Shown piece after piece: positions 1-64,000 of a stretch of DNA of 64,000 nucleotides. The notes under the pieces were generated by a model. The model was not told the origin of the DNA. It did not search any database and saw only the letters and a list, made by a program, of their open reading frames with translations. The stretch lies in IMG/VR virus record IMGVR_UViG_3300028840_006907, positions 192,001 to 256,000 of that record; one strand, given 5' to 3'. This DNA comes from a virus. How positions within the stretch are numbered: the first letter of the stretch is position 1; every line of letters begins with the position of its first letter. Both the position numbers and the translations under genes were made by a program.

Positions 1-214
1 ACGGTGCTTCCATTGAAACAAATTTCACTTTCCACGTTCTTAATAGCAATCGTAGCCTTTCTCTTTGGGTAATTAACCGTTGTACCAATAGCCCGTCAAT
101 AGGTCTAGTTTGAAAAACACCTGCTTCCAGGACAGATCTTTTTCCTGTTTTATTTTCATCGAAAACAACCCAGCCTAAATGAGTTATTGATGGGTCTAAT
201 GATACTATGGCCAT
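1..214 (-). CDS. RuvC-like Holliday junction resolvase (partial; 3' end lies beyond window start)
   Basis: Minus-strand ORF from ATG at 214-212 running off the window edge; translation MAIVSLDPSITHLGWVVFDENKTGKRSVLEAGVFQT resembles the RuvC N-terminus (MAIILGIDPG...); AGAGAGG RBS upstream. Confidence 0.5.
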   Translation of the reverse strand, partial: MAIVSLDPSITHLGWVVFDENKTGKRSVLEAGVFQTRPIDGLLVQRLITQRERLRLLLRTWKVKFVSMEAP

Positions 215-269
215 ATAAATAAACCTCTCTGTGCCAATGTGAATTGGCACAGGGTGTTTTAAAAGATTA

Positions 270-899
270 TTAAACCTGATCCAGTACGTTATCCAGATCT
301 AATTTTTGAGTTGGATCACTACCCACAGTACTGGAAATACCAAGGAGGTCATTAATGTCTTCTTGTGATAGATTAGAAGCAATAGACTTTTTAATGAAAT
401 CCCATATGGGTTTCGCTTCATCAAGAATAGCCTGTTTAATATTATCTTTTGCTGTCCAAATAGATTCACTGCAAGGAGTAATATCTAGGTGTTGGTACTC
501 TTCATTTGAACAGGATACTTTGATGTCGTGGGTTGCCAAAGGAAATTCTCCGTTAACTGTTTTTAATTTCAAATAGGTTTGTTCACTGAAAAGCCATGGG
601 TACAATTCATACCCAAATGGCTTTTTGAGATTTCCCATTTTGTCGGTGTTATATTTCACGATAACAGCACCAACTCTCCATTTTGCAGGCCCTAATATCT
701 CACAACATTTTCCTTTTTTACAAAGGAAGAATCTGTCTTTAAAATGAATTTTAGATCCTGCAAACATTGCTTTAGGATCCATATAAACTATGGCCGAACG
801 GTGGACTTCACCTTTTTTGCCTTTGTATTTTTCATACATCCCACCTTTGATGTCCTCATTTTCAAATCCAAAGGTTTCAATTTGGTCACTCATTACCAA
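270..899 (-). CDS. hypothetical protein
   Basis: 209-aa ORF in track, co-oriented and tightly spaced with neighbours; no recognisable motif. Confidence 0.5.
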   Translation of the reverse strand: MVMSDQIETFGFENEDIKGGMYEKYKGKKGEVHRSAIVYMDPKAMFAGSKIHFKDRFFLCKKGKCCEILGPAKWRVGAVIVKYNTDKMGNLKKPFGYELYPWLFSEQTYLKLKTVNGEFPLATHDIKVSCSNEEYQHLDITPCSESIWTAKDNIKQAILDEAKPIWDFIKKSIASNLSQEDINDLLGISSTVGSDPTQKLDLDNVLDQV

Positions 900-920
900 T
901 CTCCTTTTACTCTTTAAAAT

Positions 921-1907
921 TTATGAATAGTTGTTTAGTAAATCATCAATATCGATTCCACTATCGTCGTCAATTTTAATTTTTGGATGGTCTTCTTTTT
1001 GGTTAACGACTTCATTTTTTAGATTTTTTGAAATTTTTTCAGTTTCTTTCTCATCTCCTTTTTGTGAGTCTATTTTACCTCCTTTTTTTTCAATATCTAT
1101 AACCTCATCTAGGTCAACTCCATTTTCTGTATCAGTCATTACACCTTTTTCTATTTCAAAAACTTTTTCTTTATCAATAGACCATTCTTCAACAGGAAGA
1201 TCTTCATCTTCAGTATTTTCATCAGGGCTGATATCGGGTACTGGATCAATTAAATTCTCATCTAAGCTCTCATCTTTTTTCTCTTCTTTTTCTTCAGAAA
1301 AGATATCTTCTACATTGACTGGAATGGAAGGATCTGCTATATCATCTGTTGATTCCTCGGCTAAAGCTTCTTTAAAAGAATCAGAATTTGCCATACTTCT
1401 ACCCATCTCTTCCATTAGACCTTTAGCTGCAGCACTTGTAGCATGACCACTTCCAAGTTTTACCTGTGCTTCCAATACTCTTAATTGCAATCTTATATCT
1501 GCATTAGCCCTAGTTAAATTTCTGATTTTCAAGGTGATTGCTTTCAAAAGATTATTAAGGTCGTTTAATTCATTTTGGTAGTTTTGGACTTTTTCACGAT
1601 CTGATCTTAAAAGAAGATTTGCTTGTGCCTCTCTATCCTTGATATTAGGTAGACTTTTAATAGGTTCTTGGGTTAAGAGAGTATCTTTTTTTAATTCAAA
1701 TTCAGCCGTAGAATTATTGAGAGCTTTCTGCATCACTGATAACTCTTTTTGTACTCGGATACTGAAATGCTCTACTTCCTCGATGTAAGCATGACATTCA
1801 CCGATCTTTTGATTAATCTCCGTAGGGTCGGGGATAGCACTGACGTCTATGTTGAATTTTATCTCAAGCAGACGGTCAAAAATTTTACCTTTATATTTCT
1901 CATCCAT
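921..1907 (-). CDS. hypothetical coiled-coil protein with acidic C-terminal region
   Basis: 328-aa ORF; heptad-like Leu/Asn/Gln-rich central part, D/E-rich tail. Confidence 0.5.
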   Translation of the reverse strand: MDEKYKGKIFDRLLEIKFNIDVSAIPDPTEINQKIGECHAYIEEVEHFSIRVQKELSVMQKALNNSTAEFELKKDTLLTQEPIKSLPNIKDREAQANLLLRSDREKVQNYQNELNDLNNLLKAITLKIRNLTRANADIRLQLRVLEAQVKLGSGHATSAAAKGLMEEMGRSMANSDSFKEALAEESTDDIADPSIPVNVEDIFSEEKEEKKDESLDENLIDPVPDISPDENTEDEDLPVEEWSIDKEKVFEIEKGVMTDTENGVDLDEVIDIEKKGGKIDSQKGDEKETEKISKNLKNEVVNQKEDHPKIKIDDDSGIDIDDLLNNYS

Positions 1908-1948
1908 TTTATGTAGTGCTCCTCTTGGATTTTAAAAGATTATTAATG

Positions 1949-2338
1949 TTATTTTTCTCCTAATTGAATCATCTCTAAAGGAATCGAATCATCTTTTAGA
2001 GAATTTACAAATTCTACTGTTTTCACATCCGTAACTTTTCCAAAGAAATACACAGATTTTATACCTACGGAAACTACTAGAATCATTTCATCGAGGTAAG
2101 GAAAATAAGTAGAGAAAAGGATAAAATTTGACATATCAGCATCTTTAGCACCAAATACAGCATCATGGATAGCCGAAACTTCCCATTTCTTATTTTTAAT
2201 TACCTTTTTATTAAATCCGTAAGACTGAATTTGTCTCCCATCCACTAAAACGGCACCTCTTTTGGGTTCACATATGGAGAGGACACTGGCTCCCCATGCG
2301 ATGTTGGCAAAGAATCTTTTCTCTTTTTTTGTAAGCAT
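1949..2338 (-). CDS. dCMP/cytidine deaminase-like protein, zinc-ligand cysteines replaced (possibly inactive)
   Basis: N-terminus ANIAWGASVLSICEPKRGAVLVDGRQIQSYGFN matches the dCMP deaminase N-terminal pattern; where PCxxC is expected the sequence is FPYLDEM; 94-nt overlap with the upstream helicase ORF. Confidence 0.4.
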   Translation of the reverse strand: MLTKKEKRFFANIAWGASVLSICEPKRGAVLVDGRQIQSYGFNKKVIKNKKWEVSAIHDAVFGAKDADMSNFILFSTYFPYLDEMILVVSVGIKSVYFFGKVTDVKTVEFVNSLKDDSIPLEMIQLGEK

Positions 2339-4524
2339 ATTTTTATGCGTTCTCCTAAATTTGTGTTTCTTCTGTGTACACTCGAATTATTTATGGCTTT
2401 TTCTATAGCAGAACCATGACCTATTACAATTACTTTTGTTTTGGCTCTGGTTATAGCTGTGTACAATAAATTTCGTTGTAGCATATTTCTACCAAATTGA
2501 TTTATGAAAGGAAGTATTATAAAGGGATATTCCTGCCCTTGTGCTCGATGAACGGTGAGAGAATAGGCAAGTCTGACTTTTTCTAGAGCCTCATCAACTC
2601 CAATATCTACGGTTTTTTCAATTAAATCAATGGTGAATTTACCACCTCCAACATGAATAACTTTTCCTACCTCACCATTAAATACAGCTAGTTCATAATC
2701 ATTTTTGATAATTATAACCCTATCTCCCCGTCGAATAATAAATTTACCTACAGTACACTCTGTTTCAGGTCCAGCAGGATTTAATACAGCTTGAAGGCCG
2801 TCATTTAATTCATTTACACTTAACGGCCCTTCGTTACGGGGAGTAATGATTTGAAATAATCTACGTTCGTCTTTAAATTTTTGAGCGATTCTTATTATAA
2901 AATTTTGAATTTTTTCTACATTGTTTTCTCTTATGAAAAAAACATCTGCTTTCGGATCAGGTTTGAATAAACTCAAATCAGTATCACCACTCTTAATTCG
3001 GTGTGCTACTTTGATGATATCGGATGCCTCATCTTGACGGAATATCTGTTCCAGTTTTATAATAGGGATTTGACCACAGTGTATAAGTTCTCTTAAAACA
3101 TTTCCAGCACCGACTGAAGGTAATTGATTATTATCTCCAACGAGGATAAGATGTACACGATTTCTTAGAGCTGATAGAAGTCTATAAAAAACTTCCTGAT
3201 CGATCATTGAACTTTCATCTAGAATTACAACATCTGTTTCATATTTATTATGCTCACCGAATAACCAATCATCACCTCGGAATCCCAACCGTCTATGTAT
3301 CGTATACGCCCTGTAATTAATTGTAGTCTCCATTTTCTTAGCTGAAATACCTGTAGGGGCCATACAGGTCAGGTCTAGTTTTAGGCGCTTTATGAGGCTT
3401 ACAACGGCCTTTAACACTGTAGTTTTTCCCGCACCGGGAAGTCCTGTAATAACAAAAACTTTTTTCTCTACAAAATAATAAAGTGCTTTCCTTTGCTCCT
3501 CACTTAATGTAAAGCCGTTTTCGTGTTCAAATTGAGTGATGTGTTCATCAACCGATTTTCGATTCAGAAAAATAAGATCTGATTCTTTTTTAATAATTTT
3601 ACATATTTTTGATGCTGACAAGACTTCAGACATATAACATGATTTTGAGTATAATGATCCTAAATCTTTTACAATTTTCTGATCATCAATAAGATGTTTA
3701 ATATGAATTAAAATATCTGTTACGGTTATGGTTTTCTTATCTATAAAGGTTGTGTTTGTCTCTCGACTGAATCTGTTGATAAGATCTACTGTGTCTTCAA
3801 TGGTAAGAAAAAGATGACCATTGGCAGGACAAAGGACATTTAATGAGTATAATATAAATGCTACTAATCTTGTTGGATCATTTTCTGGAATCCCTAATTG
3901 CCGTGCTATAAAATCAGCAGTACTAAAACCGAATCCTTCTATTTCTGTAAGAAGATACGGATTTTCTCTGATTCTTTCTTCAGCTTCGAGTCCACCTCCA
4001 AAATATCTGAGGATTTTTTTAACTCTTCTTTCTCTAATGCCAAGTGAATTTAAAAAGGCTCTTAAACTATAATCTTGACGCTCTTTCTTCCAGCGATTTC
4101 GGTTAGTTACCCAGGCTTCTGCCAGACTTTCAGCGGAAATTTTACCTATACCTTCAACTTCAATTAAACGAGCTGGTTCAGTATCGAGAACAGTGATAGT
4201 CTCACTGCCAAAATGTTTAACAATTGCCTGAGCCCTTTCGGGTCCTATATTAGGGGATATTGCACCTATAAATAATTCAATACTTTTTATTTCTTCAACA
4301 TTATGGGAAATCGTGAATGAAGTAACTTTGAAATTAGTTCCATACTTATGATGCTTTTTATAATCACCATGGAAATTAGCGACAGTACCACTAACTACTT
4401 CAGGGCCGAATTCACCGATAACAGTAATAACTGGTCCAGATGGTATCCTGACCTTCATTACTTTGAATCCGGATTCTTCATTTTGGAAGATAATTCTTTT
4501 TACTGTACCTTTAACTGTTTCCAA
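2245..4524 (-). CDS. RecD-like SF1 ATP-dependent DNA helicase
   Basis: 759 aa; Walker A GLPGAGKTT, Walker B VVILDESSMID, C-terminal TRAKTKVIVIG-type motif of RecD/TraA family. Confidence 0.8.
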   Translation of the reverse strand: METVKGTVKRIIFQNEESGFKVMKVRIPSGPVITVIGEFGPEVVSGTVANFHGDYKKHHKYGTNFKVTSFTISHNVEEIKSIELFIGAISPNIGPERAQAIVKHFGSETITVLDTEPARLIEVEGIGKISAESLAEAWVTNRNRWKKERQDYSLRAFLNSLGIRERRVKKILRYFGGGLEAEERIRENPYLLTEIEGFGFSTADFIARQLGIPENDPTRLVAFILYSLNVLCPANGHLFLTIEDTVDLINRFSRETNTTFIDKKTITVTDILIHIKHLIDDQKIVKDLGSLYSKSCYMSEVLSASKICKIIKKESDLIFLNRKSVDEHITQFEHENGFTLSEEQRKALYYFVEKKVFVITGLPGAGKTTVLKAVVSLIKRLKLDLTCMAPTGISAKKMETTINYRAYTIHRRLGFRGDDWLFGEHNKYETDVVILDESSMIDQEVFYRLLSALRNRVHLILVGDNNQLPSVGAGNVLRELIHCGQIPIIKLEQIFRQDEASDIIKVAHRIKSGDTDLSLFKPDPKADVFFIRENNVEKIQNFIIRIAQKFKDERRLFQIITPRNEGPLSVNELNDGLQAVLNPAGPETECTVGKFIIRRGDRVIIIKNDYELAVFNGEVGKVIHVGGGKFTIDLIEKTVDIGVDEALEKVRLAYSLTVHRAQGQEYPFIILPFINQFGRNMLQRNLLYTAITRAKTKVIVIGHGSAIEKAINNSSVHRRNTNLGERIKICLQKKRKDSLPTSHGEPVSSPYVNPKEVPF

Positions 4525-4526
4525 GC

Positions 4527-6488
4527 CTACTCTTCTTCGTCAAATAGTGAATAACTTTCGTATTTTATTTTTTTGTTCTCAACTTTAGTTGTTTCTGGTT
4601 CCGGTTTAGGAGTATCTCCAGTTATACCTAACATCTCAAGGAAAATTTTTTCATTAATTACCTGAACTCCGTATTTCTCAGCTTTCTGGGATTTGTTTGA
4701 ACCTTTATCTTCATTACAAACCAAATATGATAAATTTTTAACAACGGAATTCTTATTAGTACCACCATTTTCTTTCACTAATCCTTGGTAATGCCCACGT
4801 GGATGTTCCATTGATCCGGTAAAACAAAAAGACAGTCCGTCCAGAATACCTTTTTTCTCTTCTTCAACAGTAATGACTTTAAGTAATTCTGTGATCTCAG
4901 ATTTATATTTGATTAATCCCATGACTACATTATTTGCTGAAATGTCAGAAAATCCTTTTAAGGCTTTTATATCATCCACACTTTTTTCCATTAAATTCTC
5001 TATTGTACCAAATGCCTTTATTAATTCTTCTGAGGTTCCTTCAGATATCCCAGGGATTCCTAGAGCAGATAAAAACACAACAGGGGTAAGAGTATATGTT
5101 TTATCAATATTATTCATGACTTTTTGAGCAGATTTTTTACCCCATTTTTCAATTACAGCTATATCCTCTTCTTGAAGTCTGTATATATCGAAAATTTTAT
5201 TCAGTTTCCCAGCTTCACTTAATTTGTCAGCTAAGCTTTCACCAAATTCCTCTATTTTAGTAACTTTGATCCAATTTAAAATTCGGTAGAATATTTTTTT
5301 GGGACAATCATCATTTTCACATATGAGTTTGATACCATCATTAAGAAGCTTAGAATTACAGCTAGGGCACTCTGTTGGGATCTCAATAGGGTTACCCATA
5401 TGAGTAAGAACTTTGGTTATCTTTGGGATTATATCCCCGGCTTTAACTACCATTACAACATCACTACGACCTATACCAAGTCTCTTTATTTCGGCAATAT
5501 TATGCAAGGTTGCTTTTTTAACTTCTGACCCATCGATTATTACTGGTTCCAAGTGAGCCAGAGGTGTAACTACTCCTGTTCTCCCTACTTCCCATGTTTC
5601 TTCATTGAATATTGTAGCTGCACCAGGGGGTTCGAATTTCCAGGCTATTTGGGCTTTAGGTCTGTTTCTGGTAACACCCATTTTTTTCTGAACTTGGTAA
5701 GAGTTCACTTTTATGACAGCACCATCAATATCGAAAGGAAGTTTTTCTCGTTCTACAGCTATTTTTTCGAAAGCATCTACGATTTCCTCTTTTTTACCCA
5801 CTACAGTGAAAGGAATGTTAAACCCAAGTTCATCAAGTCGTTTTATTTTATCCTGTTCATCAAGAGGTTCTGTTAAATCATATGCCATTAAGAATAGGTA
5901 TTTACTGAATTTTCCATCCAGTCTTCTACTAATACCAGAAGCAGCATTTCGTGGATTACTATATTTATCATTTTCAGATAAAACTGTATTGATTTCTTTG
6001 AAATGAGTTTTACTTAATAATATTTCAGCTCTAACAGATCCGGTAAAGTCAGGCATTTCAGATCTTAATACTTTCATATGATCTACATTCTCTTTTATAT
6101 TTTCCCCAGTAGTACCATCACCTCTGGTAATAGCTTTGACCAGTTTCGATTCTTCGTGATCAAGAGAGAGGCTTAATCCATCTAATTTATACTGTAAGAT
6201 ATAAACAGTATCAGGTTTGAATTTCGATGCCCACTTGATAAATTCTTCTTTACTATGTACTTTTTCAAGGCTACCCATGAATATACCATGTTTAGCTTTT
6301 TCCCAATGGGAGGATGGCTCATGACCTACCTTTTCAAAGTAAGGGTGATTAGGAGCCTGTTTTTTAACAAGTGCTCTTAAAGTATCATACTCTTCATCAG
6401 TCATAATTGGATGACCAGAAGATTCATAGGCTTTATCTGCAGCAATAAGTTTATTTATGCTTAATTGTATATCTATCTGTTTTCCCAT
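4527..6488 (-). CDS. ligA: NAD-dependent DNA ligase
   Basis: 653 aa; adenylation motif YKLDGLS (KxDG), Cys4 zinc finger CPSCNS...CENDDCP, HhH region, C-terminal BRCT-like LDGLSFCFTG. Confidence 0.9.
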   Translation of the reverse strand: MGKQIDIQLSINKLIAADKAYESSGHPIMTDEEYDTLRALVKKQAPNHPYFEKVGHEPSSHWEKAKHGIFMGSLEKVHSKEEFIKWASKFKPDTVYILQYKLDGLSLSLDHEESKLVKAITRGDGTTGENIKENVDHMKVLRSEMPDFTGSVRAEILLSKTHFKEINTVLSENDKYSNPRNAASGISRRLDGKFSKYLFLMAYDLTEPLDEQDKIKRLDELGFNIPFTVVGKKEEIVDAFEKIAVEREKLPFDIDGAVIKVNSYQVQKKMGVTRNRPKAQIAWKFEPPGAATIFNEETWEVGRTGVVTPLAHLEPVIIDGSEVKKATLHNIAEIKRLGIGRSDVVMVVKAGDIIPKITKVLTHMGNPIEIPTECPSCNSKLLNDGIKLICENDDCPKKIFYRILNWIKVTKIEEFGESLADKLSEAGKLNKIFDIYRLQEEDIAVIEKWGKKSAQKVMNNIDKTYTLTPVVFLSALGIPGISEGTSEELIKAFGTIENLMEKSVDDIKALKGFSDISANNVVMGLIKYKSEITELLKVITVEEEKKGILDGLSFCFTGSMEHPRGHYQGLVKENGGTNKNSVVKNLSYLVCNEDKGSNKSQKAEKYGVQVINEKIFLEMLGITGDTPKPEPETTKVENKKIKYESYSLFDEEE

Positions 6489-6805
6489 TATTCTCCCTCG
6501 TCGTTATCGGTGTCATCATCATCTATATCAATTAAGATGTAACTGAATTGATCAAGTGTTTGTAAAGAGTGCCCAATTAATTTTGTTATATAATCTAAAA
6601 GTTTTTCCTTTAAAGGATCTTCCGATTTAAGAATGGTATAAGAATCTAGTGATTTACCAAATACATCGGATATAGATTTCAGTTTAAACTTCACAGCATC
6701 TAAAACCTGAAGTAAAGAATCGTTGTTCTGTTGGTCACTATTAAGTTTTTCCATATACTCCTTAAATTTATCATCCCCATATTCAGGGTCATTATTATTA
6801 CTCAT
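6488..6805 (-). CDS. hypothetical acidic protein
   Basis: 105-aa ORF ending in a D/E run; start overlaps ligase stop. Confidence 0.5.
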   Translation of the reverse strand: MSNNNDPEYGDDKFKEYMEKLNSDQQNNDSLLQVLDAVKFKLKSISDVFGKSLDSYTILKSEDPLKEKLLDYITKLIGHSLQTLDQFSYILIDIDDDDTDNDEGE

Positions 6806-7085
6806 TTTTGTCTATTCCTTTAAAATTGATAGAAGCTATCCTATATAATGATATGGAACTAACAAGGGTTTTCGATAAGTAAAAAATAAAAAAAGTTTTT
6901 AAGTCTAATGGTTTGAGTAAGTTACAAGAGGTAATTTTAGGTTTAAAAAAACCATGTTTTTTGATAAGAATATATAATATAGAGTATAAATAATCCTGTT
7001 TTTATGATTTACTAAAAAAGTAATTAATATAAATAGCTATATGAATATGTATATATGAATATAGTTATTTATTTTTTCCTGAATA

Positions 7086-7149
7086 AGGAAAAGTAAAATA
7101 AAAAAGAACAGAAAAATAGTAGTAGAAGAAGAGAGGAATGAGGATTAAA
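7086..7149. repeat. 64-bp direct repeat, copy 1
   Basis: AGGAAAAGTAAAATAAAAAAGAACAGAAAAATAGTAGTAGAAGAAGAGAGGAATGAGGATTAAA, identical to 8187-8250. Confidence 0.9.
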
Positions 7150-7395
7150 AAAGATATAGATGATATAAAAAGAACCAATATAATGAATTTAATAGTAAAA
7201 ATAAAAATTTAAGTCACCAATATAATGAATAAACTTATGAACAAAGTAAAAATATAACCTATAAAATCTTCAAAAAAAGTTAAATCATAACCTTATTTAT
7301 TCGAACCAGTTATAACAAAAAAAATAAAACCTTAAAAATTTTACTTATCACTTTACCTTTCTAACTTTGTATAAATAGTAGGAGGTAAATTTGAA

Positions 7396-7770
7396 ATGAA
7401 CACAATTTTTATCACAGGTTTGGATAAAATCTCTATTAAAAGATTCATCCAATTTATTCTAAAATACTTAAATGATTACCAAGTTGGTACACTTCATTAC
7501 TTAATGAGTGAAGAGAGCATAAACTATTACATCGAAGATTTTTCAAATAAATTTCAAAAAAGGATCTTCTCTTACTTCTTAAGGAAATCAGGAGATTCTA
7601 TACCCAATCTTCCTACTTCAATAACTGATAGTGCTGATCTTATCATATGGTTTGATTTATACAGTACTAAACCAATAGTTAAACAGAGTAAGACAGAACC
7701 GCATATTCTTAAAGGGGCTCTTATGGATTGGGCAAGACACATAGAGAAATTAGAGAAAGGGGGATTGTAG
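7396..7770 (+). CDS. hypothetical protein
   Basis: 124-aa ORF preceded by strong RBS TAGGAGGT 7-8 nt before ATG. Confidence 0.55.
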   Translation: MNTIFITGLDKISIKRFIQFILKYLNDYQVGTLHYLMSEESINYYIEDFSNKFQKRIFSYFLRKSGDSIPNLPTSITDSADLIIWFDLYSTKPIVKQSKTEPHILKGALMDWARHIEKLEKGGL

Positions 7771-8160
7771 AAAGCCAGTTTGAGGAGGATATTAGGGCTC
7801 AACCCTGTTTGAGGACCACCGGGGCACACGAGGCCGTTGTAACGATGTAAGTCGGTAGTGCCGTGTCATTTAGGAGTTCGATCCAGGGGGATAGATCGTG
7901 CCATGACTCCTGTCAGTATACCGTCATAGGTAAAACCGAGTTACTCAAGATATATTATACCGGTCTGAAGGGTTCATCAAACATGAGAAGTTTACATGGG
8001 TACAAGCCGTTTCTAAGAGTACCTCAAAATTGAATTTTAGCTGTTTTAGGAAACAAAGCCTTACTATGCATGTAGTAAGCGAAATGTCGCAGGCTCGTGC
8101 CTCGCTAGTGACCCAGCGGGGATGGTGAAGACAGAAAGGTGCATTAAAATTGAGTAATAG
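7771..8160 (+). ncRNA. candidate structured noncoding RNA (family unassigned; strand uncertain)
   Basis: ~390 nt noticeably GC-richer than surroundings, no convincing ORF, long-range complementarity (GGCACACGAGGC near 7820 with GCCTCGTGCC near 8090), local hairpins (AGGAGT...ACTCCT). Confidence 0.3.
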
Positions 8161-8186
8161 ATGTATCAATAAATAAAAAAATCAAT

Positions 8187-8250
8187 AGGAAAAGTAAAAT
8201 AAAAAAGAACAGAAAAATAGTAGTAGAAGAAGAGAGGAATGAGGATTAAA
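8187..8250. repeat. 64-bp direct repeat, copy 2
   Basis: Exact copy of 7086-7149, 1101 bp downstream. Confidence 0.9.
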
Positions 8251-8376
8251 TAGTGAATTAAATCAATGAGTTACAGTGAGTGCTACTGTGTAATTTAAAG
8301 CGGATTTAAATTTAAAATTAGTACTAAAAAATACAGTATAGTCTAAAAATAAAGGACTATTTATTAGGAATAAATT

Positions 8377-8559
8377 ATGTGTAATGGTTTATCTATTAAG
8401 GAAGATTTACCTAAAGTTGATATCCATGTTGAGTGTGACTGTGGAGAAGAATTAGACATCGATTTACATGGATGGAGTCTGTCTGTGTACGGTGGACTAG
8501 TATTTAAATGCCCTTCCTGTGAGTCAGAAATAAAGACCTATATGGTAGAGAGTGTGTGA
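8377..8559 (+). CDS. small zinc-ribbon protein
   Basis: 60 aa with CDCG...CPSC cysteine pairs. Confidence 0.45.
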   Translation: MCNGLSIKEDLPKVDIHVECDCGEELDIDLHGWSLSVYGGLVFKCPSCESEIKTYMVESV

Positions 8560-9367
8560 TACAGTTATGTGGAAACAAGATATAATACATGAGTTATTTA
8601 AAGAGACGATTAAAGTTAAAGGTGTTTTATACAAAATGGATATAGGAGAAGCTTATCCTCATGTCAAAGAGGGTCTCCCTATTTTAAAAGAATTCCTTCC
8701 AAAAACTGATTGTTATTACATGGGTACTCTTGATCTTACTGTGAAACTTATGGGTCAGTTTGAGAAGAATGCAGAACAAATGAAGTCAAATTATGATTAT
8801 GAAAACATACATTTTCCAAAGAAATATACTTTATGGGAATACTCTCTTCCTAAAGGAGGAAGGCATGGTATCAAAAAAGAGGCTCTGTATGTTTTAGATG
8901 AAGATAATAAAATATTCATTTGGCCGTTAATTTTTAGTCCAGAATTTAAAATATGGATTCCAGGTATGTATTGGGTATTTCTTTTTAAGAATCCTGCAGG
9001 TACGATGAAATTAGTGGGTCCAAATGATTTAAAAGAAGAAGAGATAGAGGATTTTGAAGAGACAGGACGGCGAGTTGTGTCTTATGTTCTAACCTTTTTG
9101 AAGATATTATCTTGTAAAAATGTAAAACAAGAAACCGTGACTTCTTATTTAACAAAACAGAAAAGGTACGGTAATAGACCTCTTTACCCTTATAAAATGG
9201 TGAGAGTTAAATCTATTAAATCGTATGAAGAGGATCCTGATTCTTCTGATTATGAAAACATTAGCTTCTGTCGTGGGCATTTTAAACAATATTTCCCAGA
9301 TAAACCGTTATTAGGAAAGTATACAGGTCTTTATTGGTGGGATCCTCATTTGCGGGAGGATGAGTAA
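8552..9367 (+). CDS. hypothetical protein
   Basis: 271-aa ORF, overlapping start with upstream stop. Confidence 0.5.
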   Translation: MCDTVMWKQDIIHELFKETIKVKGVLYKMDIGEAYPHVKEGLPILKEFLPKTDCYYMGTLDLTVKLMGQFEKNAEQMKSNYDYENIHFPKKYTLWEYSLPKGGRHGIKKEALYVLDEDNKIFIWPLIFSPEFKIWIPGMYWVFLFKNPAGTMKLVGPNDLKEEEIEDFEETGRRVVSYVLTFLKILSCKNVKQETVTSYLTKQKRYGNRPLYPYKMVRVKSIKSYEEDPDSSDYENISFCRGHFKQYFPDKPLLGKYTGLYWWDPHLREDE

Positions 9368-9372
9368 AGAAA

Positions 9373-10332
9373 ATGAAGTTACCTCAAGTAATTGGTCATG
9401 AAGAATTGAAAATCAGATTGATACCTCGTTTAGAAAAACATCCTGCAGGAGTCTTTCTCTTCTGTGGTCCAGCCAGTGTGGGGAAACGTACAACTGCTTT
9501 TGAAGTGGGTAAATCCATCTTATGCAAAAATAAATCAGAAAAGTGTAAGTGCGATTCATGTAAGAGATTTAATGAAGGTCATCCGGACTTTTTGTGTATT
9601 GGTACTGAAAGTAGAATAAAGGTAGCTGATGTTAATTCTATTATAGATTTTTGTACCACTGCTCCATTTTTATCAAATAGTAAAATTATTGTTATTGATA
9701 ATGCCCATGAAATAACTCTTGAGGCAGCTAACCGGTTATTGAAATTATTGGAAGAACCTCCTTTAAATTTTTCCTTTTTCTTAATTACGTCAAATCCGGA
9801 AGCAATAATACCTACTATTGTTTCCAGGTGTATTAGGTATGAATTTGGAAATTTATCCCGAGAGGAACTGACTATAATTATAAAGAAGAAATTGGGATTC
9901 AGTCCTAAAAAGGCTGAAACTCTGGGATGGCTTGCAGCAGGTTCTTCATTAGATATATTCGATAAGGCTGGAGAGTATTTAAAATATCGAAACATGGCTC
10001 TTGAATTGGTTTCGAATATGAAAAAAAGATATCTGGTAGATTCTATTGATTATATCGATAAGATCGAAAAAGGTGATTTATCTCTTTTTAATGATATGAT
10101 TGTTTTAGTATTAACAGATTTAATATTATTAAAAAATAATATTTCAGAGATTGCAAATATAGATAAGAAAGACAATCTTGTTAAAATAGCTGAGATTTAT
10201 AATGACCGAGCATTGATAGGAATTGTTGGGTTATTCAGTCAAGTAAAAAGATACTTGTATTTGAATATAAATCTGAATCTCTATTTAAAAAATGCTGTGA
10301 TAAAAACATATCCATTATTTAAGGCGGATTAA
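9373..10332 (+). CDS. holB: clamp-loader AAA+ subunit, DNA polymerase III delta-prime-like
   Basis: 319 aa; P-loop FCGPASVGKRTT, cysteine cluster CKNKSEKCKCDSCKRF typical of HolB/DnaX zinc module. Confidence 0.6.
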   Translation: MKLPQVIGHEELKIRLIPRLEKHPAGVFLFCGPASVGKRTTAFEVGKSILCKNKSEKCKCDSCKRFNEGHPDFLCIGTESRIKVADVNSIIDFCTTAPFLSNSKIIVIDNAHEITLEAANRLLKLLEEPPLNFSFFLITSNPEAIIPTIVSRCIRYEFGNLSREELTIIIKKKLGFSPKKAETLGWLAAGSSLDIFDKAGEYLKYRNMALELVSNMKKRYLVDSIDYIDKIEKGDLSLFNDMIVLVLTDLILLKNNISEIANIDKKDNLVKIAEIYNDRALIGIVGLFSQVKRYLYLNINLNLYLKNAVIKTYPLFKAD

Positions 10333-11297
10333 TGAAATATAGGGAAGCTTTAACTTCATTACGTTTTAAGAAGAATACAAAATTTGCTCTAGTTGGTAAA
10401 GAGAGTTATTTGAAAGAATATTTCATTAAAATAGCAAATAAAATCTATAATACTTATACAATAAAAACATTTTTCCCTGAGGACCAGTCAGAAGCTCTCA
10501 GTCTATTGAGATGCGATTCTTTATTTGAAGATAATTTTTTAGTTTTAAATAATTTTGATAAAATGAAGATTGACATTTTTCAGGATACTTTAAATACCTA
10601 TGATGGAGTAGTGGTTATTACTCTCTCAGAAAAAGCTAATATAAAATCGAGAGCTATCACAAAAATTTTTAGTGATTTAACTGTAGTTGAGTGTTCTAAA
10701 CTGCGTGAATACGGCAACGATTATCCTTTATGGATAAGAGGATTGATAACAGAAGCAGGTTTTAGTGCAGGTGATAATATTGACCAATTGCTTTTTTCTA
10801 GAGTTGGGCCGAATATGCATGTCCTTGCTCGGGAACTGGAAAAATTGTTTTTATTAAAATCAGAGGAAAAAGTGATTACTTCAGAGGATGTGAAAAAAGT
10901 CGTTGCAATATCAGCAGTAAGTACTGCATTTGAATTGTTTGAACATCTTTTAAGAAGGAATGTTAATAAAGCGTTGGCTTGTTTTTCCTCTTATTCGAGA
11001 AATAGTGATAATTTTTTCGAGATTGTGTCATTTATAGGTTCTTATCTTGAAAAGATGTATCGGATGATTCTTTTACGGGAGAGAAAATTTGATGTTAATG
11101 ATGTAGCTGATATAGTAGGTATACCTAAATTTCTTGTAAAAATGAAATATTTGCCGTGGGCCTTATCTTTTGGGAAAAATGGTCTCGCTAAAAAAATAGA
11201 TGCTATCTGTAATTTAAACATTCAGTTAAGGTTATTTAGGGGAAATAAAAAAATTCTCTTTGAGAGATTTATTTATAGTTTTTCAAAAGATTATTAA
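10332..11297 (+). CDS. putative clamp-loader delta-like subunit
   Basis: 321-aa ORF translationally coupled (TAATG) to the delta-prime-like gene; size and position fit HolA, sequence support weak. Confidence 0.35.
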   Translation: MKYREALTSLRFKKNTKFALVGKESYLKEYFIKIANKIYNTYTIKTFFPEDQSEALSLLRCDSLFEDNFLVLNNFDKMKIDIFQDTLNTYDGVVVITLSEKANIKSRAITKIFSDLTVVECSKLREYGNDYPLWIRGLITEAGFSAGDNIDQLLFSRVGPNMHVLARELEKLFLLKSEEKVITSEDVKKVVAISAVSTAFELFEHLLRRNVNKALACFSSYSRNSDNFFEIVSFIGSYLEKMYRMILLRERKFDVNDVADIVGIPKFLVKMKYLPWALSFGKNGLAKKIDAICNLNIQLRLFRGNKKILFERFIYSFSKDY

Positions 11298-11305
11298 TTT
11301 GTTGT

Positions 11306-11983
11306 TTGCATTTTTTTAAACACGTTGTAAGATTATATATGGTTTTAAATGATGTTGAAGGTGCGGTCCATCTCATTCATGAGCATGGTGAAAGATTCGA
11401 AGGTTGGTATTTTTCTAAAAATATTTTAGAGAAAAAAGACCTTACACTTAAATATAAAAAGATCCAGTTAACGTACAATTTTAATGTACTGGATTATAAT
11501 TTTCGTTTTGTTATGCCTTCCAGGATAGAGTTCATTGGGGGCCTAATTTCTTATTCAAATGGGGAACGGGAATTAGGGATATTTAGGTTTCCGCGTGATG
11601 CTGATGGTAAGTTTATAGCTCCTATATCTTTGGATAATAAAGAGATAAATGATTACATGAATTTATCAAAGGATGCAATAGATAAATTACTATCTTTAAA
11701 AGAACCTTTAATTTTTGAAGCCTTTAGAATACCTCAATATGGGTTTGAGTTGTTTGACCTAACTCCTGAAATTATTGAGGATATAAGAAAAGACACTGAT
11801 GATGAGTTTGTGGAGTATGTAAAGAGTGTTCCCGACCGCGTCATTAAAGAGAAAACAGCCGAAATCATAAATAAAATTAACTCTGGGATTAATTATCTTT
11901 TAATACTCAGAAATGTCTTGAATCGTCAATGGAAAGACCTAAATGAGGTATCCTTGGCGACAGATGGAATAATACATATATAA
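11306..11983 (+). CDS. hypothetical protein
   Basis: 225-aa ORF. Confidence 0.5.
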   Translation: MHFFKHVVRLYMVLNDVEGAVHLIHEHGERFEGWYFSKNILEKKDLTLKYKKIQLTYNFNVLDYNFRFVMPSRIEFIGGLISYSNGERELGIFRFPRDADGKFIAPISLDNKEINDYMNLSKDAIDKLLSLKEPLIFEAFRIPQYGFELFDLTPEIIEDIRKDTDDEFVEYVKSVPDRVIKEKTAEIINKINSGINYLLILRNVLNRQWKDLNEVSLATDGIIHI

Positions 11984-12002
11984 GTATAGGAAATCAAATA
12001 AG

Positions 12003-15000
12003 ATGGAGATCGAGATGCTATCACCTTTTGGGAAAATTGTCTGGGAAGATCGATACGCGCTGAAGGATGAATATGGGAAATTAATTGAAAAAAATATTTT
12101 AGAAACATTTCGTAGAGTTGCTACAGCTATTGCTTCTAAGGAAAAAGACTCTAAGTTTTGGGGTGACAAATTTTATAAGATTATGGCAGACCAATCTTTC
12201 TGTCCAGCCGGTAGAGTCCTAGCCCATTCAGGTACACATTATTCTCAACTTCTCAATTGTTTTGTTCTCCCATTCCAGGATGACAGTCTGGAAGAGATTA
12301 TGAACACTGGTAAAAACATGGCTATTGTTCAAAAATATGGTGGGGGCTGTATTGGAGGTGAGAGTAATATTCTTACTAATAAAGGTGTTGTACCATTAAA
12401 AGAAATTGTTGAAGGAAATGATAAAGATCTTAAAGTACTATCTTTTAATTCTGATAATAATGAGATGGAATACTGTGATATTTTAGAAAGACATACAAAT
12501 AATTTATCTGGGGATCGTGTATTCGAAATTGAGTTCGATAATACAAAAGGCGGTGTTGCATCAAGAATAAGAGCTAGCGATTGGCATCCCTTTTTTGTTT
12601 TTGATGGAGTAAAGATAATCCAAGTACGTGCTGATGAGTTAAAACCTGGGATGGCTGTAATAGGCTCAACTGATTTAGGGGTAAATTTAAAGTATGATTC
12701 TATGGGTTGGTTATTAGGTTATATTGCTGGTGACGGTTCGATTGATACTAATAATGGGGAAGATGTACGTGTTAGGGTAGTAGATGACAGTGAAGAGTGT
12801 GTTAAACGTGCAGCAGGAATATTTAATACATCTTATAAACCTTCTAGTGATAAACGTTATAAAGTAAAAATGTGGGCTTGTGAGGTTTATGGAGATGAAG
12901 CTGGGATGGTAAAGGATGAGTTTGGGGGGTATCAAACTAGTGGTACAAAACATGTCCCGAATTCTATCTGGGAAAGTTCTCCTGAAAGAAGACTTTCTTT
13001 TTTAGTTGGGCATATTGATGCAGATGGCTGGTTTAATAAAGAGAAAAAAAGATTTGAAGTTTTTACTGTTAGTAATGAATTGGCAAAAGAATTAATAGCC
13101 TTAGCTGGTGGTCTTGGTATTCGGGCTTCACTACGTTTTAGAAAATCACGTAAAGAAAATGAGCAAGATGGTTGGGAAGTTAGGTATAGTAGCTCTCAAT
13201 TTTCGATTGATTTAATTGTTAATATTAGTGCAAAACATAACCCACTCAATGCTGGATGGGTTATGGGTACTATAAATTTATCTCATGAATGGAAAGATCA
13301 TTTAAAAAGCGTAGGTATTAATGTTTATACAAATAAAGCATGGAGAAAGTCAATTGAAATTGATGGTGTAAAAAGATCATTAGTTTATTGGTTACAGCAT
13401 GGTAAAGCTTCAAGAGAAACTGCTGCTTCTATTCTTAGAGTGTGTGGTGAAGAAAAGATAGCAAGTGCTGTTTTATCTAGCCAAATAGTACTCTCTTCAA
13501 AGGCTACAGGAATTTCAGAAACATTATATGATCTCACTATTGCAAAAAATCAAACATATATGGCATCAGACCCAACTACAGGGGCTTATGTTGTTGTGCA
13601 TAATACAGGATTTAATTTCAGTAGGCTCAGACCATCAGGTTCATATATAAAAGGTGTCAATGGTCGTAGTAGTGGACCCATCGGATTTATTAGCATGATG
13701 TCAACTATCTCAGAAATAATTGAACAAGGCGGGACCCGCAGGGGCGCGTCAATAGGGCTTCTTGAGGCATGGCACCCTGATTTATGGGAGTTTGTTTCTT
13801 ATAAAACTGAACATAATTGGGAATGTCTTCGAGAATTTATTGATGTGAATGATTACGATAAATGGGAATCATTTAAATATGAAAATTTATATAAATGGCA
13901 AATGTTCAATGTCTCTGTAGGAATTACTGATGATTTCTTAGAATCTGTTAAAAACAATAAGGAATGGGTATTTAATTGGAAAGGGGAAGAGTGGGAACTT
14001 TATACCGTTATTTTTAAGAAATATATAAGTGAAGGTAATTACAAAGAATTAACATTTGAAGTTACAGCTAACAATGATCCTACTGCTATATGGAAAGTAA
14101 GAAAGAAAATACCTTATCCTACTGGTAGTGATATATTTGAAGTTACATCAAAAAGAAAAGTAAAAGCTTCCGAGATCTGGGATAGACTGTGTTATAATGC
14201 CTGGGCTGATGGATGTCCGGGCATTATCAATTTAAGTACTGCTCGTAGGATGCATAATTTAGAATATGCCTTCCCTATAGAAGCTACTAATCCTTGTTTT
14301 ACTGGAGATTGTAAATTGGATACTATCAATGGTCCTATGACTTTTGAAAGTCTTGAGGATAAAGAAATTGATCTTAAAACTCCATATGGTTCTATTGAAA
14401 AAGGTAGAATTTGGAAAACAGGGGTAAAATCTACTATCAGATTAAAATTTAATGATGGTAGTTCAATAACGGTTACTCCCGATCAACTATTTTTGTGTCA
14501 TAAAGGAAAAGAGATACGGGCTAAGGATTGTTTAAATAAATGTTTAAATACTTCGGATATACCGTTAAGTGTAGTTTCAATAGAGGATAATGGTGAACAA
14601 GAGGTCTATGATTTTTCAATCCCATGTAATTGGGGTATAGTTAATGGAATAGTGGCTCATAATTGTGGGGAGCAACCTTTAGGGGGATTTAGTTCTTGCA
14701 ATTTGTCAAGCATACTCCTTCCTAATTTTGTTATAGAGGATACCAAATCAGTTGATTGGGATAAACTTAAAGAGGTTGTTCATACTGCTGTCAGATTTTC
14801 GGATAATGTTGTAGATAATTGTGAATTTCCGATTCCGGAAATTAAAGATAAAGCATATCAGGAAAGACGTGTCGGACTAGGTACTATGGGAGTTCATGAC
14901 ATGTTAATCAAAATGGGACTAGATTATGATAGTGATGTGGGTCGTGATGCTGTGGAAGAGGTATTAAGATTTATTCGGGATGAAGCTTATAAAGCATCAA

Positions 15001-16085
15001 TTAAAATTGCGGAAGAGAAGGGGTCTTTTCCAGCCTTTAAAAAGAAAGAAATTTTAAAGAGTGGGTTTATAAAAACACTTCCACCAGAGATCGTAAAATT
15101 GATTGGGAAAAATGGTATTAGAAATAGTGCCCTTTTATCCCAGGCACCCACAGGATCGATCTCAGCGTTAAATAACGTTTCATCTGGGTGTGAACCATGG
15201 TATTCATTATCCTTCCAAAGAAACACTCGTTTGGGTTCCTATGAAGATGGTTGTCCAACTTATATTGAATGGAAGAAAAATAACCCCGAAGCTCCCATAC
15301 CATCCTATTTTAAAACAGCTCCAGAAATAAGCCCTACAGATCACGTAAAAATGCTTATTCTTTTTAGTAAATACATTGATTCAGCGGTGAGTAAGACAGT
15401 TAATCTCCCAAATCATACAACAGTAGATACAGTTAAAGAGACATTTATTTATGCTATGGAAAATGGTGTAAAAGGTCTGACTGTTTTTCGGGATGGTTCT
15501 AAAGAAGGTGTTTTAGTAAATAAACAAAACAAGAAAAAAATTGAAGAAATAATTCCATATACAGATAAAGAAGATTGTTATGAAAATGTAATGTCTCCTA
15601 AAAAGCGGGGAGATAAAACAACTGGTTCAACATATCGTATTCATATGCAAAGTCATAATTTATATGTTACAGTTAATCGAAATAGAGATGGTGATTTAGT
15701 AGAGCTTTTTACTACAGTTGGAGAGAGTAAAAAACCTAATGCACATCATACTAGTGGTGTTGAAGATTCCTGGGCAGAGGGTCTTGGTAAAATAATTAGT
15801 CTAGCTCTGCGTGCAGGAGTGAAACCTAGTTCAATAATTCGGAATTTAAAAAATATTCCATCAGATAAACCAGTATTTGTTACTATCGGTGATAATGAAA
15901 ATTCTGAGCATATACCTTCTCCACCTCATGCTATTGCTAGGGTAATAGAAGATGAGATGAGTAATGGTGAAGAAGAAATTAATATTCAAGGAGGTTATTG
16001 CTCAGAATGTGGCTCAACAAATACTAAAAAGAAGAGTCCCACTTGTTACGAGTGTTTTGACTGTGGCTACGTAGCTTGTGGTTAA
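12003..16085 (+). CDS. nrdJ: ribonucleotide reductase, class II (adenosylcobalamin type), containing two inteins
   Basis: Extein motifs GGG/TGFNFSRLRPSG and TNP/CGEQPL restored after removing two in-frame insertions; C-terminal Cys-rich tail. Confidence 0.8.
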   Translation: MEIEMLSPFGKIVWEDRYALKDEYGKLIEKNILETFRRVATAIASKEKDSKFWGDKFYKIMADQSFCPAGRVLAHSGTHYSQLLNCFVLPFQDDSLEEIMNTGKNMAIVQKYGGGCIGGESNILTNKGVVPLKEIVEGNDKDLKVLSFNSDNNEMEYCDILERHTNNLSGDRVFEIEFDNTKGGVASRIRASDWHPFFVFDGVKIIQVRADELKPGMAVIGSTDLGVNLKYDSMGWLLGYIAGDGSIDTNNGEDVRVRVVDDSEECVKRAAGIFNTSYKPSSDKRYKVKMWACEVYGDEAGMVKDEFGGYQTSGTKHVPNSIWESSPERRLSFLVGHIDADGWFNKEKKRFEVFTVSNELAKELIALAGGLGIRASLRFRKSRKENEQDGWEVRYSSSQFSIDLIVNISAKHNPLNAGWVMGTINLSHEWKDHLKSVGINVYTNKAWRKSIEIDGVKRSLVYWLQHGKASRETAASILRVCGEEKIASAVLSSQIVLSSKATGISETLYDLTIAKNQTYMASDPTTGAYVVVHNTGFNFSRLRPSGSYIKGVNGRSSGPIGFISMMSTISEIIEQGGTRRGASIGLLEAWHPDLWEFVSYKTEHNWECLREFIDVNDYDKWESFKYENLYKWQMFNVSVGITDDFLESVKNNKEWVFNWKGEEWELYTVIFKKYISEGNYKELTFEVTANNDPTAIWKVRKKIPYPTGSDIFEVTSKRKVKASEIWDRLCYNAWADGCPGIINLSTARRMHNLEYAFPIEATNPCFTGDCKLDTINGPMTFESLEDKEIDLKTPYGSIEKGRIWKTGVKSTIRLKFNDGSSITVTPDQLFLCHKGKEIRAKDCLNKCLNTSDIPLSVVSIEDNGEQEVYDFSIPCNWGIVNGIVAHNCGEQPLGGFSSCNLSSILLPNFVIEDTKSVDWDKLKEVVHTAVRFSDNVVDNCEFPIPEIKDKAYQERRVGLGTMGVHDMLIKMGLDYDSDVGRDAVEEVLRFIRDEAYKASIKIAEEKGSFPAFKKKEILKSGFIKTLPPEIVKLIGKNGIRNSALLSQAPTGSISALNNVSSGCEPWYSLSFQRNTRLGSYEDGCPTYIEWKKNNPEAPIPSYFKTAPEISPTDHVKMLILFSKYIDSAVSKTVNLPNHTTVDTVKETFIYAMENGVKGLTVFRDGSKEGVLVNKQNKKKIEEIIPYTDKEDCYENVMSPKKRGDKTTGSTYRIHMQSHNLYVTVNRNRDGDLVELFTTVGESKKPNAHHTSGVEDSWAEGLGKIISLALRAGVKPSSIIRNLKNIPSDKPVFVTIGDNENSEHIPSPPHAIARVIEDEMSNGEEEINIQGGYCSECGSTNTKKKSPTCYECFDCGYVACG
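12348..13604 (+). mobile_element. intein 1 with LAGLIDADG homing-endonuclease domain (419 aa)
   Basis: Starts Cys (CIGGESNIL), ends VVVHN followed by Thr; two LAGLIDADG-type blocks LLGYIAGDGSID and FLVGHIDADGWF; splits the RNR GGGxGxxxSRLRP motif. Confidence 0.8.
14295..14663 (+). mobile_element. mini-intein 2 (123 aa, no endonuclease domain)
   Basis: Starts CFTGDCKLDTING, ends NGIVAHN followed by Cys; splits the RNR NPCGE active-site motif. Confidence 0.75.
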
Positions 16086-16123
16086 TATATAAACAAAAGG
16101 TAATTTTTAAAGGAGATCGATCT

Positions 16124-16429
16124 ATGATTACAGAGATCCAAGGTAATTGTATTTCAAAAGAAGGTAATGTAATAGTGGATTTTTATACAAGTACATGTAG
16201 TCCTTGTAAAGCTTTGAACCCTATTTTAGAGGAAATTTCTGAAATTGAAGGGTTAGTAGTTCAAAAAGTTGATGTTACGAAGAATCCTGAATTATCTCAA
16301 CAATTTGGGGTGATGAGTGTCCCTACTGTGGTATTCATGAAAAATAATCAAGTGAAGAATACGGTACGGGGTTTAAAATCCAAAAATGATTTGCTATCGA
16401 TGGCAAGGAAATGCTTTAGTGGACGATGA
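16124..16429 (+). CDS. thioredoxin-like protein
   Basis: CSPC active-site motif (YTSTCSPCKAL); AGGAG RBS 8 nt before ATG at 16124; directly downstream of RNR. Confidence 0.7.
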   Translation: MITEIQGNCISKEGNVIVDFYTSTCSPCKALNPILEEISEIEGLVVQKVDVTKNPELSQQFGVMSVPTVVFMKNNQVKNTVRGLKSKNDLLSMARKCFSGR

Positions 16430-16733
16430 AAAGTATAAAATAGAATTAGATCTGGATAGGAATAGAATAAAATCTGTATTATTGGAAACATATAAAACTT
16501 GTATGAATGTACTTGAAGTTGATTTCAATATAACTGCAGATGAATTTGTCTCAAAAGTAAATAAATTTCTTGAGAGTAATCGGGTGGCATCGGTGCCTAT
16601 TTCTTTGAATTTACCATCTAAGAAATACCCTGAATTGAAGATAGATGTAAATTTTCAAAAAAAGAGTGTCATTGCCAGGATGCTTAATAAAAAGAAACGT
16701 ATACTTTTAAATAGGTATCTAACTAAATTATGA
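16386..16733 (+). CDS. hypothetical protein
   Basis: 115-aa ORF; start uncertain (overlaps thioredoxin end). Confidence 0.4.
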   Translation: MICYRWQGNALVDDEKYKIELDLDRNRIKSVLLETYKTCMNVLEVDFNITADEFVSKVNKFLESNRVASVPISLNLPSKKYPELKIDVNFQKKSVIARMLNKKKRILLNRYLTKL

Positions 16734-16927
16734 AAGAAAAAATAAAAGTTACAGGTAAAGTTAAGTCAACCTCTGATCCATTTTTAATGGATAGAACAAG
16801 TTATCATTTAATTACAGTTGAAACTGACCGAGGTTTATTTAGCCTGCCTGTTGAGAGACCAGATTCATATAAACTTTTTGAAGAGGTAGAAATTTCTGTA
16901 GTTATTAAAAGTAAAGATAAAAAATAA
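16730..16927 (+). CDS. hypothetical small protein
   Basis: 65-aa ORF, ATGA start/stop overlap. Confidence 0.4.
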   Translation: MKEKIKVTGKVKSTSDPFLMDRTSYHLITVETDRGLFSLPVERPDSYKLFEEVEISVVIKSKDKK

Positions 16928-16928
16928 T

Positions 16929-17414
16929 ATGTCTATTAATCCTTTGTTTTTAAAATTTCTAAATCGTGAAGCTCCTGTACTTGAAATGTTGAGTTCATTT
17001 TCACGGTCTAAAGATCCTTATACTTCTGAGGCTGCTAATGAATTAATGGAAAATCCTCCTGACTTGGAGGAGTTCCGGAAAGAATTTATCGATGCTGTAA
17101 GAGATATTATTAAAGAAGGACCAGGTAAGGAATTTTCTGCTTTTGTTGACCATTATATGGCACCTTCTTTAGAAGAGGATGTAAAAACTGTTAAGGGTCA
17201 ACGGGGTGAAAACATACATCGTACAGCTAGAGTAAAAGACAAAAATGAACCTTGGGTGCAAGCTTTAATTTGTTATAATCTCTGTCTTTATATCAGAGCT
17301 TTTGGTTTAGAAGCTTTAAAAACATGTAAGGTTTGCGGTAGATTTTTTGCTCATAAGGGAAAATGGGCCGTATACTGCAGTGACGTATGTAAATCAAATA
17401 AAAATAAGAAATAG
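16929..17414 (+). CDS. hypothetical protein with C-terminal zinc ribbon
   Basis: 161 aa; CKVCGRF...CSDVCK. Confidence 0.5.
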   Translation: MSINPLFLKFLNREAPVLEMLSSFSRSKDPYTSEAANELMENPPDLEEFRKEFIDAVRDIIKEGPGKEFSAFVDHYMAPSLEEDVKTVKGQRGENIHRTARVKDKNEPWVQALICYNLCLYIRAFGLEALKTCKVCGRFFAHKGKWAVYCSDVCKSNKNKK

Positions 17415-17421
17415 AGATAAT

Positions 17422-18177
17422 ATGATAAAGATTGGTGCTGTTTATTGCGTCTATGATGCCTCTACATTTTTATATGAGTCTGTTCATAGAATTTATCCTT
17501 TAATGGATAAAATTGTTTTCATTATAAATACAAAACCATGGTATGGTGAACCTGTACAAGATGAACCTTTTAATACCTATAAAAAGATTCTGTCTATAGA
17601 AGATCCTCAGAATAAATCTCTCATTTTAACAGGTACTTGGAATAATGAAGCTTCTCAAAGAAATGATGGCTTAAAATTATTAAAAGGTCTTGATATTGAT
17701 TGGTGTCTTATAGTAGATGATGATGAACTTTATAATCGCTCTGAATTGCTCTCTATTATAGGTATGCTTCAGAATGCTGAGCATGCTGCTTATTTAATTT
17801 ACCATCAAATTTATTGGAAAAACAGAAATACTATTATTGAAGGTAAATTTGGTTCTTTTCCTACTTTTACTAGAACTAATGGAACTGTGCATTTTAATGA
17901 GGATAGAATGATACTTGTTAGTGAACCTCATACTTGGTTTACAATATCTTCAAATAATATAATGTGTCATCATATGTCTTATATACGTTCAGATTCTGAA
18001 ATGTTGAGAAAAATCAAAAATTTTTCTCATGCTGATGGAGTACCTGAAAATTGGTATAAGGAAAAATGGTTGAATTGGAATAAGGATACAGTTAATTTAC
18101 ATCCTTCACCTAATAATGCTTTTAAGAGAGCAATCTCAGTTTCAGAATCAAAATATAATCTTGATCCAATTTTTTAG
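17422..18177 (+). CDS. hypothetical protein, possible nucleotide-sugar transferase fold
   Basis: ATG at 17422 just after upstream stop; acidic DDDE (DxD-like) motif; assignment weak. Confidence 0.3.
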   Translation: MIKIGAVYCVYDASTFLYESVHRIYPLMDKIVFIINTKPWYGEPVQDEPFNTYKKILSIEDPQNKSLILTGTWNNEASQRNDGLKLLKGLDIDWCLIVDDDELYNRSELLSIIGMLQNAEHAAYLIYHQIYWKNRNTIIEGKFGSFPTFTRTNGTVHFNEDRMILVSEPHTWFTISSNNIMCHHMSYIRSDSEMLRKIKNFSHADGVPENWYKEKWLNWNKDTVNLHPSPNNAFKRAISVSESKYNLDPIF

Positions 18178-18191
18178 TTATCGAAAACTCT

Positions 18192-18208
18192 CCTTCGTGT
18201 CGTATAAT
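18192..18208 (+). promoter_or_regulatory. phage promoter-like motif CCTTCGTGTCGTATAAT
   Basis: One of four copies of TCGTGTCGTATAAT-like elements; -10 hexamer ends 4 nt before the UDG ATG. Confidence 0.45.
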
Positions 18209-18212
18209 AAGT

Positions 18213-18812
18213 ATGGGAAAAACAGAAAGATTAAAAAAACTTGAAGAAATTGCAGAGAAGTGTTATAACTGTGAATTAGGTAAAACACGTAATAGGTTAG
18301 TCTTTGGTGAAGGTAGTGCTAACTCAACTTTTATGATAATAGGTGAAGGTCCTGGGGAAACAGAGGATAAAGAAGGTCGTCCTTTTGTGGGGAGATCAGG
18401 TCAATTATTACGAAAGATGTTAACAGCCATTGATCTTAATCCTGAAAAAGACGTTTTTATTGCTAACATAGTAAAATGTCGCCCTCCGAAAAATCGGGAT
18501 CCTAAAAAGAATGAAATTACAACATGTATAAAATTTTTGAGAAAACAGATAGAGATTATTGAACCGAAATTAATAATTCTTTTAGGTAAGTCTGCAGTAA
18601 AAGGCATTTGCCCTGATTTAGCGAAAGAGAGTGTTGAAAGATTACGTATTATATCAAAAAATCTCGGTATGTTAATTTACAATGATATTCCAGTTGTTGT
18701 TACTTATCATCCTAGTGCTTTACTAAGAACTCAATGGAGAAGAGTAGGTGCCAAGGAAGATTTTGAATTTCTTCAGAATGTTTATAAGGAATTCAAGAAT
18801 GATGAGCGATAA
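18213..18812 (+). CDS. uracil-DNA glycosylase, family 4
   Basis: GEGPGETEDKEGRPFVGRSGQLL and HPSALLR motifs typical of family-4 UDG; N-terminal CxxC pair. Confidence 0.8.
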   Translation: MGKTERLKKLEEIAEKCYNCELGKTRNRLVFGEGSANSTFMIIGEGPGETEDKEGRPFVGRSGQLLRKMLTAIDLNPEKDVFIANIVKCRPPKNRDPKKNEITTCIKFLRKQIEIIEPKLIILLGKSAVKGICPDLAKESVERLRIISKNLGMLIYNDIPVVVTYHPSALLRTQWRRVGAKEDFEFLQNVYKEFKNDER

Positions 18813-19413
18813 AAATAGGAGTTTTTGGGAAAAAATGCATAAAGATAATAGTAGATTGTGGTTAACCGATTCTGATCCGAATTATGTCTATGAGTTACAC
18901 AGTTTGACAAAAGATTTAATTAGATCTAAATATAATATTCTGGAAGTTGGTGTCGGCACAGGTAGATCTATTATTCGGTTAAGTGACATGCATTCTGTCT
19001 ATGCCGTAGATATAGCGGAAGAGGCATTAAAGAAGGTTAGGTTATTTGCTACTACTATTCAGGTTTATGATGAAGAGAATTGGCCTAAAGATAAAATTGA
19101 TATAGCTCTTTGTCATTTAGTATTTCAACACTGTAATGATAATAATTTCAGGTATTTAATTAGGCAAATATTAGAGAGTTTAACTCCTAAAGGTTATTTT
19201 ACTTTTCAAAGTGCTGATGCAGAGAAAAAGAATTTAAATAAAAATTATAAAAAATATGTAAAAGAGAACCACATGTATTTTAGGTCAAAAGATGATGTGA
19301 CAAGAACCGTTGAAAAGATGGGGGGAAGAGTTTTATCTATTTCTGATGATATTGTTCATATCAATGAATGTTATATAGTTTGGAATATTTTCAGAGTAAA
19401 AAGGTCCTTTTAA
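18799..19413 (+). CDS. class I SAM-dependent methyltransferase
   Basis: Motif I ILEVGVGTGRS; start taken at ATG 18799 (track ORF begins 18748 inside UDG). Confidence 0.6.
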   Translation: MMSDKNRSFWEKMHKDNSRLWLTDSDPNYVYELHSLTKDLIRSKYNILEVGVGTGRSIIRLSDMHSVYAVDIAEEALKKVRLFATTIQVYDEENWPKDKIDIALCHLVFQHCNDNNFRYLIRQILESLTPKGYFTFQSADAEKKNLNKNYKKYVKENHMYFRSKDDVTRTVEKMGGRVLSISDDIVHINECYIVWNIFRVKRSF

Positions 19414-19417
19414 ATAA

Positions 19418-20098
19418 ATGGTAATTCTTGAATCCGGTGTTGGTTATAGAATACAAGAGAATTATGTATTTGATAACGAGGTGATTCAATTTGGAGCTGC
19501 TAGAAGTGGCACTACCTTAATGTGGAATATACTAGCACGATTATTTAGAAAAGTTTGGAAATCTCATCAATATATACCAAAATCGATGGTTGAGAAAGAT
19601 ACGAAAGTATTTATAACAATAAGACATCCAAGAGATATGGTCCTGTCTTTAATGAGGGTGGAAGAAGATATTGATGATTTATCTTCAATTACTAAAGAAA
19701 AATTAGAAGCTTATATAACATGGATTGAGAGTTATCAGAAATTTTATGAAACTTTTTATAATGAATACGATCATTTTGATTTCAGGTTTGAGAATTATAA
19801 TATTAATACAGTATTTAATGTAATTGAAAATAATTATGGGGAGATACCTGAAAATCTTAAAGAAAAAATTAAAAAAGATGTAAGTAAAGAACAGGTATTA
19901 AAGGATGTATCTCATAAAGGAAAAAGGCAATTAATAAAAAATGGTTATAGTGCTTATTTTCTTAATAGGAATAGTAAACATATATCAGATAAAGAACCAG
20001 ATGAATATTTTAATATGTTATCTTTAAATTTACAGAAGAAATTAAATAAAAGTCTTGGCGAGTTTAAAATTTTTCTAGGATATAGTGCAGGAATTTAA
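19418..20098 (+). CDS. sulfotransferase-family protein
   Basis: P-loop-like FGAARSGTT (5'-PSB-like) and RHPRD (3'-PB-like) motifs. Confidence 0.5.
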   Translation: MVILESGVGYRIQENYVFDNEVIQFGAARSGTTLMWNILARLFRKVWKSHQYIPKSMVEKDTKVFITIRHPRDMVLSLMRVEEDIDDLSSITKEKLEAYITWIESYQKFYETFYNEYDHFDFRFENYNINTVFNVIENNYGEIPENLKEKIKKDVSKEQVLKDVSHKGKRQLIKNGYSAYFLNRNSKHISDKEPDEYFNMLSLNLQKKLNKSLGEFKIFLGYSAGI

Positions 20099-20141
20099 AA
20101 GAAAGATAGTTCTTTTATAAAACTAATAATCTTTCAATATT

Positions 20142-20663
20142 TTGGCTATATGTATGGATGTATTGCTAGTAATGAATCCTCAAAATAGCTTTCTTTCTGA
20201 GACCGGAAGCGTTTATATGGGAGAAAGAGCTGAGGTTTTAAAAATCCGGTTAATTGATTATTTTTCAAGATTTACTAAAAAGATAATATTTTTCCGAGAG
20301 AAACACGCTCTAGAAGATGAATTTTTTGTAACAGATAAAACTCATTCAATTACAAATACAGAAGATTTTTTAATTTGTGATTCATTGAAGAAGTTTGCTA
20401 ATACTATAATAGACAAAACAAGGTACAATGCCTTTTTTCGGACTCCGCTTGAAGAGACATTAATGCGATTAAAGGCAAAACATATAGGTATTGTAGGAAT
20501 TGAAACACATTCTTCAGTTCTGTTTACTGCTGAAGAATTACGAAATAGATTATATGAAGTAACAGTAATAGAGCCATGTGTGATGTCAAGAGATGATTAT
20601 TTACATGGTTATGCTATTACATTAATGTGTCATCTTTTAGGAGTGAGGATAGCCAATGGATAA
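20142..20663 (+). CDS. isochorismatase/cysteine-hydrolase-like protein
   Basis: N-terminal DVLLVMNPQNSF and central GIVGIETHSSV resemble isochorismatase-family core; catalytic Cys not evident. Confidence 0.4.
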   Translation: MAICMDVLLVMNPQNSFLSETGSVYMGERAEVLKIRLIDYFSRFTKKIIFFREKHALEDEFFVTDKTHSITNTEDFLICDSLKKFANTIIDKTRYNAFFRTPLEETLMRLKAKHIGIVGIETHSSVLFTAEELRNRLYEVTVIEPCVMSRDDYLHGYAITLMCHLLGVRIANG

Positions 20664-20997
20664 AACAACTTATTTTAAGCTTGAGTGTCCAAGATGTCAT
20701 TCCCCAGCTCGTGCCAAAGTGAACAAGAAAGTGTATAAATTTTTAATCTATCGATGCCCTTTTTGTGATAGTAATGTTGTTTATTATGAAGACACTGTAG
20801 ATATTTTGTCTGATGAATTTATGAAAACATTGATGAAAGATAAACATCTTACTTTTTGTGGCGATGCTGTATTTCCAAAAGTCTCTCCATCAAACGAAAG
20901 TATTATAAAGGAAGAAATCACACTTGATCGAATTAGAGATTTTGTGATTACTCTTAATACAGAAAAGGATTTTCAGACATTCCTTAAAAAAATTTAA
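20656..20997 (+). CDS. zinc-ribbon protein
   Basis: CPRCHS...CPFCDS near N-terminus. Confidence 0.45.
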   Translation: MDKTTYFKLECPRCHSPARAKVNKKVYKFLIYRCPFCDSNVVYYEDTVDILSDEFMKTLMKDKHLTFCGDAVFPKVSPSNESIIKEEITLDRIRDFVITLNTEKDFQTFLKKI

Positions 20998-21023
20998 TTT
21001 TTCTTCTGAACATTTCTCTGTCT

Positions 21024-21036
21024 CACTTCGTATAAT
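21024..21036 (+). promoter_or_regulatory. promoter-like motif CACTTCGTATAAT
   Basis: Partial copy of the recurrent TCGTGTCGTATAAT element; TATAAT ends 4 nt before ATG at 21041. Confidence 0.35.
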
Positions 21037-21040
21037 ATGT

Positions 21041-21451
21041 ATGGAAGAAAACATTAAAGCTGGCGATTTGTTGTTTTTAACTGAGTCTTTTCATAAATAT
21101 ATTAGTAAAAAGTTCCCAGACTCAAAAATTATTCTGACAAATAGGATAGCAAAGTTAGAAGAAATTATTGATTGGGAAAGTGTTAAAGGTAAATCTATAA
21201 AAGCAGCTCGGTTAAAAAGCGGTAAGTGGAAAAACCTACCCATTGAAGAGAATAAGTACATAGTCTCTATCTATTACCATGATTTAACTGGTCGAAAGGG
21301 CCAAAAGGGTGTTGCTGAACGGGCTGTGCCTATGTTTCGGTATCACCCCAAGTCTGGTAAACCCTTCTTTGTTAAAATCCCTGATTGGATATATAAAGAA
21401 ATAAATAAGAAATGTGAACATTTTCGTGTGGAATTGGAGGAAGAAGAATGA
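21041..21451 (+). CDS. hypothetical protein
   Basis: 136-aa ORF. Confidence 0.5.
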   Translation: MEENIKAGDLLFLTESFHKYISKKFPDSKIILTNRIAKLEEIIDWESVKGKSIKAARLKSGKWKNLPIEENKYIVSIYYHDLTGRKGQKGVAERAVPMFRYHPKSGKPFFVKIPDWIYKEINKKCEHFRVELEEEE

Positions 21452-21804
21452 ATGGTAGTACCTCAGATAAATTCCTTTATGCTGTAAGAAATAAAAAGGG
21501 CTTATGGTTTAAGAACGGTAGAAGATATGAAGACGATAATTGGGTGGAAGATTTTCAGAAAGCTCGTATTTATAGCAGAATAGGAGATGCTCGAAGGACT
21601 ATTACTTGCTTTATGGATGATGATGACATTGCTAATGTCGTTGTATTTAAAGTAACTGAAGTTAGAAGTATTGATGATACGGAACGTCAAGAAGTACGCA
21701 TCGATAGGGAAGAGAAGAAAGAAAAAAGAAAACAATTAAAAAAAGCCAAAATAAAAATGGAAGAAGCTCAACGAGAATACCAAAAACAATTAAGTGGGGT
21801 CTAA
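21448..21804 (+). CDS. hypothetical basic/acidic protein
   Basis: 118-aa ORF, ATGA overlap with upstream gene. Confidence 0.45.
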   Translation: MNGSTSDKFLYAVRNKKGLWFKNGRRYEDDNWVEDFQKARIYSRIGDARRTITCFMDDDDIANVVVFKVTEVRSIDDTERQEVRIDREEKKEKRKQLKKAKIKMEEAQREYQKQLSGV

Positions 21805-22348
21805 AGTGAGGATAGTTACTACTTCATGCACTAAGGGTAGGTCAACTGCCATCACTATAGAAGCTGATAAAGAAGAAGATTTAACTGTTCTTAAGGGAAT
21901 GTTAAATTCTCATGTATGGGTTCGTATGAATAAATATAATGAACTCGAATCAGCCCCAGCCCATCGGGATCCTCCACTAGTATATGATGATAGAATTGAT
22001 CCTATATGGGATGGTAAACCTGCTATGACCAAAAAACTTCGTGATTTTGAAAAAGAAGATAACTTGGGAAAAGATCGTTCTATTTATGTGCAGTCTATTG
22101 AAGGTTATGATGGTGATAGAGATACAAAGGCTCAGAAATTAACATTTAATGGATTTGTATCTTTGCGAAGTAGAAAAGGTATGAGAGATGGTAAGTGCTG
22201 GGAAATATGGTATTTACCAGGACCCTGGGCAGCAGAAGGAGAATTAAGAGGGAAAAATATTGAATATATAATAGATTGGTTATGTAGGGAAATAAGACCG
22301 GGAACTATTGAACTTGGTGGTCGCCGTTATGGATTGGTTTTGGATTAA
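21794..22348 (+). CDS. hypothetical protein
   Basis: 184-aa ORF. Confidence 0.5.
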   Translation: MGSKVRIVTTSCTKGRSTAITIEADKEEDLTVLKGMLNSHVWVRMNKYNELESAPAHRDPPLVYDDRIDPIWDGKPAMTKKLRDFEKEDNLGKDRSIYVQSIEGYDGDRDTKAQKLTFNGFVSLRSRKGMRDGKCWEIWYLPGPWAAEGELRGKNIEYIIDWLCREIRPGTIELGGRRYGLVLD

Positions 22349-22350
22349 TT

Positions 22351-23034
22351 ATGTTTCTTGATATTTTAATAAAAAATCTTCATAGATCGATACATCGTTA
22401 TCCTGAGGTAATACGTTATTTACATTCTCGGTATGTTACAGATGAAGATATAAAAAAATATGAGATAGGTTATAATAAAATAGTATCTATACCTGAAGAT
22501 CCTGGTACTGATAGACAGAGAATGATGGAAGAGTGTTATAAAGGGAGAAAATTAGAAGGGAAGATTATTTTTCCAATAAAGGATAATATGGGTAATATTG
22601 TGGGTTTGACAAGTAGATCCATTGAGAATAAGGAATTTAAAATATTCGTTACTGAAATTGCCCGGTATACTGGATTTTTCTTTGGGTTACCAGAAGCTTT
22701 ACCGTTTGCTTATAAAGAAAATAGAATTTATGTAGTTGAGGGTCAGTTCGATTTCTTTGCTCTTGTTAAAGTTTTTCCGAATACTGTAGCAACATTGACA
22801 TCATATTTATCAGAAGCTCAGTATAATTTTTTACGCTTTTTTTGTGACACAATTGTTACTGTTTTTGATCATGATGAAGCCGGGATACGTGGTCGGGAAA
22901 ACGCAGAGAATTTTAAAGGAGTTATTCAGATGGATTTAGGTGTTCATAAAGATCCTGCGAGATGTTTAGAAAAACGTTCTTTTCAAGATTTTAAAAAATA
23001 TGTTTTACGTAAATCTCCTGCAAATATTTCATAG
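22351..23034 (+). CDS. Toprim-domain protein (primase-like)
   Basis: YVVEGQFDF ... VFDHDEAGIRG matches Toprim E...DxD signature; no clear DnaG zinc finger. Confidence 0.5.
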   Translation: MFLDILIKNLHRSIHRYPEVIRYLHSRYVTDEDIKKYEIGYNKIVSIPEDPGTDRQRMMEECYKGRKLEGKIIFPIKDNMGNIVGLTSRSIENKEFKIFVTEIARYTGFFFGLPEALPFAYKENRIYVVEGQFDFFALVKVFPNTVATLTSYLSEAQYNFLRFFCDTIVTVFDHDEAGIRGRENAENFKGVIQMDLGVHKDPARCLEKRSFQDFKKYVLRKSPANIS

Positions 23035-23076
23035 AACTATATATAGGAGAACTATTTGTGAAGAGGATGTATATCT

Positions 23077-23454
23077 ATGAGTGAAAAGAGCCCTTTTAAA
23101 AAGACTCGATTGGAAGAATATAGAGAGAAATTGTATAAAAAGATTACTTGGATTATTTATATAGTAAGGTGTGCTGATGATACTTATTTCGGAGGAATGA
23201 CAAGAAATTTAAAAGAAGATTTAGAGTTAATTAATGTTCATAGAAGGGGAAAATATTTCAGTAAGAATCCAGAAAGGTTACCAGTAGAGCTTGTTTACCA
23301 TGAATATGTTCCTTTTAAAGAAGCTATGGCTAAATTCAATTATTTGAAAAAGATGAATAAAAGATTGAAGTTAAAGTTGATTAGAACTAAAGTATGGCCA
23401 TATGGTGGGGCTTGGAAGGAATTTGCTGAAAATAATCCTGAATATTTAGTGTAG
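23077..23454 (+). CDS. GIY-YIG nuclease-domain protein
   Basis: IIYIVRC ... YFGGMTRNLKEDLELINVHRRGK resembles the GIY-YIG core with Arg and Glu. Confidence 0.55.
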   Translation: MSEKSPFKKTRLEEYREKLYKKITWIIYIVRCADDTYFGGMTRNLKEDLELINVHRRGKYFSKNPERLPVELVYHEYVPFKEAMAKFNYLKKMNKRLKLKLIRTKVWPYGGAWKEFAENNPEYLV

Positions 23455-23460
23455 GAAGTT

Positions 23461-23489
23461 GTTGACAAGTATTCGCCTTATATTTATTA
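23461..23489 (+). promoter_or_regulatory. sigma70-like promoter candidate upstream of dnaX
   Basis: TTGACA, 17-nt spacer, TATTAT; a second extended -10 (TGTATAAT) at 23522-23529. Confidence 0.4.
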
Positions 23490-23601
23490 TTTAAAATAAG
23501 TTTAATTTAAGTAATAAATAATGTATAATGAGTATTTATCTACGGATAAGTCAAAAATGTAAGGGAGAACTCAAATTAAACTAGCTATAAAATACAGACC
23601 A

Positions 23602-24954
23602 TTGACATTTGATGACGTGGTAGGCCAAGAAGGGACTGTTCTAGTCTTAAAAAAAGCTGTAAGCAATGATAATTATGGTTCAGCCTATCTATTCTCTGGG
23701 CCTTCAGGTGTTGGGAAAACTACAATAGGTAGAATCTTTTCAAATACGATCCTTTGTGAATCACCTATAAATAATAGCCCATGTCTTAAATGTGAATCTT
23801 GTTTATTATTTAGAAAAGAGCAACATTTTAGTTATAGAGAATTAGATTCTGCCTCTTTTGGTGGTAAAGAAGATATGGTAAAATTACGTGATGATGCCTC
23901 TTCTCTGGGAGTATCAAAGAAAAAGATCATTCTTCTTGATGAGAGCCATGATATCAGTAAAGCTGGTCAGGATTCCTTATTAAAACAAATAGAACAGTGT
24001 CCTGAGCATTTAATTTATTTGTTCTGTACGACTGATCCTGATAAAATGAATGAAACTTTACGAAACAGATGTACTCCATTTCATTTTACCCGTATAGAAC
24101 CACCTCTTATAAAACAAAGATTAAAAGTAATTTGTGAAAAAGAAGGCTTTACATATCAGGAAGAAGTATTGGATATTATATCGGAGAGATCTGAAGGTCA
24201 CGTACGCAATGCCATAAATCTATTGGAGTTAGTCGCTTATCTTGGTGAAATTACTATTGAGAATTTAGACAAGATCTCCAAAGATTTTGAAGAAGATATC
24301 TTTACTATTTTATCTAATTTAGGTATTGATCTTAATAAAGTTATCAGTACTTATAGAAAGATTTCTTCCTATTTATCGGTATTTGAATTCTATAACTCAT
24401 TTCTATCTTTAGTAAATGATTCGGTAAAATTATTATACGGCTATGAAGATTTTCTTGAAAAAAGAAAAAAATTATTAATGAAATTGAAAACCATTCATGG
24501 TCAGAGTCTCCCTGAGTTCCTGAATTACCTTATTACACGGGATAAATATGTGGAAAAGGTTGGAATTGAGAGTGATTTGTTAATTTTACATTACAAATAT
24601 AGTGCTGATAGTTTTGTACCTCGGATACAACAAAAACCCTTAAAAAACCCACAAATAACTAATCCTAAAAATAAAGATGAAGAACTTAAACCTCCGTCTT
24701 TCACTGTGGATGAACTCACAAAAATGGGCGTTGAAAAACGTAGTGAGTTTCTTCGTAATCAGCGAAAAAATCATAAATTGGAGGATAAGGAAGAATCATT
24801 AGTTGTGCCAGCAGAATGGCCCTTACCAAAAGAAGAGAGACCGGGGAATACTGACAATGGGGAGGTTGAGTTAACACCTCACGAATTCTCTTTGAGATTG
24901 GTAGGAGGACGAGGTGGCAAAAAGCAACAAATGGCTGATTCTCGAACTGAATGA
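23602..24954 (+). CDS. dnaX: DNA polymerase III tau/gamma-like clamp-loader ATPase
   Basis: GPSGVGKTT P-loop, zinc module CLKCESC, SRC-type region; conserved N-terminal YRP.TFDDVVGQE begins in-frame upstream of 23602, so true start may be ATT at 23575 after RBS AAGGGAG. Confidence 0.8.
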   Translation: MTFDDVVGQEGTVLVLKKAVSNDNYGSAYLFSGPSGVGKTTIGRIFSNTILCESPINNSPCLKCESCLLFRKEQHFSYRELDSASFGGKEDMVKLRDDASSLGVSKKKIILLDESHDISKAGQDSLLKQIEQCPEHLIYLFCTTDPDKMNETLRNRCTPFHFTRIEPPLIKQRLKVICEKEGFTYQEEVLDIISERSEGHVRNAINLLELVAYLGEITIENLDKISKDFEEDIFTILSNLGIDLNKVISTYRKISSYLSVFEFYNSFLSLVNDSVKLLYGYEDFLEKRKKLLMKLKTIHGQSLPEFLNYLITRDKYVEKVGIESDLLILHYKYSADSFVPRIQQKPLKNPQITNPKNKDEELKPPSFTVDELTKMGVEKRSEFLRNQRKNHKLEDKEESLVVPAEWPLPKEERPGNTDNGEVELTPHEFSLRLVGGRGGKKQQMADSRTE

Positions 24955-25426
24955 AATCGAGGATATTAATTATCATGAAATAGAATCGACAATTATCAAC
25001 ATTTTTGGAGATAAGGTTGATTATTTCATACCAATCCATCATGAGCGGATGGGTTCGTATATTAGCACAAGTGTTTTAATTGATGGCTATGTTTTTGTAA
25101 GAGATTGTTTAGAAGTTCGTGAAAATTTGAACAATCTACAAGAAACAAGAGTTTTTTCAGGAGCTTTGTTTCTTTCAGGTAAATACCAAACAGTGAATTC
25201 GGATGAAATAGGATCATTAAAGAAAAAATTAAAGAATTCATTAAAAAGAAAATTCATTGTTGGTATGAGAGTGATAGTACTTGATGGAGTTTTTAAAAAT
25301 TTGAAAGGTGAAGTGATTAGTATAGAAGATAGTGGGAAAAAAGTTATGATTAAGATTAAGCGCTTGACCCGTGAAATTATAGCACCCATACCTTCGACAC
25401 TTTTGGAGTATTATAAAGACAATTAA
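24914..25426 (+). CDS. NusG-like transcription factor (NGN plus KOW)
   Basis: KOW-like GMRVIVLDGVFKNLKGEVISI; N-terminal KWLILEL segment. Confidence 0.5.
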   Translation: MAKSNKWLILELNEIEDINYHEIESTIINIFGDKVDYFIPIHHERMGSYISTSVLIDGYVFVRDCLEVRENLNNLQETRVFSGALFLSGKYQTVNSDEIGSLKKKLKNSLKRKFIVGMRVIVLDGVFKNLKGEVISIEDSGKKVMIKIKRLTREIIAPIPSTLLEYYKDN

Positions 25427-25458
25427 TAATCTTTTGAAACTTTTCTTGAGATAGAGAT

Positions 25459-26373
25459 ATGGATAATTTAATAGTAGATGGTTTTGGTATAGTTTATAAG
25501 TCACATTATGCTTTTAATACCCTATTAACTTCTACAGGGATATTATCTGGAAGTGTTTATGGTTTTTTGATTAGTATGAGAACTATTAAAAATAGTTATC
25601 CTCATTGTCATCTGACGATTGCTTGGGATAATGATGCTACAAGAAGAAAAGAAGCCTTTAGCAGTTATAAAAGTAATCGTAAAAAAATAGGTCTCTTTGA
25701 ACAAATAGAAGATCTCAAAGAAATTTTTTCAAATTTAAATGTCTCTCAGGCCGAATATGCGGGAGAAGAAGCTGATGATGTTATAGCATCTCTGACAAAG
25801 AAATACACTGAAAATTTAGTCTATATTTACAGTTCAGATAAAGATATGTTTCAATTGGTTGAAAATGGGAAAGTTATTGCCATAAGACCTAAAAAAGGCA
25901 AAAATCCTGAGAGATATTATGATGAAGAGAAAGTCAAAGAAGAATTTGAGGTCAGTCCGAAAAATTTTGCTTGTTTTCAATGTTTTCGAGGGGATTCTGT
26001 CGATGGCATCCCAGGAGTCCCACGTGTGAAATCTTCTTTACTTGCTTACCTTTCAGAAAAATACGAAACTCCAGAAAGAATCTACCAACATCTCGATGAA
26101 GAAAAATTAACTCCTTATCAAAGAAAAGCTCTTTTAGAATTTAAGGAACAAATAACAGTTAATATGCAGTTAGTGACATTACGTACAGATTTAGTATTAA
26201 ATGTGATTGATGGTGAACCTAAACCTTCTGCATTATTACCTTTTTTAGATAAGTATGAAATACGTTCAATTAACCCAGATACATATGCAAGAGTCTTTGC
26301 AGATATCCCTTCTTTTAATGCAAGAAAAGCTCCTAGTTTTGAGAGCTATTCTTTATTTGATGATGAGGAGTAA
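25459..26373 (+). CDS. 5'-3' exonuclease / flap endonuclease (PIN-like)
   Basis: N-terminal LIVDGFGIVYKSHYAF and acidic clusters typical of Pol I-type 5' nuclease; helix-hairpin-helix-like DGIPGV. Confidence 0.7.
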   Translation: MDNLIVDGFGIVYKSHYAFNTLLTSTGILSGSVYGFLISMRTIKNSYPHCHLTIAWDNDATRRKEAFSSYKSNRKKIGLFEQIEDLKEIFSNLNVSQAEYAGEEADDVIASLTKKYTENLVYIYSSDKDMFQLVENGKVIAIRPKKGKNPERYYDEEKVKEEFEVSPKNFACFQCFRGDSVDGIPGVPRVKSSLLAYLSEKYETPERIYQHLDEEKLTPYQRKALLEFKEQITVNMQLVTLRTDLVLNVIDGEPKPSALLPFLDKYEIRSINPDTYARVFADIPSFNARKAPSFESYSLFDDEE

Positions 26374-26377
26374 AGTT

Positions 26378-27016
26378 ATGAAAAATAGTTCTTTTTTAAG
26401 ACGGATGGATTGTGTTGAGATGGATGCTCGTTTTTCTAATGAGAATGCCATTAAATACAGTGAACTGAAAAGTTCTTTAATAACTTACGAAGAAATCAGA
26501 CCTTTTTTATATCGTTTACCTCCTCGGGAAATAGATCTCATAGAGCTTTATTATAATGAACGTAAAAATCAAAAGGATATTGCAAAGATATTCGGTGTTA
26601 CTCAAGGAGCTATTTCTAGCCGGTTGACTCGGGCAAAGAAACGATTGAGATTTTTAAAGGATCTTCCTAAAATTAGTGACGAGGAAATTGATGGTTGTTT
26701 GTGTAAATATTTTGACCGATTAGAGTTAGAGATAATTAAATTTATGATGTTGACTACTTGTCAGAGTAAAACAGCTCAATTGATAAATAAAAAGTTCAAT
26801 CTTGTTGATGCAAAGAAAAAAATGACACAGGTCAAAGTCCGTCACAGATTCGAAAAATGTTTATGCAGATTAAAAGAAGAGATGAAAAAAGATCCTGAGA
26901 TAAAGAAGTACCATAAGTTGCTCGAATATATAAAGAAGAACCTTTATAAATTGCATGAAGTGAAGTTACCTCATTTTGATCGGGGTACTCATGCGGTTTT
27001 TTCAATTATTGTGTAA
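26378..27016 (+). CDS. sigma-70-family-like factor (region 4 HTH)
   Basis: QKDIAKIFGVTQGAISSRLTRAKKRLR resembles sigma region 4.2; start chosen at ATG 26378 after FEN stop. Confidence 0.5.
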   Translation: MKNSSFLRRMDCVEMDARFSNENAIKYSELKSSLITYEEIRPFLYRLPPREIDLIELYYNERKNQKDIAKIFGVTQGAISSRLTRAKKRLRFLKDLPKISDEEIDGCLCKYFDRLELEIIKFMMLTTCQSKTAQLINKKFNLVDAKKKMTQVKVRHRFEKCLCRLKEEMKKDPEIKKYHKLLEYIKKNLYKLHEVKLPHFDRGTHAVFSIIV

Positions 27017-27130
27017 AAAATAAAAATTTTACTTGCTCTTTCTGGTTTTTTAATTTATTTACTTTAAATGACCGAGCATGCAGGTCTAAGCGCATGTGTG
27101 GGTGGGCCGCCAATCGAGATGCCCAAAATA

Positions 27131-27150
27131 AGTAACTGTTACAGGTTACT
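27131..27150. promoter_or_regulatory. inverted repeat AGTAAC-N8-GTTACT abutting start of downstream gene
   Basis: AGTAACTGTTACAGGTTACT directly before ATG 27151; preceded by GC-rich hairpin CATGC...GCATG. Confidence 0.3.
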
Positions 27151-27168
27151 ATGAAAAAGGAGACATTT

Positions 27169-28128
27169 ATGTCTAACGAATTAACTCCCCGTATTGAAAA
27201 AGCATCCGAACTCCTGGGTGTAGAAACCAATTCCCTTACAAAACATCTTGATGAAAATGGAATTTCCAATGATTCCACTGGTGTGACCGTTTTGGGAGCA
27301 AAAACTACTACGATTGATGATCTTGTAGAAATTCTTGGTAGTCTTGAAACTAAAGCTCCTAAACTTAAAATCAAGACTGCTGCAGGTTTTCTGAAGAATG
27401 GTTTAGAAGAAAAGCCGGAGCCTACCCCTGAACTTGTTCCTTCCTCTCCAAGTTTTTCTATTGCACGAGAGCTAAAAATGGCTCGTCCTATTGAGCAATG
27501 GTCTGATGATGATCTTCTAGCCAGATATATCAAGGATCGTGAAGTAGATGTCGAATTAGAGCTTCATAAACGGGCTAAACAGGATCGTTTTATTGTTTTA
27601 GAACCGTCTGATAAAGGTTATGAGCCGGGTAAGGAAGTAATAGATTTTGTTAAGAGTATAGAACTTCTTAAAAGTGCTCGTAAAGGTAAAATGAAAAATC
27701 CTTCAACACTCCCCGTGATTGGTGGAGTCAGACCTGTTTATTTTATCACTGAGTTCAATATTAATGATCGAATGACTGAATTATGCCCTATCTGTGGACA
27801 GGGTTTATATAACAGTTATTGTGATCGTTGCATCATTGATTTTACTGGGATTGATGATGATTCTCGTGCTTATATGAATCTTGTAGCAAAGATGGAAACA
27901 TTTAATACCAGTAGTGCGAGTGATCGTAAGGCTCTATTTGCTAGCGCTAAAAACGGTATCACTGGTTTGAAATCAGAATGGCCAGCTTTGGCACAGACAT
28001 TCGATGAACTTAAAGCTACACAGCAATTACCTCAGATTAGGGTAATTACATCACGTCCTTCGAAACAGGGTAAAGAAGATCCTTTTTTCCAAGATGGTAA
28101 TCGTTCCGTTGGAAATAAGAAATTTTAA
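27169..28128 (+). CDS. hypothetical protein (possible structural protein)
   Basis: Strong RBS AAAAGGAG before ATG 27169 (alternative ATG at 27151); Cys4 cluster CPICGQ...CDRC. Confidence 0.5.
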   Translation: MSNELTPRIEKASELLGVETNSLTKHLDENGISNDSTGVTVLGAKTTTIDDLVEILGSLETKAPKLKIKTAAGFLKNGLEEKPEPTPELVPSSPSFSIARELKMARPIEQWSDDDLLARYIKDREVDVELELHKRAKQDRFIVLEPSDKGYEPGKEVIDFVKSIELLKSARKGKMKNPSTLPVIGGVRPVYFITEFNINDRMTELCPICGQGLYNSYCDRCIIDFTGIDDDSRAYMNLVAKMETFNTSSASDRKALFASAKNGITGLKSEWPALAQTFDELKATQQLPQIRVITSRPSKQGKEDPFFQDGNRSVGNKKF

Positions 28129-28144
28129 TTAATTGGTTTTAACA

Positions 28145-28168
28145 CATAGTCCTCTTATGAGGACTATG
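28145..28168. promoter_or_regulatory. perfect 10-bp stem hairpin (CATAGTCCTC-TTAT-GAGGACTATG)
   Basis: Intergenic if the downstream gene starts at 28193; no trailing T-run. Confidence 0.4.
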
Positions 28169-28192
28169 AAAATAGATAGGGAGAATAAAAAT

Positions 28193-29332
28193 ATGTCTAT
28201 AAATAGGCTCACAATGGAATATAAGGGTTTTAAAGCCCAGATCATGGAAGCTAGGCGTCTTACAGGTAAGGGTGTGCATGGGCTACCTCAAGGAACACCT
28301 ATTCCTGTTTATTATTCTGATGAATTTCTGAAATTACCTGAAAATTGGATGAGGGGTCCTGGTGTCTTCGTTATTCCGGTGAGACCTGAGAAAGGTCTCT
28401 GGTTTAATTGGCGGGATAATGATGAACTAAATACTGCGGTTATTCCAACCGTTAAAGGGGCTAATCCGATTACAGGTCTTCAAACTTCTGGTTTTCATCT
28501 GGAGCAATATGATACAAAATGCCCAAAACATGGCTGTGATTTTCTAGCAGATCGATTTTGCCAAAAATGTAATCATAAATGGGAGAATCGTAATTATTGC
28601 AGTATGAGTCCTTTGTGGTGGGATGGGTTCAGAGCTGATGACGGTACCGTACGTCAGTTTTTCTTTACTGAGGATTCTATGAGAGATGTAGCAACAGCTC
28701 TTATTGGGAAAGAACAGACTGTTCCGGCTTTTGGTTTTGCTTTTTATTCAACTAAAGTAAAACGTGAGATTAAAAGAGTAGAGAGAAGATCTGGTTATGA
28801 ACAACAGATTTTATTCAATAATGCCACTCTTGATTCGCTTGATTTCCCTGTAATGAAAGAATTTAGTTCTAAGAAATCTTTTAATCCTTCTAAAACTATT
28901 GGTTCTTTTAATAAGGGTCATACCGATACTTCTTATAGTACTGAAAGTAGTTTTTTAGGTAGTCCTGAGCTATGTGGAGCTACACTAGGATCTACGACAG
29001 GTGGAGATGATAATTCAAAATATAAGAAAAGTGCTTCTCATAGAGGTATTTTAAGACAAAAACTTGAAATCCAACATGATCCTGACACAAGAGGTGTTGA
29101 TATTCCTGAGCAGAAACCAGTAATTAAAGATGTTTCAATAGGTGCTGGAGCTAAGATTCGACAAAAGTTAAATGATGATAATTACTCTTTGGAGAATTGG
29201 AATGATTCTCCTGATGCAGTAATGACTATATATTTTGTGTTCCATGATAAGTTCGAAGAAATTAAAGCTGGTGGAATGCGAGATTTAAGTGGAAAATCTG
29301 AGGGTATGTTAAATGGCATTCCAGTAGGTTAA
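28193..29332 (+). CDS. hypothetical protein
   Basis: RBS AGGGAG before ATG 28193; 380 aa. Confidence 0.5.
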   Translation: MSINRLTMEYKGFKAQIMEARRLTGKGVHGLPQGTPIPVYYSDEFLKLPENWMRGPGVFVIPVRPEKGLWFNWRDNDELNTAVIPTVKGANPITGLQTSGFHLEQYDTKCPKHGCDFLADRFCQKCNHKWENRNYCSMSPLWWDGFRADDGTVRQFFFTEDSMRDVATALIGKEQTVPAFGFAFYSTKVKREIKRVERRSGYEQQILFNNATLDSLDFPVMKEFSSKKSFNPSKTIGSFNKGHTDTSYSTESSFLGSPELCGATLGSTTGGDDNSKYKKSASHRGILRQKLEIQHDPDTRGVDIPEQKPVIKDVSIGAGAKIRQKLNDDNYSLENWNDSPDAVMTIYFVFHDKFEEIKAGGMRDLSGKSEGMLNGIPVG

Positions 29333-29452
29333 AATAATAAATATAAATAACAAATAAGATATTCCTCGGATCTTACCGGGGTTGGCCCACAGTGTGAACG
29401 GATCTAAATTTATCTAGGTTATATCCCTTACATTAGCGGGGTTATTTAAAGG

Positions 29453-29487
29453 GAATTTGATCAGTAGGTCAAATTCTCTTTTTTTAT
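29453..29487 (+). terminator. rho-independent terminator candidate
   Basis: Stem GAATTTGA / TCAAATTC with 8-nt loop followed by TCTTTTTTTATTT. Confidence 0.55.
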
Positions 29488-29570
29488 TTAATTCTCCTTT
29501 TTTTTCCTTCCTAAATGGCTGTAATAATGTATTAATATGAAAGCCCTAACATAATAATAATGTTCTGTAT

Positions 29571-30155
29571 ATGTTAGGGGGCAATCTCTTGAATAATAAG
29601 CATTCCGACTATGTTTTCCACGAACCCGGTGGAAGTTCACTTCCTGGTTCACCTGATGCGAATCCCTATGTCTTTTACCCACCGGATGAGATTCGACGAT
29701 TATTAGAATCAGAGAAAGATCCTGATGAATTGGCTAAAATGAAGAGTGCCTTACGACAATGGGAACGGATTTATGTCTATCCTGGTTACCCATATAGGTT
29801 GGCAAAAGCATTAAGATTTATAGCAGCCAAGCTTCAGAAGATAGCTGAACGAACTCCAGTCCCACAGAACAAACCTTATTACAATGATAGTCAAGTTCCA
29901 GAAGGTTTTGAAGAGATTATGGATTCTCTTCGCAGTCCTCACGATAACCAGAATCAGATCTGGGATGATTATCACAGACAAGGCGAACGACCTAAAGTTG
30001 ATATAGATACAGGAAAAGGTGACTTTCTATCTCCATCGGAACCACCTATTGGTGATACCGTAAAGGAAAGAGGAGATGGTCCAGATCCGGAAGGAATGGA
30101 GATTCCTCAACCGGGTACTGGTGGTGATCCTGATTCATGGTTTCAAGGAATTTAA
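29571..30155 (+). CDS. hypothetical Pro/Asp-rich protein
   Basis: 194-aa ORF; start uncertain. Confidence 0.4.
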   Translation: MLGGNLLNNKHSDYVFHEPGGSSLPGSPDANPYVFYPPDEIRRLLESEKDPDELAKMKSALRQWERIYVYPGYPYRLAKALRFIAAKLQKIAERTPVPQNKPYYNDSQVPEGFEEIMDSLRSPHDNQNQIWDDYHRQGERPKVDIDTGKGDFLSPSEPPIGDTVKERGDGPDPEGMEIPQPGTGGDPDSWFQGI

Positions 30156-30168
30156 TGGGAGGATATAT

Positions 30169-30459
30169 ATGGATGATATTTATAAAGAGCTAATTAAAAA
30201 TGTAGGTTCTTTAAAAAATGCTGATGAAGTTGATGTATGCGGTATGGACGATTTTATTGAGCCTAAGAAAGCCGAATCTCGATTACCTGACAAGGTAAAA
30301 GTGGCCTCACTAGGTGACCTTTCAGAATTTTTCCGAATTGCTAACAACACTTTAGTCCATAAAGCTGAAAAGGATTTATGGCGTATCAGTGAAGATGAGA
30401 ATGGTTGTGTCATTGAGAGACTTTTTAATCCTGATACTAAAGAACCTATTAGAGTATAA
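30169..30459 (+). CDS. hypothetical protein
   Basis: RBS GGGAGG before ATG 30169 (track ORF starts earlier at 30076). Confidence 0.45.
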   Translation: MDDIYKELIKNVGSLKNADEVDVCGMDDFIEPKKAESRLPDKVKVASLGDLSEFFRIANNTLVHKAEKDLWRISEDENGCVIERLFNPDTKEPIRV

Positions 30460-30468
30460 AGGAGTCAA

Positions 30469-31014
30469 GTGATGAGAAAACGGCTTACTGATGATGCGGG
30501 AAGATTTAAATCGGCTGGTATGAGAAGAGAAATACCAGAGGATTTTAAATATAACCCTAAGAAGTTGAAACATTTAAAACACATTCTTCATAATGTTACG
30601 ATAGCTCTAGGCACTTTAACATCCTCTTTAAATGAGTTTTCTAAATTAAAGGGGCCTGAAGTAAGTCCCGATGGACTTCTTGGAGGAATAGGTTATATCA
30701 TTCCCTTAAAAGACATAAAAGAGACCATTAATTCTACGATTCGCGGTTTAAGTGATGTAGCAGATTGTCTAGCTGATGAGTTGACAAATCCTAAATGGAA
30801 TTCGAAAGAAGACAAAGAGGTAAAAGAACTCATCAAGGAAAAAGAGGAAGTTCAGGAAAAAGTTGATGAAGAGGTAAATCCTGAGGATCTGGTAACCGTT
30901 GAAGAGTTAGAAGAAGATATAGATAAAAAAGAAACAGTTGATAAACAGGCTAATACCACTGTTTTGGAATCGGCTGTTAAAAATTCCCTCGTAAAATTTT
31001 TTGAAACAGCATAA
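30469..31014 (+). CDS. hypothetical protein with acidic C-terminal half
   Basis: RBS AAGGAG upstream; 181 aa. Confidence 0.5.
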   Translation: MMRKRLTDDAGRFKSAGMRREIPEDFKYNPKKLKHLKHILHNVTIALGTLTSSLNEFSKLKGPEVSPDGLLGGIGYIIPLKDIKETINSTIRGLSDVADCLADELTNPKWNSKEDKEVKELIKEKEEVQEKVDEEVNPEDLVTVEELEEDIDKKETVDKQANTTVLESAVKNSLVKFFETA

Positions 31015-31026
31015 AGGAGATCTAAT

Positions 31027-32595
31027 ATGTTAGGTGAACTTAATCAAGATATAATGGGTTGTGAAATTGGAACAAACCCAAAGTATCCTCCGATTAATAA
31101 TCTCGATTACTTAACGGTGGATACAAGAACTTATGATAATTATCCTTCTGATAATAATCCAGTACGGATACAGCCTAAACTCGCTGATTTATGGAATCAC
31201 AATAAAAACAATTGTGGTATAAATTTGATCCCCAATCAGACGGTTCAGTCTTTGGGTTTAAGAAGTGCCGATGAAAATATGAGTGAAGCAGTAGCTAATT
31301 TTTGCTGTGAGACCAAAAAAGCAATGATGATGGGTTACACAGGGAAAGAATTAGCAAAATATCTTCGTGCACGTTTTGATAAAGAAACTATTGAAGCCGC
31401 GAAAGAGGAAATGGTTAAACTTTCTGAAGAGCAAGGTTTAATGGGAAATGTTTATATTGATGCATCCGCTTTTATTTCTGCAAAAGAAGCCGAGCAATTT
31501 TTAACAATGCATCGAAATCGTCTTGCCCAGGACATTGTTATAGAAGGAGCTACCGTAGATCCGAATGTAGTGGCTTATTTGGCTAATAAGTTTCATAAAA
31601 ATGTAGTTGAAAAAATTTCATATGATGAAAAACTTTACAGAAAATATAAAGCTTATCTCGTGGATGCAAATAAAATTCCTGTTGATTTTGTAATAGATTC
31701 TAAAGAATCTCTTAGATCGGCTTTTTTATCTGAACCTGTAGAAGAAGTTGTAAAGAAAGCTAAAGCTGAAAAATCGGAACCTTTATCTAAGGAAAAAGTT
31801 GCAGAAGAATTAGTAAATAGAGGTGATAAGAATGATACAGCTCATAAACTTGCAACTGCTGATATTACTTTTCGTGAAGTTCGTCCTATCATAGAATTTA
31901 CCAGAGAACAACTCTCAAAAGGAAAAACAGGAAATAATTTAAAGGAGATATTACGTGGAAAGTATGCTTCAGTAGATTTGAACAAAGCAGCCAAATATAT
32001 AGCTGTTGTAATTTCCAGTGATATTACCTCAGAGCGTATCGATAAATTAGTGGAATCAGAAAAGATCTCTAAAAAAGTTGCTAGTGCATTAAAAGAAATT
32101 ATAAAAACTTACCCATTAAAAGTTGAAGCTTATAAAGAAGACAAATCTGAAAAACAGATTGGTGTTCCAGGTCATTTCCATTCTTTAAATAATTTGAGAC
32201 AGGATTCACATTTATCGGAATATCATCAGGCTTCAGTAGAATCTCTTCGTAAAGGTAAAAGCCATGAAGATGTTAAGGAAGAACTTCTTAAAAAGTTGTC
32301 AAATGACGAAGCTGATAAAGTCCTTTTGGATGCTGTAAAGGCATTTAATGAATCTCCCGCTGGAACCAAAGCGAATGCTCCAGTGATTCCTGAAAAGAAA
32401 AAATTGGTTGCCGATATTGAACCTCCAAAAGTATTACCAGACAAAGAAACGATCATTCCACAGACTCAGGAGTTTATGGATTTTTATAAAGGTTCAAATG
32501 AGCTTATAGTCGATATCGATGGTAAATCTGCCAACTCAAATTTATTGGAGATAGAGAATCTGGATAGTAAGTCCGGTATTGATAATGCATTCTAG
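31027..32595 (+). CDS. hypothetical protein (522 aa; possible virion/packaging-module protein)
   Basis: RBS AAGGAG before ATG; position in packaging module. Confidence 0.5.
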   Translation: MLGELNQDIMGCEIGTNPKYPPINNLDYLTVDTRTYDNYPSDNNPVRIQPKLADLWNHNKNNCGINLIPNQTVQSLGLRSADENMSEAVANFCCETKKAMMMGYTGKELAKYLRARFDKETIEAAKEEMVKLSEEQGLMGNVYIDASAFISAKEAEQFLTMHRNRLAQDIVIEGATVDPNVVAYLANKFHKNVVEKISYDEKLYRKYKAYLVDANKIPVDFVIDSKESLRSAFLSEPVEEVVKKAKAEKSEPLSKEKVAEELVNRGDKNDTAHKLATADITFREVRPIIEFTREQLSKGKTGNNLKEILRGKYASVDLNKAAKYIAVVISSDITSERIDKLVESEKISKKVASALKEIIKTYPLKVEAYKEDKSEKQIGVPGHFHSLNNLRQDSHLSEYHQASVESLRKGKSHEDVKEELLKKLSNDEADKVLLDAVKAFNESPAGTKANAPVIPEKKKLVADIEPPKVLPDKETIIPQTQEFMDFYKGSNELIVDIDGKSANSNLLEIENLDSKSGIDNAF

Positions 32596-32604
32596 GAGCT
32601 GTCT

Positions 32605-33141
32605 ATGGCTGATACTGAGAGGAAATTAGAGAATCTTGATTTGGATTCTGCAATTAAGAATCCTTCTCAACCTATTTCTGCAAATTTAGTGGAAGTAACT
32701 GTTGCTCAACCTGAGGAATTAGCTGATGATGAAATTTGTCTTGCGATTAAAGAAGATGAATTGCCTGACACTGTTTTAAAAGCCGTTATTTTAGGTCTTG
32801 CTGAAGAGCAGTCTTCATTAAAGACTTTACGTCAAAAGAAACAGAATGAAGGTAAGGATTCTTCTTATATCTCAATGAAACGTGGTATGTTGTTGAAATA
32901 CATGTCTGAGACATTAATTCAACGGCAATCTTTAACTGGGTATACAGGAGAATTGGATTTAAGAGGTCCAAGATTCCGTGAAGTATTCAAAATGCTTTTG
33001 AATATTATTTCCGATACTTTTGATGAAATAAAAGTACCTCCAGAATATAAAGAGATGTTTTTTCATGCGTTATCACGAAATTTGGAGGGTTGGGAAGAGA
33101 GAGCTGAGAAGCTAGTAAAGAAGATGACACCTAAGGTATAA
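32605..33141 (+). CDS. hypothetical protein (position suggests small terminase subunit)
   Basis: 178-aa ORF immediately upstream of large terminase; no motif support. Confidence 0.35.
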   Translation: MADTERKLENLDLDSAIKNPSQPISANLVEVTVAQPEELADDEICLAIKEDELPDTVLKAVILGLAEEQSSLKTLRQKKQNEGKDSSYISMKRGMLLKYMSETLIQRQSLTGYTGELDLRGPRFREVFKMLLNIISDTFDEIKVPPEYKEMFFHALSRNLEGWEERAEKLVKKMTPKV

Positions 33142-33143
33142 GA

Positions 33144-35036
33144 ATGAGTCTTTCTGAACTTTGTACAAATTATATAGGTTCTAATAGGTTAAAAGATGAG
33201 ACTGAGCGAAATATCATAGAATTTGCTGAGGCTCAATGGGGCCTAGGTATGGGTACTATGCCTGGTATCCCGCCTTTATTTCCTGTACAAAAGTTCATTT
33301 TTAAGACTTATTATAATATTCCTCTTGATAACGGTGATGACCGAATAATAATTGTTAAAGACAAGTTTAATGAGAAGGTCAGATACCGATTTAATGAGAA
33401 AGAATATTTAAATTTCTTGTTCAATGAAGGTCGTATAAATATCAAGGAGGTCACTGGAGACCCTAAAGATTCCAGAACTGACCTGGTATTAGTCATAGGA
33501 AGAAGAGGTCTAAAAACAAGTAGTATAGCGGTTTTAGTAAGTTTTGAAACTTACAAACTTCTTAAAAAAGTAAGTCCTCATGAGTATTATGGTATTATGC
33601 CTGATGATGAGATTCGGGTATCATGTGTTGCTACCAATAAAGAACAGGCTGGTGAACTCTTTCGAAGAATCAGTGGCCATCTAGAGCGTTCTGAATATTT
33701 TAAAAAATACCGTGAAAAACCCACATTGAGTTACATGAAATTAAGTACTCAACGTGATATTGAGGAGTACGGTCCTGGTAATAGATCCTCACTTCGTATT
33801 GTTGCCTCTCCCTGTACCGGTAGAGGACTTAGAAGTTATAATAATATCATAGCTGTTTTAGATGAGATGGCTCATTTCTTTGAGTCTGATACATCCACAG
33901 ATAAGTCAGATAAAGTGATTTATGATTCTGTTACTCCTTCTGTTGCAAAATTTGTCACTCCTGAAGGTGATCTTCATGGGAGAGTTATAAGTATATCATC
34001 TCCAAATGATCGATCAGGTAAATTCTATGAACTCTATGAGCGTTCCATGGAAGCTGATTGTGACAATATATTAATGATTCAGGCTCCTACCTGGGAAGTA
34101 GACTATACTCTTTCACCTAAATACCTAAGAGCGAAATATCTAGAAAATGCTGTTTCATATATGAGCGAGTTTGGTGCTGAGTTCTCTGATAGAGTGTCTG
34201 CTTGGATAGATAATGAGCAAATGTTAAGGATTAACATTATTCCAGGTTTGAAGTTAAAAAAGATAAGCTATGAGCGTACGCCTCATTTTATGGGTATTGA
34301 CGTTGGTCTTAAACAGGATGGAACTGCTATTGCAATTTGTCATATAGTAAAAGAAATGATTGGTGATATTGAAAGAAATTTGATTGAATTGGACTGCATA
34401 GATGCACGTTATGCAAAAGATGAGGATAAAGAATATTTCCATCCGGATGAAATAGCGGATTGGATAGCTACTTATAATGAGAAGTTTTACATTGTAAAAG
34501 GTATTATGGACCAATATTATGGTTTAGCTATGATACCTAAACTTCATGAAAAAGGTATAAAACAGATTAATGCAGCCCATTTCAGTCGGGATTTTAATTC
34601 AAAAGTATATCAAAATTTAATGTCGAAAATGCTCGATGTCTCATTAAGAATTCCAGAAGGTGATGAACATTTAGTTGATGGTAAAAAAACAAAGGATCTT
34701 GATTTAGTTACAGAAATGTTAAAGTTACGGGCTGTTACTCATTCAAAATATTTAATTACAGTAAAGGCTCCAGATGTAAAGAATGCTCATGATGATAGAT
34801 CTGATGCTTTTGCTCGTGCAGTCTATTTGGCTACTGAATATATGGCTTCTGGAGGTGGTATAGTAAAAAATAATCGTATTGAGAGTACTGGTAAAAACGC
34901 TTCTTATCGCCAGTATTATATGAAACAAAAAAGAAATGCGATGTATACAATGCGGCCTTCATCTGCCCTTCAAATGGAGATTTCAAGAAACAGACATTTT
35001 AATTCATTAATGAGCCAGCTCGGAACGAGGAGGTAA
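33144..35036 (+). CDS. terminase large subunit
   Basis: ATPase Walker A-like VIGRRGLKTS, Walker B IIAVLDEMAHF; C-terminal RNase-H-like nuclease motifs GIDVGLKQDGTAIA and AHDDRSDAFARA. Confidence 0.7.
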   Translation: MSLSELCTNYIGSNRLKDETERNIIEFAEAQWGLGMGTMPGIPPLFPVQKFIFKTYYNIPLDNGDDRIIIVKDKFNEKVRYRFNEKEYLNFLFNEGRINIKEVTGDPKDSRTDLVLVIGRRGLKTSSIAVLVSFETYKLLKKVSPHEYYGIMPDDEIRVSCVATNKEQAGELFRRISGHLERSEYFKKYREKPTLSYMKLSTQRDIEEYGPGNRSSLRIVASPCTGRGLRSYNNIIAVLDEMAHFFESDTSTDKSDKVIYDSVTPSVAKFVTPEGDLHGRVISISSPNDRSGKFYELYERSMEADCDNILMIQAPTWEVDYTLSPKYLRAKYLENAVSYMSEFGAEFSDRVSAWIDNEQMLRINIIPGLKLKKISYERTPHFMGIDVGLKQDGTAIAICHIVKEMIGDIERNLIELDCIDARYAKDEDKEYFHPDEIADWIATYNEKFYIVKGIMDQYYGLAMIPKLHEKGIKQINAAHFSRDFNSKVYQNLMSKMLDVSLRIPEGDEHLVDGKKTKDLDLVTEMLKLRAVTHSKYLITVKAPDVKNAHDDRSDAFARAVYLATEYMASGGGIVKNNRIESTGKNASYRQYYMKQKRNAMYTMRPSSALQMEISRNRHFNSLMSQLGTRR

Positions 35037-35039
35037 AAA

Positions 35040-38000
35040 GTGTCGGAAGTTTATCAGGGTGATTATGCCCCTAATTTATATAATGAGGAAAAGCGTTATT
35101 ACTTATTTCAAGCACAACAGTTGACAAATCTAACTGATGCTGAACTTCGTGATTTACATAATATATCGAACACGTATGTCCGTCGTACAGTGCAAGCTCA
35201 AATTGGTGATTGTGCAATACAAGATGGTTATAAAATTGCTGAGAATACTTCGGATAAGTCTAACAATTTTCTTATAACAGGAGGAAGTGGTACTCTTGAT
35301 GATCCAGGGATGTATTATCTTAAAGGATATCGATTATTCCTTTTAGGTGATATAGCCTATAAAGATCAAACAGATACAGGTACTATTACCGATGACGGTT
35401 ATACTAAAACTATATTACCTGCTCTGACAACGCCTACTGGGGTCACCTCCACTTTAAATAGCCTTTCTTTAAGTAATCCCACTCTTATCTGTTGTGGTGA
35501 TACGAGTGCTATTGCTAACTCTTCTGATTGGGGTCGAAATTGGGTTGATAGAAATGCTATGACATCCCAAAATCTAAATGGTTCTTCTTTAGGAGACGCC
35601 TCAGTCGGTTATGCAGTTGGTAATGTGGGAGCTGTTCTTCGTACAACTGATAGTGGAAATAGTTGGATAAATATCCGAACAAGTTTACCAACTCTACCAA
35701 CAAATTATCAAAATGTTAATTTCTTTGATGCTTATTTTGTGAACTCTTCTATCGGATGGATCACGGGTCAAAGTGGTGCCATATTAAAAACAATAAATGA
35801 TGGGACTAGTTGGACTGTACAGGGATCTGGTGTCACTACTTCAGATTTAAGTGGTGTTCATGGGACTGGATTAACTGATGTGTGGGCTGTCGGTAGTAGT
35901 GGTATGGTGGTAAAAACGACTGATGGTACAACCTGGTCTCAACAAGCTAGTGGAACTCTTTTTAATTTATCAAGAGTACATGCTATTAATACATTGGTCG
36001 CTTATGCTGTTGGTAATAGCGGTACTATAATAAAAACAACGAATGGTGGTACATCTTGGTCTGCACTTACTTCTGATACTACAGAAAATCTTCGTGATGT
36101 TCATTTCACGGATTTAAATAATGGTTGGGCTGTTGGTGATAATGGTACGATTACCCGAACAGATGATGCAGGTTCAACCTGGGATTCTTCTACTATTGCC
36201 AGTGTCGATTTAAGAGCTGTTACTTTTTATGATACCACAGGATTTACTGCTGGTGGAAGTGGTGAGATTTACAGAACTCTTGATAATACAAATTGGGTGA
36301 AATATCGTACTGATTATGTTTACATTGATTTCCATCTAGCTGAGGTTTCAGGTGATGCCACCTCAGGTAGTGAATACATAGATACAAGTTTAGTGGATGC
36401 GACTGTAGGTTATCCAAGTGCCAATAGATTGAGGGTGGTCTCTGATGTAAAAGTGTCTGAAGGGTGGCCAGCTCCAGCCGATTACACCAATACTGATGCT
36501 ACCCTTCAGCATTATATCGCTCCTCTTGCGTCAATAGAGCGTTCGGTGGGTACAAGTGATATAACTTCAGCTAACATCACAGATTTAAGAACTGTTGTTC
36601 GTACTATTGGTGAGATTGATGCTGCCCTTAAAGACGGAAGTATTGGTACTTCTGCAATAGCTGATGGAGCTATTACCCCTGATAAACTTGATAGTACTGG
36701 CGATTATACAATGGGATCACTCAGTATCTTGGGAGATTCTTCTATTGCTGGTGATTTAACTATAGGCGGTATATTAGTTGTTAGTGATTATAGAACTAGC
36801 ACTATCATGGATAATCTTGTGGTACGGGGATCTGCTCAATTAGGTGATTCAACAGCTCCATATGAGGATAGTGTTAATATTTATGGTAATATTACTCAAG
36901 TATTAGATTCAACTAAAATCGCTTATGATATACAAACATCTTCAACAACTGATGCTTCTCCAATAATTAAAATTGTTTCTGATAGTACAGGTAGTGTATG
37001 GCATGTAGAAAGTAAATCTCAAACGACATCGAGTCTTTTTGATGCTACTACACAGAATATGGGGTATGATTTCCATTTAAATCATTTAGGATATGAAGGT
37101 GGCTTATTTAAATTAAGGGATGATGCAAGTAACCATACCATTACTATATCTAAGACAGCTCCAGGATTTAGAGGGTCTGTTTTAGATGTTACAAGTAATA
37201 GCAATGACCCAACAATAAATATCGTAAACAGAGCTTTATCTGATTCAACAAGTTTAAGTATTGACCAGACTCATGGGACCATGATTACTTTGAATACGTT
37301 GGGTGATGCTTCTGGTATCGATATTTATTCACAAGGCTCTGGAAGAGACCTACATATAGATCATTCAGGTACTTTAGGAATAGCTGTAGATATTACTAGT
37401 TCCAGTGCACAGGTTGCAATGAATCTTGTAAATCAGATGGGACCTGCTGTAGTAATAACTCAGAATGGTGATGATGAAGCTCTGTTGGTTTTAAATAAAG
37501 ATTCTACAACCTTAGGAAGAGCTTTAGAGATTAACCATAGAGGTAGTGATGTTGGATTAGGTGTTTATAATACTGGTACTGGAATGGGTCAGCTAATTTC
37601 ACATGTAGGTGATTCTACTCATCCTGCATTAGATATTTATGTAGCAGGGAATGAAAAAGGTCCAGCTCTTCGTATAAATAAGGCAAATGATGAAACTGGT
37701 GAAGGTATAAGAGTATGGAATCAAGGTTTTAGCGAATCCTTAAGATTAATTCAGGATAGAACCGATTCCTCAGCTACAGTACTTTTAATTGAAAGCCAGA
37801 GTATTGGTTATGATGTTAGCTCTAGTAATTGGAATATAGATAGCTCAGGTAATATTTATACCGCTGGAAGTATTACTTCTGATTCTACTGCTACTGTAAC
37901 AAGTTCTAAATTTGCTTTTGATAGTACTTATTATATGACTTCTACAGGGATGTATCTTGATAACAGTGGCTATGATTCCTCTAATCCTGCTGTAGCTGGT

Positions 38001-41000
38001 AGGGCGTTTATAGAATCAGGTTTTTTAAGAGTCAGTGACGGTACTACAGCTTCTCCAATACCTTCATGGGGTGCTACTGGTGCCACAGGAAATACTGGGG
38101 CTACAGGATCCACAGGGGCTACAGGATCAGGGACTCAAGGAACAACAGGAGTTCAAGGATCTGCCGGGGCTACTGGAGCTACTGGACCGGCTGGAACTGG
38201 TTCTACAGGAGTCCAAGGTGTCCAGGGTGAAACCGGTATTCAGGGTCTCCAAGGTGATACGGGTGTTAGTTTAGGAGCAACAGGCTTGCAAGGTATCACA
38301 GGTCTCAGGGGATTCACGGGACTGCAGGGTCAAACCGGTGTTGCTGGGGAAACCGGAGTTCAGGGAGTGCAGGGACAAACCGGAGCTTTTGGTGGCCCTC
38401 CAGGAGAAACTGGCGTGCAAGGTGTCCAAGGAAACACTGGAGTACAAGGAACTACTGGAGTTCAAGGATCAACCGGAGTTCAAGGAATTCAAGGTCAGAC
38501 CGGAATTCAGGGAATCCAAGGAAATACTGGAGTACAAGGAATTCAAGGTAATACTGGAGTACAAGGTCAAACCGGAGTAAGTGGAGAAACTGGAGTACAA
38601 GGAACTACTGGAGTTCAGGGTATTCAAGGTCAAACTGGTATAGCAGGTCAGACAGGTATAGCAGGTCAAACCGGAGTTCAAGGAATCCAGGGAATTCAAG
38701 GTCAAACAGGTGCCCAGGGTTTAACAGGAGTAGCAGGTGAGACTGGAGTCCAAGGATCTCAGGGAAATACCGGAGTTCAAGGTATCCAAGGGCATACGGG
38801 AGCTGGGATACAAGGTACTACTGGTGTTCAAGGTTTACAAGGTCAGACTGGCTCTCAAGGTACTACTGGAATTCAGGGAGAAACTGGTGTAGGTATCCAA
38901 GGTCAGACGGGTGTTGCCGGTGTTGATGGCCAAACCGGAATTCAAGGAATCCAAGGAACCACAGGAGTTCAAGGTGAAACAGGAACTCAAGGAATTCAAG
39001 GAAATACCGGAATTCAAGGAACTCAAGGAAGCACAGGAGTTCAAGGAGAAACTGGAGTTGGTGCTCAAGGAACTACTGGAGTGCAAGGAATACAAGGAAA
39101 TACTGGAGTTCAGGGAACAACCGGAGTTCAGGGAATTCAAGGTCAAACCGGTGTTCAGGGAACACAAGGAGAAACAGGTTATATAGATTCTTCCAGTGTT
39201 AATCATAACGCTCTTCTTAATTTAACTGTTGGTGATGACCATACTCAGTATGCTTTTTTAGCTGGTCGTACTGGTGGGCAAACTATAAATGGTGGTGATG
39301 CTGCTTCAGACGTTTTAACTCTTCAAAGTACTACTGATACTACAAAAGGGAACATCATTCTTAATCCTATTAGTGGGGATGTCCCTGGTAAAGTTGGTAT
39401 AGGAGTAACATCTCCGATTTATCAATTACATGTTGGAGAGATTTTAGATGGCGGTACTGTAGGTATATGTATAAATAACCAGTATACTGCAAATGGATCA
39501 GTTGATGAAACTGCTAGTTTAATATATAGATTTGGTAGGCCACTCAGTCCTCAATATAGAGTAGCAGGTCAAGTATTAGTAGGTAAGGAACAGGATTGGT
39601 GGGATTATAATAGTACTGACGCTTATATGGCTTTTCATACTACTCGTGATACAATTTCACGTGAACAGATGAGAATTAATGCTCAAGGTTATGTTGGAAT
39701 AGGTACAACAAATCCCCAAGCTAAGCTTCATGTAACGACATTTGCTCAATTTGATGAAGGCTTTTCAACTAATATCGGTATAGGTGTTACCGCTCCTCAG
39801 GCACAGTTACATGTCGGAGAGAGTGTAACTGATGGAGATGTTTCAATAATTGTGAATAACTGGTCTTGGACTGGAGGGTCTGTAGATGAGACAGCTAGTT
39901 TACAATTCCGTTTTGGGCCTCCTCCAAGTAATTATTCTGCTGGTAAAATTTCTGCTCATAAAACTTTAGATTATATGAGTTTCGATAATAGAGACTCTTA
40001 TATGACTTTTAGTGTTGTAAATAATCAATCTGAAGTTGAGCGTATGAGGATTTTAAATGATGGAAAGGTAGGTATTGGTACAACTGATCCTCAAGAAAGA
40101 CTGCATGTAATTGATAGGGGTCAATTTGATATGGGGCTACAACAACCTATTGGTATAGGTGTAACGGCTCCATTAGCTGAATTACATGTTGGTAATAGTA
40201 CTAATGGTGGTGATGTAGGCATTATTATTAATAACCAATACAATACTACTGGATCAGTTGATGAAACAGCAAGTTTAATTTATAGATTCGGTACAGTAGG
40301 AAGTGCAAATTATCGAGTAGCTGCCAGAATTTGTGCTCATAAAGAATTAGACTGGCAATCTTTTGATAATGTCGATTCAGCTTTAGCTTTTAGGACTACT
40401 CGAAATCAATCTGAAAATGAAAGAATGAGAATAACTAGTGAAGGTGATGTAGGAATTGGTACTGTCACACCTTCAGAAAAATTACATGTAGAAGGTAATA
40501 TTTATACTACTAATGGTTTTCTTGCTGGTGGGAACATCCAAATTGAAGGGGACTTTTTAGGAGGGACTGATGGTAATTCTAATTTAGGCTCTACTTCAAG
40601 AAGATTTAATAACCTTTATATGGCTTCTTCGATAAATTATAATTCTGATCTAACCTTTGATTGTACGGGTACCCATGTAACCCTTACAACTGGTGGTAAC
40701 GTAGGTATAGGAACTACAAATCCCCAAGGATTATTTCATGTTTCTGATGATACCAATGGTGGTGATGTAGGTATTGTTGTTAGTAATCGCTATATTGGTG
40801 GTGGGTCAGTTGATGAAACAGCTAGTATGATTTATCGTTTTGGCCATCCGTTAGGAGTAGCTAATAAAGTTGCAGCCAGAATAAGTGCCCATAAAGAATT
40901 AGATTGGGCAAACTCTAATAATACTGATGCTGCTTTGATTTTCTGGACTACTCGTGATGCTGTTGAACGACAACAGATGAGAATTGATAGCAATGGTTAC

Positions 41001-42053
41001 TTAGGAATCGGTATAACTAATCCTCAGGAAATATTACATGTAGATGGTAATATCGTAGGATCATCTGGTTCTAATTTAGGGTCTGCTGCATTAAGATTTT
41101 CTAATCTTTATTTGGCTTCTTCTATAAACTATAATTCTGATCTTAATTTTGATTCAACAGGAACACATGTCACTTTTACAACAGGTGGTAATGTAGGTAT
41201 AGGTACTACAGATCCGCAAGCATTATTACATGTCTTTGATAGTACTAACGGTGGTGATGTTGAAGTTATAATTACTAATGACTATTATAGTGTTAGTTCG
41301 TTGGATGAAACTACCAGTATAACTTTTCAAAATAGAGGTCACGATGGTAATAGGTATACTGCAAGTAGAATTCTTTGTGGAAAAGAAGGAGATTTTAGTA
41401 TCTCTGATAGAAAAGGTTATCTAGCTTTCCATACAGTTAATCAAAGTTCATTTGAAAGAATGCGAATTACTTATGATGGTAATGTCGGTATAGATACTAC
41501 GGCACCTTTAGATAAGCTTTCTGTCGAAGGTCAAATGTCTGTGACTCTTGCAGGTGATCGAAAATTTAAAGTAGATAGTACAGGACAAATTTATTCCGAT
41601 GCAGGTACATCAATATTTACTCCTGCTGACCTTGCTGAATGGTCAAAGGTAGAGGGGTATCTGGAAGAATATGAGTTAGGTATGGTAGTACAACAATCCT
41701 GTGTAGATTTAACCGTTAAGCTAGCTGATAGCCCTTCTGAGAGAGTATATGGTGTGGTTACAAACCGTGCCACATTTTTGGGAAGTCTTACTGGTATTGA
41801 TAAGAAAATATTAAAAGAATTAACGGATAGTGAGATAGAAGATGAGTTCAATGCCAAAAAAATAGCAATGGTAGGGCATGTTCAAGTTCTGGTAAAGGGT
41901 ACCGTTAATATAGGTCAGTCATTGACTCTTTCTGATAAGAAAGGAATAGCACGGGGAGCTACAACTTTTGAAGAAAAAGCTCTGGCTCTTGGTATTGCAA
42001 GAGAAAGTTATGATTCAACCGATATAGGACTTATTGAGGCGAGATTATTATAA
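35040..42053 (+). CDS. giant fiber-like protein (2337 aa): BNR/Asp-box propeller, collagen-like tract, tandem ~105-aa repeats
   Basis: GTG start after RBS GGAGG; repeated SxDxGxTW-like boxes (TDSGNSW, NDGTSW, TDGTTW, NGGTSW); Gly-X-Y tract about 38065-39180; six repeats containing GSVDETASLIYRFG. Confidence 0.8.
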   Translation: MSEVYQGDYAPNLYNEEKRYYLFQAQQLTNLTDAELRDLHNISNTYVRRTVQAQIGDCAIQDGYKIAENTSDKSNNFLITGGSGTLDDPGMYYLKGYRLFLLGDIAYKDQTDTGTITDDGYTKTILPALTTPTGVTSTLNSLSLSNPTLICCGDTSAIANSSDWGRNWVDRNAMTSQNLNGSSLGDASVGYAVGNVGAVLRTTDSGNSWINIRTSLPTLPTNYQNVNFFDAYFVNSSIGWITGQSGAILKTINDGTSWTVQGSGVTTSDLSGVHGTGLTDVWAVGSSGMVVKTTDGTTWSQQASGTLFNLSRVHAINTLVAYAVGNSGTIIKTTNGGTSWSALTSDTTENLRDVHFTDLNNGWAVGDNGTITRTDDAGSTWDSSTIASVDLRAVTFYDTTGFTAGGSGEIYRTLDNTNWVKYRTDYVYIDFHLAEVSGDATSGSEYIDTSLVDATVGYPSANRLRVVSDVKVSEGWPAPADYTNTDATLQHYIAPLASIERSVGTSDITSANITDLRTVVRTIGEIDAALKDGSIGTSAIADGAITPDKLDSTGDYTMGSLSILGDSSIAGDLTIGGILVVSDYRTSTIMDNLVVRGSAQLGDSTAPYEDSVNIYGNITQVLDSTKIAYDIQTSSTTDASPIIKIVSDSTGSVWHVESKSQTTSSLFDATTQNMGYDFHLNHLGYEGGLFKLRDDASNHTITISKTAPGFRGSVLDVTSNSNDPTINIVNRALSDSTSLSIDQTHGTMITLNTLGDASGIDIYSQGSGRDLHIDHSGTLGIAVDITSSSAQVAMNLVNQMGPAVVITQNGDDEALLVLNKDSTTLGRALEINHRGSDVGLGVYNTGTGMGQLISHVGDSTHPALDIYVAGNEKGPALRINKANDETGEGIRVWNQGFSESLRLIQDRTDSSATVLLIESQSIGYDVSSSNWNIDSSGNIYTAGSITSDSTATVTSSKFAFDSTYYMTSTGMYLDNSGYDSSNPAVAGRAFIESGFLRVSDGTTASPIPSWGATGATGNTGATGSTGATGSGTQGTTGVQGSAGATGATGPAGTGSTGVQGVQGETGIQGLQGDTGVSLGATGLQGITGLRGFTGLQGQTGVAGETGVQGVQGQTGAFGGPPGETGVQGVQGNTGVQGTTGVQGSTGVQGIQGQTGIQGIQGNTGVQGIQGNTGVQGQTGVSGETGVQGTTGVQGIQGQTGIAGQTGIAGQTGVQGIQGIQGQTGAQGLTGVAGETGVQGSQGNTGVQGIQGHTGAGIQGTTGVQGLQGQTGSQGTTGIQGETGVGIQGQTGVAGVDGQTGIQGIQGTTGVQGETGTQGIQGNTGIQGTQGSTGVQGETGVGAQGTTGVQGIQGNTGVQGTTGVQGIQGQTGVQGTQGETGYIDSSSVNHNALLNLTVGDDHTQYAFLAGRTGGQTINGGDAASDVLTLQSTTDTTKGNIILNPISGDVPGKVGIGVTSPIYQLHVGEILDGGTVGICINNQYTANGSVDETASLIYRFGRPLSPQYRVAGQVLVGKEQDWWDYNSTDAYMAFHTTRDTISREQMRINAQGYVGIGTTNPQAKLHVTTFAQFDEGFSTNIGIGVTAPQAQLHVGESVTDGDVSIIVNNWSWTGGSVDETASLQFRFGPPPSNYSAGKISAHKTLDYMSFDNRDSYMTFSVVNNQSEVERMRILNDGKVGIGTTDPQERLHVIDRGQFDMGLQQPIGIGVTAPLAELHVGNSTNGGDVGIIINNQYNTTGSVDETASLIYRFGTVGSANYRVAARICAHKELDWQSFDNVDSALAFRTTRNQSENERMRITSEGDVGIGTVTPSEKLHVEGNIYTTNGFLAGGNIQIEGDFLGGTDGNSNLGSTSRRFNNLYMASSINYNSDLTFDCTGTHVTLTTGGNVGIGTTNPQGLFHVSDDTNGGDVGIVVSNRYIGGGSVDETASMIYRFGHPLGVANKVAARISAHKELDWANSNNTDAALIFWTTRDAVERQQMRIDSNGYLGIGITNPQEILHVDGNIVGSSGSNLGSAALRFSNLYLASSINYNSDLNFDSTGTHVTFTTGGNVGIGTTDPQALLHVFDSTNGGDVEVIITNDYYSVSSLDETTSITFQNRGHDGNRYTASRILCGKEGDFSISDRKGYLAFHTVNQSSFERMRITYDGNVGIDTTAPLDKLSVEGQMSVTLAGDRKFKVDSTGQIYSDAGTSIFTPADLAEWSKVEGYLEEYELGMVVQQSCVDLTVKLADSPSERVYGVVTNRATFLGSLTGIDKKILKELTDSEIEDEFNAKKIAMVGHVQVLVKGTVNIGQSLTLSDKKGIARGATTFEEKALALGIARESYDSTDIGLIEARLL
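38065..39180 (+). repeat. collagen-like GXY triplet-repeat tract (9/18-bp periodic DNA repeat)
   Basis: Continuous GxQ/GxT triplets without proline, e.g. GVQGETGIQGQTG. Confidence 0.85.
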
Positions 42054-42269
42054 TAACTTTTCAATCCTGTTGAGAATGGTGACCAGTTCACTTCGGCATT
42101 TTTCAATTTCATTGAATCTGCCGAAGAATTGGTTACTATGCATTAAATTAGCATCTGTTTTTACTTTTCTTAAATCAGAAGCTTGTTGACCTAATCTTCC
42201 TCTACGTTTTAACCATCTCTTTACAAGTTTTCTCAGATTTTCAACTTCAGTTTTTATCTCATCTTTCAT
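42048..42269 (-). CDS. hypothetical small basic protein
   Basis: 73-aa ORF convergent with fiber gene. Confidence 0.4.
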   Translation of the reverse strand: MKDEIKTEVENLRKLVKRWLKRRGRLGQQASDLRKVKTDANLMHSNQFFGRFNEIEKCRSELVTILNRIEKLL

Positions 42270-42275
42270 AATATT

Positions 42276-44027
42276 TTATGCCTTGTGAAATCGAAAACTA
42301 TTATTAAATAAATAACTAGGTTTTGACTCAACTGATCTTCCCATGTATGTTCTGGTTTTTGAGTAGCTTATATTTAAACATTTCTGAGCCCTTGTGCATG
42401 CTACGTAAAATAATCTCTCTTCCTCTTTTTTATCTACAGCAAAACTATGAGGCCATACTCCTTCTTCTACACCTACAACTAGGACTGTATTAAATTCAAG
42501 ACCTTTACTGGCATGAGCCGTTAATAACTTAACCCCATGTCCGGTATCTTCTTCCAGAAATGTACTTGCTAAAACCAGGTCCTCTATGGTTCTAAATTCT
42601 CTGATGATTTCTAAAAATGAAGTCAGCATTGTACGGTCACTATCTTTTTTAATAGTAGTTCTATAATCTGTTTTATATAAGATAGTCTCAACAGCCTCTG
42701 AAGGAGTCATGCCCTTTATTTCATTTAAGATATTTATAAGTCCTCTTATACGGGGCATTTCATAAGCCATAGTTTCTAGATAAGACCAGCCTTCTCGAAG
42801 TAAAATTTCTTTTTTCTTTGCTCCGAATCCACGAGGGGGTACATTTACGATTCGGTTTAAACTTTCTAAATCATCTCTATTCGTACTGGCTTTGAGAAAA
42901 CTCATTAAATCTTTGGGAACTCTACGCTTATAATAAGGAAGGGCACCAACAACTTTATATGGTATGTGTTTACTTGCAAAAGCTCTTTCAAAGAATAAGG
43001 ATCTTGCATTTACGCGAAACAGTATTGCGGTATTTTCGTAATCGTTGGCTCTTATAAGGGCATTGGATATTTTCTCTGCCTCGTCTTCCTGACTATTAAA
43101 TCCGGTGAAAGATATTGATCCTTGGAAAGGGTTTTTAGCAACCATCTGATTACCGTATTGAATGTATTGATTGGCATGTTTTATGATCTCTGGAGAACAT
43201 CTGTAGTTGAAACTTAAGTGACATACAGTCGGTTTATGTAATTCTATAAAATGTTTTATGTTCTCAGGATGGGCACCCCTAAATTGGTAAATGGACTGAT
43301 TAAAATCAGCCACTACAAACAATGTCTTTGAATTTTTTGTGTATAGTTTATTTATAATGTCATATTGAATTAAAGATGTATCTTGAAATTCGTCTACTAA
43401 TAGATGAGGCCATTTTTTTGAGTAAAAATCAGCGCAATCTTTATGTCCTAAACAGTCATTGGCATAAATGAGTAGGTCATCGAAATCACATGCATTATTT
43501 TTTAGAAGAATCTCTTGGTAAGTTTTATATACAAGTAAAAAATTTCCTTCATTCAGTTCTGATGTAAACTGCGAAAGTCTGAATGATTTCCTGACATTAT
43601 CGGACCCCATTGATTTGATATGGCTAATAGCCAAGACATATGTTTTGGGTTCTCCGGGCAATTCCCGAGATTTAATGATTGTTTTTACAATTGATAACTG
43701 ATCACCGTCATCATATATACTAAAATTAGGTTTTATTGGTAAATGCCGTGTAAAATTTCTGATTATCCCTACACATAAACTGTGAATTGTGCTGACTTGC
43801 ATTTTTCCAATAGAGTCACAATGTAACTTTAATCGCTCTTTCATTTCATTGGCTGCTTTATTCGTAAAAGTAATAGCACATATATTATCTGGAGAAATAC
43901 CTTGTTCCATAAGCCTTAAAATCTTGGCTATAAGACATCGGGTTTTTCCTGATCCTGCCGAGGCATTAACCATTGTAGGTGATGCAGCTTCAACGGCTCT
44001 GGTTTGTTCTGTATCTAATGATATCAT
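42276..44027 (-). CDS. UvrD/Rep/PcrA-like SF1 DNA helicase
   Basis: Motif I SAGSGKTR, motif II VDEFQDTS, motif VI TAHASKGLEFNTVLV. Confidence 0.85.
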   Translation of the reverse strand: MISLDTEQTRAVEAASPTMVNASAGSGKTRCLIAKILRLMEQGISPDNICAITFTNKAANEMKERLKLHCDSIGKMQVSTIHSLCVGIIRNFTRHLPIKPNFSIYDDGDQLSIVKTIIKSRELPGEPKTYVLAISHIKSMGSDNVRKSFRLSQFTSELNEGNFLLVYKTYQEILLKNNACDFDDLLIYANDCLGHKDCADFYSKKWPHLLVDEFQDTSLIQYDIINKLYTKNSKTLFVVADFNQSIYQFRGAHPENIKHFIELHKPTVCHLSFNYRCSPEIIKHANQYIQYGNQMVAKNPFQGSISFTGFNSQEDEAEKISNALIRANDYENTAILFRVNARSLFFERAFASKHIPYKVVGALPYYKRRVPKDLMSFLKASTNRDDLESLNRIVNVPPRGFGAKKKEILLREGWSYLETMAYEMPRIRGLINILNEIKGMTPSEAVETILYKTDYRTTIKKDSDRTMLTSFLEIIREFRTIEDLVLASTFLEEDTGHGVKLLTAHASKGLEFNTVLVVGVEEGVWPHSFAVDKKEEERLFYVACTRAQKCLNISYSKTRTYMGRSVESKPSYLFNNSFRFHKA

Positions 44028-44338
44028 TAATTATAATTCCAAAATCTTGTTTTCATACTTATAACTGAAGCACCCGCTACAATGTTAACGAGTAATCCAT
44101 AATTATAAGTATGGTTAATGTTATGTTTCTTTTTTACATCGTAAAGTTTTTTTAATGTTAATACTATTTCAGCTACTTCTAATAATAATGGAACTTCTTT
44201 TATTTCCTCTGAAGACTTGACTACTGGTTTATATAAATCGCTAAAAATCTTTTTAAAATAAACTTCTACCTCTCCTTTATCCGTCTTGAAAAAAATTCGA
44301 TACCTCCCCTTACCATTCTTTTTTAGTACCTCCATCAT
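44027..44338 (-). CDS. hypothetical protein
   Basis: 103-aa ORF coupled to helicase start. Confidence 0.4.
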   Translation of the reverse strand: MMEVLKKNGKGRYRIFFKTDKGEVEVYFKKIFSDLYKPVVKSSEEIKEVPLLLEVAEIVLTLKKLYDVKKKHNINHTYNYGLLVNIVAGASVISMKTRFWNYN

Positions 44339-44416
44339 AAGTCACTGCTAGTTTGGCTTTAATTAGCATTTTACCTAAATCTTTTCCGTCAACAAAGAAA
44401 TAAGTCATGAATTTAG

Positions 44417-44638
44417 TCATGTTTTATTCTTATTTTTTGAATTGCTCTTTTCATCGATTATATATTTTTTAATAGTATATACCTTTATTATTCCGAGTTT
44501 TTTAAATATATAATCTTGAAATTCTTTTTCTAATTTATCGAAATCATAACTTACTAATTCTAAAGCCCATTTTACCCTGAAATCTTTTTCAGCTAATTGA
44601 ATCAATTTTATTTGAAATTCTGTTTGTGTTAATTCCAT
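44417..44638 (-). CDS. hypothetical protein
   Basis: 73-aa ORF. Confidence 0.35.
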   Translation of the reverse strand: MELTQTEFQIKLIQLAEKDFRVKWALELVSYDFDKLEKEFQDYIFKKLGIIKVYTIKKYIIDEKSNSKNKNKT

Positions 44639-44658
44639 AAATTTTAAGAAAAGTCCTT

Positions 44659-44934
44659 CTATATTTTAGTTAATGGCTCGTCGTATTTTTCAAGAGTTTC
44701 ATCTCTTTTAACCAATTTGCAGTTTACAAATTCAGGCATTCTCGGGTCTTTATTAAATGTATCCACTAATTCCTGAGCATCATCTTTAAATAGACAACAT
44801 GCTTCGTGTGGGTCTTTCACGAAATGTGTCCATGAGTCATTCTCTGAACTGCGAATTTTTTTCATAGCATAAAAAGTACCATTCGGGTGTTGGATTAAAT
44901 AATCCTGGCTAGTATCTGTGTAAAAATCGTTCAT
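44659..44934 (-). CDS. hypothetical protein
   Basis: 91-aa ORF. Confidence 0.4.
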   Translation of the reverse strand: MNDFYTDTSQDYLIQHPNGTFYAMKKIRSSENDSWTHFVKDPHEACCLFKDDAQELVDTFNKDPRMPEFVNCKLVKRDETLEKYDEPLTKI

Positions 44935-45089
44935 AATATACCGCCTTTTGAATGAGTGTGAATAAGTTAATAGTGAGTCCTTTATAAATATTATACCAGT
45001 CTACCCTTGAAACTCTCCCAAAAAAATTTTAATAAAAAATGTGATGGTTTGTAATTCGTTGAGAAGTATAAAATTATAAAACAAAAAAA

Positions 45090-45428
45090 TTAGTCTAAAA
45101 ACTTCTCAATATTTTCTATTGAATTAATGATTTTACCATTTTCTTGTATGAAATAAAATCTTTTTCCACATTTTATACAACTTATTACAGCCATGTTGGG
45201 AACAACTTCTTTAAAATGAAATTGATTATTGATTTGATCTATTACTGATTGCATATTTGAGAAGATGGTATTTCTTTGATATAATGTGAAGACATATTTA
45301 CAGTGAGGGCAGATAATTCGATGAGGATCAACAATTTTTTCCTTATGTTTTTTTATAAGTTCTATGATAAAACTTATAATAATGTAAATACTGAGAAAAG
45401 TCATGGGAAAAATTAATAATTCTTTCAT
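45090..45428 (-). CDS. hypothetical membrane-anchored zinc-ribbon protein
   Basis: N-terminal hydrophobic helix, CPHC ... CIKCGKRF. Confidence 0.45.
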   Translation of the reverse strand: MKELLIFPMTFLSIYIIISFIIELIKKHKEKIVDPHRIICPHCKYVFTLYQRNTIFSNMQSVIDQINNQFHFKEVVPNMAVISCIKCGKRFYFIQENGKIINSIENIEKFLD

Positions 45429-45429
45429 T

Positions 45430-45813
45430 CTAAAGATAATCCTCTATTCGTTTAGCCTTTTCATTCAGATATAATAGGACTTTTTCATCATCTTTGATTT
45501 TACCTTTATCATCGATATATGAAGTCATCTCAATAGATTTGATAGGTTTAACAGTCCCATGATTGATTTCAATTTTTCTATGTACTCCTTTTACTAACAA
45601 GTCAATTTCTTCTTTCTCATCTGAGTCCCAGTGGTACTCTGGGAATAAATAATTAATCTGATTCTTACCATAACCTTTAAATCGACTCAGGATGAAACTG
45701 TTATCAAATTTGTTAAATATGCCTAAAGTCGAATTTCTTGCCATTATAAGATACAGGCAATTGTGTATACATTTATTTAATGGGACATATGATTTAAATT
45801 TCTCTATGCTCAT
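45430..45813 (-). CDS. hypothetical protein
   Basis: 127-aa ORF tightly coupled to E1-like gene. Confidence 0.45.
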   Translation of the reverse strand: MSIEKFKSYVPLNKCIHNCLYLIMARNSTLGIFNKFDNSFILSRFKGYGKNQINYLFPEYHWDSDEKEEIDLLVKGVHRKIEINHGTVKPIKSIEMTSYIDDKGKIKDDEKVLLYLNEKAKRIEDYL

Positions 45814-45828
45814 TGAGTAATATATTTT

Positions 45829-46470
45829 TTATCTATCAAATTCTGAAATTTTCATATCTTTTAAAGTGATTATATAATTCTTTTTAACACCACTCTCAAT
45901 GAATTTGATTAATGACTCCGATGCTACTGCCACTGCCAGAAGTATAATATTCCTGGCCAATGGGTACTCGCATACATCAGGAGCTATCGTGTCTTTTGGG
46001 ACGGTATAAGATTCGTTCCATATTATTTCCGCGTAATCCTGAGACAGCCCGACATGTAAACAGCTCAAACCATTATCCTTACAATATTGATAAACTAATT
46101 TTCGGCTAATATTATTATCAAAAGAATCGATGATAATATTTGGTTTTTTCAAATATTTACTCACAGTAGTTTTATTAAGTTCTTTACTATTGGCATTCAA
46201 AACAGTTTTGGTTGAAGCATATGCTCTCATTTTCATAGTCGCTACTTTGTAGGTACCTTTTTCATTTTGGTTCCAGATCTGGGTACCATTATTGTGAGGT
46301 TCAATTCTGTCTTTATCGATAATTGTAATTTCTTTGAATCCCTGTCGAACTAAATTATCACAAAGATTTGACCCTATTGCTCCGACACCACAGAGTGTAA
46401 TTGGGGTTGTTGATAATTTACCAACTACTTCTTCAGATCGATACATTCTTTCATGTATTAATAAATCCAT
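45829..46470 (-). CDS. ThiF/MoeB-family E1-like adenylyltransferase
   Basis: Rossmann GxGxxG (LCGVGAIGSNL) followed by IIDKDRIEPHN (DxDx-IE-xxN) signature of E1-like enzymes. Confidence 0.7.
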   Translation of the reverse strand: MDLLIHERMYRSEEVVGKLSTTPITLCGVGAIGSNLCDNLVRQGFKEITIIDKDRIEPHNNGTQIWNQNEKGTYKVATMKMRAYASTKTVLNANSKELNKTTVSKYLKKPNIIIDSFDNNISRKLVYQYCKDNGLSCLHVGLSQDYAEIIWNESYTVPKDTIAPDVCEYPLARNIILLAVAVASESLIKFIESGVKKNYIITLKDMKISEFDR

Positions 46471-46474
46471 AATA

Positions 46475-46999
46475 TCATCCTATCCTAGCTATAATGCGAT
46501 CTTTTAACAAGACAAAGGGAATTTCAATACAACCTACAATCCGGTCTTTGTCTCTTTTATATAAATAAAATCTTTGTACTTCTGATTTGATTCCACATAA
46601 TAACGGTTTACCCAAAGCTTTGACCCAACCAGTCATAGTTTTATCATCTAAGGATGAAGGTTCCATTATATTACTTGGATGAGTATGATTAAAACCTACT
46701 ATTTTATTTCTGTCTCTGATTACTTTTTCCCAGTCAAAATCAACTGAACCAGGACCACCAGTGGATTCATAGATTAGTCTACCATAAATCCATTTGCAGT
46801 ATTTTTTACCATATATGATCCAACAATTTTCGTTAATTGTTTGTACTACTTCAATAGCTTCTATTGTTAATTTATTTTTATTGTAAATACCTTTATATGT
46901 TCGACCACATTCTGGGCATGGCATTCTTTGTGTTTCATTTTCTGTAATCCAGCATATATATTTTCCGCACTTACATGTAAATTCACTGCTTTCGGGCAT
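46475..46999 (-). CDS. JAMM/MPN+ metalloprotease with N-terminal zinc ribbons
   Basis: HTH-PSNIMEP-S-SL-D fits JAMM motif HxHx7Sx2D; two CxxC pairs at N-terminus. Confidence 0.7.
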   Translation of the reverse strand: MPESSEFTCKCGKYICWITENETQRMPCPECGRTYKGIYNKNKLTIEAIEVVQTINENCWIIYGKKYCKWIYGRLIYESTGGPGSVDFDWEKVIRDRNKIVGFNHTHPSNIMEPSSLDDKTMTGWVKALGKPLLCGIKSEVQRFYLYKRDKDRIVGCIEIPFVLLKDRIIARIG

Positions 47000-47025
47000 A
47001 GGGATATATCCTTATTTTAGATTTT

Positions 47026-47925
47026 CTAATACAACGTTCTACTTATTTGATGAGTGCGTTGACCCTCTTTTATTACAGAAATTAATGCTTTTAAATCATA
47101 GTCTTTATCACCAACATGACCTGTTTCATGGTCGGTTAAACAGATGCCTGCAGTAATAACGTGGTGACTTTGATCTTTAGTAACAATAGTATTAAATTTC
47201 TCTCCATCGATTTCATATGTTACATAAATATGATCCGATTTTTCATCACTGCTCAGGTATTTACCTCCGGCAAATTCTATATCACGTTGAATCTTTGTTT
47301 TTTTCTTTTCTTCAAGTGCTCGTTCACGTTCTTCTTTGATTTTTAAATCGATTTTGTATTTTATGTTAAAAGCAATTTTCTCCTCCAATGTCAGACCAGA
47401 GAATTTTAATTTAGATGGGTCTCTGAATTCTTTCAGGGACTCATTAAGATAATCTGTAATCATCGGATCGGCTGACATATCCATTGAATCAAACCAGATA
47501 TTAGCTCCGTCAAATCGGCATAGACATTTAGAAAATGTTGTAACCATATCATCGAAAAGAAGAACTGGGTATAATTCTGATACTTTTAATCCCAGATGAT
47601 TACTCTTTATCGGGATCCCAAGATAAAAATCTTTCTTTTTATGTACTAAAACCATTCTTATCTTTGGTAAATATTTAAGATAAGATTGAATCTCATCTAT
47701 TTCCGCTAAATCTATTGCTTCAGCCCGTTTATTATCAAGTGCTTTGAATTTGTACCATCCCGGTTCTGTTTTCGGGATGTTTAAGTAATGAATAATTCCT
47801 TGAATACGGATAATGATTCGGTCATTATAATACACAGGAGAAATGATAGTCTTTTCAGTCATCATTTCTTCCTGTTTCCCTATTTTATCAATAAGGTTTA
47901 AAATATTATCTTTTCTTACGGTCAA
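47026..47925 (-). CDS. hypothetical protein
   Basis: 299-aa ORF between JAMM and Ro60-like genes. Confidence 0.5.
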   Translation of the reverse strand: MTVRKDNILNLIDKIGKQEEMMTEKTIISPVYYNDRIIIRIQGIIHYLNIPKTEPGWYKFKALDNKRAEAIDLAEIDEIQSYLKYLPKIRMVLVHKKKDFYLGIPIKSNHLGLKVSELYPVLLFDDMVTTFSKCLCRFDGANIWFDSMDMSADPMITDYLNESLKEFRDPSKLKFSGLTLEEKIAFNIKYKIDLKIKEERERALEEKKKTKIQRDIEFAGGKYLSSDEKSDHIYVTYEIDGEKFNTIVTKDQSHHVITAGICLTDHETGHVGDKDYDLKALISVIKEGQRTHQISRTLY

Positions 47926-49462
47926 AAGATTTCCTCACGGGTAAAGGTGTATCCATGATCTCATATAGAAGATCGAGTTTTGATTTTCTGGATAGCAATG
48001 GAATTAATCCAGGCAATCCATAGTAATCGCTACCTTCAGGTTCATAGTAATCGAAAGGTATTCTAGCTTGTTTTAAATACATGCTGAATTCTTTACGACT
48101 CCATGAACTTGGAATGTAAATAATAGTAATAGTAGGAGTCACATTAAATTTTTTAACATAATTATCCCATATCTCAACGAAAAATGGATTATTATTTTCA
48201 CCTTCATCAGTGACCACTATTATCTGTTCTACATAATAGTTTTTTCTAATAAGGTAATCTAATGCTATACCTATGGAAGTCCCACCATTACTTTTTACAG
48301 GTCTGAAAGCCCTTTCCCAGGCAGACATATTCGGTTCATTAGCTGTGATCTCTCTGGCCATTGTATCAAAAGTAATAGCATAGAGAGGAGCTTCTGTAGC
48401 ACCTGAAATAAGAGCCGCAACATTTTTTCCGACTTCGATGGCTTGAGTCATAGAACCTGATTTATCGATAAAGACTGCAGTAGGTACTTTTATAACACCT
48501 TTCTTTTTAATTTGCTGATCTGCAATTTCATCGAGGATCTTTTGAGATTCCTCATTTTTGATCCGACCTGTTTTCTTTGCTTCTTTGGATTTTAAAGCTG
48601 ATACATTTTTAGCTTTTTTAGCTTTTTCCAATTTAGCCGTAATCAATGTTTTTGTATCCTCATTGTCCATGGCACCACGTTCTTCTAGGGAAGCATAGTT
48701 ATTAATAACTTCCTGTGGAGACATAGCATTGATTAGAGCAATCAGAATTGTAGGAGTGATTTGATCAACCAAACCTACAGCCACCGTATAAGGTACTTTA
48801 TGTTCTATAATCAGCTTTGCCACTTCAGTCGGATTATCAGCTTGTGCTATTTTTTCGAAAACATTTAATTTACTGTCCGTAGGACGTTCATTTCCGAAAA
48901 GAATCTTCTGAGCACGTTCACTAGGTGCTATACGAAGAGTAGCATATAATCCTTTAAGATCTTTTGGACTTTTTAGGGCAATAGCATCAAAAAGATCGTT
49001 GTTGGTTTCAATATATTGAAGAAATTTCTCAACATCCCTTTTAAAGGCAGTAGGAATATTTTTGTAAAGACCTACATTTTTTTCTTCAATTTTTACTTCA
49101 TCGATCATTTTTTTCTTCATTTTTATTTTTTTGCCCGTTTTATTTCTGATCTTTATTTTTTTACCTTTAATAAAACCGACCACACGTCTTTTAAGATATA
49201 CAGGTATTTCCCTGAAGAGGGCTAGCCCAACTTCACGGTTGTCAAGAAATTCATCAACAATAAGTGAACCGATGAATACTTCTTTATGATCCCGAATATC
49301 TCCATTCTTGTAGTACCAGCTTCCAAGGTGGGCATAAAACAGCGGATCTGCTTTTTGTAATTCAAGATGGGTATTTTTTAATTTATCTAGGTCCCGGTGA
49401 GGGCAACTCAGAAATGAGTTAAGCATGTTAACTCTGATATCATTTTCGTTAGCTTGGTTCAT
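47906..49462 (-). CDS. rsr: Ro60/Rsr-like RNA-binding protein (TROVE-like N-terminal region plus vWA domain)
   Basis: C-terminal vWA with MIDAS residues FIDKSGSM, NGGTSIG, VVTDEGEN (same arrangement as Ro60 DVSASM / AGGTD / FTDNE as recalled); N-terminal ~320 aa with ILIAL helix; next to tRNA-mimic RNAs. Confidence 0.6.
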   Translation of the reverse strand: MNQANENDIRVNMLNSFLSCPHRDLDKLKNTHLELQKADPLFYAHLGSWYYKNGDIRDHKEVFIGSLIVDEFLDNREVGLALFREIPVYLKRRVVGFIKGKKIKIRNKTGKKIKMKKKMIDEVKIEEKNVGLYKNIPTAFKRDVEKFLQYIETNNDLFDAIALKSPKDLKGLYATLRIAPSERAQKILFGNERPTDSKLNVFEKIAQADNPTEVAKLIIEHKVPYTVAVGLVDQITPTILIALINAMSPQEVINNYASLEERGAMDNEDTKTLITAKLEKAKKAKNVSALKSKEAKKTGRIKNEESQKILDEIADQQIKKKGVIKVPTAVFIDKSGSMTQAIEVGKNVAALISGATEAPLYAITFDTMAREITANEPNMSAWERAFRPVKSNGGTSIGIALDYLIRKNYYVEQIIVVTDEGENNNPFFVEIWDNYVKKFNVTPTITIIYIPSSWSRKEFSMYLKQARIPFDYYEPEGSDYYGLPGLIPLLSRKSKLDLLYEIMDTPLPVRKSFDRKKR

Positions 49463-49483
49463 AATATCTCATCCTCCTTATGT

Positions 49484-49750
49484 TCAGGTTTCAATTTTTC
49501 CGAAAGTAGCATTTGGTCTAACTGTAATGTTACCATTTTTATGGTGTTCAACAACTAATTCAGCAAATTCTGATGCTGGTCTATCATAATGATCTACTAA
49601 AGCCAATTTAATTTGTTCACCAGTTATATTATCCGATGTGATCTCGGTTCCTGGTTCAATCCCGAGTTGTTCCCATCTGTCTTCTGGGAAAAGATCTTTG
49701 AGATTAATATCTTCAGTTTGACCATCATACATTATATGGACTTCACTCAT
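49484..49750 (-). CDS. hypothetical small protein (first gene of the Ro60-like operon)
   Basis: ATG at 49750 with RBS AAGGAGG; promoter-like motif upstream; 88 aa. Confidence 0.5.
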   Translation of the reverse strand: MSEVHIMYDGQTEDINLKDLFPEDRWEQLGIEPGTEITSDNITGEQIKLALVDHYDRPASEFAELVVEHHKNGNITVRPNATFGKIET

Positions 49751-49790
49751 ATGAGCCTCCTTGTAATAAGTTAAAAAAAGAGTCCCGTAT

Positions 49791-49806
49791 ATTATACGAC
49801 ACGAGA
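49791..49806 (-). promoter_or_regulatory. promoter-like motif TCTCGTGTCGTATAAT (minus strand)
   Basis: Copy of recurrent element ~35 nt upstream of the minus-strand operon RBS. Confidence 0.45.
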
Positions 49807-49888
49807 TTAACATTTCATTAAGTAAAAAATTGGGTAGAATATAAATTCTTGTGTGTCATCATGGTAAATAACTTTTTTAAAAAAATTA

Positions 49889-49917
49889 TTGACACACTTA
49901 AAATTTATGGTTATATT
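49889..49917 (+). promoter_or_regulatory. sigma70-like promoter candidate for the tRNA / structured RNA locus
   Basis: TTGACA, 17-nt spacer, TATATT, ~40 nt upstream of tRNA. Confidence 0.4.
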
Positions 49918-49955
49918 ATTGACAGTTCTGCACTCTAACTTTTGATGCTTACATA

Positions 49956-50032
49956 GAGAAAATAGCTCAGTTGGTCAGAGCGCGAGATTTAGGTTCTTGA
50001 AGTCTTCGGTTCAATTCCGAATTTTCTTACCA
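49956..50032 (+). tRNA. tRNA, predicted anticodon UAG (Leu-type) with short variable loop and encoded CCA
   Basis: Cloverleaf: acceptor GAGAAAA/TTTTCTT, D arm GCTC-AGTTGGTCA-GAGC, anticodon arm CGAGA-TTTAGGT-TCTTG, 5-nt variable loop, T arm TTCGG-TTCAATT-CCGAA, A73, CCA. Confidence 0.75.
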
Positions 50033-50249
50033 TAAAATTAGCACCTTCAACTTGTGCAGAACTACTTAAACCAAGAAATAAAAGTCAGACATTCTAATTA
50101 TTAGGGCGTACATGGCGTTAAAACCATGCTTCCTGCAGAAATCAGGAAGCAATCTCTGGGCCAAGGCTCAGGGGCGCACTGATGACTTATGTCTGACTTA
50201 ATATAGATTGTAAAGTGTTGTAAAATAAATTTGATCTTTGAAAATTATA

Positions 50250-50429
50250 GGATAATGCCTTCTAACCTGTTGGGCTTACAAATTTTACTGGTTCGACTCC
50301 AGGTTCCGCCTCTCGGTCCTTTTGTAAAGATTGTAAAGGATCAGGAGGCGGAACAAGCCGGGTGGTCTGGCGATTGAATGCAAATCAATTTATTTGAAAT
50401 TAACGCTCTTTTAACTTGGGCATTTATCC
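50250..50429 (+). ncRNA. tRNA-mimic structured RNA unit 1 (Y RNA / YrlA-like candidate)
   Basis: Outer stem GGATAATGCC/GGCATTTATCC then T-run; T-arm-like GGTTCGACTCC; long hairpin GTTCCGCCTC...GAGGCGGAAC; D-arm-like GCCGGGTGGTCTGGC; hairpin ATTGA-ATGCAAA-TCAAT. Confidence 0.55.
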
Positions 50430-50477
50430 TTTTTTATAGTAATTTATAATTTTATATAAAGTGATCTTTGAAAATAT

Positions 50478-50660
50478 GAGGTAAGTGCCTCCTAACATAA
50501 CGGGCTTACAAATTAATAGGGTTCAACTCCCTGTTCCCCCGCCTAAGTCTTTGTCATATAATGATTAAGATTTGGGCGGGGGAACGAGCTGGGTGGTTCA
50601 GCAATCAACGTTTAATTGATGAAAAACATTTTTACGCTCTTTTAACTTAGGCACTTACTC
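50478..50660 (+). ncRNA. tRNA-mimic structured RNA unit 2 (Y RNA / YrlA-like candidate)
   Basis: Outer stem GAGGTAAGTGCC/GGCACTTACTC then T-run; T-arm-like GGGTTCAACTCCC; long hairpin GTTCCCCCGCC...GGCGGGGGAAC; D-arm-like GCTGGGTGGTTCAGC; hairpin ATCAA-CGTTTAA-TTGAT. Confidence 0.55.
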
Positions 50661-50683
50661 TTTTTATTAAATTGAAATTACAA

Positions 50684-50855
50684 GGAGCACCTTCTAACCT
50701 GTTGGGCTTACAAGTTATTCGGGGTTCAAATCCCTGTCCCGGCACTAGGTTGATTCCCTAAAAGTCAACCCAGTGCCGGGATAGCCAAATTGGTAAAGGC
50801 GACTATATTGAACATAGTAAACAAAACTATCTACGCTCTTTTAACTTGGGTGCTC
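50684..50855 (+). ncRNA. tRNA-mimic structured RNA unit 3 (Y RNA / YrlA-like candidate)
   Basis: Outer stem GGAGCACC/GGTGCTC; T-arm-like GGGGTTCAAATCCC; long hairpin TCCCGGCACT...AGTGCCGGGA; D-arm-like GCCAAATTGGTAAAGGC; hairpin ACTAT-ATTGAAC-ATAGT. Confidence 0.55.
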
Positions 50856-50899
50856 TTTATATATTTCTCGCAAAAGGAATACAGGGTGAAACAGGAGTA

Positions 50900-50940
50900 T
50901 AGGGATTAAGAAGAAATTTTTGATCCCTATTTTATTTTTT
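50900..50940 (+). terminator. terminator candidate after RNA locus
   Basis: TAGGGAT ... ATCCCTA stem with 16-nt loop followed by TTTTATTTTTT. Confidence 0.35.
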
Positions 50941-50955
50941 CCCGGATTTTCCCTA

Positions 50956-50972
50956 CCTTCATGTCGTATAAT
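50956..50972 (+). promoter_or_regulatory. promoter-like motif CCTTCATGTCGTATAAT
   Basis: 16/17 identical to the element at 18192-18208; ~45 nt upstream of ATG 51016. Confidence 0.45.
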
Positions 50973-51015
50973 TATTAGATAAAGATTTTCTAAACATTTT
51001 ATTAGGTAATTAATT

Positions 51016-53643
51016 ATGACATGTAAAATTTGTAAGAGTAATCTTTCTTATACTTTTGATAAATTTCCAGCTTATAAGTTCTGTCCTTGTTGTAACCTTT
51101 ATTTTCAAGAAGAATTTCCACCAAAGATATTTGAAGGTCCTGATGAGAATAACGGGCATGGTCCCGGTACAGGTCATTTAATGTCTGAGGATGAAAAGGA
51201 AATAAATAAAAATTTCGCTAATGTTCTCTATGATATGTTTATTCCTCGAACTCTTCTAGATATAGGTTGTAAATACCCCTATTTTATTAGTGTGTTAAAA
51301 GATAAAATAGATGTATTAGGAATTGATCCTATTTCAGAGATCTTGAAATATGGAGAAGAATTGGGTGTCTCTGTAATTCGTGATGATTTTGAAGATATGA
51401 ATATTACTCCTTTAAAAAATAAATTCGATTTAATAACTTTGATACATACTTTCGAACATTTTTATAGCCCAATAGAGACCATGAAAAAGATAATCGAATG
51501 TCTTACTCATAGAGGAGTGCTTTTAATAAGAATTCCAAACATAGATATTGAAGGTATAGAAAGAGATTTTACTGATCATCATGTTCAAATCCATCCCTTT
51601 ATATATTCAACACAAGCAATGTATCGAATCGCTCAAAAATTTGATTGTGAAATTTTTAGGGTCGATGATATTATTGGATATGGCCAGAGCGATTTTTATT
51701 TAAGGAAGAAAAGGGACCATCTTTCTTTATCGGTTTGTATGATTGTAAAAGATGAGGAAAAGAATGTTTCTGATTGTTTGGAGAGTATAAAAGATGTAGC
51801 TGATGAAATCATAGTTGTGGATACCGGATCTATAGATAATACCAAAGAAATAGTATCCAAATATACAACAAAGATATATGACTTTAAATGGATTGATGAC
51901 TTTTCTGCTGCTAGAAATCACTCTTTAAGTAAGGCAACGGGTGACTTTATTTTATGGCTTGATGCTGATGATATTGTAGAAAATCCAGAAAAGATTAATG
52001 AAATATTAAAAAATGATGATGCTAAGATATTTAATTTTAATATTAAATATGGAAATGATGTCTTTAGTCAGGCTAGACTATTTAGGAATTTTTATAATAT
52101 AAAATTTTCTGGTAGAGTTCATGAATATCCTGTAATCGATAATTTATATATAAAAGATACTGAAGTTAATGTAATTCATAAAACCGAAAAACATTCAACA
52201 GAAAACCGTTCTGATAGAAATCTCCGTCTCCTTAAAAAAGAATACGAAGATAATCCGAACAATTCCCGGACACTTTTTTACCTGGCAAGTGCTTATAAAG
52301 AACTTACTCGTTGGGATGAAGCTATAGATTTTTATCGAAAATATTTAACTATTTCTATCTGGAAAGATGAGAGATGGATGGCTCAAAAGAATATTGGATG
52401 TATTCTTTCCTGGAATAGAAAATATGAAGAAGCCATTGAAGAATTGAAGAAGGCTATTGAAATAGATGATCGATGGGCTGAGTCATATTATTATATAGCT
52501 GAGTGTTATTTCTATTTAAAAAACCCTCAAGAATGTATAAACTGGTCTTTAAAAGCTATTGAGAAAAAGATGCCCGAATCACCTCTTTGGAAAGAGATCC
52601 CAATTTATAATGACGCACCATACCGTTATCTCTTTGCTTCTTATGGTTCTTTAGGTGATTTTGAGAAAGCATTGCATTATTGTAAGATAGCATCAGAAAA
52701 AGTTCCTGAGGATGAATGGCTTAAGGAAAGAGTCACTTATTTTGAGAATGCTACAAAAGGAGTTCCTGTTGTAGTCGAATGTAATCGGTGGGGGGCTTTG
52801 GGTGATTGTTTAATGACAACTGCATCTTTACGTGCCATTAAGCATAAGATTCCGGGTTGTTTTATAAGATATGTCACCCATCCTAGTATGTTCCCGATCC
52901 TTGAAGGGAATAAGTTTATAGATGAACTTGTATCAGAATCTAAATCTGAGAACTCAGAAAAGGTTTATTTCTCATATCCTGACAGTAAATCTCCTATTAA
53001 AGATGAAGGTTATCCTAATAAGCCTTTGAATCGCCATTTAGTACGTATATTCGCAGAATGTGCTGGTTTAAAAGAATTTGATAATCTAAAGATGGAGTGT
53101 ACTCTTACAAAAGATGAGGAGAAATCAGGTCAGTCATTGAGATCTCGATTTAAGAAATATGTGACTCTTCATATCCATTCGGGTTGGTCTGAGTATAAGG
53201 ATTGGTATAATGATCGTTGGGAGACTGTTGTAGATGAGTTATTTAAAAGAGGTTACGTGGTTGTTCAGCTAGGCCATAAAGATGAGGGTCTCTTAGTTGG
53301 TACTGTGGATTATAGAGGCCATACTATAAAAGAAGCTATCTCTGCAATAAAATATGCTGATATTCATTTAGGAGTGGATTCATTTACAAACCATGCCTCG
53401 GCTACTGTGGGGACTCCTGCAGTTATTTTATTTGGGTCTACTTCTCCAACCGGTTCCGGGTATGATCAGAATATAAACCTTTATAAAGATTTGAAATGTC
53501 AGCCTTGTTATAAAGAATATGCATGGTCTAAGGATAATAAAGGAAAATGTCCTTATAATAAACTATGTATGGATCAGATCCTGGTTCAGGAAGTATTAGA
53601 CGGTTTTATGAGATTAGAAAAAAAATTATTTATTGATGGATAA
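51016..53643 (+). CDS. multidomain glycosyltransferase (Zn-ribbon, methyltransferase-like, GT2, TPR, GT9-like)
   Basis: N-terminal CxxC pairs; LLDIGC methyltransferase-like motif; GT2 core SVCMIVKDEE...EIIVVDTGSIDNT...LWLDADD; TPR-like helices; C-terminal GT9-type LGVDSFTNHASATVGTPAVILFG. Confidence 0.7.
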   Translation: MTCKICKSNLSYTFDKFPAYKFCPCCNLYFQEEFPPKIFEGPDENNGHGPGTGHLMSEDEKEINKNFANVLYDMFIPRTLLDIGCKYPYFISVLKDKIDVLGIDPISEILKYGEELGVSVIRDDFEDMNITPLKNKFDLITLIHTFEHFYSPIETMKKIIECLTHRGVLLIRIPNIDIEGIERDFTDHHVQIHPFIYSTQAMYRIAQKFDCEIFRVDDIIGYGQSDFYLRKKRDHLSLSVCMIVKDEEKNVSDCLESIKDVADEIIVVDTGSIDNTKEIVSKYTTKIYDFKWIDDFSAARNHSLSKATGDFILWLDADDIVENPEKINEILKNDDAKIFNFNIKYGNDVFSQARLFRNFYNIKFSGRVHEYPVIDNLYIKDTEVNVIHKTEKHSTENRSDRNLRLLKKEYEDNPNNSRTLFYLASAYKELTRWDEAIDFYRKYLTISIWKDERWMAQKNIGCILSWNRKYEEAIEELKKAIEIDDRWAESYYYIAECYFYLKNPQECINWSLKAIEKKMPESPLWKEIPIYNDAPYRYLFASYGSLGDFEKALHYCKIASEKVPEDEWLKERVTYFENATKGVPVVVECNRWGALGDCLMTTASLRAIKHKIPGCFIRYVTHPSMFPILEGNKFIDELVSESKSENSEKVYFSYPDSKSPIKDEGYPNKPLNRHLVRIFAECAGLKEFDNLKMECTLTKDEEKSGQSLRSRFKKYVTLHIHSGWSEYKDWYNDRWETVVDELFKRGYVVVQLGHKDEGLLVGTVDYRGHTIKEAISAIKYADIHLGVDSFTNHASATVGTPAVILFGSTSPTGSGYDQNINLYKDLKCQPCYKEYAWSKDNKGKCPYNKLCMDQILVQEVLDGFMRLEKKLFIDG

Positions 53644-53940
53644 ACGCCATGTAGCAATTATTCCTTTTGGGTTCTCTATAGATACGTTTGTAGTAAATTG
53701 AGAAAGGAGTTCAAAAGGAGTGGTACAAATTACTTCTTTAAGTTCATGCTTATCTATAAGGACTGGTCCATAAGCTACGAAAAAGCAATTAATTATCAAT
53801 TCTATTAGATCAGTTGAGTTAAATTCCTCGATCCATTCTCTCATAAAATCACACCAGGCTTGAGGTGTTGGGGTATCGTCATGTTTTTCAAAGAGTTTTG
53901 CTAATTCCGTATAATCTTGATTTGTGTAAGTGATGCTCAT
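53626..53940 (-). CDS. hypothetical protein
   Basis: 104-aa minus-strand ORF convergent with glycosyltransferase. Confidence 0.35.
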   Translation of the reverse strand: MSITYTNQDYTELAKLFEKHDDTPTPQAWCDFMREWIEEFNSTDLIELIINCFFVAYGPVLIDKHELKEVICTTPFELLSQFTTNVSIENPKGIIATWRLSINK

Positions 53941-54250
53941 CTGGTATTCCTTTCTTTACGTCTTCAATTCTAACCTCTATAAATATTATACCAGGAATTG
54001 GGTGAAAAACTGCCAAAATAATTTCGGCCTTTTTGTAACCTCATAGATATCAATAGATTACCACAGATAAAAATTTATCCTATTATTTATATCTTATTAT
54101 CCATTTTAATAATGTTTTAATACTATCTAGCTCCAATAAAATCTTCTATTCTAATAAATGTTCTTAGTGGGACATATCCGAGGATCAGAATTTACTTTAA
54201 GTGCTACCTTAGGTAAGATGATCTAACCGGCAAAAAGCTAAGGAGTTACG

Positions 54251-57200
54251 ATGGCCAAGACAAAAAGGAAATGGATTGAGCTGGATTGGTACAATCCCAA
54301 TGCCTTACGTGCACAAGACATACCTTACGATCAAACCGAAAGTGTAAAAGATGCTATAGATAGAGCTGCCTCTGGAGTTCTCGGTCCGACGGGGACCACG
54401 GGTTCGACCGGTTCAACAGGTTCGACGGGTCCAACGGGTCCGACGGGAGCCACGGGTGCGACGGGAGCAGGAATCCAGGGTGAAACCGGAGTCGCTGGAG
54501 TTCAAGGAGCTACCGGAACCGGTGGTGGTGGAGATACTGGTGTCCAGGGTGAGACCGGTTTACCCGGAGCCACAGGAATCCAAGGTACAACCGGTATCCA
54601 GGGAACTACAGGAATCCAAGGTGAAACTGGAATCCAGGGACATACAGGTACAGTTGGAACAACGGGTGTTCAAGGAGAAACCGGTTCTCAGGGTACTACT
54701 GGAATCCAGGGAGAAACTGGAGTAAAAGGTGAAACTGGTATTCAAGGTCAAACCGGTATAGCTGGTGGAGCAGGATTTCCAGGAGCAACTGGAGTCCAGG
54801 GCGAAACCGGAGTCCAAGGAACTACTGGGGTTCAAGGGGAAACCGGGGTTCAAGGAACCACAGGAGTAGCCGGAGCAACCGGAGTCCAGGGAACTACTGG
54901 CGTCCAGGGAACTACTGGCATCCAAGGTGAAACGGGTGTCCAGGGAGATACTGGAGTTGGTGCCACTGGAATCCAAGGAACCACAGGTATCCAGGGTCAA
55001 ACCGGTGTTCAAGGTATCACCGGAGCTTATGGTGGTCCTCCTGGAGAAACTGGTGTCAAGGGAGAAACCGGAGTACAGGGGGCTACTGGAATCCAAGGTC
55101 TTCAAGGATTGCAGGGAACCAAAGGTGAGACCGGAACACAAGGTATTCAAGGCCAGACCGGAGTTCAGGGAGAAACTGGAGTTCAAGGGCAGACTGGTAC
55201 AGGTGCTCCAGGAGCCACTGGAGTTCAAGGGCAGACTGGTATCCAGGGAACCACTGGAATAGGTTTAGGTTCAACAGGAGTAGCGGGAGCAACTGGAATT
55301 CAAGGTACTACCGGAGTTCAAGGTAGGACTGGAGTCCAAGGATTTACCGGAGCTGCTGGTTTAGGTGAAACTGGTATCCAAGGAGCTACCGGAGTCCAGG
55401 GTGCCACAGGTATTCAAGGGACTACTGGTGCAGGAATCCAAGGAGCCACAGGTATTAGTGGTGACACGGGAGTTCAAGGAGCCACAGGAATTAGAGGTAC
55501 TACTGGTGCAGGAATCCAAGGAGCCACGGGGGTTCAGGGCATTCAAGGTCAAACTGGAGCCCAGGGCGAAACCGGAGTCCAGGGTGAAACCGGAATAGAA
55601 GGTTCTCAATTTGCAGGATTTAATTATAAAGCAAAAACAGACAATCAATCTGATACAGATCCTGGTATAGGAAATTTAAAGTGGAGTGCTGTAGCTCAAG
55701 TCACATCTAGTGAGCTTTATGTGGATGATGCTGACGTTAATTCTACGGATCTCAGTAATTTTTACCTCACTTTAAAAGCTGCCGACTCTTTACGTATTGT
55801 TCGTATGGAAGATCCTTCTCAGTATCAGATTTTTAATATAACAAACGTTACTGATAGAACCGGATGGTTCCGTTTATCTGTTACACCTGTTGTTTCAGGT
55901 GGTTCGACTTTTAGTTTAAATGATAATATCATACTGATATTTAGTATATCAGGTCCTAGAGGTCAGACCGGAGTAAAAGGTGAGACTGGAATTCAAGGAA
56001 CTACAGGTGTTGCCGGAGCCACAGGAGTCCAAGGTCAAACTGGAATTCAGGGTCAAACTGGAATCCAGGGCATACAGGGCCAGACTGGAATTCAAGGACA
56101 AACTGGTATTCAAGGTCAAACAGGAATCCAAGGTCAGACAGGTGTTGGCGCTCAGGGTGCTACTGGTGTAGCTGGTCAAACCGGGGTCCAGGGAGAAACT
56201 GGGATACAAGGTCAGACTGGTGCAGGAATCCAGGGAACTACTGGTGTTCAAGGCGTTCAAGGATTAACAGGTGTGCAAGGCCAGACAGGTGCCGGAATCC
56301 AAGGTGAAACCGGAGTCCAGGGTACTCAAGGTTTAACCGGTATACAGGGTCAGACAGGTGCTGGAATCCAAGGAGAGACTGGTGTTCAGGGAAACACTGG
56401 GGCTTTTGGTGGTCCTCCCGGAGAAACTGGTGTTCAGGGAGAAACTGGTGCACAAGGTTTAACTGGAGTCCAAGGTCAAACCGGAGCAGGTATTCAGGGA
56501 GCCACTGGTATTCAAGGAGTTACTGGAGTTCAAGGCCAAACCGGTGCTGGTATTCAAGGAGTCACTGGAATCCAAGGACAAACTGGTATACAGGGTCAGA
56601 CAGGAGTAGCAGGTCAGACCGGAGTCCAAGGAATACAAGGCCAGACAGGAGTAGCAGGTCAGACCGGAGTTCAAGGAATTCAAGGACAAACCGGAATAGC
56701 AGGTCAGACCGGAGTTCAGGGTATACAAGGTCAAACTGGAATTCAAGGGCAGACTGGTGCTGGAATCCAAGGTACAACTGGAGTAGCCGGAGCTACAGGA
56801 GTTCAGGGAATTCAAGGTCAAACAGGAGCTGGAATCCAAGGTACAACTGGAGTCCAGGGAACTACAGGAGTTCAAGGTGAAACTGGTACTGGTATTCAGG
56901 GAGAAACTGGTACGCAAGGTATTCAGGGTCAAACCGGAATTCAGGGACAGACTGGGATTCAAGGTAATACTGGTGTAAAAGGTGAAACCGGAGTTCAGGG
57001 TTTTCCAGGTCCTCAGGGTACGAAAGGTGATACTGGTGCTCAAGGTATTCAAGGTGAGACAGGAACTCAAGGAATTCAGGGCCAAACTGGAGTAGCTGGA
57101 GAAACTGGAGTTCAGGGTCAAACGGGTACTCAAGGAATTCAGGGTCAGACTGGTGTAGCTGGTGCAACTGGTGCGGGAATTCAAGGTCAAACTGGTGTTC

Positions 57201-60200
57201 AAGGAATCCAAGGTCAGACTGGAATCCAGGGGCAAACTGGAGTCCAGGGTGAAACAGGTATAGAAGGATCTTTATGGGCTGGATTTAGTTATAATGCCAA
57301 GACTGATGATCAGTCAGATACAGATCCTGGTACAGGGAATCTTAAATGGAGTACTGTTGCTCAGGTAAATGCGGGTGAACTTTATGTAGATGATACTGAT
57401 CAATATTCCATAGATTTAAGTAATTTTTATCTTACGTTAAAGGCTGGTGATTCTCTTCGAATAATTCGTCAGGAAGACCCTTCTCAATATCAAATTTATA
57501 ATATAACAAATGTTACAGATAGAACAGGTTGGTTCCGTCTTAGTGTGACCTATGTTACTTCAGGTGGATCTACTTTCAGTCTTAATGATAATATTATTCT
57601 TGTTTTTGTTAAAGCTGGAATTCAAGGTCAGACAGGTGCCCAAGGTATTCAAGGTCAAACAGGAGTCCAAGGAATTCAAGGACAGACTGGAGTTCAAGGA
57701 GCCACAGGTACCCAAGGAATTCAGGGGCCACAAGGCCAGATAGGTCTTCAAGGTACTACTGGGGTCCAAGGTGAAACCGGAGTCCAGGGCACACAAGGTC
57801 AGACGGGTATCCAGGGTACAACAGGTGCCGGGATTCAGGGTCAAACCGGAGTCCAGGGAATTCAGGGTCAAACCGGTATTCAAGGTCAAACAGGAGCAGG
57901 TATTCAGGGAGCTACTGGTATTGCTGGTATAGATGGTCAGACTGGAATCCAGGGTGAAACCGGAATTCAGGGCCAAACTGGAGCTGGTATTCAGGGAGCT
58001 ACTGGTATTGCTGGTATAGATGGTCAGACTGGAATCCAGGGTGAAACCGGAATTCAGGGCCAAACTGGAGCTGGAATCCAAGGTGAAACCGGTATCCAAG
58101 GAATTCAAGGATTAACAGGTATTCAAGGTACAACTGGTGCTGGCATTCAGGGAGAAACTGGAGTACAGGGTACACAAGGTCAAACAGGTGTTCAAGGTCA
58201 AACAGGTGCCGGAATTCAGGGTGAAACCGGAGTCCAGGGCACACAAGGTCAAACCGGTATTCAGGGTCAAACTGGCGCTGGTATCCAAGGTGTGACAGGA
58301 ATTCAAGGAATACAAGGACAAACTGGTATCCAGGGTCAAACGGGTGCCGGAATCCAAGGAGAAACCGGAGTCCAGGGAGAAACAGGAATACAAGGTCAGA
58401 CTGGTGCAGGAATCCAGGGAACTACTGGTGTTCAAGGCGTCCAAGGATTAACAGGTGTCCAGGGTCAAACTGGTGCTGGTATTCAAGGTGAAACCGGAGT
58501 CCAGGGTACTCAAGGTTTAACTGGTATACAGGGTCAGACAGGTGCTGGCATTCAGGGAGAAACCGGGGTCCAGGGAGAAACTGGAATACAAGGTCAGACT
58601 GGTGCAGGGATTCAGGGTGTGACAGGAATTCAAGGTCAAACTGGAGTTCAGGGAACTACAGGAATCCAGGGTCAAACAGGTGTTGGGATCCAGGGTGTGA
58701 CTGGAGTTCAAGGAATTCAAGGTCAAACCGGTATTCAAGGTCAAACCGGTATTCAAGGTGAAACCGGAGTGTCTGGAGCTACAGGTATTCAGGGAATTCA
58801 AGGTCAAACCGGAATCCAGGGTCAGACCGGAGTCCAAGGAGAAACAGGTGTACAAGGTTCTACAGGTGTATTAGGTGATCCTAATTGGATAGATTTTGTA
58901 CCTCAAGCATCTGCTCCTAGTCATCAGGAAGCTCGCCTTTTTTATGATTCAACAGACCATTCATTGAGTTATTACAATGAAGAATCTGATGTTACCCTGA
59001 ATTTAGGTCGTGAATTATATATCAGAGTGTATAATGCAACAGTTTCAACAATAACTAACGGTCAAGTAGTTTATGTCACAGGTGTTGCTGCAGGATACCC
59101 CACAATAGATTTAGCAGATGGTAGTGATTTAACTAAGACTAATAATATAGGAGTGGCTACTCATAATATAGAAGCCTCAACATTTGGTTATATCACATTA
59201 TTTGGATTAGTAAGAGATATTAATACTAATGCTTTCAGTGCTGGTGATGAAGTTTGGTTAAGTGAAAGTACTCCAGGTGGTTACCAGTCTTTTGCAGGTA
59301 CATATGCCGTTAAAATAGGTTATGTTGTTGTTTCAGATACATTAAATGGTTCAATAATGGTAGCTATGGGTGATACGGAAGCTACTATAGCTGGATTGAA
59401 TGATGTAAATCTTACTAGTATCTCTGATGGTCAGTATTTACAATGGGACTCGGATTCTACTAAATGGGTTAATGTTTCTGAAAGTCCTCAAGGTGATACA
59501 GGTATCCAAGGAGCAACTGGAGTTCAAGGAATTCAAGGAACTACAGGAGTTCAAGGAGCAACTGGAGTTCAAGGTATTCAAGGAACCACAGGAATTCAAG
59601 GACAGACCGGAGTTCAGGGTGAAACCGGAATTCAAGGAACTACAGGAGTCCAGGGAGAAACTGGTACTGCAGGAATAGACGGTCAGACAGGAGTTCAGGG
59701 TGAAACCGGTATTGCAGGAATAGATGGTCAGACAGGAGTTCAAGGTACTACCGGAGTTCAGGGAATTCAAGGAACTACAGGAATTCAGGGAGAAACCGGT
59801 ACTGCAGGAATAGACGGTCAGACAGGAGTTCAAGGTGAAACTGGAACTGCAGGAATAGACGGTCAGACAGGAGTTCAAGGTACTACCGGAGTTCAAGGAA
59901 CCACTGGAATTCAAGGTACTACCGGAATTCAGGGAACTACTGGAATTCAGGGAGAAACCGGTACTGCAGGAATAGACGGTCAGACAGGAGTCCAAGGTAC
60001 TACTGGGATTCAGGGGGAAACCGGAGTCCAAGGTACCACAGGGATTCAGGGAGAAACCGGAGTCCAAGGTACTACTGGAATTCAGGGAGAAACTGGTGTT
60101 TTTGGGATTGTCAATTATATCGATTATGAACCTCAAGATACAGTTCCTTCTCATTTAGAAGGTCGTACCTTTTATGACAGTACAGATCATTCTTTAAGTT

Positions 60201-63200
60201 ATTATTTAGATTCAACCGATGTGACTCTTAATATAGGGCAAGAATTTCTTATTCGAGTTGAGAATAAATCGGGTGGAGCAATAGTAGATGGTCAAGCAGT
60301 CTACGTCACTGGTTCTAATGAAGATGTCCCTGAAGTAAATCTAGCAAAAGCAGATTCTTCAAATACTTCTGAGGTTTTAGGTATTGCTACTCAGGTAATT
60401 GAAAATGATACGCAAGGTTATGTTACTTGTGCTGGAAAAATACGTAACTTAAATACTAGTGATTGGACTTCAGGAGATTTACTTTATTTATCTGATAAAA
60501 CTGCTGGTGCATTGACCAATGTTCAACCTTCAGGTAATAGTAATATATTTAGTGTTCATATAGGTCTTGTTATAAGATCACATGCTAGCGATGGTGTTAT
60601 TTTTGCTCACCGTCATATTCCTCATTACCGTCCAGAACAGTTAAGAGATACCACTGCATCTTCTTTAACTGATGGTCAGGTTTTATCTTATGAAAGTAGT
60701 ACAGATAGATGGATAAATAGCACTTTACCTTCAATTACACAATCTATAGATAGAAATGAACCTGGTGGTTTTGTCAACAGAACAGACAGTACAGTAGGTT
60801 TTACTGAATCTACTCGTACTTTGCAAGTTACAACCGCGAGTTCTTATGATATCTATCAGGCTGGTACTAAATATACAATTAATGCAACCGATTCTACTCA
60901 AATTCCTGATACAAATGGTTTGCACTATATTTATTTCGATACCACTAATATGACTGTACAAACGAATCCAGCACTTCAGAATATTCTAGATATCATATAT
61001 GAAAAATCTCTTATTGCTGCGATATATTGGAACTCTTCCGATGATAGAGCTATTATAACCAATGATGAACGTCATGGTATTGTGATGGATGGTAGGACCC
61101 ATTCTTATCTTCATACTACTAGAGGAACTCAATATACATCACCAGGCTTAACTCCTGGAGATTTTGATATTGATGGAGCTGGAAGTAATGACAGTGCCAG
61201 TCAAATGAGTATTTCTGATGGGCAAATACAAGATGAAGATATTTGGTTTGAAATTCAAGATGGTAATCCTCAAATATTAGATCCTATAGCTGAAATTCCT
61301 GTTATTTATAAAGATGGTGCAGGAGCTGAATGGAAAATAAAATATTGGACAGCTTCATGGGCATCTGCAACCTCTTATCCTACTGGTACTATAATAAGAG
61401 AGAGTAATTCTTATTTTAGATCTAGTGGAGGAACTTCAGGTGGTGCTCTTCCTGCTTTTTCTGCAAATCGTGAACCAGGTGATACTATTGTTGATAATAC
61501 AATTACGTGGACAAATGTTGGTTCTCCATTGTCTCCTGTGATTAATTTTGTGGGAGGTAATTATAGATTAGCATATAATCAGTTTACTGGTGGGGCATGG
61601 CAACAAACCGAAGTAACAAATGGTAATTATGTTCTTACTCATATATTTGCTACGACTGATATTTTTCATCCTATTATGGCTATTCAAGGTGAGAATGAGT
61701 ATGGTAATGTTGCTGCAGCTAGAGCAGGAGCTTTAACAGAACTAGATAGTATTGTATTGTCTGGATTGGATTTTCCTGAATCAATATTTCTTGCTACAGT
61801 TATTTTTCAGACTAATAATACTTATACTAATCAAGTAAAAGCTCGAACTATCTCAACTGATACAGGTGATGATTTTATAGATTGGAGATTTTCTCAAATC
61901 AATGCAGCCTCAACAGGTGATCAAGGTCCTCAAGGAGAAACTGGTGTTCAAGGGGTACAGGGTGAAACCGGAGTACAGGGTGAAACCGGAGTAGCAGGAG
62001 CAACTGGTGTTCAAGGAATACAAGGCCAGACTGGAATCCAGGGAGAAACTGGAATTCAAGGAGCCACAGGTGTTGCCGGAGCAACTGGTGTTCAAGGGAT
62101 CCAAGGTCAGACTGGAATCCAAGGAGAAACTGGAATTCAAGGAACTACGGGAGTAGCAGGAGCAACTGGTGTCCAAGGAATCCAAGGAGAAACCGGAATT
62201 CAAGGAGAAACCGGAATTCAAGGAGCAACTGGTGTTCAAGGTATTCAAGGAACAACCGGAGTTCAAGGAATTCAGGGAACCACAGGAGTTCAGGGTGAAA
62301 CCGGAGTCCAAGGAATTCAAGGAACCACAGGAATTCAAGGAATTCAAGGAACCACAGGAGTTCAGGGTGAAACCGGAGTCCAAGGAATTCAAGGAACCAC
62401 AGGAATTCAGGGTGAAACCGGAATTCAAGGAATTCAAGGAACCACAGGAGTTCAGGGAACCACAGGAGTTCAAGGAATACAAGGAACCACAGGAGTTCAG
62501 GGTGAAACCGGAGTCCAAGGAATTCAAGGAACCACAGGAGTTCAGGGAGAAACTGGAGTTCAGGGGATCCAGGGTCAGACTGGAATTCAGGGAGAAACTG
62601 GAGTAGCCGGAGCAACTGGAGTACAGGGCCAAACAGGAGTTCAAGGAATCCAAGGTCAAACTGGTATACAGGGAGAAACCGGAGTAGCCGGAGCAACCGG
62701 AGTACAGGGTCAAACAGGAGTTCAAGGAATCCAAGGACAAACTGGTGTTCAAGGAGCAACCGGAGTAGCCGGAGCTACTGGAGTTCAGGGAGAAACAGGA
62801 ATTCAAGGAATCCAAGGACAAACTGGTATACAGGGAGAAACCGGGGTAGCCGGAGCAACCGGAGTACAGGGCCAAACAGGAGTTCAAGGAATTCAAGGAA
62901 ATACTGGTGTTCAAGGAGCAACCGGAGTTCAAGGAACTCAAGGAGATACTGGAGTTCAAGGAACAACTGGTGTTCAAGGTGAAACCGGTTTAGAAGCAGC
63001 TTATCATTTCTTTGCGGATCAGTTGGATAGTCCTAATAATGCTGATTGGGCTGTTAATGCTCTTGCTCCAGCTTCTGCTGATACTACAAATAATGCTCTT
63101 GTTGTACGTCGGTTTGATGATACGGATGAAGAAGGTGTAGGATTTATGGTAAATATTCCAACAGGAAGGACAAATATAGTATTTGGATTTAAGAGTAGGG

Positions 63201-63487
63201 CTGAAACAGCTCCTGGATCGGCGCATAATGTAAAACCAAAGGTATATGTCAGGGAAATACCTGATAATACTACTGTGGAAAGTTGGTCTTCTGGTTATGA
63301 TTTAAATGCTTTAAGTATGCCAACAAATACCTATTTTCAATATGATTCTCAATCTGTAGCTTTTACCGCTCTTGATATTACAGGTGGGAGATTGGCTCAA
63401 TTTGAAGTAACAAGAGATCATACGGGTGTAACTCCTGATTTAACTGGTGACTGGGACTTGCTAGAGCTTAATGTTTCATTTACCTAG
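54251..63487 (+). CDS. giant collagen-like fiber protein (3078 aa) with duplicated globular modules
   Basis: RBS AAGGAG before ATG 54251; six proline-free GXY tracts separated by two pairs of duplicated non-collagen modules and unique C-terminal domains. Confidence 0.85.
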   Translation: MAKTKRKWIELDWYNPNALRAQDIPYDQTESVKDAIDRAASGVLGPTGTTGSTGSTGSTGPTGPTGATGATGAGIQGETGVAGVQGATGTGGGGDTGVQGETGLPGATGIQGTTGIQGTTGIQGETGIQGHTGTVGTTGVQGETGSQGTTGIQGETGVKGETGIQGQTGIAGGAGFPGATGVQGETGVQGTTGVQGETGVQGTTGVAGATGVQGTTGVQGTTGIQGETGVQGDTGVGATGIQGTTGIQGQTGVQGITGAYGGPPGETGVKGETGVQGATGIQGLQGLQGTKGETGTQGIQGQTGVQGETGVQGQTGTGAPGATGVQGQTGIQGTTGIGLGSTGVAGATGIQGTTGVQGRTGVQGFTGAAGLGETGIQGATGVQGATGIQGTTGAGIQGATGISGDTGVQGATGIRGTTGAGIQGATGVQGIQGQTGAQGETGVQGETGIEGSQFAGFNYKAKTDNQSDTDPGIGNLKWSAVAQVTSSELYVDDADVNSTDLSNFYLTLKAADSLRIVRMEDPSQYQIFNITNVTDRTGWFRLSVTPVVSGGSTFSLNDNIILIFSISGPRGQTGVKGETGIQGTTGVAGATGVQGQTGIQGQTGIQGIQGQTGIQGQTGIQGQTGIQGQTGVGAQGATGVAGQTGVQGETGIQGQTGAGIQGTTGVQGVQGLTGVQGQTGAGIQGETGVQGTQGLTGIQGQTGAGIQGETGVQGNTGAFGGPPGETGVQGETGAQGLTGVQGQTGAGIQGATGIQGVTGVQGQTGAGIQGVTGIQGQTGIQGQTGVAGQTGVQGIQGQTGVAGQTGVQGIQGQTGIAGQTGVQGIQGQTGIQGQTGAGIQGTTGVAGATGVQGIQGQTGAGIQGTTGVQGTTGVQGETGTGIQGETGTQGIQGQTGIQGQTGIQGNTGVKGETGVQGFPGPQGTKGDTGAQGIQGETGTQGIQGQTGVAGETGVQGQTGTQGIQGQTGVAGATGAGIQGQTGVQGIQGQTGIQGQTGVQGETGIEGSLWAGFSYNAKTDDQSDTDPGTGNLKWSTVAQVNAGELYVDDTDQYSIDLSNFYLTLKAGDSLRIIRQEDPSQYQIYNITNVTDRTGWFRLSVTYVTSGGSTFSLNDNIILVFVKAGIQGQTGAQGIQGQTGVQGIQGQTGVQGATGTQGIQGPQGQIGLQGTTGVQGETGVQGTQGQTGIQGTTGAGIQGQTGVQGIQGQTGIQGQTGAGIQGATGIAGIDGQTGIQGETGIQGQTGAGIQGATGIAGIDGQTGIQGETGIQGQTGAGIQGETGIQGIQGLTGIQGTTGAGIQGETGVQGTQGQTGVQGQTGAGIQGETGVQGTQGQTGIQGQTGAGIQGVTGIQGIQGQTGIQGQTGAGIQGETGVQGETGIQGQTGAGIQGTTGVQGVQGLTGVQGQTGAGIQGETGVQGTQGLTGIQGQTGAGIQGETGVQGETGIQGQTGAGIQGVTGIQGQTGVQGTTGIQGQTGVGIQGVTGVQGIQGQTGIQGQTGIQGETGVSGATGIQGIQGQTGIQGQTGVQGETGVQGSTGVLGDPNWIDFVPQASAPSHQEARLFYDSTDHSLSYYNEESDVTLNLGRELYIRVYNATVSTITNGQVVYVTGVAAGYPTIDLADGSDLTKTNNIGVATHNIEASTFGYITLFGLVRDINTNAFSAGDEVWLSESTPGGYQSFAGTYAVKIGYVVVSDTLNGSIMVAMGDTEATIAGLNDVNLTSISDGQYLQWDSDSTKWVNVSESPQGDTGIQGATGVQGIQGTTGVQGATGVQGIQGTTGIQGQTGVQGETGIQGTTGVQGETGTAGIDGQTGVQGETGIAGIDGQTGVQGTTGVQGIQGTTGIQGETGTAGIDGQTGVQGETGTAGIDGQTGVQGTTGVQGTTGIQGTTGIQGTTGIQGETGTAGIDGQTGVQGTTGIQGETGVQGTTGIQGETGVQGTTGIQGETGVFGIVNYIDYEPQDTVPSHLEGRTFYDSTDHSLSYYLDSTDVTLNIGQEFLIRVENKSGGAIVDGQAVYVTGSNEDVPEVNLAKADSSNTSEVLGIATQVIENDTQGYVTCAGKIRNLNTSDWTSGDLLYLSDKTAGALTNVQPSGNSNIFSVHIGLVIRSHASDGVIFAHRHIPHYRPEQLRDTTASSLTDGQVLSYESSTDRWINSTLPSITQSIDRNEPGGFVNRTDSTVGFTESTRTLQVTTASSYDIYQAGTKYTINATDSTQIPDTNGLHYIYFDTTNMTVQTNPALQNILDIIYEKSLIAAIYWNSSDDRAIITNDERHGIVMDGRTHSYLHTTRGTQYTSPGLTPGDFDIDGAGSNDSASQMSISDGQIQDEDIWFEIQDGNPQILDPIAEIPVIYKDGAGAEWKIKYWTASWASATSYPTGTIIRESNSYFRSSGGTSGGALPAFSANREPGDTIVDNTITWTNVGSPLSPVINFVGGNYRLAYNQFTGGAWQQTEVTNGNYVLTHIFATTDIFHPIMAIQGENEYGNVAAARAGALTELDSIVLSGLDFPESIFLATVIFQTNNTYTNQVKARTISTDTGDDFIDWRFSQINAASTGDQGPQGETGVQGVQGETGVQGETGVAGATGVQGIQGQTGIQGETGIQGATGVAGATGVQGIQGQTGIQGETGIQGTTGVAGATGVQGIQGETGIQGETGIQGATGVQGIQGTTGVQGIQGTTGVQGETGVQGIQGTTGIQGIQGTTGVQGETGVQGIQGTTGIQGETGIQGIQGTTGVQGTTGVQGIQGTTGVQGETGVQGIQGTTGVQGETGVQGIQGQTGIQGETGVAGATGVQGQTGVQGIQGQTGIQGETGVAGATGVQGQTGVQGIQGQTGVQGATGVAGATGVQGETGIQGIQGQTGIQGETGVAGATGVQGQTGVQGIQGNTGVQGATGVQGTQGDTGVQGTTGVQGETGLEAAYHFFADQLDSPNNADWAVNALAPASADTTNNALVVRRFDDTDEEGVGFMVNIPTGRTNIVFGFKSRAETAPGSAHNVKPKVYVREIPDNTTVESWSSGYDLNALSMPTNTYFQYDSQSVAFTALDITGGRLAQFEVTRDHTGVTPDLTGDWDLLELNVSFT
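54385..55595 (+). repeat. collagen-like GXY triplet tract (first of six in this gene)
   Basis: Uninterrupted Gly every third codon (GPTGTTGSTG...GETGIEG); further tracts about 55961-57260, 57614-58875, 59491-60100, 61921-62990. Confidence 0.85.
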
Positions 63488-63498
63488 AAGGAGTATTA

Positions 63499-64000
63499 AT
63501 GCCCGAATGGGGAATAGATACCGCAGGTACTACAACAACGACGCCGAATTGGTGTCGTGCTATGGGTGGAACCTCTCCCAATATAGACAATATGCTTTTA
63601 AAAAGTGTGTCTATATATGTAGGTTCTACTCATACTCAACAAATCCGATTAGCAGTTTATTCTGGTGGTAATTTAACGACAGGTCCTGATGGTGCAACTC
63701 TCGTTTATGATGCTGGGGTGACTTCTGGCACGGCTTTAAACACATGGTTAACTATAAATATTCCTACTGAAGTAATTCTTCCTAAAAATGCTGTGACATG
63801 GGTAGCATTTAGAAATAATGGTGGTTATATAATCCATTATTATGGTACCAGTCCAGCCGGAAATGATTTTCAAACTGCTCGTGGTAGATATAGCTCTACT
63901 GTTCTTGATGGAGATGAAACTTCAGCTTTTCCTTCTACATGGCCTTCTGATGGTGGAGCTTTTGCTGCTTTTTGGTATTCTACATATATTATTTATCAAA
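63499..64000 (+). CDS. hypothetical protein (partial; continues past window end)
   Basis: Open frame from ATG 63499 after RBS GAAGGAG with no stop to window end; Gly/Thr/Ser-rich. Confidence 0.45.
   Translation, partial: MPEWGIDTAGTTTTTPNWCRAMGGTSPNIDNMLLKSVSIYVGSTHTQQIRLAVYSGGNLTTGPDGATLVYDAGVTSGTALNTWLTINIPTEVILPKNAVTWVAFRNNGGYIIHYYGTSPAGNDFQTARGRYSSTVLDGDETSAFPSTWPSDGGAFAAFWYSTYIIYQ

Follow-up and report, generated by a model that had tools for sequence, protein, structure and literature searches.

The gene at positions 35040 to 42053 of the window, by which we mean the whole 64,000-nt (64-kb) stretch of DNA analyzed here, most probably codes for a single chain of a very long, homotrimeric fiber for host recognition, borne on the virion of a contractile-tailed megaphage and most probably attached to its tail or baseplate. 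We assign this reading a probability of roughly 0.7. Three independent signatures of trimeric fibers were found in the product, namely a collagen-like tract, triple-beta-helix modules with solved trimeric-tip homologs, and a C-terminal domain assigned by profile and fold to the phi29-gp12-type chaperones, and the label "fiber-like", given earlier on the basis of the letters alone (hereafter the sequence-only reading), is thus well supported. Domain searches returned a propeller as well as trimeric-fiber features, the absence of which had been named as grounds for abandoning that reading, so that it stands on this point. Overall, the protein is most likely a mosaic of module types that are almost all known from fibers of phages and predatory bacteria, and no new kind of machine. 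The features are listed below.

33144..35036, + strand: large terminase subunit TerL, 630 aa; conserved upstream neighbor (PHROG and tblastn)
35027..35033, + strand: Shine-Dalgarno sequence GAGGAGG, 6 nt 5' of the GTG, inside the end of the TerL gene
35040..42053, + strand: whole fiber gene, single ORF, 2337 aa, GTG start
35040..35450, + strand: anchor domain, N-terminal half, aa 1-137 (invariant columns in the family alignment; AF2)
35451..36302, + strand: seven-bladed Ycf48/BNR-like beta-propeller, aa 138-421 (Pfam, PDB, AF2, Foldseek)
36303..36716, + strand: anchor C-terminal half with helix and connector, aa 422-559 (identity to P0122; AF2 strands at 424-515)
36717..38069, + strand: proximal stalk, aa 560-1010 (weak periodicity of ~25 residues; conserved across the family)
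38070..39185, + strand: collagen-like Gly-X-Y tract, aa 1011-1382 (Pfam Collagen; proline-poor)
39186..39356, + strand: segment joining the collagen tract to beta-helix module U1, aa 1383-1439 (defined by sequence only; no match to a family)
39357..40496, + strand: triple-beta-helix modules U1-U3, aa 1440-1567, 1568-1692 and 1693-1819, with two capping-loop motifs each
40497..40664, + strand: linker U3/U4, aa 1820-1875 (56 aa), with the motif LGS..RRFNNLYMASSINYNSDL
40665..41048, + strand: triple-beta-helix module U4, aa 1876-2003 (repeat profile)
41049..41156, + strand: linker U4/U5, aa 2004-2039 (36 aa), a shorter copy of the U3/U4 linker
41157..41531, + strand: triple-beta-helix module U5, aa 2040-2164, more diverged than the other copies
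41532..42050, + strand: C-terminal domain, last 173 aa, with a predicted autocleavage site at A2196/D2197 (AF2, Foldseek, iterated HMM)
41625-41627 and 41628-41630, + strand: predicted cleavage residues A2196 and D2197, respectively (motif alignment to gp12)

Gene call and genomic context

The ORF at 35040-42053 is real, with a strong ribosome-binding site before its GTG codon, and this start is supported by both the Shine-Dalgarno sequence and the alignment of residue 1 to M1 of 24 homologs. The TerL stop codon (TAA, 35034-35036) lies 3 nt upstream of the GTG, a gap that suggests co-transcription and translational coupling of the two genes. A promoter and terminator scan was not informative here, as promoter-like sites were fewer than in shuffled sequences and no terminator was seen between the two genes. 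The TerL product matched three PHROG TerL families (17415, 9 and 2699; E 1e-12) and the annotated TerL of Tunturiibacter phage Tunturi_5 (tblastn E 1e-51), while a sequence search against the PDB gave no match. The claim that the gene directly follows the large terminase was therefore confirmed, and TerL was found directly upstream in 12/12 related loci. The place had also been called atypical; the position is real, but it proved to be a conserved trait of one phage clade that is absent in more distant relatives. TerL adjacency as a general feature of megaphages was rejected, as it is absent in Tunturi_5 and LR745208.1. Four conserved ORFs upstream of TerL (194, 181, 522 and 178 aa) had no PHROG, Pfam or NCBIfam match, and the 522- and 178-aa ORFs had none in the PDB by single-sequence and profile searches, so that neither a portal nor TerS was demonstrated upstream of TerL.

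The source is a 469,617-bp uncultivated phage contig encoding TerL and phage-type replication genes. Counting against the favored reading, the fiber gene sits in a packaging and replication neighborhood and not in a tail module, and no other structural gene was recognized in the window besides a second collagen giant. Among 50,697 phage records, megablast found nothing that matched the region, and a scan of GTDB genomes returned only one 4-kb binned contig and one propeller-only match. Among the 24 homologs the N-terminal ~1000 aa are kept (45-78% identity), collagen lengths differ and the tips are unrelated, and this retention of the N-terminal part while distal parts are swapped points to a modularity of the receptor-binding type. 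In two relatives the collagen part is encoded as a separate downstream gene. A paralogous anchor protein, P0122, lacks the propeller but shares the C-terminal domain; downstream of its gene are a tail sheath gene, at a distance of 1.4 kb, and a gene with a weak PhageMin_Tail match, ~7 kb away. The sheath-like protein of L006 was identified by tblastn and had no match in the PDB. Placement on the tail is favored because P0122 is encoded near a tail sheath gene and because similar propellers occur in baseplate and tail-fiber proteins.

The conserved slot directly after TerL and the 3-nt gap observed here would also agree with a head or neck fiber, as opposed to a tail fiber, that is co-produced with the packaging proteins. 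We consider this unlikely, given that a protein with the same anchor adjoins a tail sheath gene and that more distant relatives lack the TerL adjacency. Furthermore, the fiber family varies at its C-terminal end, and the end that varies should be the one directed at the host.

Anchor domain and propeller

No other part of the family is as conserved as the N-terminal half of the anchor, although residues 1-44, themselves conserved, were modeled by AF2 with low confidence. This half shares 38% identity with aa 1-137 of P0122, whereas the C-terminal half shares 45% with aa 137-237. Since the two halves are contiguous in P0122, and since L015 and L017 also lack the propeller, the latter is an insertion, i.e., an accessory domain placed within an N-terminal anchor that is conserved but otherwise an orphan. 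The anchor halves matched neither a Pfam or PHROG family nor a characterized virion protein. Similarly, Pfam, PHROG and PDB sequence searches with the anchor halves, stalk, connector, linker and C-terminal domain alone gave nothing significant. The tblastn matches of the N-terminal 1010 aa among cultured phages were confined to the propeller, and propellers also swamped the Foldseek matches of the whole N-terminal AF2 model.

The propeller scored 65.7 bits on Pfam PSII_BNR (PF14870; gathering cut-off 27) and matched Ycf48 in the PDB (5ojp) by sequence with E 4e-15. The AF2 model shows seven four-stranded blades (pLDDT ~90), and its top Foldseek matches were Ycf48 structures (E 9e-18, TMt 0.75; TMt range 0.71-0.76). 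The score on the NCBIfam Ycf48 equivalog was 77, far under the cut-off of 326, and the domain is therefore Ycf48-like and no Ycf48 ortholog. An Asp-box propeller had been proposed for the N-terminal third of the protein. The propeller itself is real, but it is restricted to aa 138-421 (~12% of the protein) and contains no strict match to the canonical Asp-box S-x-D-x-G-x-T-W, having instead seven degenerate Asp-box-like motifs, one per blade.

Propellers of this kind were found in annotated tail fibers and in the baseplate wedge proteins of cyanophages. For example, the "baseplate wedge initiator" of cyanophages S-CAM9 and S-SSM7, a large tail-associated protein and the top BFVD match, carries a Ycf48/BNR-like propeller with 36% identity over 139 aa; however, the match is limited to the propeller and the rest of the protein is unrelated. 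Ycf48-like propellers are also frequent among bacterial surface proteins that carry a T9SS sorting domain.

Proximal stalk and collagen-like tract

The stalk shows self-similarity at a lag of 25 residues (z = 5.2). In its AF2 model, which like all AF2 models here is of a single chain, aa ~610-920 have a pLDDT of 60-87 and no intrachain secondary structure was called, as would be expected of an intertwined oligomer.

The collagen-like tract comprises 372 aa in eight runs of 7-45 triplets with seven breaks of one or two residues, and it matches Pfam Collagen (PF01391) with E 2e-47 and 159.1 bits (gathering threshold 27.2). Position X is mainly V/I and position Y mainly T/Q, with Thr at 51 of the 120 Y positions. 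The ~370 Gly-X-Y residues without proline of the sequence-only reading are thus a genuine tract, albeit a proline-poor and not a proline-free one, as it holds 3 prolines. The matches of the whole protein to PHROG tail-fiber families were driven mostly by this tract. A collagen segment within a tail fiber and a preference for Thr/Gln at Y are shared with the collagen-like tail fibers of E. coli O157 prophages (EPclA etc.), in which Pro occupies about half of the X positions and the Col domain melts at 42 C (PMC3368898). In contrast, the tract in the window has 3 Pro/372 aa, beta-branched V/I at X, and none of the high imino-acid content seen in the EPclP prophage collagens. At <1% proline and without hydroxyproline, such a helix may be only marginally stable, which is a point against the favored reading.

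It is conceivable, if rather improbable, that the ~106-nm collagen rod is stabilized by O-glycosylation of the Y-position threonines via phage-encoded enzymes. The candidate would be a methyltransferase-GT2-TPR-GT9 protein of 875 aa, whose gene (51016-53643) lies immediately upstream of the second collagen giant of the window, a 3078-aa neighbor with 1842 further collagen-like residues. Glycosylation of Thr is a known route of collagen stabilization, according to the "Sweet is stable" paper as cited in PMC3368898. If true, the glycosylated rod would be a virus-encoded maturation system for a bacterial-type collagen.

Triple-beta-helix modules

Six ~105-aa repeats with the motif VGIGTT.P...LHV had been described earlier. 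Tandem repeats with this motif are indeed present, but our analysis revealed five units of ~125 aa (pairwise identity 38-57%) and two extra linkers, and the count of six repeats of 105 aa was rejected. The VGIGTT.P...LHV-type loops total ten, two per repeat, and GSVDETAS occurs exactly in four repeats and in the degenerate form SSLDETTS in the fifth. The repeat profile matched the Bdellovibrio Bd2133 fiber tip (PDB 8ond) with E 1.5e-20 and other MAT fiber-tip structures, namely 8oml (2.4e-11), 8ojn (1e-5), 8ol4 (1e-5) and also 8on4. Because the profile matches the Bd2133 crystal structure, the repeats are assigned as MAT-type triple-beta-helix modules. The MAT fold has been likened to T5 pb1 and K1F endosialidase, with a capping-loop consensus of V-G-G/N-pi-x-x-P-x-x-x-L (PMC10769870). 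The capping loops of the repeats align to those of Bd2133, and the loop in the window (V-G-I-G-T-T-x-P-x-x-x-L) is one residue longer than the printed consensus.

The repeats are thus homologous to the trimeric beta-helices at the tips of the MAT fibers of Bdellovibrio bacteriovorus (Bd2133, Bd3182; Caulton et al., 2024, PMC10769870), and paired capping loops as well as a mosaic architecture with swappable ends are common to both. However, the MAT fibers are cell-surface proteins of the predator that end in an S74 chaperone or a beta-sandwich tip, whereas the protein in the window is phage-encoded, has five modules in series, an additional collagen tract and a propeller-bearing anchor, and a G2-type end. 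Peptidase_S74 is present in many proteins sharing the repeats; in the Pfam scan of this protein, the S74 chaperone (PF13884) with its Ser-Lys pair was not matched.

That the repeats have their closest solved relatives in surface fibers of a predatory bacterium, and that Ycf48-like propellers are frequent in T9SS-sorted surface proteins, raises the question of whether the product is no virion component at all but an adhesin like the Bdellovibrio MAT proteins, secreted or displayed on the cell surface, that is made in infected cells or belongs to a cellular genome. This appears very improbable. The gene is located within a phage contig and translationally abuts TerL; full-length relatives occur in viral contigs, including IMG/VR, with the same synteny; neither a signal peptide-like sequence nor a sorting domain was seen in the sequence and domain scans; and family searches, dominated by the collagen tract, give phage tail-fiber families.

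C-terminal domain and predicted cleavage

The C-terminal domain had been considered unique, a view that could not be maintained. An exhaustive profile search returned 19 cluster representatives at E<1e-30 and 930 at E<1e-3, almost all of the strong matches carrying the domain at their very C-terminal end, and a chaperone superfamily is recognizable. The domain is ~50% identical between fibers with differing shafts. AF2 modeled it with pLDDT >90 over most of its length, and it has the beta-tulip fold of capsid cement/decoration proteins (gpD-like, PF22758). The best single Foldseek match was the capsid cement protein 8hdt_G of Pam3 (E 5e-5); immature phi29 gp12 (3suc; E 1.4e-4, TMq 0.50), the gp12 C-terminal fragment (3gqh; E 9e-4), the cement proteins of Sf11, T1, TW1 and BB1 and the base of the phi29 head fiber gp8.5 were also matched.

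An HMM iterated with library-wide relatives matched aa 675-818 of gp12 with 36.8 bits, corresponding to E 3e-13 when two sequences were searched. In this alignment PA|DLAEW of the domain lies over WS|DFAEY of gp12, at the start of the released 163-residue fragment, and A2196-D2197-L-A-E2200 aligns with S691-D692-F-A-E695. A-D-x-A-E is the most conserved segment of the C-terminal family, its conserved residues being kept in 108, 101, 108 and 101 of 115 relatives. Pfam Peptidase_G2 (PF11962) was matched by 13/60 remote relatives (best E 3e-10). Neither the domain itself nor nine close relatives matched PF11962, even at E<=10, and direct hhalign of the C-terminal alignment against gp12 gave a probability of 0.6%, the link appearing only after the profile was widened; the connection to gp12 thus rests on transitive homology and fold. 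Judged by these profiles and models, the domain is a divergent chaperone domain of the phi29 gp12 (Peptidase_G2) type.

These observations also bear on the head or neck fiber mentioned above, which the top match to Pam3 cement, the scores of other decoration proteins and of the gp8.5 base, and the match of Phage_cement by 2/60 remote relatives would suit. However, by its HMM homology and its conserved A-D-x-A-E motif the domain is linked to the gp12 chaperone and not to cement. Cement proteins are small and stand-alone, whereas this domain forms the last 173 of 2337 aa and its strong relatives are C-terminal in proteins of 500-1600 aa. In addition, the beta-tulip base of gp8.5 is N-terminal (6qyy), while here it is C-terminal after beta-helix modules, as in gp12.

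Cleavage is predicted at A2196|D2197 because A-D-x-A-E aligns to the start of the gp12 fragment. In the phi29 pre-neck appendage gp12 (3suc, 3gqh; PF11962), a C-terminal beta-tulip likewise follows an intertwined beta-helix, a D-F/L-A-E motif lies where the C-terminal fragment starts, and domain D4 is documented as an autochaperone for the interdigitated beta-helices (bioRxiv 10.1101/216911; PMC4690869). However, gp12 is an 854-aa tailspike without collagen or propeller, its beta-helix domains are described as a host cell-wall-digesting enzyme complex, and its sequence similarity to the protein in the window is detectable only via intermediate sequences. Moreover, the predicted released fragment is 141 aa here and 163 aa in gp12, and Asp is preceded by Ala here and by Ser in gp12.

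The presence of Ala, the divergence of the family beyond the Peptidase_G2 threshold and the well-folded AF2 model would fit a variant of the same fiber in which the C-terminal domain stays uncleaved and forms the distal tip, as a receptor-binding or trimer-clamping knob. Uncleaved auto-chaperones do exist, such as the fin of the P22 tailspike as cited in PMC4690869. We nevertheless regard this variant as somewhat unlikely: conservation of A-D-x-A-E above all other segments is hard to square with a knob selected for host range, and more variation would be expected of a receptor-binding tip than the ~50% identity kept across differing shafts.

Proposed organization of the fiber

For the tail or baseplate fiber favored here, trimer formation, virion location, folding order, cleavage and the receptor-binding site are inferred, and the domain identities, homologies and synteny are observed. 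The anchor (aa 1-137 and 422-559) would dock the fiber on the virion, and the propeller, near the attachment point, may serve as an accessory platform to which glycans or another virion protein bind. The beta-structured stalk (aa 560-1010) and the collagen-like rod (aa 1011-1382) would supply reach, and the five triple-beta-helix modules would form a rigid distal shaft and tip at which the receptor is bound. Folding would begin at the C-terminus, where the last ~173 aa may act as a beta-tulip chaperone, like gp12 D4, that registers three chains, upon which the intertwined beta-helices and the collagen would zip up; the chaperone would then probably be lost by autocleavage. Total length is estimated at about 150-160 nm, counting 0.286 nm for each collagen residue and ~6 nm for each beta-helix domain of 135 aa, the latter as measured for Bd3182.

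A comparable layout is found in T5 pb1, with a long thin proximal part that has been proposed to adopt a collagen fold, a triple beta-helix in the distal part and, at the C-terminus, a chaperone released after folding. Receptor binding of pb1 takes place just ahead of the cleavage site. By analogy with pb1 (PMC4690869), U5 is presumed to be the distal tip after maturation. However, pb1 has an S74 Ser-Lys chaperone, 1396 aa and no described propeller, and among the solved structures searched it gave no sequence match to the protein in the window.

Implications

Phage host range is decided by receptor-binding fibers, and the hosts of uncultivated megaphages are usually not known. A domain map is now given for one such fiber, together with a predicted end of the mature chain. 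The conserved and readily recognized N-terminal module, which in this clade always lies beside TerL, can be used as a marker of the host-range gene. Finally, the pairing of MAT-type beta-helix modules with a phi29-type (G2) chaperone, and not the usual S74, is a new connection that broadens the known combinations of these modules, while the general view of how fibers work is unchanged.

Modular organization of the probable fibre

The probable fibre is encoded by a single ORF following the large terminase gene (TerL).

35040-42053 (+): fibre gene, 2337 aa

The GTG start, with a GAGGAGG Shine-Dalgarno sequence 6 nt 5' of it within the end of the preceding gene (TAA stop, 35034-35036), lines up with the start Met in an alignment of 24 homologues and is credible. 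Residues 1-137 and 422-559 jointly constitute one conserved domain, the anchor, and neither half had a match in Pfam, PHROG or PDB sequence searches. Many positions of residues 1-44 are invariant, yet AF2 confidence there is low, a pattern that would fit a segment ordering only on a partner. A propeller with seven blades occupies residues 138-421 (Pfam PSII_BNR, 65.7 bits; Ycf48 structures, E 4e-15 by sequence); it is modelled by AF2 with pLDDT ~90 and matched to Ycf48 by Foldseek (E 9e-18, TMt ~0.75). A propeller with SxDxGxTW Asp-boxes had been proposed by the sequence-only reading; the fold is present, but the strict S-x-D-x-G-x-T-W motif was found in none of the blades, every one of which carries a degenerate box. 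The propeller is an insertion, because the anchor halves are contiguous in P0122, a 1641-aa protein coded on a 466-kb contig (L006) that is nearly as long as the contig of the window. Fibre residues 1-135 align with P0122 residues 1-137 (38% identity) and residues 420-523 with 137-237 (45% identity), with no intervening sequence in P0122. Likewise, in the TerL-adjacent family members of loci L015 and L017, residue ~135 joins directly the equivalent of residue 423. Ycf48-like propellers are also present in cyanophage baseplate wedge proteins and annotated tail fibres.

Residues 560-1010 are conserved family-wide, repeat weakly every 25 residues (z 5.2) and are modelled by AF2 with moderate confidence and without intrachain secondary structure; they may represent a stalk complete only in the oligomer. 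Gly-X-Y repeats follow at residues 1011-1382 (372 aa, eight runs; X mostly V/I, Y mostly T/Q). The ~370 residues expected were thus found, but the tract is not proline-free, as it contains three prolines. It nevertheless differs from the phage collagens described so far, which are proline-rich (PMC3368898). Proline-poor tracts are common to the fibre's relatives and many PHROG tail-fibre families.

Five repeats of ~125 aa (38-57% identical) and two related linkers occupy residues 1440-2164; tandem repeats are therefore real, but not six of ~105 aa as first described. Their profile matches a crystallized Bdellovibrio fibre tip, that of Bd2133 (E 1.5e-20), and four further tips of mosaic adhesive trimer (MAT) fibres. 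The motif VGIGTT.P...LHV, occurring twice per repeat, lines up with the trimeric beta-helix capping loops of the MAT fold, which has been likened to T5 pb1 and K1F endosialidase (PMC10769870).

The C-terminal domain

Residues 2165-2337 have few close relatives and had been regarded as a unique domain. This view was overturned by an exhaustive profile search, which returned 930 representatives at E<1e-3, almost all of the strong ones sitting at the very C-terminal end of proteins of 500-1600 aa, and by gp12-type homology at the HMM level. The AF2 model, in which most of the domain has pLDDT >90, resembles capsid cement and decoration proteins, and also immature phi29 gp12 (3suc) and its C-terminal fragment (3gqh); both groups are beta-tulip trimers. 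It is the sequence evidence that separates them. An HMM of library-wide relatives matches gp12 residues 675-818 with 36.8 bits (E 3e-13 against two sequences, ~3e-8 rescaled to 177,635 distinct PDB sequences), and its alignment places fibre ...FTPA|DLAEW on gp12 ...NTWS|DFAEY. In gp12, D692 is residue 1 of the 163-residue fragment in 3gqh, and D692 and E695 are presumably the catalytic residues. A-D-x-A-E is the most conserved segment of the family (108, 101, 108 and 101 of 115 sequences). Among 60 remote relatives, 13 reach Pfam Peptidase_G2 and two Phage_cement. Since the window domain itself reached no Pfam model, we call it a divergent, putative chaperone domain of the G2 type (Peptidase_G2, PF11962), the kind of gp12 D4, for which an autochaperone role towards interdigitated beta-helices is documented (bioRxiv 10.1101/216911).

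Family variation and gene fusion

The 24 homologues, all metagenomic, share the N-terminal ~1000 aa (45-78% identity) and diverge beyond, with 0-230 Gly-X-Y residues followed by several unrelated tip types; capping-loop repeats or a G2-type domain were found in none of them. In two relatives the TerL-adjacent protein lacks collagen, ending near residue 1050-1140, and the next gene encodes a separate collagen-like protein.

L008, 11573-15382: 1269 aa, 612 Gly-X-Y residues
L007, 11177-11914: 245 aa, 153 Gly-X-Y residues

These stand-alone genes suggest that genes have fused or split where the stalk meets the collagen. As distal ends differ and collagen is a separate gene in two relatives, the window gene looks as though a proximal anchor protein had been fused to an entire distal fibre.

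TerL linkage and virion location

A fibre-family gene lies immediately 3' of TerL in all 12 related loci (identity 39-59% for the fibre, 49-71% for TerL), preceded, where sequence suffices, by the same four ORFs.

33144-35036 (+): TerL
29571-33141 (+): four ORFs (194, 181, 522 and 178 aa), also in related loci L001, L003, L007, L008, L011-L013 and L016

The four ORFs had no match in Pfam, PHROG or NCBIfam, nor the 522- and 178-aa ORFs in PDB; they may include the portal or small terminase. No fibre follows TerL in two distant terminase relatives, Tunturiibacter phage Tunturi_5 (308 kb) and uncultured phage LR745208.1 (485 kb). The position noted earlier as atypical is therefore real, and a trait of one clade.

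P0122 is a paralogous fibre. It carries the anchor without propeller, has modules with capping loops, and ends in the same C-terminal domain of the G2 type.

L006, 8001-12926: P0122, adjoining the tail sheath gene
L006, 14369-17068: tail sheath gene

The P0122 gene lies 1.4 kb upstream of the sheath gene (33% identity over 94% to the sheath annotated in Tunturi_5), and ~7 kb downstream of P0122 is a gene that weakly matches PhageMin_Tail. Nothing else hints as strongly that the anchor attaches to a contractile tail. A fibre of the head or neck, for which TerL linkage and the cement-like fold of the C-terminal domain would speak, is disfavoured by the P0122 context, by that domain's motif of chaperone type and its place at the C-terminus, and by the variable end being C-terminal. 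An adhesin outside the virion is unlikely given the phage context.

Genomic surroundings

Window DNA matches NCBI contig JAEORW010000001.1 (assembly GCA_016840655.1; 469,617 bp); no cultured phage with DNA-level similarity was found. G+C is low (0.30-0.37) except in Gly-codon-rich collagen stretches. The fibre gene and TerL are embedded in a replication rather than a structural module, comprising three clamp-loader-like genes, a 5'-3' exonuclease, a sigma-factor-like protein and RecD2-like and UvrD-like helicases. The ribonucleotide reductase intein carries a LAGLIDADG homing endonuclease, and the single tRNA sits in the gap between a - strand gene block and a + strand glycosyltransferase/collagen block.

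9373-11297, 23602-24954, 25459-27016; 2245-4524 (-), 42276-44027 (-): replication module genes
12003-16085 (+): ribonucleotide reductase large subunit with intein (Pfam Intein_splicing, LAGLIDADG_3, Hom_end)
49956-50032 (+): tRNA-Leu (anticodon TAG)
51016-53643 (+): 875-aa multidomain protein (methyltransferase, GT2 glycosyltransferase, TPR, GT9 heptosyltransferase-like)
54251-63487 (+): second, larger collagen giant, 3078 aa

The second giant has five Gly-X-Y tracts (1842 residues in total, only 16 prolines), an N-terminal segment of just 41 aa before the first, and repeated globular domains between tracts, including two 114-aa copies and two copies that start with ...P(N/Q)...SHQEARLFYDSTDHSLSYY. 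One break motif, GA[FY]GGPPGETG, occurs both in this protein and in the fibre. The 875-aa protein, encoded immediately upstream, could modify either the Thr-rich collagens or the host surface.

Proposed mode of action

Beyond domain identity, we infer all steps of the working. The chaperone domain would fix the register, first of the five triple-beta-helix modules and then of the collagen rod and stalk, and would be freed at the predicted A2196|D2197 cleavage, although its retention as an uncleaved knob is possible. After release, the distal tip would consist of the last module (U5) and ~30 residues, equivalent to the place where T5 pb1 binds its receptor (PMC4690869). The anchor would keep the fibre on the virion, three propellers near the base serving as accessory binding surfaces. 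We estimate the length at about 150-160 nm: ~106 nm of collagen (0.286 nm per residue), ~28 nm for the five modules (scaled from the 6-nm, 135-aa Bd3182 domain; PMC10769870) and perhaps 20 nm of stalk.

Every module is of a known type, and T5 pb1 and phi29 gp12 follow the same overall logic, in which a long shaft is combined with a distal triple beta-helix and a C-terminal chaperone that can be released. What is new is the module combination, the orphan anchor carrying an inserted propeller, MAT-type modules with a G2-type in place of an S74-type chaperone, and the linkage to TerL across the clade.

What the first reader, a model, noticed from the sequence alone, without database searches (positions are those of the whole stretch)
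47906..49462. Phage-encoded Ro60/Rsr-like TROVE-vWA protein divergent from its candidate RNA partners
The 518-aa protein has a C-terminal vWA domain with a complete MIDAS (DKSGSM, GGTS, TDEGE) arranged as in Ro60 and a ~320-aa helical N-terminal region of TROVE size. Ro60/Rsr proteins bind Y RNAs whose effector domain mimics tRNA, and three such RNAs plus a tRNA sit just upstream on the opposite strand. A complete Ro60-Y RNA module with three divergent RNAs in a phage suggests a virus-controlled RNA quality-control or tRNA-handling device.
Basis: partly seen in the sequence, partly recalled or inferred. Interest (0 to 1): 0.8.

Follow-up and report, generated by a model that had tools for sequence, protein, structure and literature searches.

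The report
Phage Ro60 relative with tRNA-clamp RNAs
A huge phage encodes a very divergent relative of the ring-shaped RNA-binding protein Ro60 beside five structured RNAs (one real tRNA, one other RNA, three rearranged tRNA look-alikes) that share a conserved terminal stem, and the same protein-RNA pairing, usually with ubiquitin-like machinery nearby, also turns up in hundreds of bacterial genomes without, as far as I could find, having been described.

Summary
Window 47906-49462 (-) encodes a 518-aa protein with a complete MIDAS. It has no Pfam TROVE hit, but a family profile matches solved Ro60 structures (human E=4.5e-18) and its AlphaFold model matches only Ro60/Rsr over its full length.

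The upstream RNAs are one transcription unit of five tandem members of a single uncurated RNA family. Each is closed by a covarying terminal "clamp": P1, an internal loop YCUAAC/RACUY, P2, then UACA. The cargoes are a genuine tRNA-Leu, a three-hairpin RNA, and three circularly permuted tRNA mimics.

Clamp RNAs lie upstream of the homologous gene in almost all related viral loci. They also lie upstream in 66 of 73 bacterial loci, mainly cyanobacteria and planctomycetes. A model trained only on bacterial units finds the phage units.

The gene sits in a conserved cassette: a small protein ending in Gly, Ro60-like, an OB-fold protein, JAB, ThiF/E1.

Best reading: a Ro60-Y RNA-type particle whose RNA handle and operon partners differ from Rsr-YrlA. 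No binding or function has been shown. Phage Ro60 is already known. This subfamily, its RNA family and the ubiquitin-like linkage appear new.

The parts
47906..49462 (-). Ro60-like protein (Ro60L), 518 aa: helical TROVE-like ring region (about residues 1-320, with a Lys-rich beta-hairpin insertion at 101-130) followed by a vWA domain with a complete MIDAS
   Evidence: ORF. AF2 model with pLDDT 82.9. PDB profile hits to Ro60. Foldseek top 13 matches are all Ro60/Rsr. MIDAS invariants.
49484..49750 (-). Small conserved protein (88 aa, starting MSEVH) with an invariant Gly at or near the C-terminus; candidate ubiquitin-like or sulfur-carrier protein
   Evidence: Gene call of 88 aa. Alignment A5 with invariant G84. 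The Gly is the last residue in 45 of 120 relatives; the rest carry variable tails, mostly of 1-7 aa. Synteny. The fold was not tested.
47026..47925 (-). Conserved 299-aa protein of unknown family (p299): OB-fold-type beta-barrels plus helices, with an invariant Cys262
46475..46999 (-). JAB/JAMM metallopeptidase with an N-terminal zinc ribbon
   Evidence: Pfam Prok-JAB at E=1.6e-4, below the curated cut-off. The motif HTHPSNIMEPSSLD (HxHx7Sx2D) is read directly from the translation. The best NCBIfam hit is desampylase at E=0.004. Synteny.
45829..46470 (-). ThiF-type E1-like adenylyltransferase, 213 aa
   Evidence: Pfam ThiF at E=1.9e-23. NCBIfam ThiF, MoeB and UbaA families. Synteny.
49889..49917 (+). 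Promoter-like site (TTGACA-17-TATATT, 11 of 12 positions) in front of the RNA array
   Evidence: This is a consensus match only.
49791..49818 (-). Promoter-like site (ATGAAA-16-TATAAT) in front of the small-protein/Ro60L operon, divergent from the RNA array
   Evidence: This is a consensus match only.
49924..50063 (+). Clamp RNA unit 1. The cargo is a genuine tRNA-Leu(UAG) (49956-50032) with an encoded CCA, enclosed by P1 (10 bp), the loop UCUAAC/AACUU, P2 and UACA
   Evidence: tRNA. Clamp. A covariance model trained only on bacterial units scores it 47.3 bits, E=5e-9, across model positions 1-124.
50082..50199 (+). Clamp RNA unit 2 ('X'). The terminal clamp is the same; the cargo is three hairpins that are not tRNA-like
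   Evidence: Fold z=-7.6. Clamp. The bacterial model matches the clamp only, 27.3 bits, E=2.5e-6. The same cargo type occurs in L005, L218 and L220.
50249..50432 (+). Clamp RNA unit 3. The cargo is a circularly permuted tRNA mimic in the order T-arm, 19-bp closed acceptor hairpin, D-arm, anticodon arm (loop AUGCAAA, 'GCA')
   Evidence: Fold. Repeats. Clamp. After in-silico un-permutation ARAGORN calls it tRNA-Cys(gca).
50480..50659 (+). Clamp RNA unit 4. Permuted tRNA mimic (loop CGUUUAA, 'UUU')
   Evidence: After un-permutation ARAGORN calls it tRNA-Lys(ttt).
50682..50858 (+). Clamp RNA unit 5. Permuted tRNA mimic (loop AUUGAAC, 'UGA')
   Evidence: After un-permutation ARAGORN calls it tRNA-Ser(tga).
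50899..50930 (+). Intrinsic-terminator-like hairpin with a T-run, ending the RNA array

Best explanation
The 518-aa protein is a highly divergent member of the Ro60/Rsr fold: a HEAT-type ring plus a vWA/MIDAS domain. Its most likely partners are the five RNAs encoded divergently upstream.

Those RNAs are probably made as one transcript, from the promoter-like site at 49889 to the terminator-like hairpin at 50930. Each unit is closed by the same terminal 'clamp'. The 5' and 3' ends pair to form P1. Next comes a conserved internal loop (5' YCUAAC, 3' RACUY), then a second helix P2 and an invariant UACA.

I infer that this clamp plays the role of the Y RNA stem, that is, the handle held by the Ro60-like ring. 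The variable cargo would then play the role of the Y RNA effector module. The cargoes are a real tRNA-Leu, a three-hairpin RNA, and three permuted tRNA mimics with capped acceptor stems and intact anticodon arms. They would present a tRNA shape to tRNA-recognising proteins.

The particle is co-encoded with a small protein ending in Gly, a ThiF-type E1, a JAB peptidase and an OB-fold protein with an invariant Cys. These probably modify or regulate the RNA or the particle, by Ubl conjugation or by a thiocarboxylate sulfur relay as in SAMP/UbaA and TtuB/TtuC.

In the phage the device would handle or protect tRNAs, or engage host enzymes that act on tRNAs during infection.

Shown: the protein fold, the RNA family and its structure, the tRNA or permuted-tRNA nature of the cargo, and the conserved gene-RNA linkage.

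Inferred: physical binding of the protein to the clamp, processing of the transcript into units, the chemistry of the Ubl/E1 arm, and the biological role.
For: Protein:
- The family profile hits solved Ro60/Rsr structures, including a phage Ro60.
- The AF2 model (pLDDT 82.9) matches only Ro60/Rsr over its full length, and annotated phage TROVE/Ro-like proteins in BFVD.
- 11 of 48 relatives hit Pfam vWA_Ro60.
- The MIDAS is invariant.

RNA:
- The five units share the clamp.
- On 45 units from the window and 12 viral loci, all 13 P1/P2 pairs show changes on both sides. 94% of cells are paired, against 54% in shuffles and 29-42% when partners are slid.
- A model built only from 46 bacterial units finds window unit 1 (47.3 bits) and unit 2 (27.3 bits). 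It also finds about 40 full-length units in the viral loci, all upstream of the gene and on its strand.

Linkage:
- Clamp units lie upstream of the homologous gene in L001, L003-L009, L011-L013 and L015, where protein identity is 32-59%.
- They also do so in 66 of 73 bacterial loci: 0.92 units per kb upstream against 0.03 per kb elsewhere.
- Close relatives at 70-79% identity keep the same divergent arrangement and the same cargo classes.

tRNA mimicry:
- All 11 permuted units tested are called as tRNAs by ARAGORN once un-permuted.
- The order T-arm, capped acceptor, D-arm is that of YrlA (Chen 2014, PMC4201824).

Precedent:
- Y RNA-like genes lie next to Ro60 in more than 250 bacteria and phages.
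- Phage phiLo Ro60 binds two upstream Y-like RNAs (PMC12135203).

Cassette: its synteny is shown.
Against: - No experiment or model shows that this protein binds these RNAs.
- Pfam TROVE is not detected.
- The clamp lacks the GNCGAAN0-1G/CGAA motif that marks bacterial and phage Y RNAs. No Rfam Y RNA or YrlA model matches.
- Units were picked partly on P1/P2 complementarity, which inflates the percentage paired, though not the variety of pair types or the independent model search.
- The same clamp encloses genuine tRNAs with CCA, so it could simply be a processing signal.
- Another cassette protein, such as the OB-fold p299, could be the RNA binder instead.
- tblastn found p299, ThiF and the small protein in only 23-35 of 80 bacterial loci within 6-kb flanks, so that arm may be accessory or too diverged to detect.
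Confidence: 0.62

Rival explanations
1. The RNAs are ordinary phage tRNA genes and decayed tRNA pseudogenes. Their paired leader-trailer (the clamp) is only a processing or stability signal for host RNases. Ro60L does not bind them and works instead inside the Ubl pathway, for example with its vWA/MIDAS acting as a receptor for the small Gly-ended protein, as MIDAS domains bind UBL domains in ribosome assembly.
For: - Unit 1 is a canonical tRNA with CCA.
- Many related units carry canonical tRNAs.
- The cassette with E1, JAB and the small protein is conserved.
- An MDN1-MIDAS/NLE1-UBL complex appears among the vWA-level structural matches.
Against: - The clamp also encloses non-tRNA and permuted cargo that cannot yield a tRNA by RNase P and 3' trimming alone.
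- These units are conserved as classes in relatives.
- Clamp units are 30-fold enriched directly upstream of this one gene family across phyla and phages. Other tRNAs in the same loci lack the clamp and match only positions 35-89 of the model.
- A whole Ro60 ring, which is an RNA-binding fold, is conserved, not only the vWA.
Confidence: 0.13
2. The permuted units are true permuted or split tRNA genes. After the capped acceptor hairpin is opened by RNase P, 3' trimming and CCA addition, with or without joining of the clamp ends by an RNA ligase such as RtcB, they become working tRNAs. Ro60L would be their maturation chaperone.
For: - Un-permuted sequences score as tRNAs with normal D-arm, anticodon-arm and T-arm geometry.
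- M. smegmatis YrlA is cut by RNase P and receives CCA in vivo.
- An RtcB gene lies 2.8 kb downstream in a close relative.
Against: - The acceptor hairpins carry no CCA and are 19-24 bp long in the window, against 7-9 bp in the other loci.
- The acceptor stem is only 5 bp in the cyanobacterial units (read from the sequences).
- Anticodon loops break tRNA rules: G33 in unit 4, and pyrimidines at position 37 in relatives.
- No bulge-helix-bulge motif or splicing endonuclease was seen. No RtcB was found among the window ORFs scanned.
Confidence: 0.08
3. The cassette is a conflict system centred on tRNA. The clamp RNAs are a panel of tRNA decoys or sensors with diversifying anticodon loops. They absorb or detect anticodon nucleases or other tRNA-targeting effectors. 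Bacteria use it in defence, and the huge phage has captured it as a counter-defence. This refines the best explanation rather than excluding it.
For: - In 12 near-identical cyanobacterial units the 7-nt anticodon loop has 8 different sequences while the flanks are invariant.
- The orthologous tRNA unit in the window, L218 and L219 keeps its T-arm but changes its anticodon arm.
- The family is frequent in filamentous cyanobacteria and planctomycetes and is shared with huge phages.
Against: - No nuclease or other effector gene was identified in the cassette.
- No PADLOC search was run.
- Loop variation among paralogues could simply reflect different tRNA ancestries.
- There are no phenotypic data.
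Confidence: 0.17

Closest known systems
Bacterial Rsr (Ro60) with YrlA/YrlB Y RNAs (Deinococcus, Salmonella, Mycobacterium; Chen et al. 2014, PMC4201824)
   Same: - A Ro60-fold protein (ring plus vWA/MIDAS).
- Several ncRNA genes directly beside it.
- RNA ends paired into a stem.
- A tRNA-like module in the order T-arm, capped acceptor stem-loop, D-arm.
- Found in both bacteria and phages.
   Different: - The protein is not detected by Pfam TROVE.
- The RNA handle has a different conserved motif (YCUAAC/RACUY plus UACA) and no GNCGAA motif, and there is no Rfam match.
- The mimics keep a full anticodon arm, so the handle emerges at the variable-loop position, not the anticodon-stem position.
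- Some units carry complete tRNAs with CCA.
- The operon partners are a Gly-ended small protein, an E1, a JAB and an OB-fold protein, rather than RtcB/RtcA (own knowledge of the rsr-yrlBA-rtcBA operon).
Thermus phage phiLo Ro60 with Yrl1/Yrl2 (Hu et al. 2025, PMC12135203; PDB 9l5y, 9kop), plus the TROVE proteins noted in some jumbo phages (Iyer et al. 2021, PMC7824862)
   Same: - A phage-encoded Ro60 with candidate Y-like RNAs upstream.
- The family profile aligns to phiLo Ro60 over nearly its full length (E=1.6e-10).
- The fold matches at TM 0.55-0.62.
   Different: - Identity is about 14-15%.
- The phiLo RNAs were identified by a CGAA motif in a bulged stem; that motif is absent here.
- No Ubl/E1/JAB partners are mentioned in the abstract or RNA-binding section I read.
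- The effect on PNPase shown there is untested here.
Ubl/E1/JAMM sets that double as sulfur carriers for tRNA thiolation: archaeal SAMP-UbaA-JAMM1, Thermus TtuB-TtuC, eukaryotic Urm1-Uba4 (own knowledge)
   Same: - A small protein with a C-terminal Gly, sometimes behind a short tail.
- A ThiF-type E1 with no E2.
- A JAB peptidase.
- A link to tRNA-shaped RNA.
   Different: - No PP-loop thiolase (TtuA/Ncs6) was found.
- The small protein has no Pfam match, and its beta-grasp fold was not tested.
- The extra partner is an OB-fold protein with an invariant Cys.
- The chemistry is unknown.
Circularly permuted tRNA genes of the red alga Cyanidioschyzon merolae and split tRNAs of Nanoarchaeum (own knowledge)
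   Same: The 3' half (T-arm, 3' acceptor strand) precedes the 5' half (5' acceptor strand, D-arm, anticodon arm). The termini are held by a helix.
   Different: - The break is in the variable region.
- The acceptor is capped by a hairpin without CCA.
- There is no bulge-helix-bulge splice motif.
- The hosts are bacteria and phages, which lack the splicing endonuclease.
- The anticodon loops are irregular.

Membership tests
Ro60/Rsr (TROVE + vWA) | Pfam TROVE domain (PF05731) detectable by sequence | tested here: not met
   There is no TROVE hit at E<=1 for the protein, and none at E<=0.01 for any of 48 relatives.
Ro60/Rsr (TROVE + vWA) | Significant sequence-profile similarity to solved Ro60/Rsr proteins that extends into the TROVE region | tested here: met
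   The A2 profile scores 9nen at E=4.5e-18 (chain residues 229-504), 1yvp at 5e-13, 9l5y at 1.6e-10 (profile positions 24-396 against chain 61-431) and 2nvo at 3e-7.
Ro60/Rsr (TROVE + vWA) | Helical-repeat ring followed by a vWA domain (overall fold) | tested here: met
   The AF2 model has pLDDT 82.9 and pTM 0.75. The 13 best PDB matches are all Ro60/Rsr, with 528-578 aligned columns and TM 0.55-0.63; the next matches are vWA-only at TM about 0.25. BFVD returns TROVE/Ro-like phage proteins. Ring closure itself was not inspected.
Ro60/Rsr (TROVE + vWA) | Ro60-type vWA domain with a MIDAS motif | tested here: met
   DxSxS, T and D are invariant. Pfam vWA_Ro60 (PF25045) is hit by 11 of 48 relatives, best E=5.4e-8, though not by the window protein itself.
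Ro60/Rsr (TROVE + vWA) | Binds Y RNAs on the outer surface and misfolded RNA ends in the central hole | not testable with these tools
   This needs EMSA, RIP or a structure. The mapping of known contact residues was not attempted.
Y RNA / YrlA | Encoded next to a Ro60 gene | tested here: met
   True in the window, in 12 viral loci and in 66 of 73 bacterial loci.
Y RNA / YrlA | 5' and 3' ends pair into a long stem interrupted by a conserved loop or bulge | tested here: met
   P1 and P2 covary at all 13 pairs. The loop YCUAAC/RACUY is conserved.
Y RNA / YrlA | Conserved Ro60-binding sequence (GNCGAAN0-1G in bacteria; CGAA in phiLo Yrl) | tested here: not met
   The clamp strands read UCUAAC..GCNUACA and NGCNN..RACUY, with no CGAA outside T-loops.
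Y RNA / YrlA | Match to the Rfam Y_RNA or YrlA covariance models | tested here: not met
   Only tRNA passes in the window. No Y RNA or YrlA family appears even at E<=10 over 49400-51100.
Y RNA / YrlA | tRNA-like module with T-arm, capped acceptor stem-loop and D-arm | tested here: met
   Units 3-5 have this order plus a full anticodon arm, and ARAGORN calls them tRNAs after un-permutation. Unit 1 is a whole tRNA. Unit 2 has no tRNA-like module.
Ubl-E1-JAB systems (ThiS/MoaD/SAMP/TtuB type) | ThiF-family adenylating E1 | tested here: met
   Pfam ThiF at E=1.9e-23, above the cut-off.
Ubl-E1-JAB systems (ThiS/MoaD/SAMP/TtuB type) | Small partner protein ending in Gly (or Gly plus a removable tail) | tested here: met
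   G84 is invariant. It is the last residue in 45 of 120 relatives; the others have variable tails, mostly of 1-7 aa.
Ubl-E1-JAB systems (ThiS/MoaD/SAMP/TtuB type) | Beta-grasp fold of the small protein | not tested
Ubl-E1-JAB systems (ThiS/MoaD/SAMP/TtuB type) | JAMM metalloprotease motif | tested here: inconclusive
   Prok-JAB scores E=1.6e-4, 21.9 bits, below the 25-bit cut-off. The HxHx7Sx2D motif is present in the translation.
Permuted tRNA genes | A 3' half placed before the 5' half that can be rejoined into a cloverleaf | tested here: met
   11 of 11 units are called as tRNAs after in-silico rejoining.
Permuted tRNA genes | Processing signals that yield a mature, chargeable tRNA (BHB motif at the junction, a 7-bp acceptor with a discriminator and CCA) | tested here: not met
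   The acceptor is capped by 7-24 bp hairpins without CCA, and no BHB-like motif is seen in the clamp. The maturation products themselves cannot be tested here.

The most novel reading that the evidence does not exclude
This is one member of an undescribed system, widespread in bacteria and huge phages. In it a divergent Ro60 ring, a Gly-ended Ubl-like protein with its E1 and JAB, and a Cys-bearing OB-fold protein act together on a dedicated family of tRNA-scaffold RNAs. Those RNAs' anticodon loops diversify between strains. On this reading the system is a programmable panel of tRNA mimics, acting as decoys, sensors or guides in the host-phage conflict over tRNAs, possibly with Ubl or sulfur transfer onto the RNA or the particle. 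That would make it functionally distinct from the Rsr-YrlA-RtcB repair and decay module.
Probability: 0.3. Interest if true: 0.88.

Novelty: new variant of a known kind. Interest (0 to 1): 0.7.

Why it matters
Ro60 is a human autoantigen whose bacterial and viral relatives are still poorly understood. What the tRNA-like part of bacterial Y RNAs is for remains an open question.

This locus offers a second, independent Ro60-RNA lineage, and three features make the question testable:
- The RNA cargo ranges from true tRNAs to permuted mimics on one common handle.
- The anticodon loops vary between close strains.
- The partners are ubiquitin-like or sulfur-carrier enzymes rather than RNA ligases.

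The system can be studied in culturable cyanobacteria (Nostoc, Calothrix, Laspinema) as well as in huge phages.

It also adds a well-supported new structured RNA family. I found no Rfam match and no paper describing it.

Finally, it shows that hundreds of proteins currently labelled "VWA domain-containing" or "hypothetical" are Ro60-like.

Tried and rejected
- Direct searches with the single protein found nothing useful. Pfam gave only weak vWA hits. NCBIfam gave nothing. PHROGs gave only a vWA-level hit, to a family labelled HNH endonuclease. PDB phmmer gave nothing.
- The close-relative profile A1 gave only E=0.27 to a TROVE structure. The diverse profile A2 was needed.
None had the clamp pairing, so it was discarded.
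- Exact motif searches (GGGCTTACAA, CGCTCTTTTAAC) missed the relatives because the motif drifts.
- The small protein could not be assigned to a Ubl family by Pfam.
- The bacterial-trained model does not recover the three permuted window units as whole units, because their topology and length differ. They rest on motif plus pairing and on the un-permutation test.
- Flanking genes in two bacterial loci gave no informative domains.
- No RNA ligase was found among the window ORFs scanned.
- Literature searches found no description of this RNA or cassette. The terms covered permuted tRNA in phage; TROVE with huge or jumbo phages; Ro60, vWA, Ubl and JAB; tRNA-like with ThiF and anti-phage; and cyanobacterial tRNA arrays.
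- Burroughs & Aravind 2016 (NAR, RNA repair systems) is not held and could not be checked.
- The afdb50 fold library was unavailable.


Full report
**1. The observation**

The minus-strand ORF at 47906-49462 encodes 518 aa. An identical protein is called on public contigs; the look-up returned one of 388,651 bp, and a 469,617-bp contig is listed for its cluster. The window itself is clearly phage. It encodes a terminase large subunit, clamp loaders, ribonucleotide reductase, an NAD-dependent ligase and helicases. A 45%-identical homologue lies in the 595-kb uncultured phage record LR756511.1.

Their key residues (D333, S335, S337, T395, D419) are invariant across relatives down to 26% identity.

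On the opposite strand just upstream lie tRNA-Leu(UAG) at 49956-50032 and three direct repeats of about 180 nt. The repeats fold much better than shuffled controls, with z-scores of -5.2, -8.2 and -5.9.

**2. The protein**

Taken alone, the sequence gives only sub-threshold vWA hits in Pfam. It gives nothing in NCBIfam and nothing against PDB sequences.

It belongs to a large family: 1,086 hits in the word-indexed search and 876 cluster representatives at 50% identity.

- A profile of 48 diverse members matches human Ro60 (E=4.5e-18), Xenopus Ro60 (5e-13), the Ro60 of Thermus phage phiLo (1.6e-10, covering profile positions 24-396) and Deinococcus Rsr (3e-7).
- Eleven of the 48 members hit Pfam vWA_Ro60. 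None hits Pfam TROVE.
- An AlphaFold2 model (pLDDT 82.9, pTM 0.75) has a helical N-terminal two-thirds and a Rossmann-like vWA.
- Its 13 best Foldseek matches in the PDB are all Ro60/Rsr chains, aligned over the full length with TM 0.55-0.63. The next tier is vWA-only.
- In BFVD it matches proteins annotated as TROVE or Ro-like in phages.

So the fold and domain order are those of Ro60, while the sequence lies beyond the reach of the curated TROVE model. One distinctive feature is a Lys-rich beta-hairpin inserted at residues 101-130.

**3. The RNAs**

Reading the intergenic region alongside related loci shows one RNA family in five tandem copies, not three repeats plus an unrelated tRNA. The copies lie between a strong promoter-like site (49889-49917) and a terminator-like hairpin (50899-50930).

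Every unit is closed by the same terminal "clamp":
- P1, formed by the 5' and 3' ends (7-16 bp here, up to 29 bp elsewhere).
- An internal loop with 5' YCUAAC and 3' RACUY.
- A second helix, P2.
- An invariant UACA that leads into the cargo.

On 45 units from the window and 12 viral loci, all 13 scored pairs change on both sides. 94% of cells are paired, against 54% in column shuffles and 29-42% when partners are slid. One caveat applies: units were selected partly on complementarity.

An independent test removes that circularity. A covariance model built only from 46 bacterial units finds window unit 1 at 47.3 bits over all 124 model positions. It finds unit 2 at 27.3 bits through the clamp alone. 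It also finds about 40 full-length units in the viral loci, all on the gene's strand and upstream of it. Ordinary tRNAs match only model positions 35-89.

Rfam has no matching family. No Y RNA or YrlA model scores even at E<=10.

**4. The cargo**

- Unit 1 (49924-50063) carries a canonical tRNA-Leu with an encoded CCA.
- Unit 2 (50082-50199) carries three hairpins with no tRNA features. The same type recurs in L005, L218 and L220.
- Units 3-5 (50249-50432, 50480-50659, 50682-50858) carry, in order: a T-arm with a canonical UUCRANY loop, a long capped hairpin, a D-arm with GG, one nucleotide, and a 5-bp stem with a 7-nt loop.

I cut the capped hairpin and rejoined the ends in the variable region. 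ARAGORN then called all 11 tested units of this kind as tRNAs. The window units come out as Cys-GCA, Lys-UUU and Ser-UGA. They are therefore circularly permuted tRNA mimics.

The order T-arm, capped acceptor, D-arm is that of bacterial YrlA. Here, however, the anticodon arm is retained, so the handle emerges at the variable-loop position. Related loci also hold tRNA bodies in which the clamp replaces the acceptor stem (Rfam tRNA positions 7-64 only). They also hold units with a V-like hairpin, a T-arm and a capped acceptor.

**5. Linkage**

In viral relatives at 32-59% protein identity, clamp units lie upstream of the gene on the same strand. This holds in L001, L003-L009, L011-L013 and L015.

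In three close relatives (70-79% identity) the array is divergent, as in the window, and contains the same classes: tRNA, X and permuted.

The family is not phage-specific. Of the 73 loci with at least 700 nt of upstream sequence, 66 have one or more clamp units within 3 kb upstream on the same strand. That is 0.92 units per kb, against 0.03 per kb elsewhere. This is the strongest evidence that the protein and the RNA work together.

**6. The cassette**

In the phage loci the order is RNA array, 88-aa protein, Ro60L, p299, JAB, ThiF.

In bacteria, tblastn finds the same genes within 6-kb flanks as follows:

| Gene | Loci out of 80 |
|---|---|
| p299 | 35 |
| ThiF | 33 |
| Small protein | 23 |

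- The small protein has an invariant Gly. It is the C-terminal residue in 45 of 120 relatives; the rest carry variable tails, mostly of 1-7 residues. Together with a ThiF-type E1 (E=1.9e-23) and a JAMM-motif peptidase, this is the signature of ThiS/MoaD/SAMP/TtuB-type Ubl or sulfur-carrier systems. Its fold was not tested, and Pfam finds nothing.
- No E2, PP-loop thiolase, nuclease or RNA ligase was found in the window. An RtcB gene does lie 2.8 kb downstream in one close relative.

**7. Mechanism**

The best-supported reading is a Ro60-Y RNA-type particle. The ring protein holds the conserved clamp, as Ro60 holds the conserved Y RNA stem. The cargo presents a tRNA shape, as YrlA does.

Precedents:
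- Y RNA-like genes lie next to Ro60 in more than 250 bacteria and phages.
- Phage phiLo Ro60 binds two upstream Y-like RNAs and modulates host PNPase.
- TROVE proteins with a tRNA-like partner have been noted in some jumbo phages.

The following are only inferred: binding itself, cleavage of the array into units, the chemistry of the Ubl/E1/JAB/OB arm, and the role in infection.

The rivals are set out with their tests in the rival-explanations section:
- The clamp is a mere tRNA-processing signal and Ro60L serves the Ubl pathway.
- The permuted units mature into real tRNAs.
- The RNAs are a diversifying decoy or sensor panel in conflicts over tRNA.

The third rival draws on a striking side observation. 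In 12 near-identical cyanobacterial units the anticodon loop takes 8 different sequences, including pyrimidines at position 37, while the flanks are invariant. Also, the orthologous tRNA unit of the window, L218 and L219 keeps its T-arm but changes its anticodon arm.

**8. Comparison and novelty**

The locus works like Rsr-YrlA. As to membership, the protein passes the fold and profile tests for Ro60 but fails the Pfam TROVE test. The RNAs pass the positional, terminal-stem and tRNA-mimic tests for Y RNAs. They fail the defining Ro60-binding motif test and the Rfam model test.

I therefore file it as a new variant of a known kind: a distinct Ro60-like subfamily with its own RNA family and its own operon partners.

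Six literature searches found no description of it. One potentially relevant paper (Burroughs & Aravind 2016) could not be read. Prior description therefore cannot be excluded.

Noticed in passing
L143 5120-5945, L149, L166, L175, L212 (cyanobacterial loci); L218 2889-3025 and L219 2904-3048 compared with window 49924-50063: The anticodon loops of clamp-borne tRNA-like cargo vary sharply between closely related strains while the rest of the unit is nearly invariant. Twelve units have 8 different loops, with any base at position 37. The orthologous phage tRNA unit reads UAG, CGG or UCG in three related phages with an identical T-arm.
   Followed up: partly
L143, L149, L151, L166, L175, L212 (positions about 100-5100): In several Laspinema, Phormidium and Oscillatoria genomes the Ro60-like system sits directly downstream of a long array of roughly 15-27 tRNA genes. 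This is the kind of array described as a stress-induced tRNA operon in Anabaena (PMC8421152). That paper does not mention vWA, ThiF or Ro60 neighbours.
   Followed up: partly
L003 3094-3279 (+): A HEARO RNA (the IscB-associated omega RNA family, Rfam RF02033, 90 bits, above the gathering score) lies just upstream of the clamp RNA array in a 141-kb viral contig.
   Followed up: no
L009 4215-4291, L010 4700-4771; the Nostoc loci, e.g. L157 3781-3854, L216 3475-3550; L187 3131-3204: Suppressor-type anticodons occur near or inside the arrays: UCA (opal) in two viral loci, CUA (amber, called 'tRNA-Pyl' by ARAGORN) about 2 kb upstream of the gene in many Nostoc genomes, and a 'Stop' anticodon elsewhere. 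A34 anticodons (AUU, AAU, AAG, ACG) are also frequent in cargo tRNAs.
   Followed up: no
L219 7896-8560 (+): In a close relative (75% identical Ro60-like protein) a gene with a Pfam RtcB (RNA ligase) hit, 779 aa, starts about 950 nt downstream of the ThiF gene and 2.8 kb downstream of the Ro60-like gene. No RtcB was seen among the window ORFs scanned.
   Followed up: no
window 49073-49162 (protein residues 101-130): A Lys-rich insertion (KKIKIRNKTGKKIKMKKKMIDEVKIEEKNVGLYK), predicted as a long beta-hairpin, lies inside the helical ring region. It is conserved in close relatives, but many distant ones align only from about residue 130.
   Followed up: no
window 51016-53643 (+): The 875-aa protein next to the RNA array combines methyltransferase, glycosyltransferase family 2, TPR and glycosyltransferase family 9 domains. 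It keeps this position in the close relatives L218-L220 and in L138.
   Followed up: no
L138 (QNDG01000040.1, labelled candidate division KSB1 MAG); proteins P0055 and P0083 labelled Candidatus Nanoarchaeia: An 8-kb contig binned as a KSB1 bacterium carries the whole phage-type cassette at 67% identity, with the array on the opposite strand as in the window. Homologues on contigs of up to 424 kb are labelled Nanoarchaeia. These are probably huge-phage contigs mis-binned into MAGs.
   Followed up: no
window 45090-45813 (-): Two further small ORFs follow the ThiF gene on the same strand: 127 aa, and 112 aa with zinc-ribbon motifs. Neither has an informative family hit, and they are not conserved at this position in relatives.
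   Followed up: partly

Follow-up and report, generated by a model that had tools for sequence, protein, structure and literature searches.

The 77-nt feature at positions 49956-50032 of the window, the whole stretch of 64,000 nucleotides of viral DNA that was analyzed, is genuine and has the shape of a tRNA, but it does not stand alone as a tRNA-Leu gene. We consider it likely that this feature is not an ordinary tRNA-Leu gene and instead provides the tRNA-shaped part of a Y-like RNA that is associated with Ro60 and whose anticodon is hypervariable. An earlier note, made from the letters of the sequence, had described a clean cloverleaf with an encoded CCA, an anticodon loop TTTAGGT reading UAG with G37 and A73, and a variable loop of only 5 nt. 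Reading of the sequence, ARAGORN and Rfam bear out this description, including the AAGTC variable loop. The Leu-type anticodon on a class-I body also stands, as ARAGORN makes a single tRNA call in the window, exactly at 49956..50032 on the plus strand, with the same anticodon position, a Leu isotype and the anticodon TAG. The Rfam tRNA model (RF00005) matches positions 49956-50029 with 65.9 bits (E=4.3e-12; gathering score 29), and the conserved tertiary nucleotides U8, A14, G18G19, U33, G53-U54-U55-C56, A58 and C61 are all present. In the D arm the stem GCTC/GAGC closes the loop AGTTGGTCA (in RNA letters, GCUC-AGUUGGUCA-GAGC). Folded in isolation, the module has the cloverleaf as its minimum free energy (MFE) structure, with -16.9 kcal/mol.

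Three other identities were considered for the module and rejected. It is not a suppressor tRNA since the anticodon UAG reads CUA and not a stop codon. A tRNA-Ala-like identity is ruled out by a G3:C70 pair instead of G3.U70, and a phage attachment site by the lack of an integrase nearby and by the occurrence of such units in arrays.

The sequences on either side of the module (49924-49955 and 50033-50063) pair with each other, and their motifs reappear within the next ~800 nt. Leader and trailer form what we call the chassis, composed of a 10-bp helix P1 (AGUUCUGCAC paired with GUGCAGAACU), an internal loop with UCUAAC on one side and AACUU on the other, and a 4-bp helix P2 (Table 1). When the module is folded together with its flanks, the MFE fold keeps P1 and is devoid of the cloverleaf; explicit energy evaluation places the proposed structure of chassis plus cloverleaf within ~2 kcal/mol of this MFE. 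The same chassis is common to all five RNAs of the window, in each of which P1 is formed by the element's own ends and is followed by an asymmetric internal loop and P2. On the 5' side the five share the pattern (U)UCUAA(C/U), N6, (U/G)GC(U/G), UACA(U/A), and on the 3' side (A/G)GCNC, N4-7, ACUU. The UCUAAC motif is found in elements A to D and also in the consensus of 84 units, across which the 3' block AAAA.U-AGCA-N5-(A/G)ACUU is conserved as well. The chassis block with the highest conservation is GCNUACAU. A search of Rfam, at gathering thresholds and at E<=10, matched tRNA as the sole family and no Y RNA or YrlA. The published Ro60-binding motifs, GGUCCGA of metazoa and GNCGAAN0-1G of YrlA, are absent from the conserved blocks UCUAAC, GCNUACAU, AGCA and AACUU, so that it is position and architecture that point to Ro60 binding.

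Table 1. Coding and RNA features of the Ro60 locus, in window coordinates.
Feature	Position	Strand	Description
Partner ORF	47026..47925	-	299 aa; overlaps the Ro60 stop; conserved
Predicted Ro60 orthologue	47906..49462	-	518 aa; HEAT-repeat TROVE ring and vWA with DxSGS MIDAS motif
Putative sigma-70-like promoter	49889..49917	+	TTGACA-17-TATATT; 11/12 matches; consensus match only
Helix P1, 5' strand	49924..49933	+	pairs with 50054-50063; kept in the MFE fold
Internal loop, 5' side	49934..49945	+	conserved UCUAAC at 49934-49939
Helix P2, 5' strand, and linker	49946..49955	+	UGCU (49946-49949), then conserved UACAUA into the tRNA
Complete class-I tRNA module	49956..50032	+	ARAGORN; Rfam tRNA; stem covariation in the family
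Acceptor stem	49956-49962/50022-50028	+	GAGAAAA/UUUUCUU; 7 bp; G1.U72 wobble
D arm	49965-49981	+	4-bp stem; loop given in the text
Anticodon arm	49983-49999	+	CGAGA-UUUAGGU-UCUUG; loop 49988-49994
Anticodon	49990-49992	+	UAG; U33 present; G37 at 49993
Variable loop	50000-50004	+	AAGUC, 5 nt
T arm	50005-50021	+	UUCGG-UUCAAUU-CCGAA
Discriminator and CCA	50029; 50030-50032	+	A73; encoded CCA
3' linker, helix P2 3' strand, internal loop 3' side	50033..50053	+	UAAAAUU; AGCA (50040-50043); AACUU (50049-50053)
Helix P1, 3' strand	50054..50063	+	pairs with 49924-49933
Element A	50082..50199	+	small Y-like RNA; MFE -54 kcal/mol, z=-8.2; full-length R1 match, 37.9 bits
Element B	50250..50429	+	chassis and putative circularly permuted tRNA mimic; fold z=-5.0
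Element C	50478..50660	+	architecture as B; fold z=-6.6
Element D	50683..50857	+	architecture as B; fold z=-6.5
Terminator-like hairpin and T-run	50899..50940	+	closes the array; pattern match only

The tRNA unit and elements A to D lie in a non-coding stretch of 1.2 kb (49814-51015). The promoter-like site is the best one between 49780 and 51050, and its predicted start (~49924) is the first base of P1. At the other end, the terminator-like hairpin is the sole site of its kind on the plus strand between or after the RNA elements; the other plus-strand match (50005-50021) is the T arm of the tRNA. In element A the chassis, AAGUCAGACAU-UCUAAU...GGCG-UACAU ... GCGC...ACUU-AUGUCUGACUU, closes a three-hairpin junction. 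In elements B to D a T arm (GGUUCNANUCC) is followed by an acceptor-like hairpin, which is long and closed, then by a D arm and finally by an anticodon-like hairpin of 5 bp and 7 nt, an arrangement that identifies them as circularly permuted tRNA mimics. Their consensus fold has compensatory changes in 18 of its 44 pairs. A megablast search of the 2.5-kb region against GenBank phages returned no match.

The array is divergent from the gene whose product is, by predicted structure, a Ro60 protein, and begins 462 nt from its start codon. The AF2 model of this protein, built from 37 homologues, has a pLDDT of 84 and a pTM of 0.77, and its top 13 Foldseek matches in the PDB are all Ro60/TROVE proteins aligned over the full length (TM ~0.6, E 3e-11 to 2e-8); they include Xenopus and human Ro60, D. 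radiodurans Rsr and the Ro60 of Thermus phage phiLo (9kop, 9l5y). The top matches in BFVD are viral Ro-like/TROVE proteins. It was structure prediction with Foldseek that settled this identity, since the sequence searches gave nothing beyond a weak TROVE match of the profile against the PDB (E=0.14); Pfam, PHROGs, NCBIfam and a direct sequence search of the PDB yielded no TROVE match. A PHROG HNH match on the vWA part was discarded as spurious. More than 1,000 homologues of this ORF were found, on contigs of up to 512 kb. The adjoining 299-aa ORF has 54 homologues and is syntenic in three of the closest loci (L017-L019). Its AF2 model (pLDDT 85) gives weak Foldseek matches to S1, CSD and exosome-cap proteins (best E=7.5e-4, TM<0.2), and the product is possibly a tandem OB/S1-like RNA-binding protein. 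As these OB/S1-like matches are weak, we build no mechanism on this partner. RtcB is encoded near the Ro60 gene in L018.

We collected the loci around related Ro60 genes, namely 16 viral loci, 80 metagenomic loci and four closer ones, three of which are the syntenic L017-L019. In nearly all of them tRNA calls are found directly upstream of Ro60, and chassis flanks surround most of these calls; the linkage between Ro60 and chassis extends to ~100 loci. A covariance model of chassis plus tRNA (R1) recovered ~97 full-length units with 70-140 bits beside related huge-phage Ro60 genes. Free canonical tRNAs match the R1 core only (positions 37-111). Across 82 distinct units, 96.1% of the model pairs are formed, versus 59.8% after shuffling and at most 42% when the partners are slid; since the units were aligned to the structure of the model, the paired fraction is overstated to some degree, but the excess is far too large to be an alignment artefact. 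P1 is 94.8% paired, with changes on both sides in 10 out of 10 pairs and 4-6 pair types in each column. In P2, 88% are paired, again with both-side changes, and all four tRNA stems covary. In addition to complete tRNAs, the chassis is found around small Y-like RNAs, around permuted mimics and around tRNA bodies that lack an acceptor and are joined directly to P2. As far as their sequences tell, the acceptor-less bodies and the permuted mimics cannot be aminoacylated.

The class-I body that the earlier note found unusual is the norm in this family. All 71 unique embedded units called as complete tRNAs by ARAGORN are class-I sized (72-78 nt), whatever their anticodon, and this includes Leu-type (TAG in six, CAA in four, TAA in two, and AAG) and Ser-type (TGA, ACT) anticodons. 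The free Leu and Ser tRNAs that these loci also contain are class II with 84-86 nt, and bona fide Leu tRNAs of related phages measure 83-87 nt. Acceptor stems have a GC content of 0.24 in the embedded units versus 0.61 in free tRNAs, and the discriminator base of the embedded units shows no correlation with the anticodon. The only GenBank phage with this Ro60, LR756511.1 (595 kb, complete, unannotated), was scanned over its whole genome. It has 63 tRNA calls, among them a full canonical set that includes a class-II cluster at 427-437 kb with Leu (TAG in two copies, TAA, CAA, CAG, GAG), Tyr and Ser tRNAs. Only two true chassis units were found, at 288.3 kb (UGU, 107.6 bits) and at 291.0 kb (a 75-nt class-I 'Ser' with CGA, 97.1 bits), both less than 4 kb upstream of Ro60 and on its strand. 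Three further full-length R1 matches far from Ro60 are canonical GC-rich tRNAs devoid of chassis motifs, and weak full-length matches to the covariance model (<65 bits) are therefore not to be counted. This distribution indicates that the chassis units are supernumerary, Ro60-linked and distinct from the translational tRNA set of the phage. In another locus (L010), a class-II tRNA-Leu(UAG) lies beside a chassis unit that itself carries UAG.

Anticodon variation was compared between units with bodies at least 85% identical; such pairs are not phylogenetically independent. In these close pairs the per-site difference is 0.62 for the anticodon triplet, 0.22 for the other loop positions, 0.21 for P1, 0.16-0.23 for the internal loops and the 3' linker, 0.09 for the body and 0.009 for P2. 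The anticodon hence evolves ~3 times faster than unconstrained linkers and ~7 times faster than the body. P1 behaves as a barcode of the individual unit, paralogues in one locus sharing 47% of P1 and 55% of the body. Even among pairs that share P1, which are likewise not phylogenetically independent, the anticodon differs in 37 out of 41, including eight of the 12 pairs with identical P1. The units of L026 and L027 differ in the anticodon arm alone, one reading AUC and the other UCU. The arm AUUGA-UUUCUAA-UCAAU is found on different bodies, which hints at arm exchange. Even the least-constrained parts of the RNA change more slowly than the triplet, which argues for targeted diversification and against neglect. 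At the level of sequence comparison, the anticodon triplet is a hypervariable element of the chassis family.

The earlier note had suggested that the tRNA may supplement CUA decoding or have a non-canonical role. The latter is strongly supported by the context, a Y-RNA-like scaffold beside a Ro60 gene. The former, in which a class-I tRNA-Leu(UAG) would be charged by LeuRS and read CUA, is unsupported and in our view highly improbable. [quoted passage not shown] The module does possess A73 and G18G19, as well as G37, and coliphage Bas63 has tRNA-Leu genes of 78-79 nt adjoining a Ro60-like gene. The two other LeuRS determinants are nevertheless missing, with G15:C48 in place of A15-U48 and C20a in place of A20a, and the D arm is the generic TAGCTCAGTTGGTCAGAGC instead of the GGAAyTGGyAGAC that all the bona fide Leu tRNAs examined have in common, the short ones of Bas63 included. 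The best BLAST matches of the body are phage tRNA-Pro genes (~80% identity), never Leu genes. CUA is a minor codon in the window (GC ~0.34), with 5.4 per 1000 codons and 7.5% of Leu codons. Syntenic orthologues of the unit keep the CCA and the chassis, and their acceptor and anticodon stems change by compensation, but their anticodons are not of Leu type: TCG in L018, ACG in L021, TCT in L019 and L023, and a 6-nt loop in L017. A single substitution (C35 to A) separates UAG, in the loop UUUAGGU, from the UCG of the closest orthologue (L018, with UUUCGG), which makes 'Leu' a by-product of anticodon-based naming and the label probably meaningless. A decaying tRNA pseudogene, or a chance cloverleaf within a fortuitous inverted repeat, could account for the AU-rich acceptor, the G1.U72 wobble and the failure of the MFE of the flanked sequence to show the cloverleaf. 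This explanation is effectively refuted by covariation, the stems being kept by compensation across ~80 homologues, and it also runs against the Rfam score, the position of chassis plus cloverleaf within ~2 kcal/mol of the MFE, and a body that changes at 0.09 per site when linkers change at ~0.2.

The module could also be a genuine decoding tRNA, of whichever isotype, in which case the chassis would be a precursor or processing element from which RNase P and 3' trimming release a CCA-ending tRNA reading CUA/CUN. Ro60 would perhaps chaperone the poorly folding AU-rich acceptors, charging would be by whatever the host or phage synthetases allow, and anticodon turnover would reflect retuning to codon demand or evasion of host tRNA depletion. 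We regard this explanation as unlikely, though it accounts for a good part of the data. Besides the high-scoring canonical cloverleaf with its tertiary nucleotides and the 7-bp acceptor stems maintained by compensatory change, the embedded units encode CCA in 51 out of 71 cases, and their loops are framed as in decoders, with U33 in 62/71, a purine at position 37 in 66/71, G36 followed by G37 in 14/16 and U36 followed by A37 in 21/22. Phage tRNA sets such as those of T4 and T5 are biased toward A/U-ending codons; here position 34 is T in 36, A in 15, C in 10 and G in three of 64 anticodons, so T or A is present in 51/64, and most anticodons pair exactly with codons that end in A/U, as would be anticipated for helper tRNAs in an AT-rich genome. 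A real tRNA-Asp is also co-transcribed with Y RNAs in D. radiodurans (PMC4201824). However, the same position-34 counts include A34 too often (15/64) and G34 too rarely (3/64) for decoders, and seven of the 71 units have irregular anticodon loops. Anticodons switch between amino-acid families on near-identical bodies with no change of discriminator, and Leu and Ser anticodons occur on bodies that lack Leu and Ser core features. The chassis also carries the unchargeable cargos described above, and P1 covaries as a selected structure, more than a spacer. LR756511.1 and L010 already own class-II tRNA-Leu(UAG), and the low use of CUA in the window speaks against a decoder here as well.

The reading that we prefer, a tRNA-shaped module of a Ro60-associated Y-like RNA, suggests the following scheme. 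A single promoter (~49889-49917) would drive a ~1-kb polycistronic array made of the tRNA unit followed by A, B, C and D and ending at 50899-50940. All known Y RNAs have a terminal bulged helix, and by analogy the chassis would be the Ro60-binding module. The cargo would present the L-shape of tRNA, as a complete molecule with CCA in the tRNA unit (unit 1) and as a permuted mimic with closed acceptor in B to D, and would thereby engage tRNA-recognizing factors. RNase P may nick or release the module, as it does for M. smegmatis YrlA (PMC4201824). For the function we infer a decoy, a spare tRNA or a tether. Speculatively, the complex could be an RNA-repair or counter-defence RNP, offering a decoy or a spare against host nucleases that target tRNAs or anticodons, and the anticodon could follow host-specific pressure. 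Such a role is suggested by the presence of RtcB near the L018 Ro60, by the view that Ro60-Y RNA-RtcB forms a platform for RNA repair in jumbo phages (PMC7824862), and by the counter-defence activity of the Ro60-like protein gp130 of Bas63 against the defence system Ppl (PMC11482910).

More tentatively, it is possible that huge phages encode anticodon-addressed Ro60 RNPs, in which the anticodon of a complete-tRNA effector, under diversifying selection or cassette exchange, serves as a programmable specificity determinant. On a speculative note, such RNPs might be bait or decoys, matched in each host to its anticodon nucleases or tRNA-targeting defences, or might guide Ro60, with its partner nucleases or ligases, to specific ribosomal codons or enzymes that handle tRNA. 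The tRNA mimicry of bacterial and phage Y RNAs has called for an explanation since 2014, and the present family carries it to the extreme, with a complete tRNA, CCA included, inside the Ro60-type scaffold. The fast evolution of the anticodon suggests that the anticodon is the read-out through which the RNA functions, and brings the question within reach of experiment. If anticodon-addressed RNPs do exist, the tRNA-like domain of bacterial Y RNAs gains a concrete and testable function. The tRNA counts of huge phages, and the isotype and codon inferences drawn from them, are probably inflated by such units mislabelled via their anticodon; the annotations affected are supernumerary 'tRNA-Leu', 'Ser', 'SeC/suppressor' and A34 tRNAs.

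That phages encode Ro60 together with Y-like RNAs is already known (PMC4201824, PMC12135203). In the literature searched we found no account of a complete tRNA in a Y-type scaffold, of the chassis motif or of anticodon hypervariability. As cited in PMC11482910, van den Berg et al. (2023) describe phage helper or anti-defence tRNAs with anticodon loops under pressure from host tRNA nucleases. Unlike the units described here, those tRNAs are free-standing, with isotype-consistent bodies, no switching of anticodon between amino-acid families and no Ro60-linked scaffold. Bas63 resembles the present locus in that a gene for a Ro60-like protein lies directly beside tRNA-annotated genes (PhageMaP preprint, PMC11482910), some of which its authors speculated to be Y RNAs. 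The Bas63 tRNAs, however, match the R1 core only, are spaced 5-8 nt apart with no leader-trailer helix, and have an anticodon set resembling a normal decoder set with G34; having no chassis, they were ruled out as chassis units. Thermus phage phiLo encodes a Ro60, among the best structural matches to the one found here, with adjacent Y-like RNAs, and its Ro60 forms complexes with host PNPase (PMC12135203). In contrast with the present units, the phiLo RNAs Yrl1 and Yrl2 have a stem-bulge-stem form and contain a CGAA motif, and no tRNA cargo was reported for them (PMC12135203). The D. radiodurans locus next to rsr is polycistronic and combines Y RNAs with a bona fide tRNA, in the order Yrn2-tRNA(Asp)-Yrn1 (PMC4201824). 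There the tRNA is a separate gene between the Y RNAs, whereas here it sits inside a Y-type terminal helix.

The closest likeness is with YrlA. Ro60 proteins bind Y RNAs, and the bacterial and phage YrlA RNAs, encoded beside Ro60, mimic tRNA (PMC4201824); TruB and DusA modify them, and in M. smegmatis RNase P cleaves them and CCA is added (PMC4201824). Like the array described here, YrlA RNAs are found within a few kb of Ro60, are often several per locus and are polycistronic (Chen et al. 2014, PMC4201824; structure preprint 10.1101/312249). In both, the paired 5' and 3' ends build a terminal stem in which a loop or bulge is conserved, and the effector has the tertiary nucleotides of tRNA along with T and D arms. 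The acceptor-like stem of M. smegmatis YrlA has 7 bp, as does the acceptor of unit 1. The conserved motif differs, GCNUACA with UCUAAC/AACUU here and GNCGAAN0-1G in YrlA, the Ro60 encoded here is too diverged for the Pfam TROVE model, and anticodon hypervariability is not described for YrlA. YrlA is opened at the anticodon stem and has a closed acceptor, with neither anticodon loop nor encoded CCA. Elements B to D are closed at the acceptor too but are opened in the variable region and retain an anticodon-like hairpin, whereas unit 1 is a whole tRNA without permutation; it has its anticodon arm and CCA, and its own 5' and 3' ends connect it to the chassis.

Ro60 and the array of five Y-like RNAs have several protein-coding neighbours (table).

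Protein-coding features around Ro60 and the RNA array (window coordinates)
Feature	Position	Strand	Location or character
ThiF/E1-like adenylyltransferase and JAB/MPN deubiquitinase-like protein	45829-46999	-	same operon as Ro60
Conserved 299-aa ORF	47026-47925	-	overlaps end of Ro60
Small ORF, 109 aa	49484-49813	-	between Ro60 and RNA array
Multidomain protein, 875 aa	51016-53643	+	adjoins RNA array
Giant ORF, 3078 aa	54251-63487	+	mostly collagen-like G-X-Y triplet repeats

The ThiF-like protein (213 aa; Pfam ThiF match, 1.9e-23), whose gene is kept in the syntenic close relatives L017-L019, is weakly similar to a Cap2-like protein from an anti-phage system, and together with the 174-aa JAB/MPN-like protein it forms a Ro60-linked pair for ubiquitin-like conjugation and deconjugation. 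The AF2 model of the 299-aa product is confident (pLDDT 85); besides a beta-rich N-terminal half, it has a small beta domain and one long helix. Searching with this model in Foldseek returned matches, weak only, to tandem OB/S1/CSD RNA-binding proteins, and the product may be an RNA-binding partner in the Ro60 RNP. The small ORF gave no family match; its position is kept in L017-L020, and in relatives it encodes 85-88 aa. In one close relative, L018, Ro60 is followed some 2.8 kb downstream by an RtcB RNA ligase gene (7896-8560), a proximity that is consistent with an RNA-repair theme; RtcB was not seen in the corresponding region of the window.

On the far side of the array, the multidomain protein, syntenic in L017-L019, combines a SAM methyltransferase, a GT2 glycosyltransferase, TPR repeats and a GT9 heptosyltransferase-like domain. 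The giant ORF, in which globular domains break up the collagen-like triplets (GxQGxTG...), raises local GC to 0.45-0.49; its giant product is presumably a tail fibre or a surface fibril.

Among the tRNA modules embedded in the paired leader-trailer chassis, the anticodon arm ATTGA-T(T/A)TCTAA-TCAAT is common to otherwise unrelated bodies (L027:2924-2998, L029:2972-3047 and L054:2114-2189), and the L026 and L027 units differ only in the anticodon arm. These sequence comparisons suggest that whole anticodon arms have been swapped between units, beyond point mutation alone. Three chassis units (L008:3215-3291, L009:3700-3771 and L054:2408-2483) carry the opal-suppressor-type anticodon TCA, labelled 'SeC' by ARAGORN, and annotation pipelines could wrongly take them as a sign that huge phages recode stop codons. 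ARAGORN also reports a tRNA with the amber-suppressor-type anticodon CTA (label Pyl) at 179588-179661 of LR756511.1 (L108), far from the Ro60 locus of this 595-kb phage genome.

Short tRNA-Leu genes occur in a cultured coliphage, Escherichia phage JohannRWettstein (Bas63, MZ501086; L104), where the tRNA cluster that comes after the Ro60-like gp130 includes three annotated copies (24287-24364, 24864-24941 and 25605-25683) of just 78-79 nt, which have a short variable region yet retain a Leu-type D arm.
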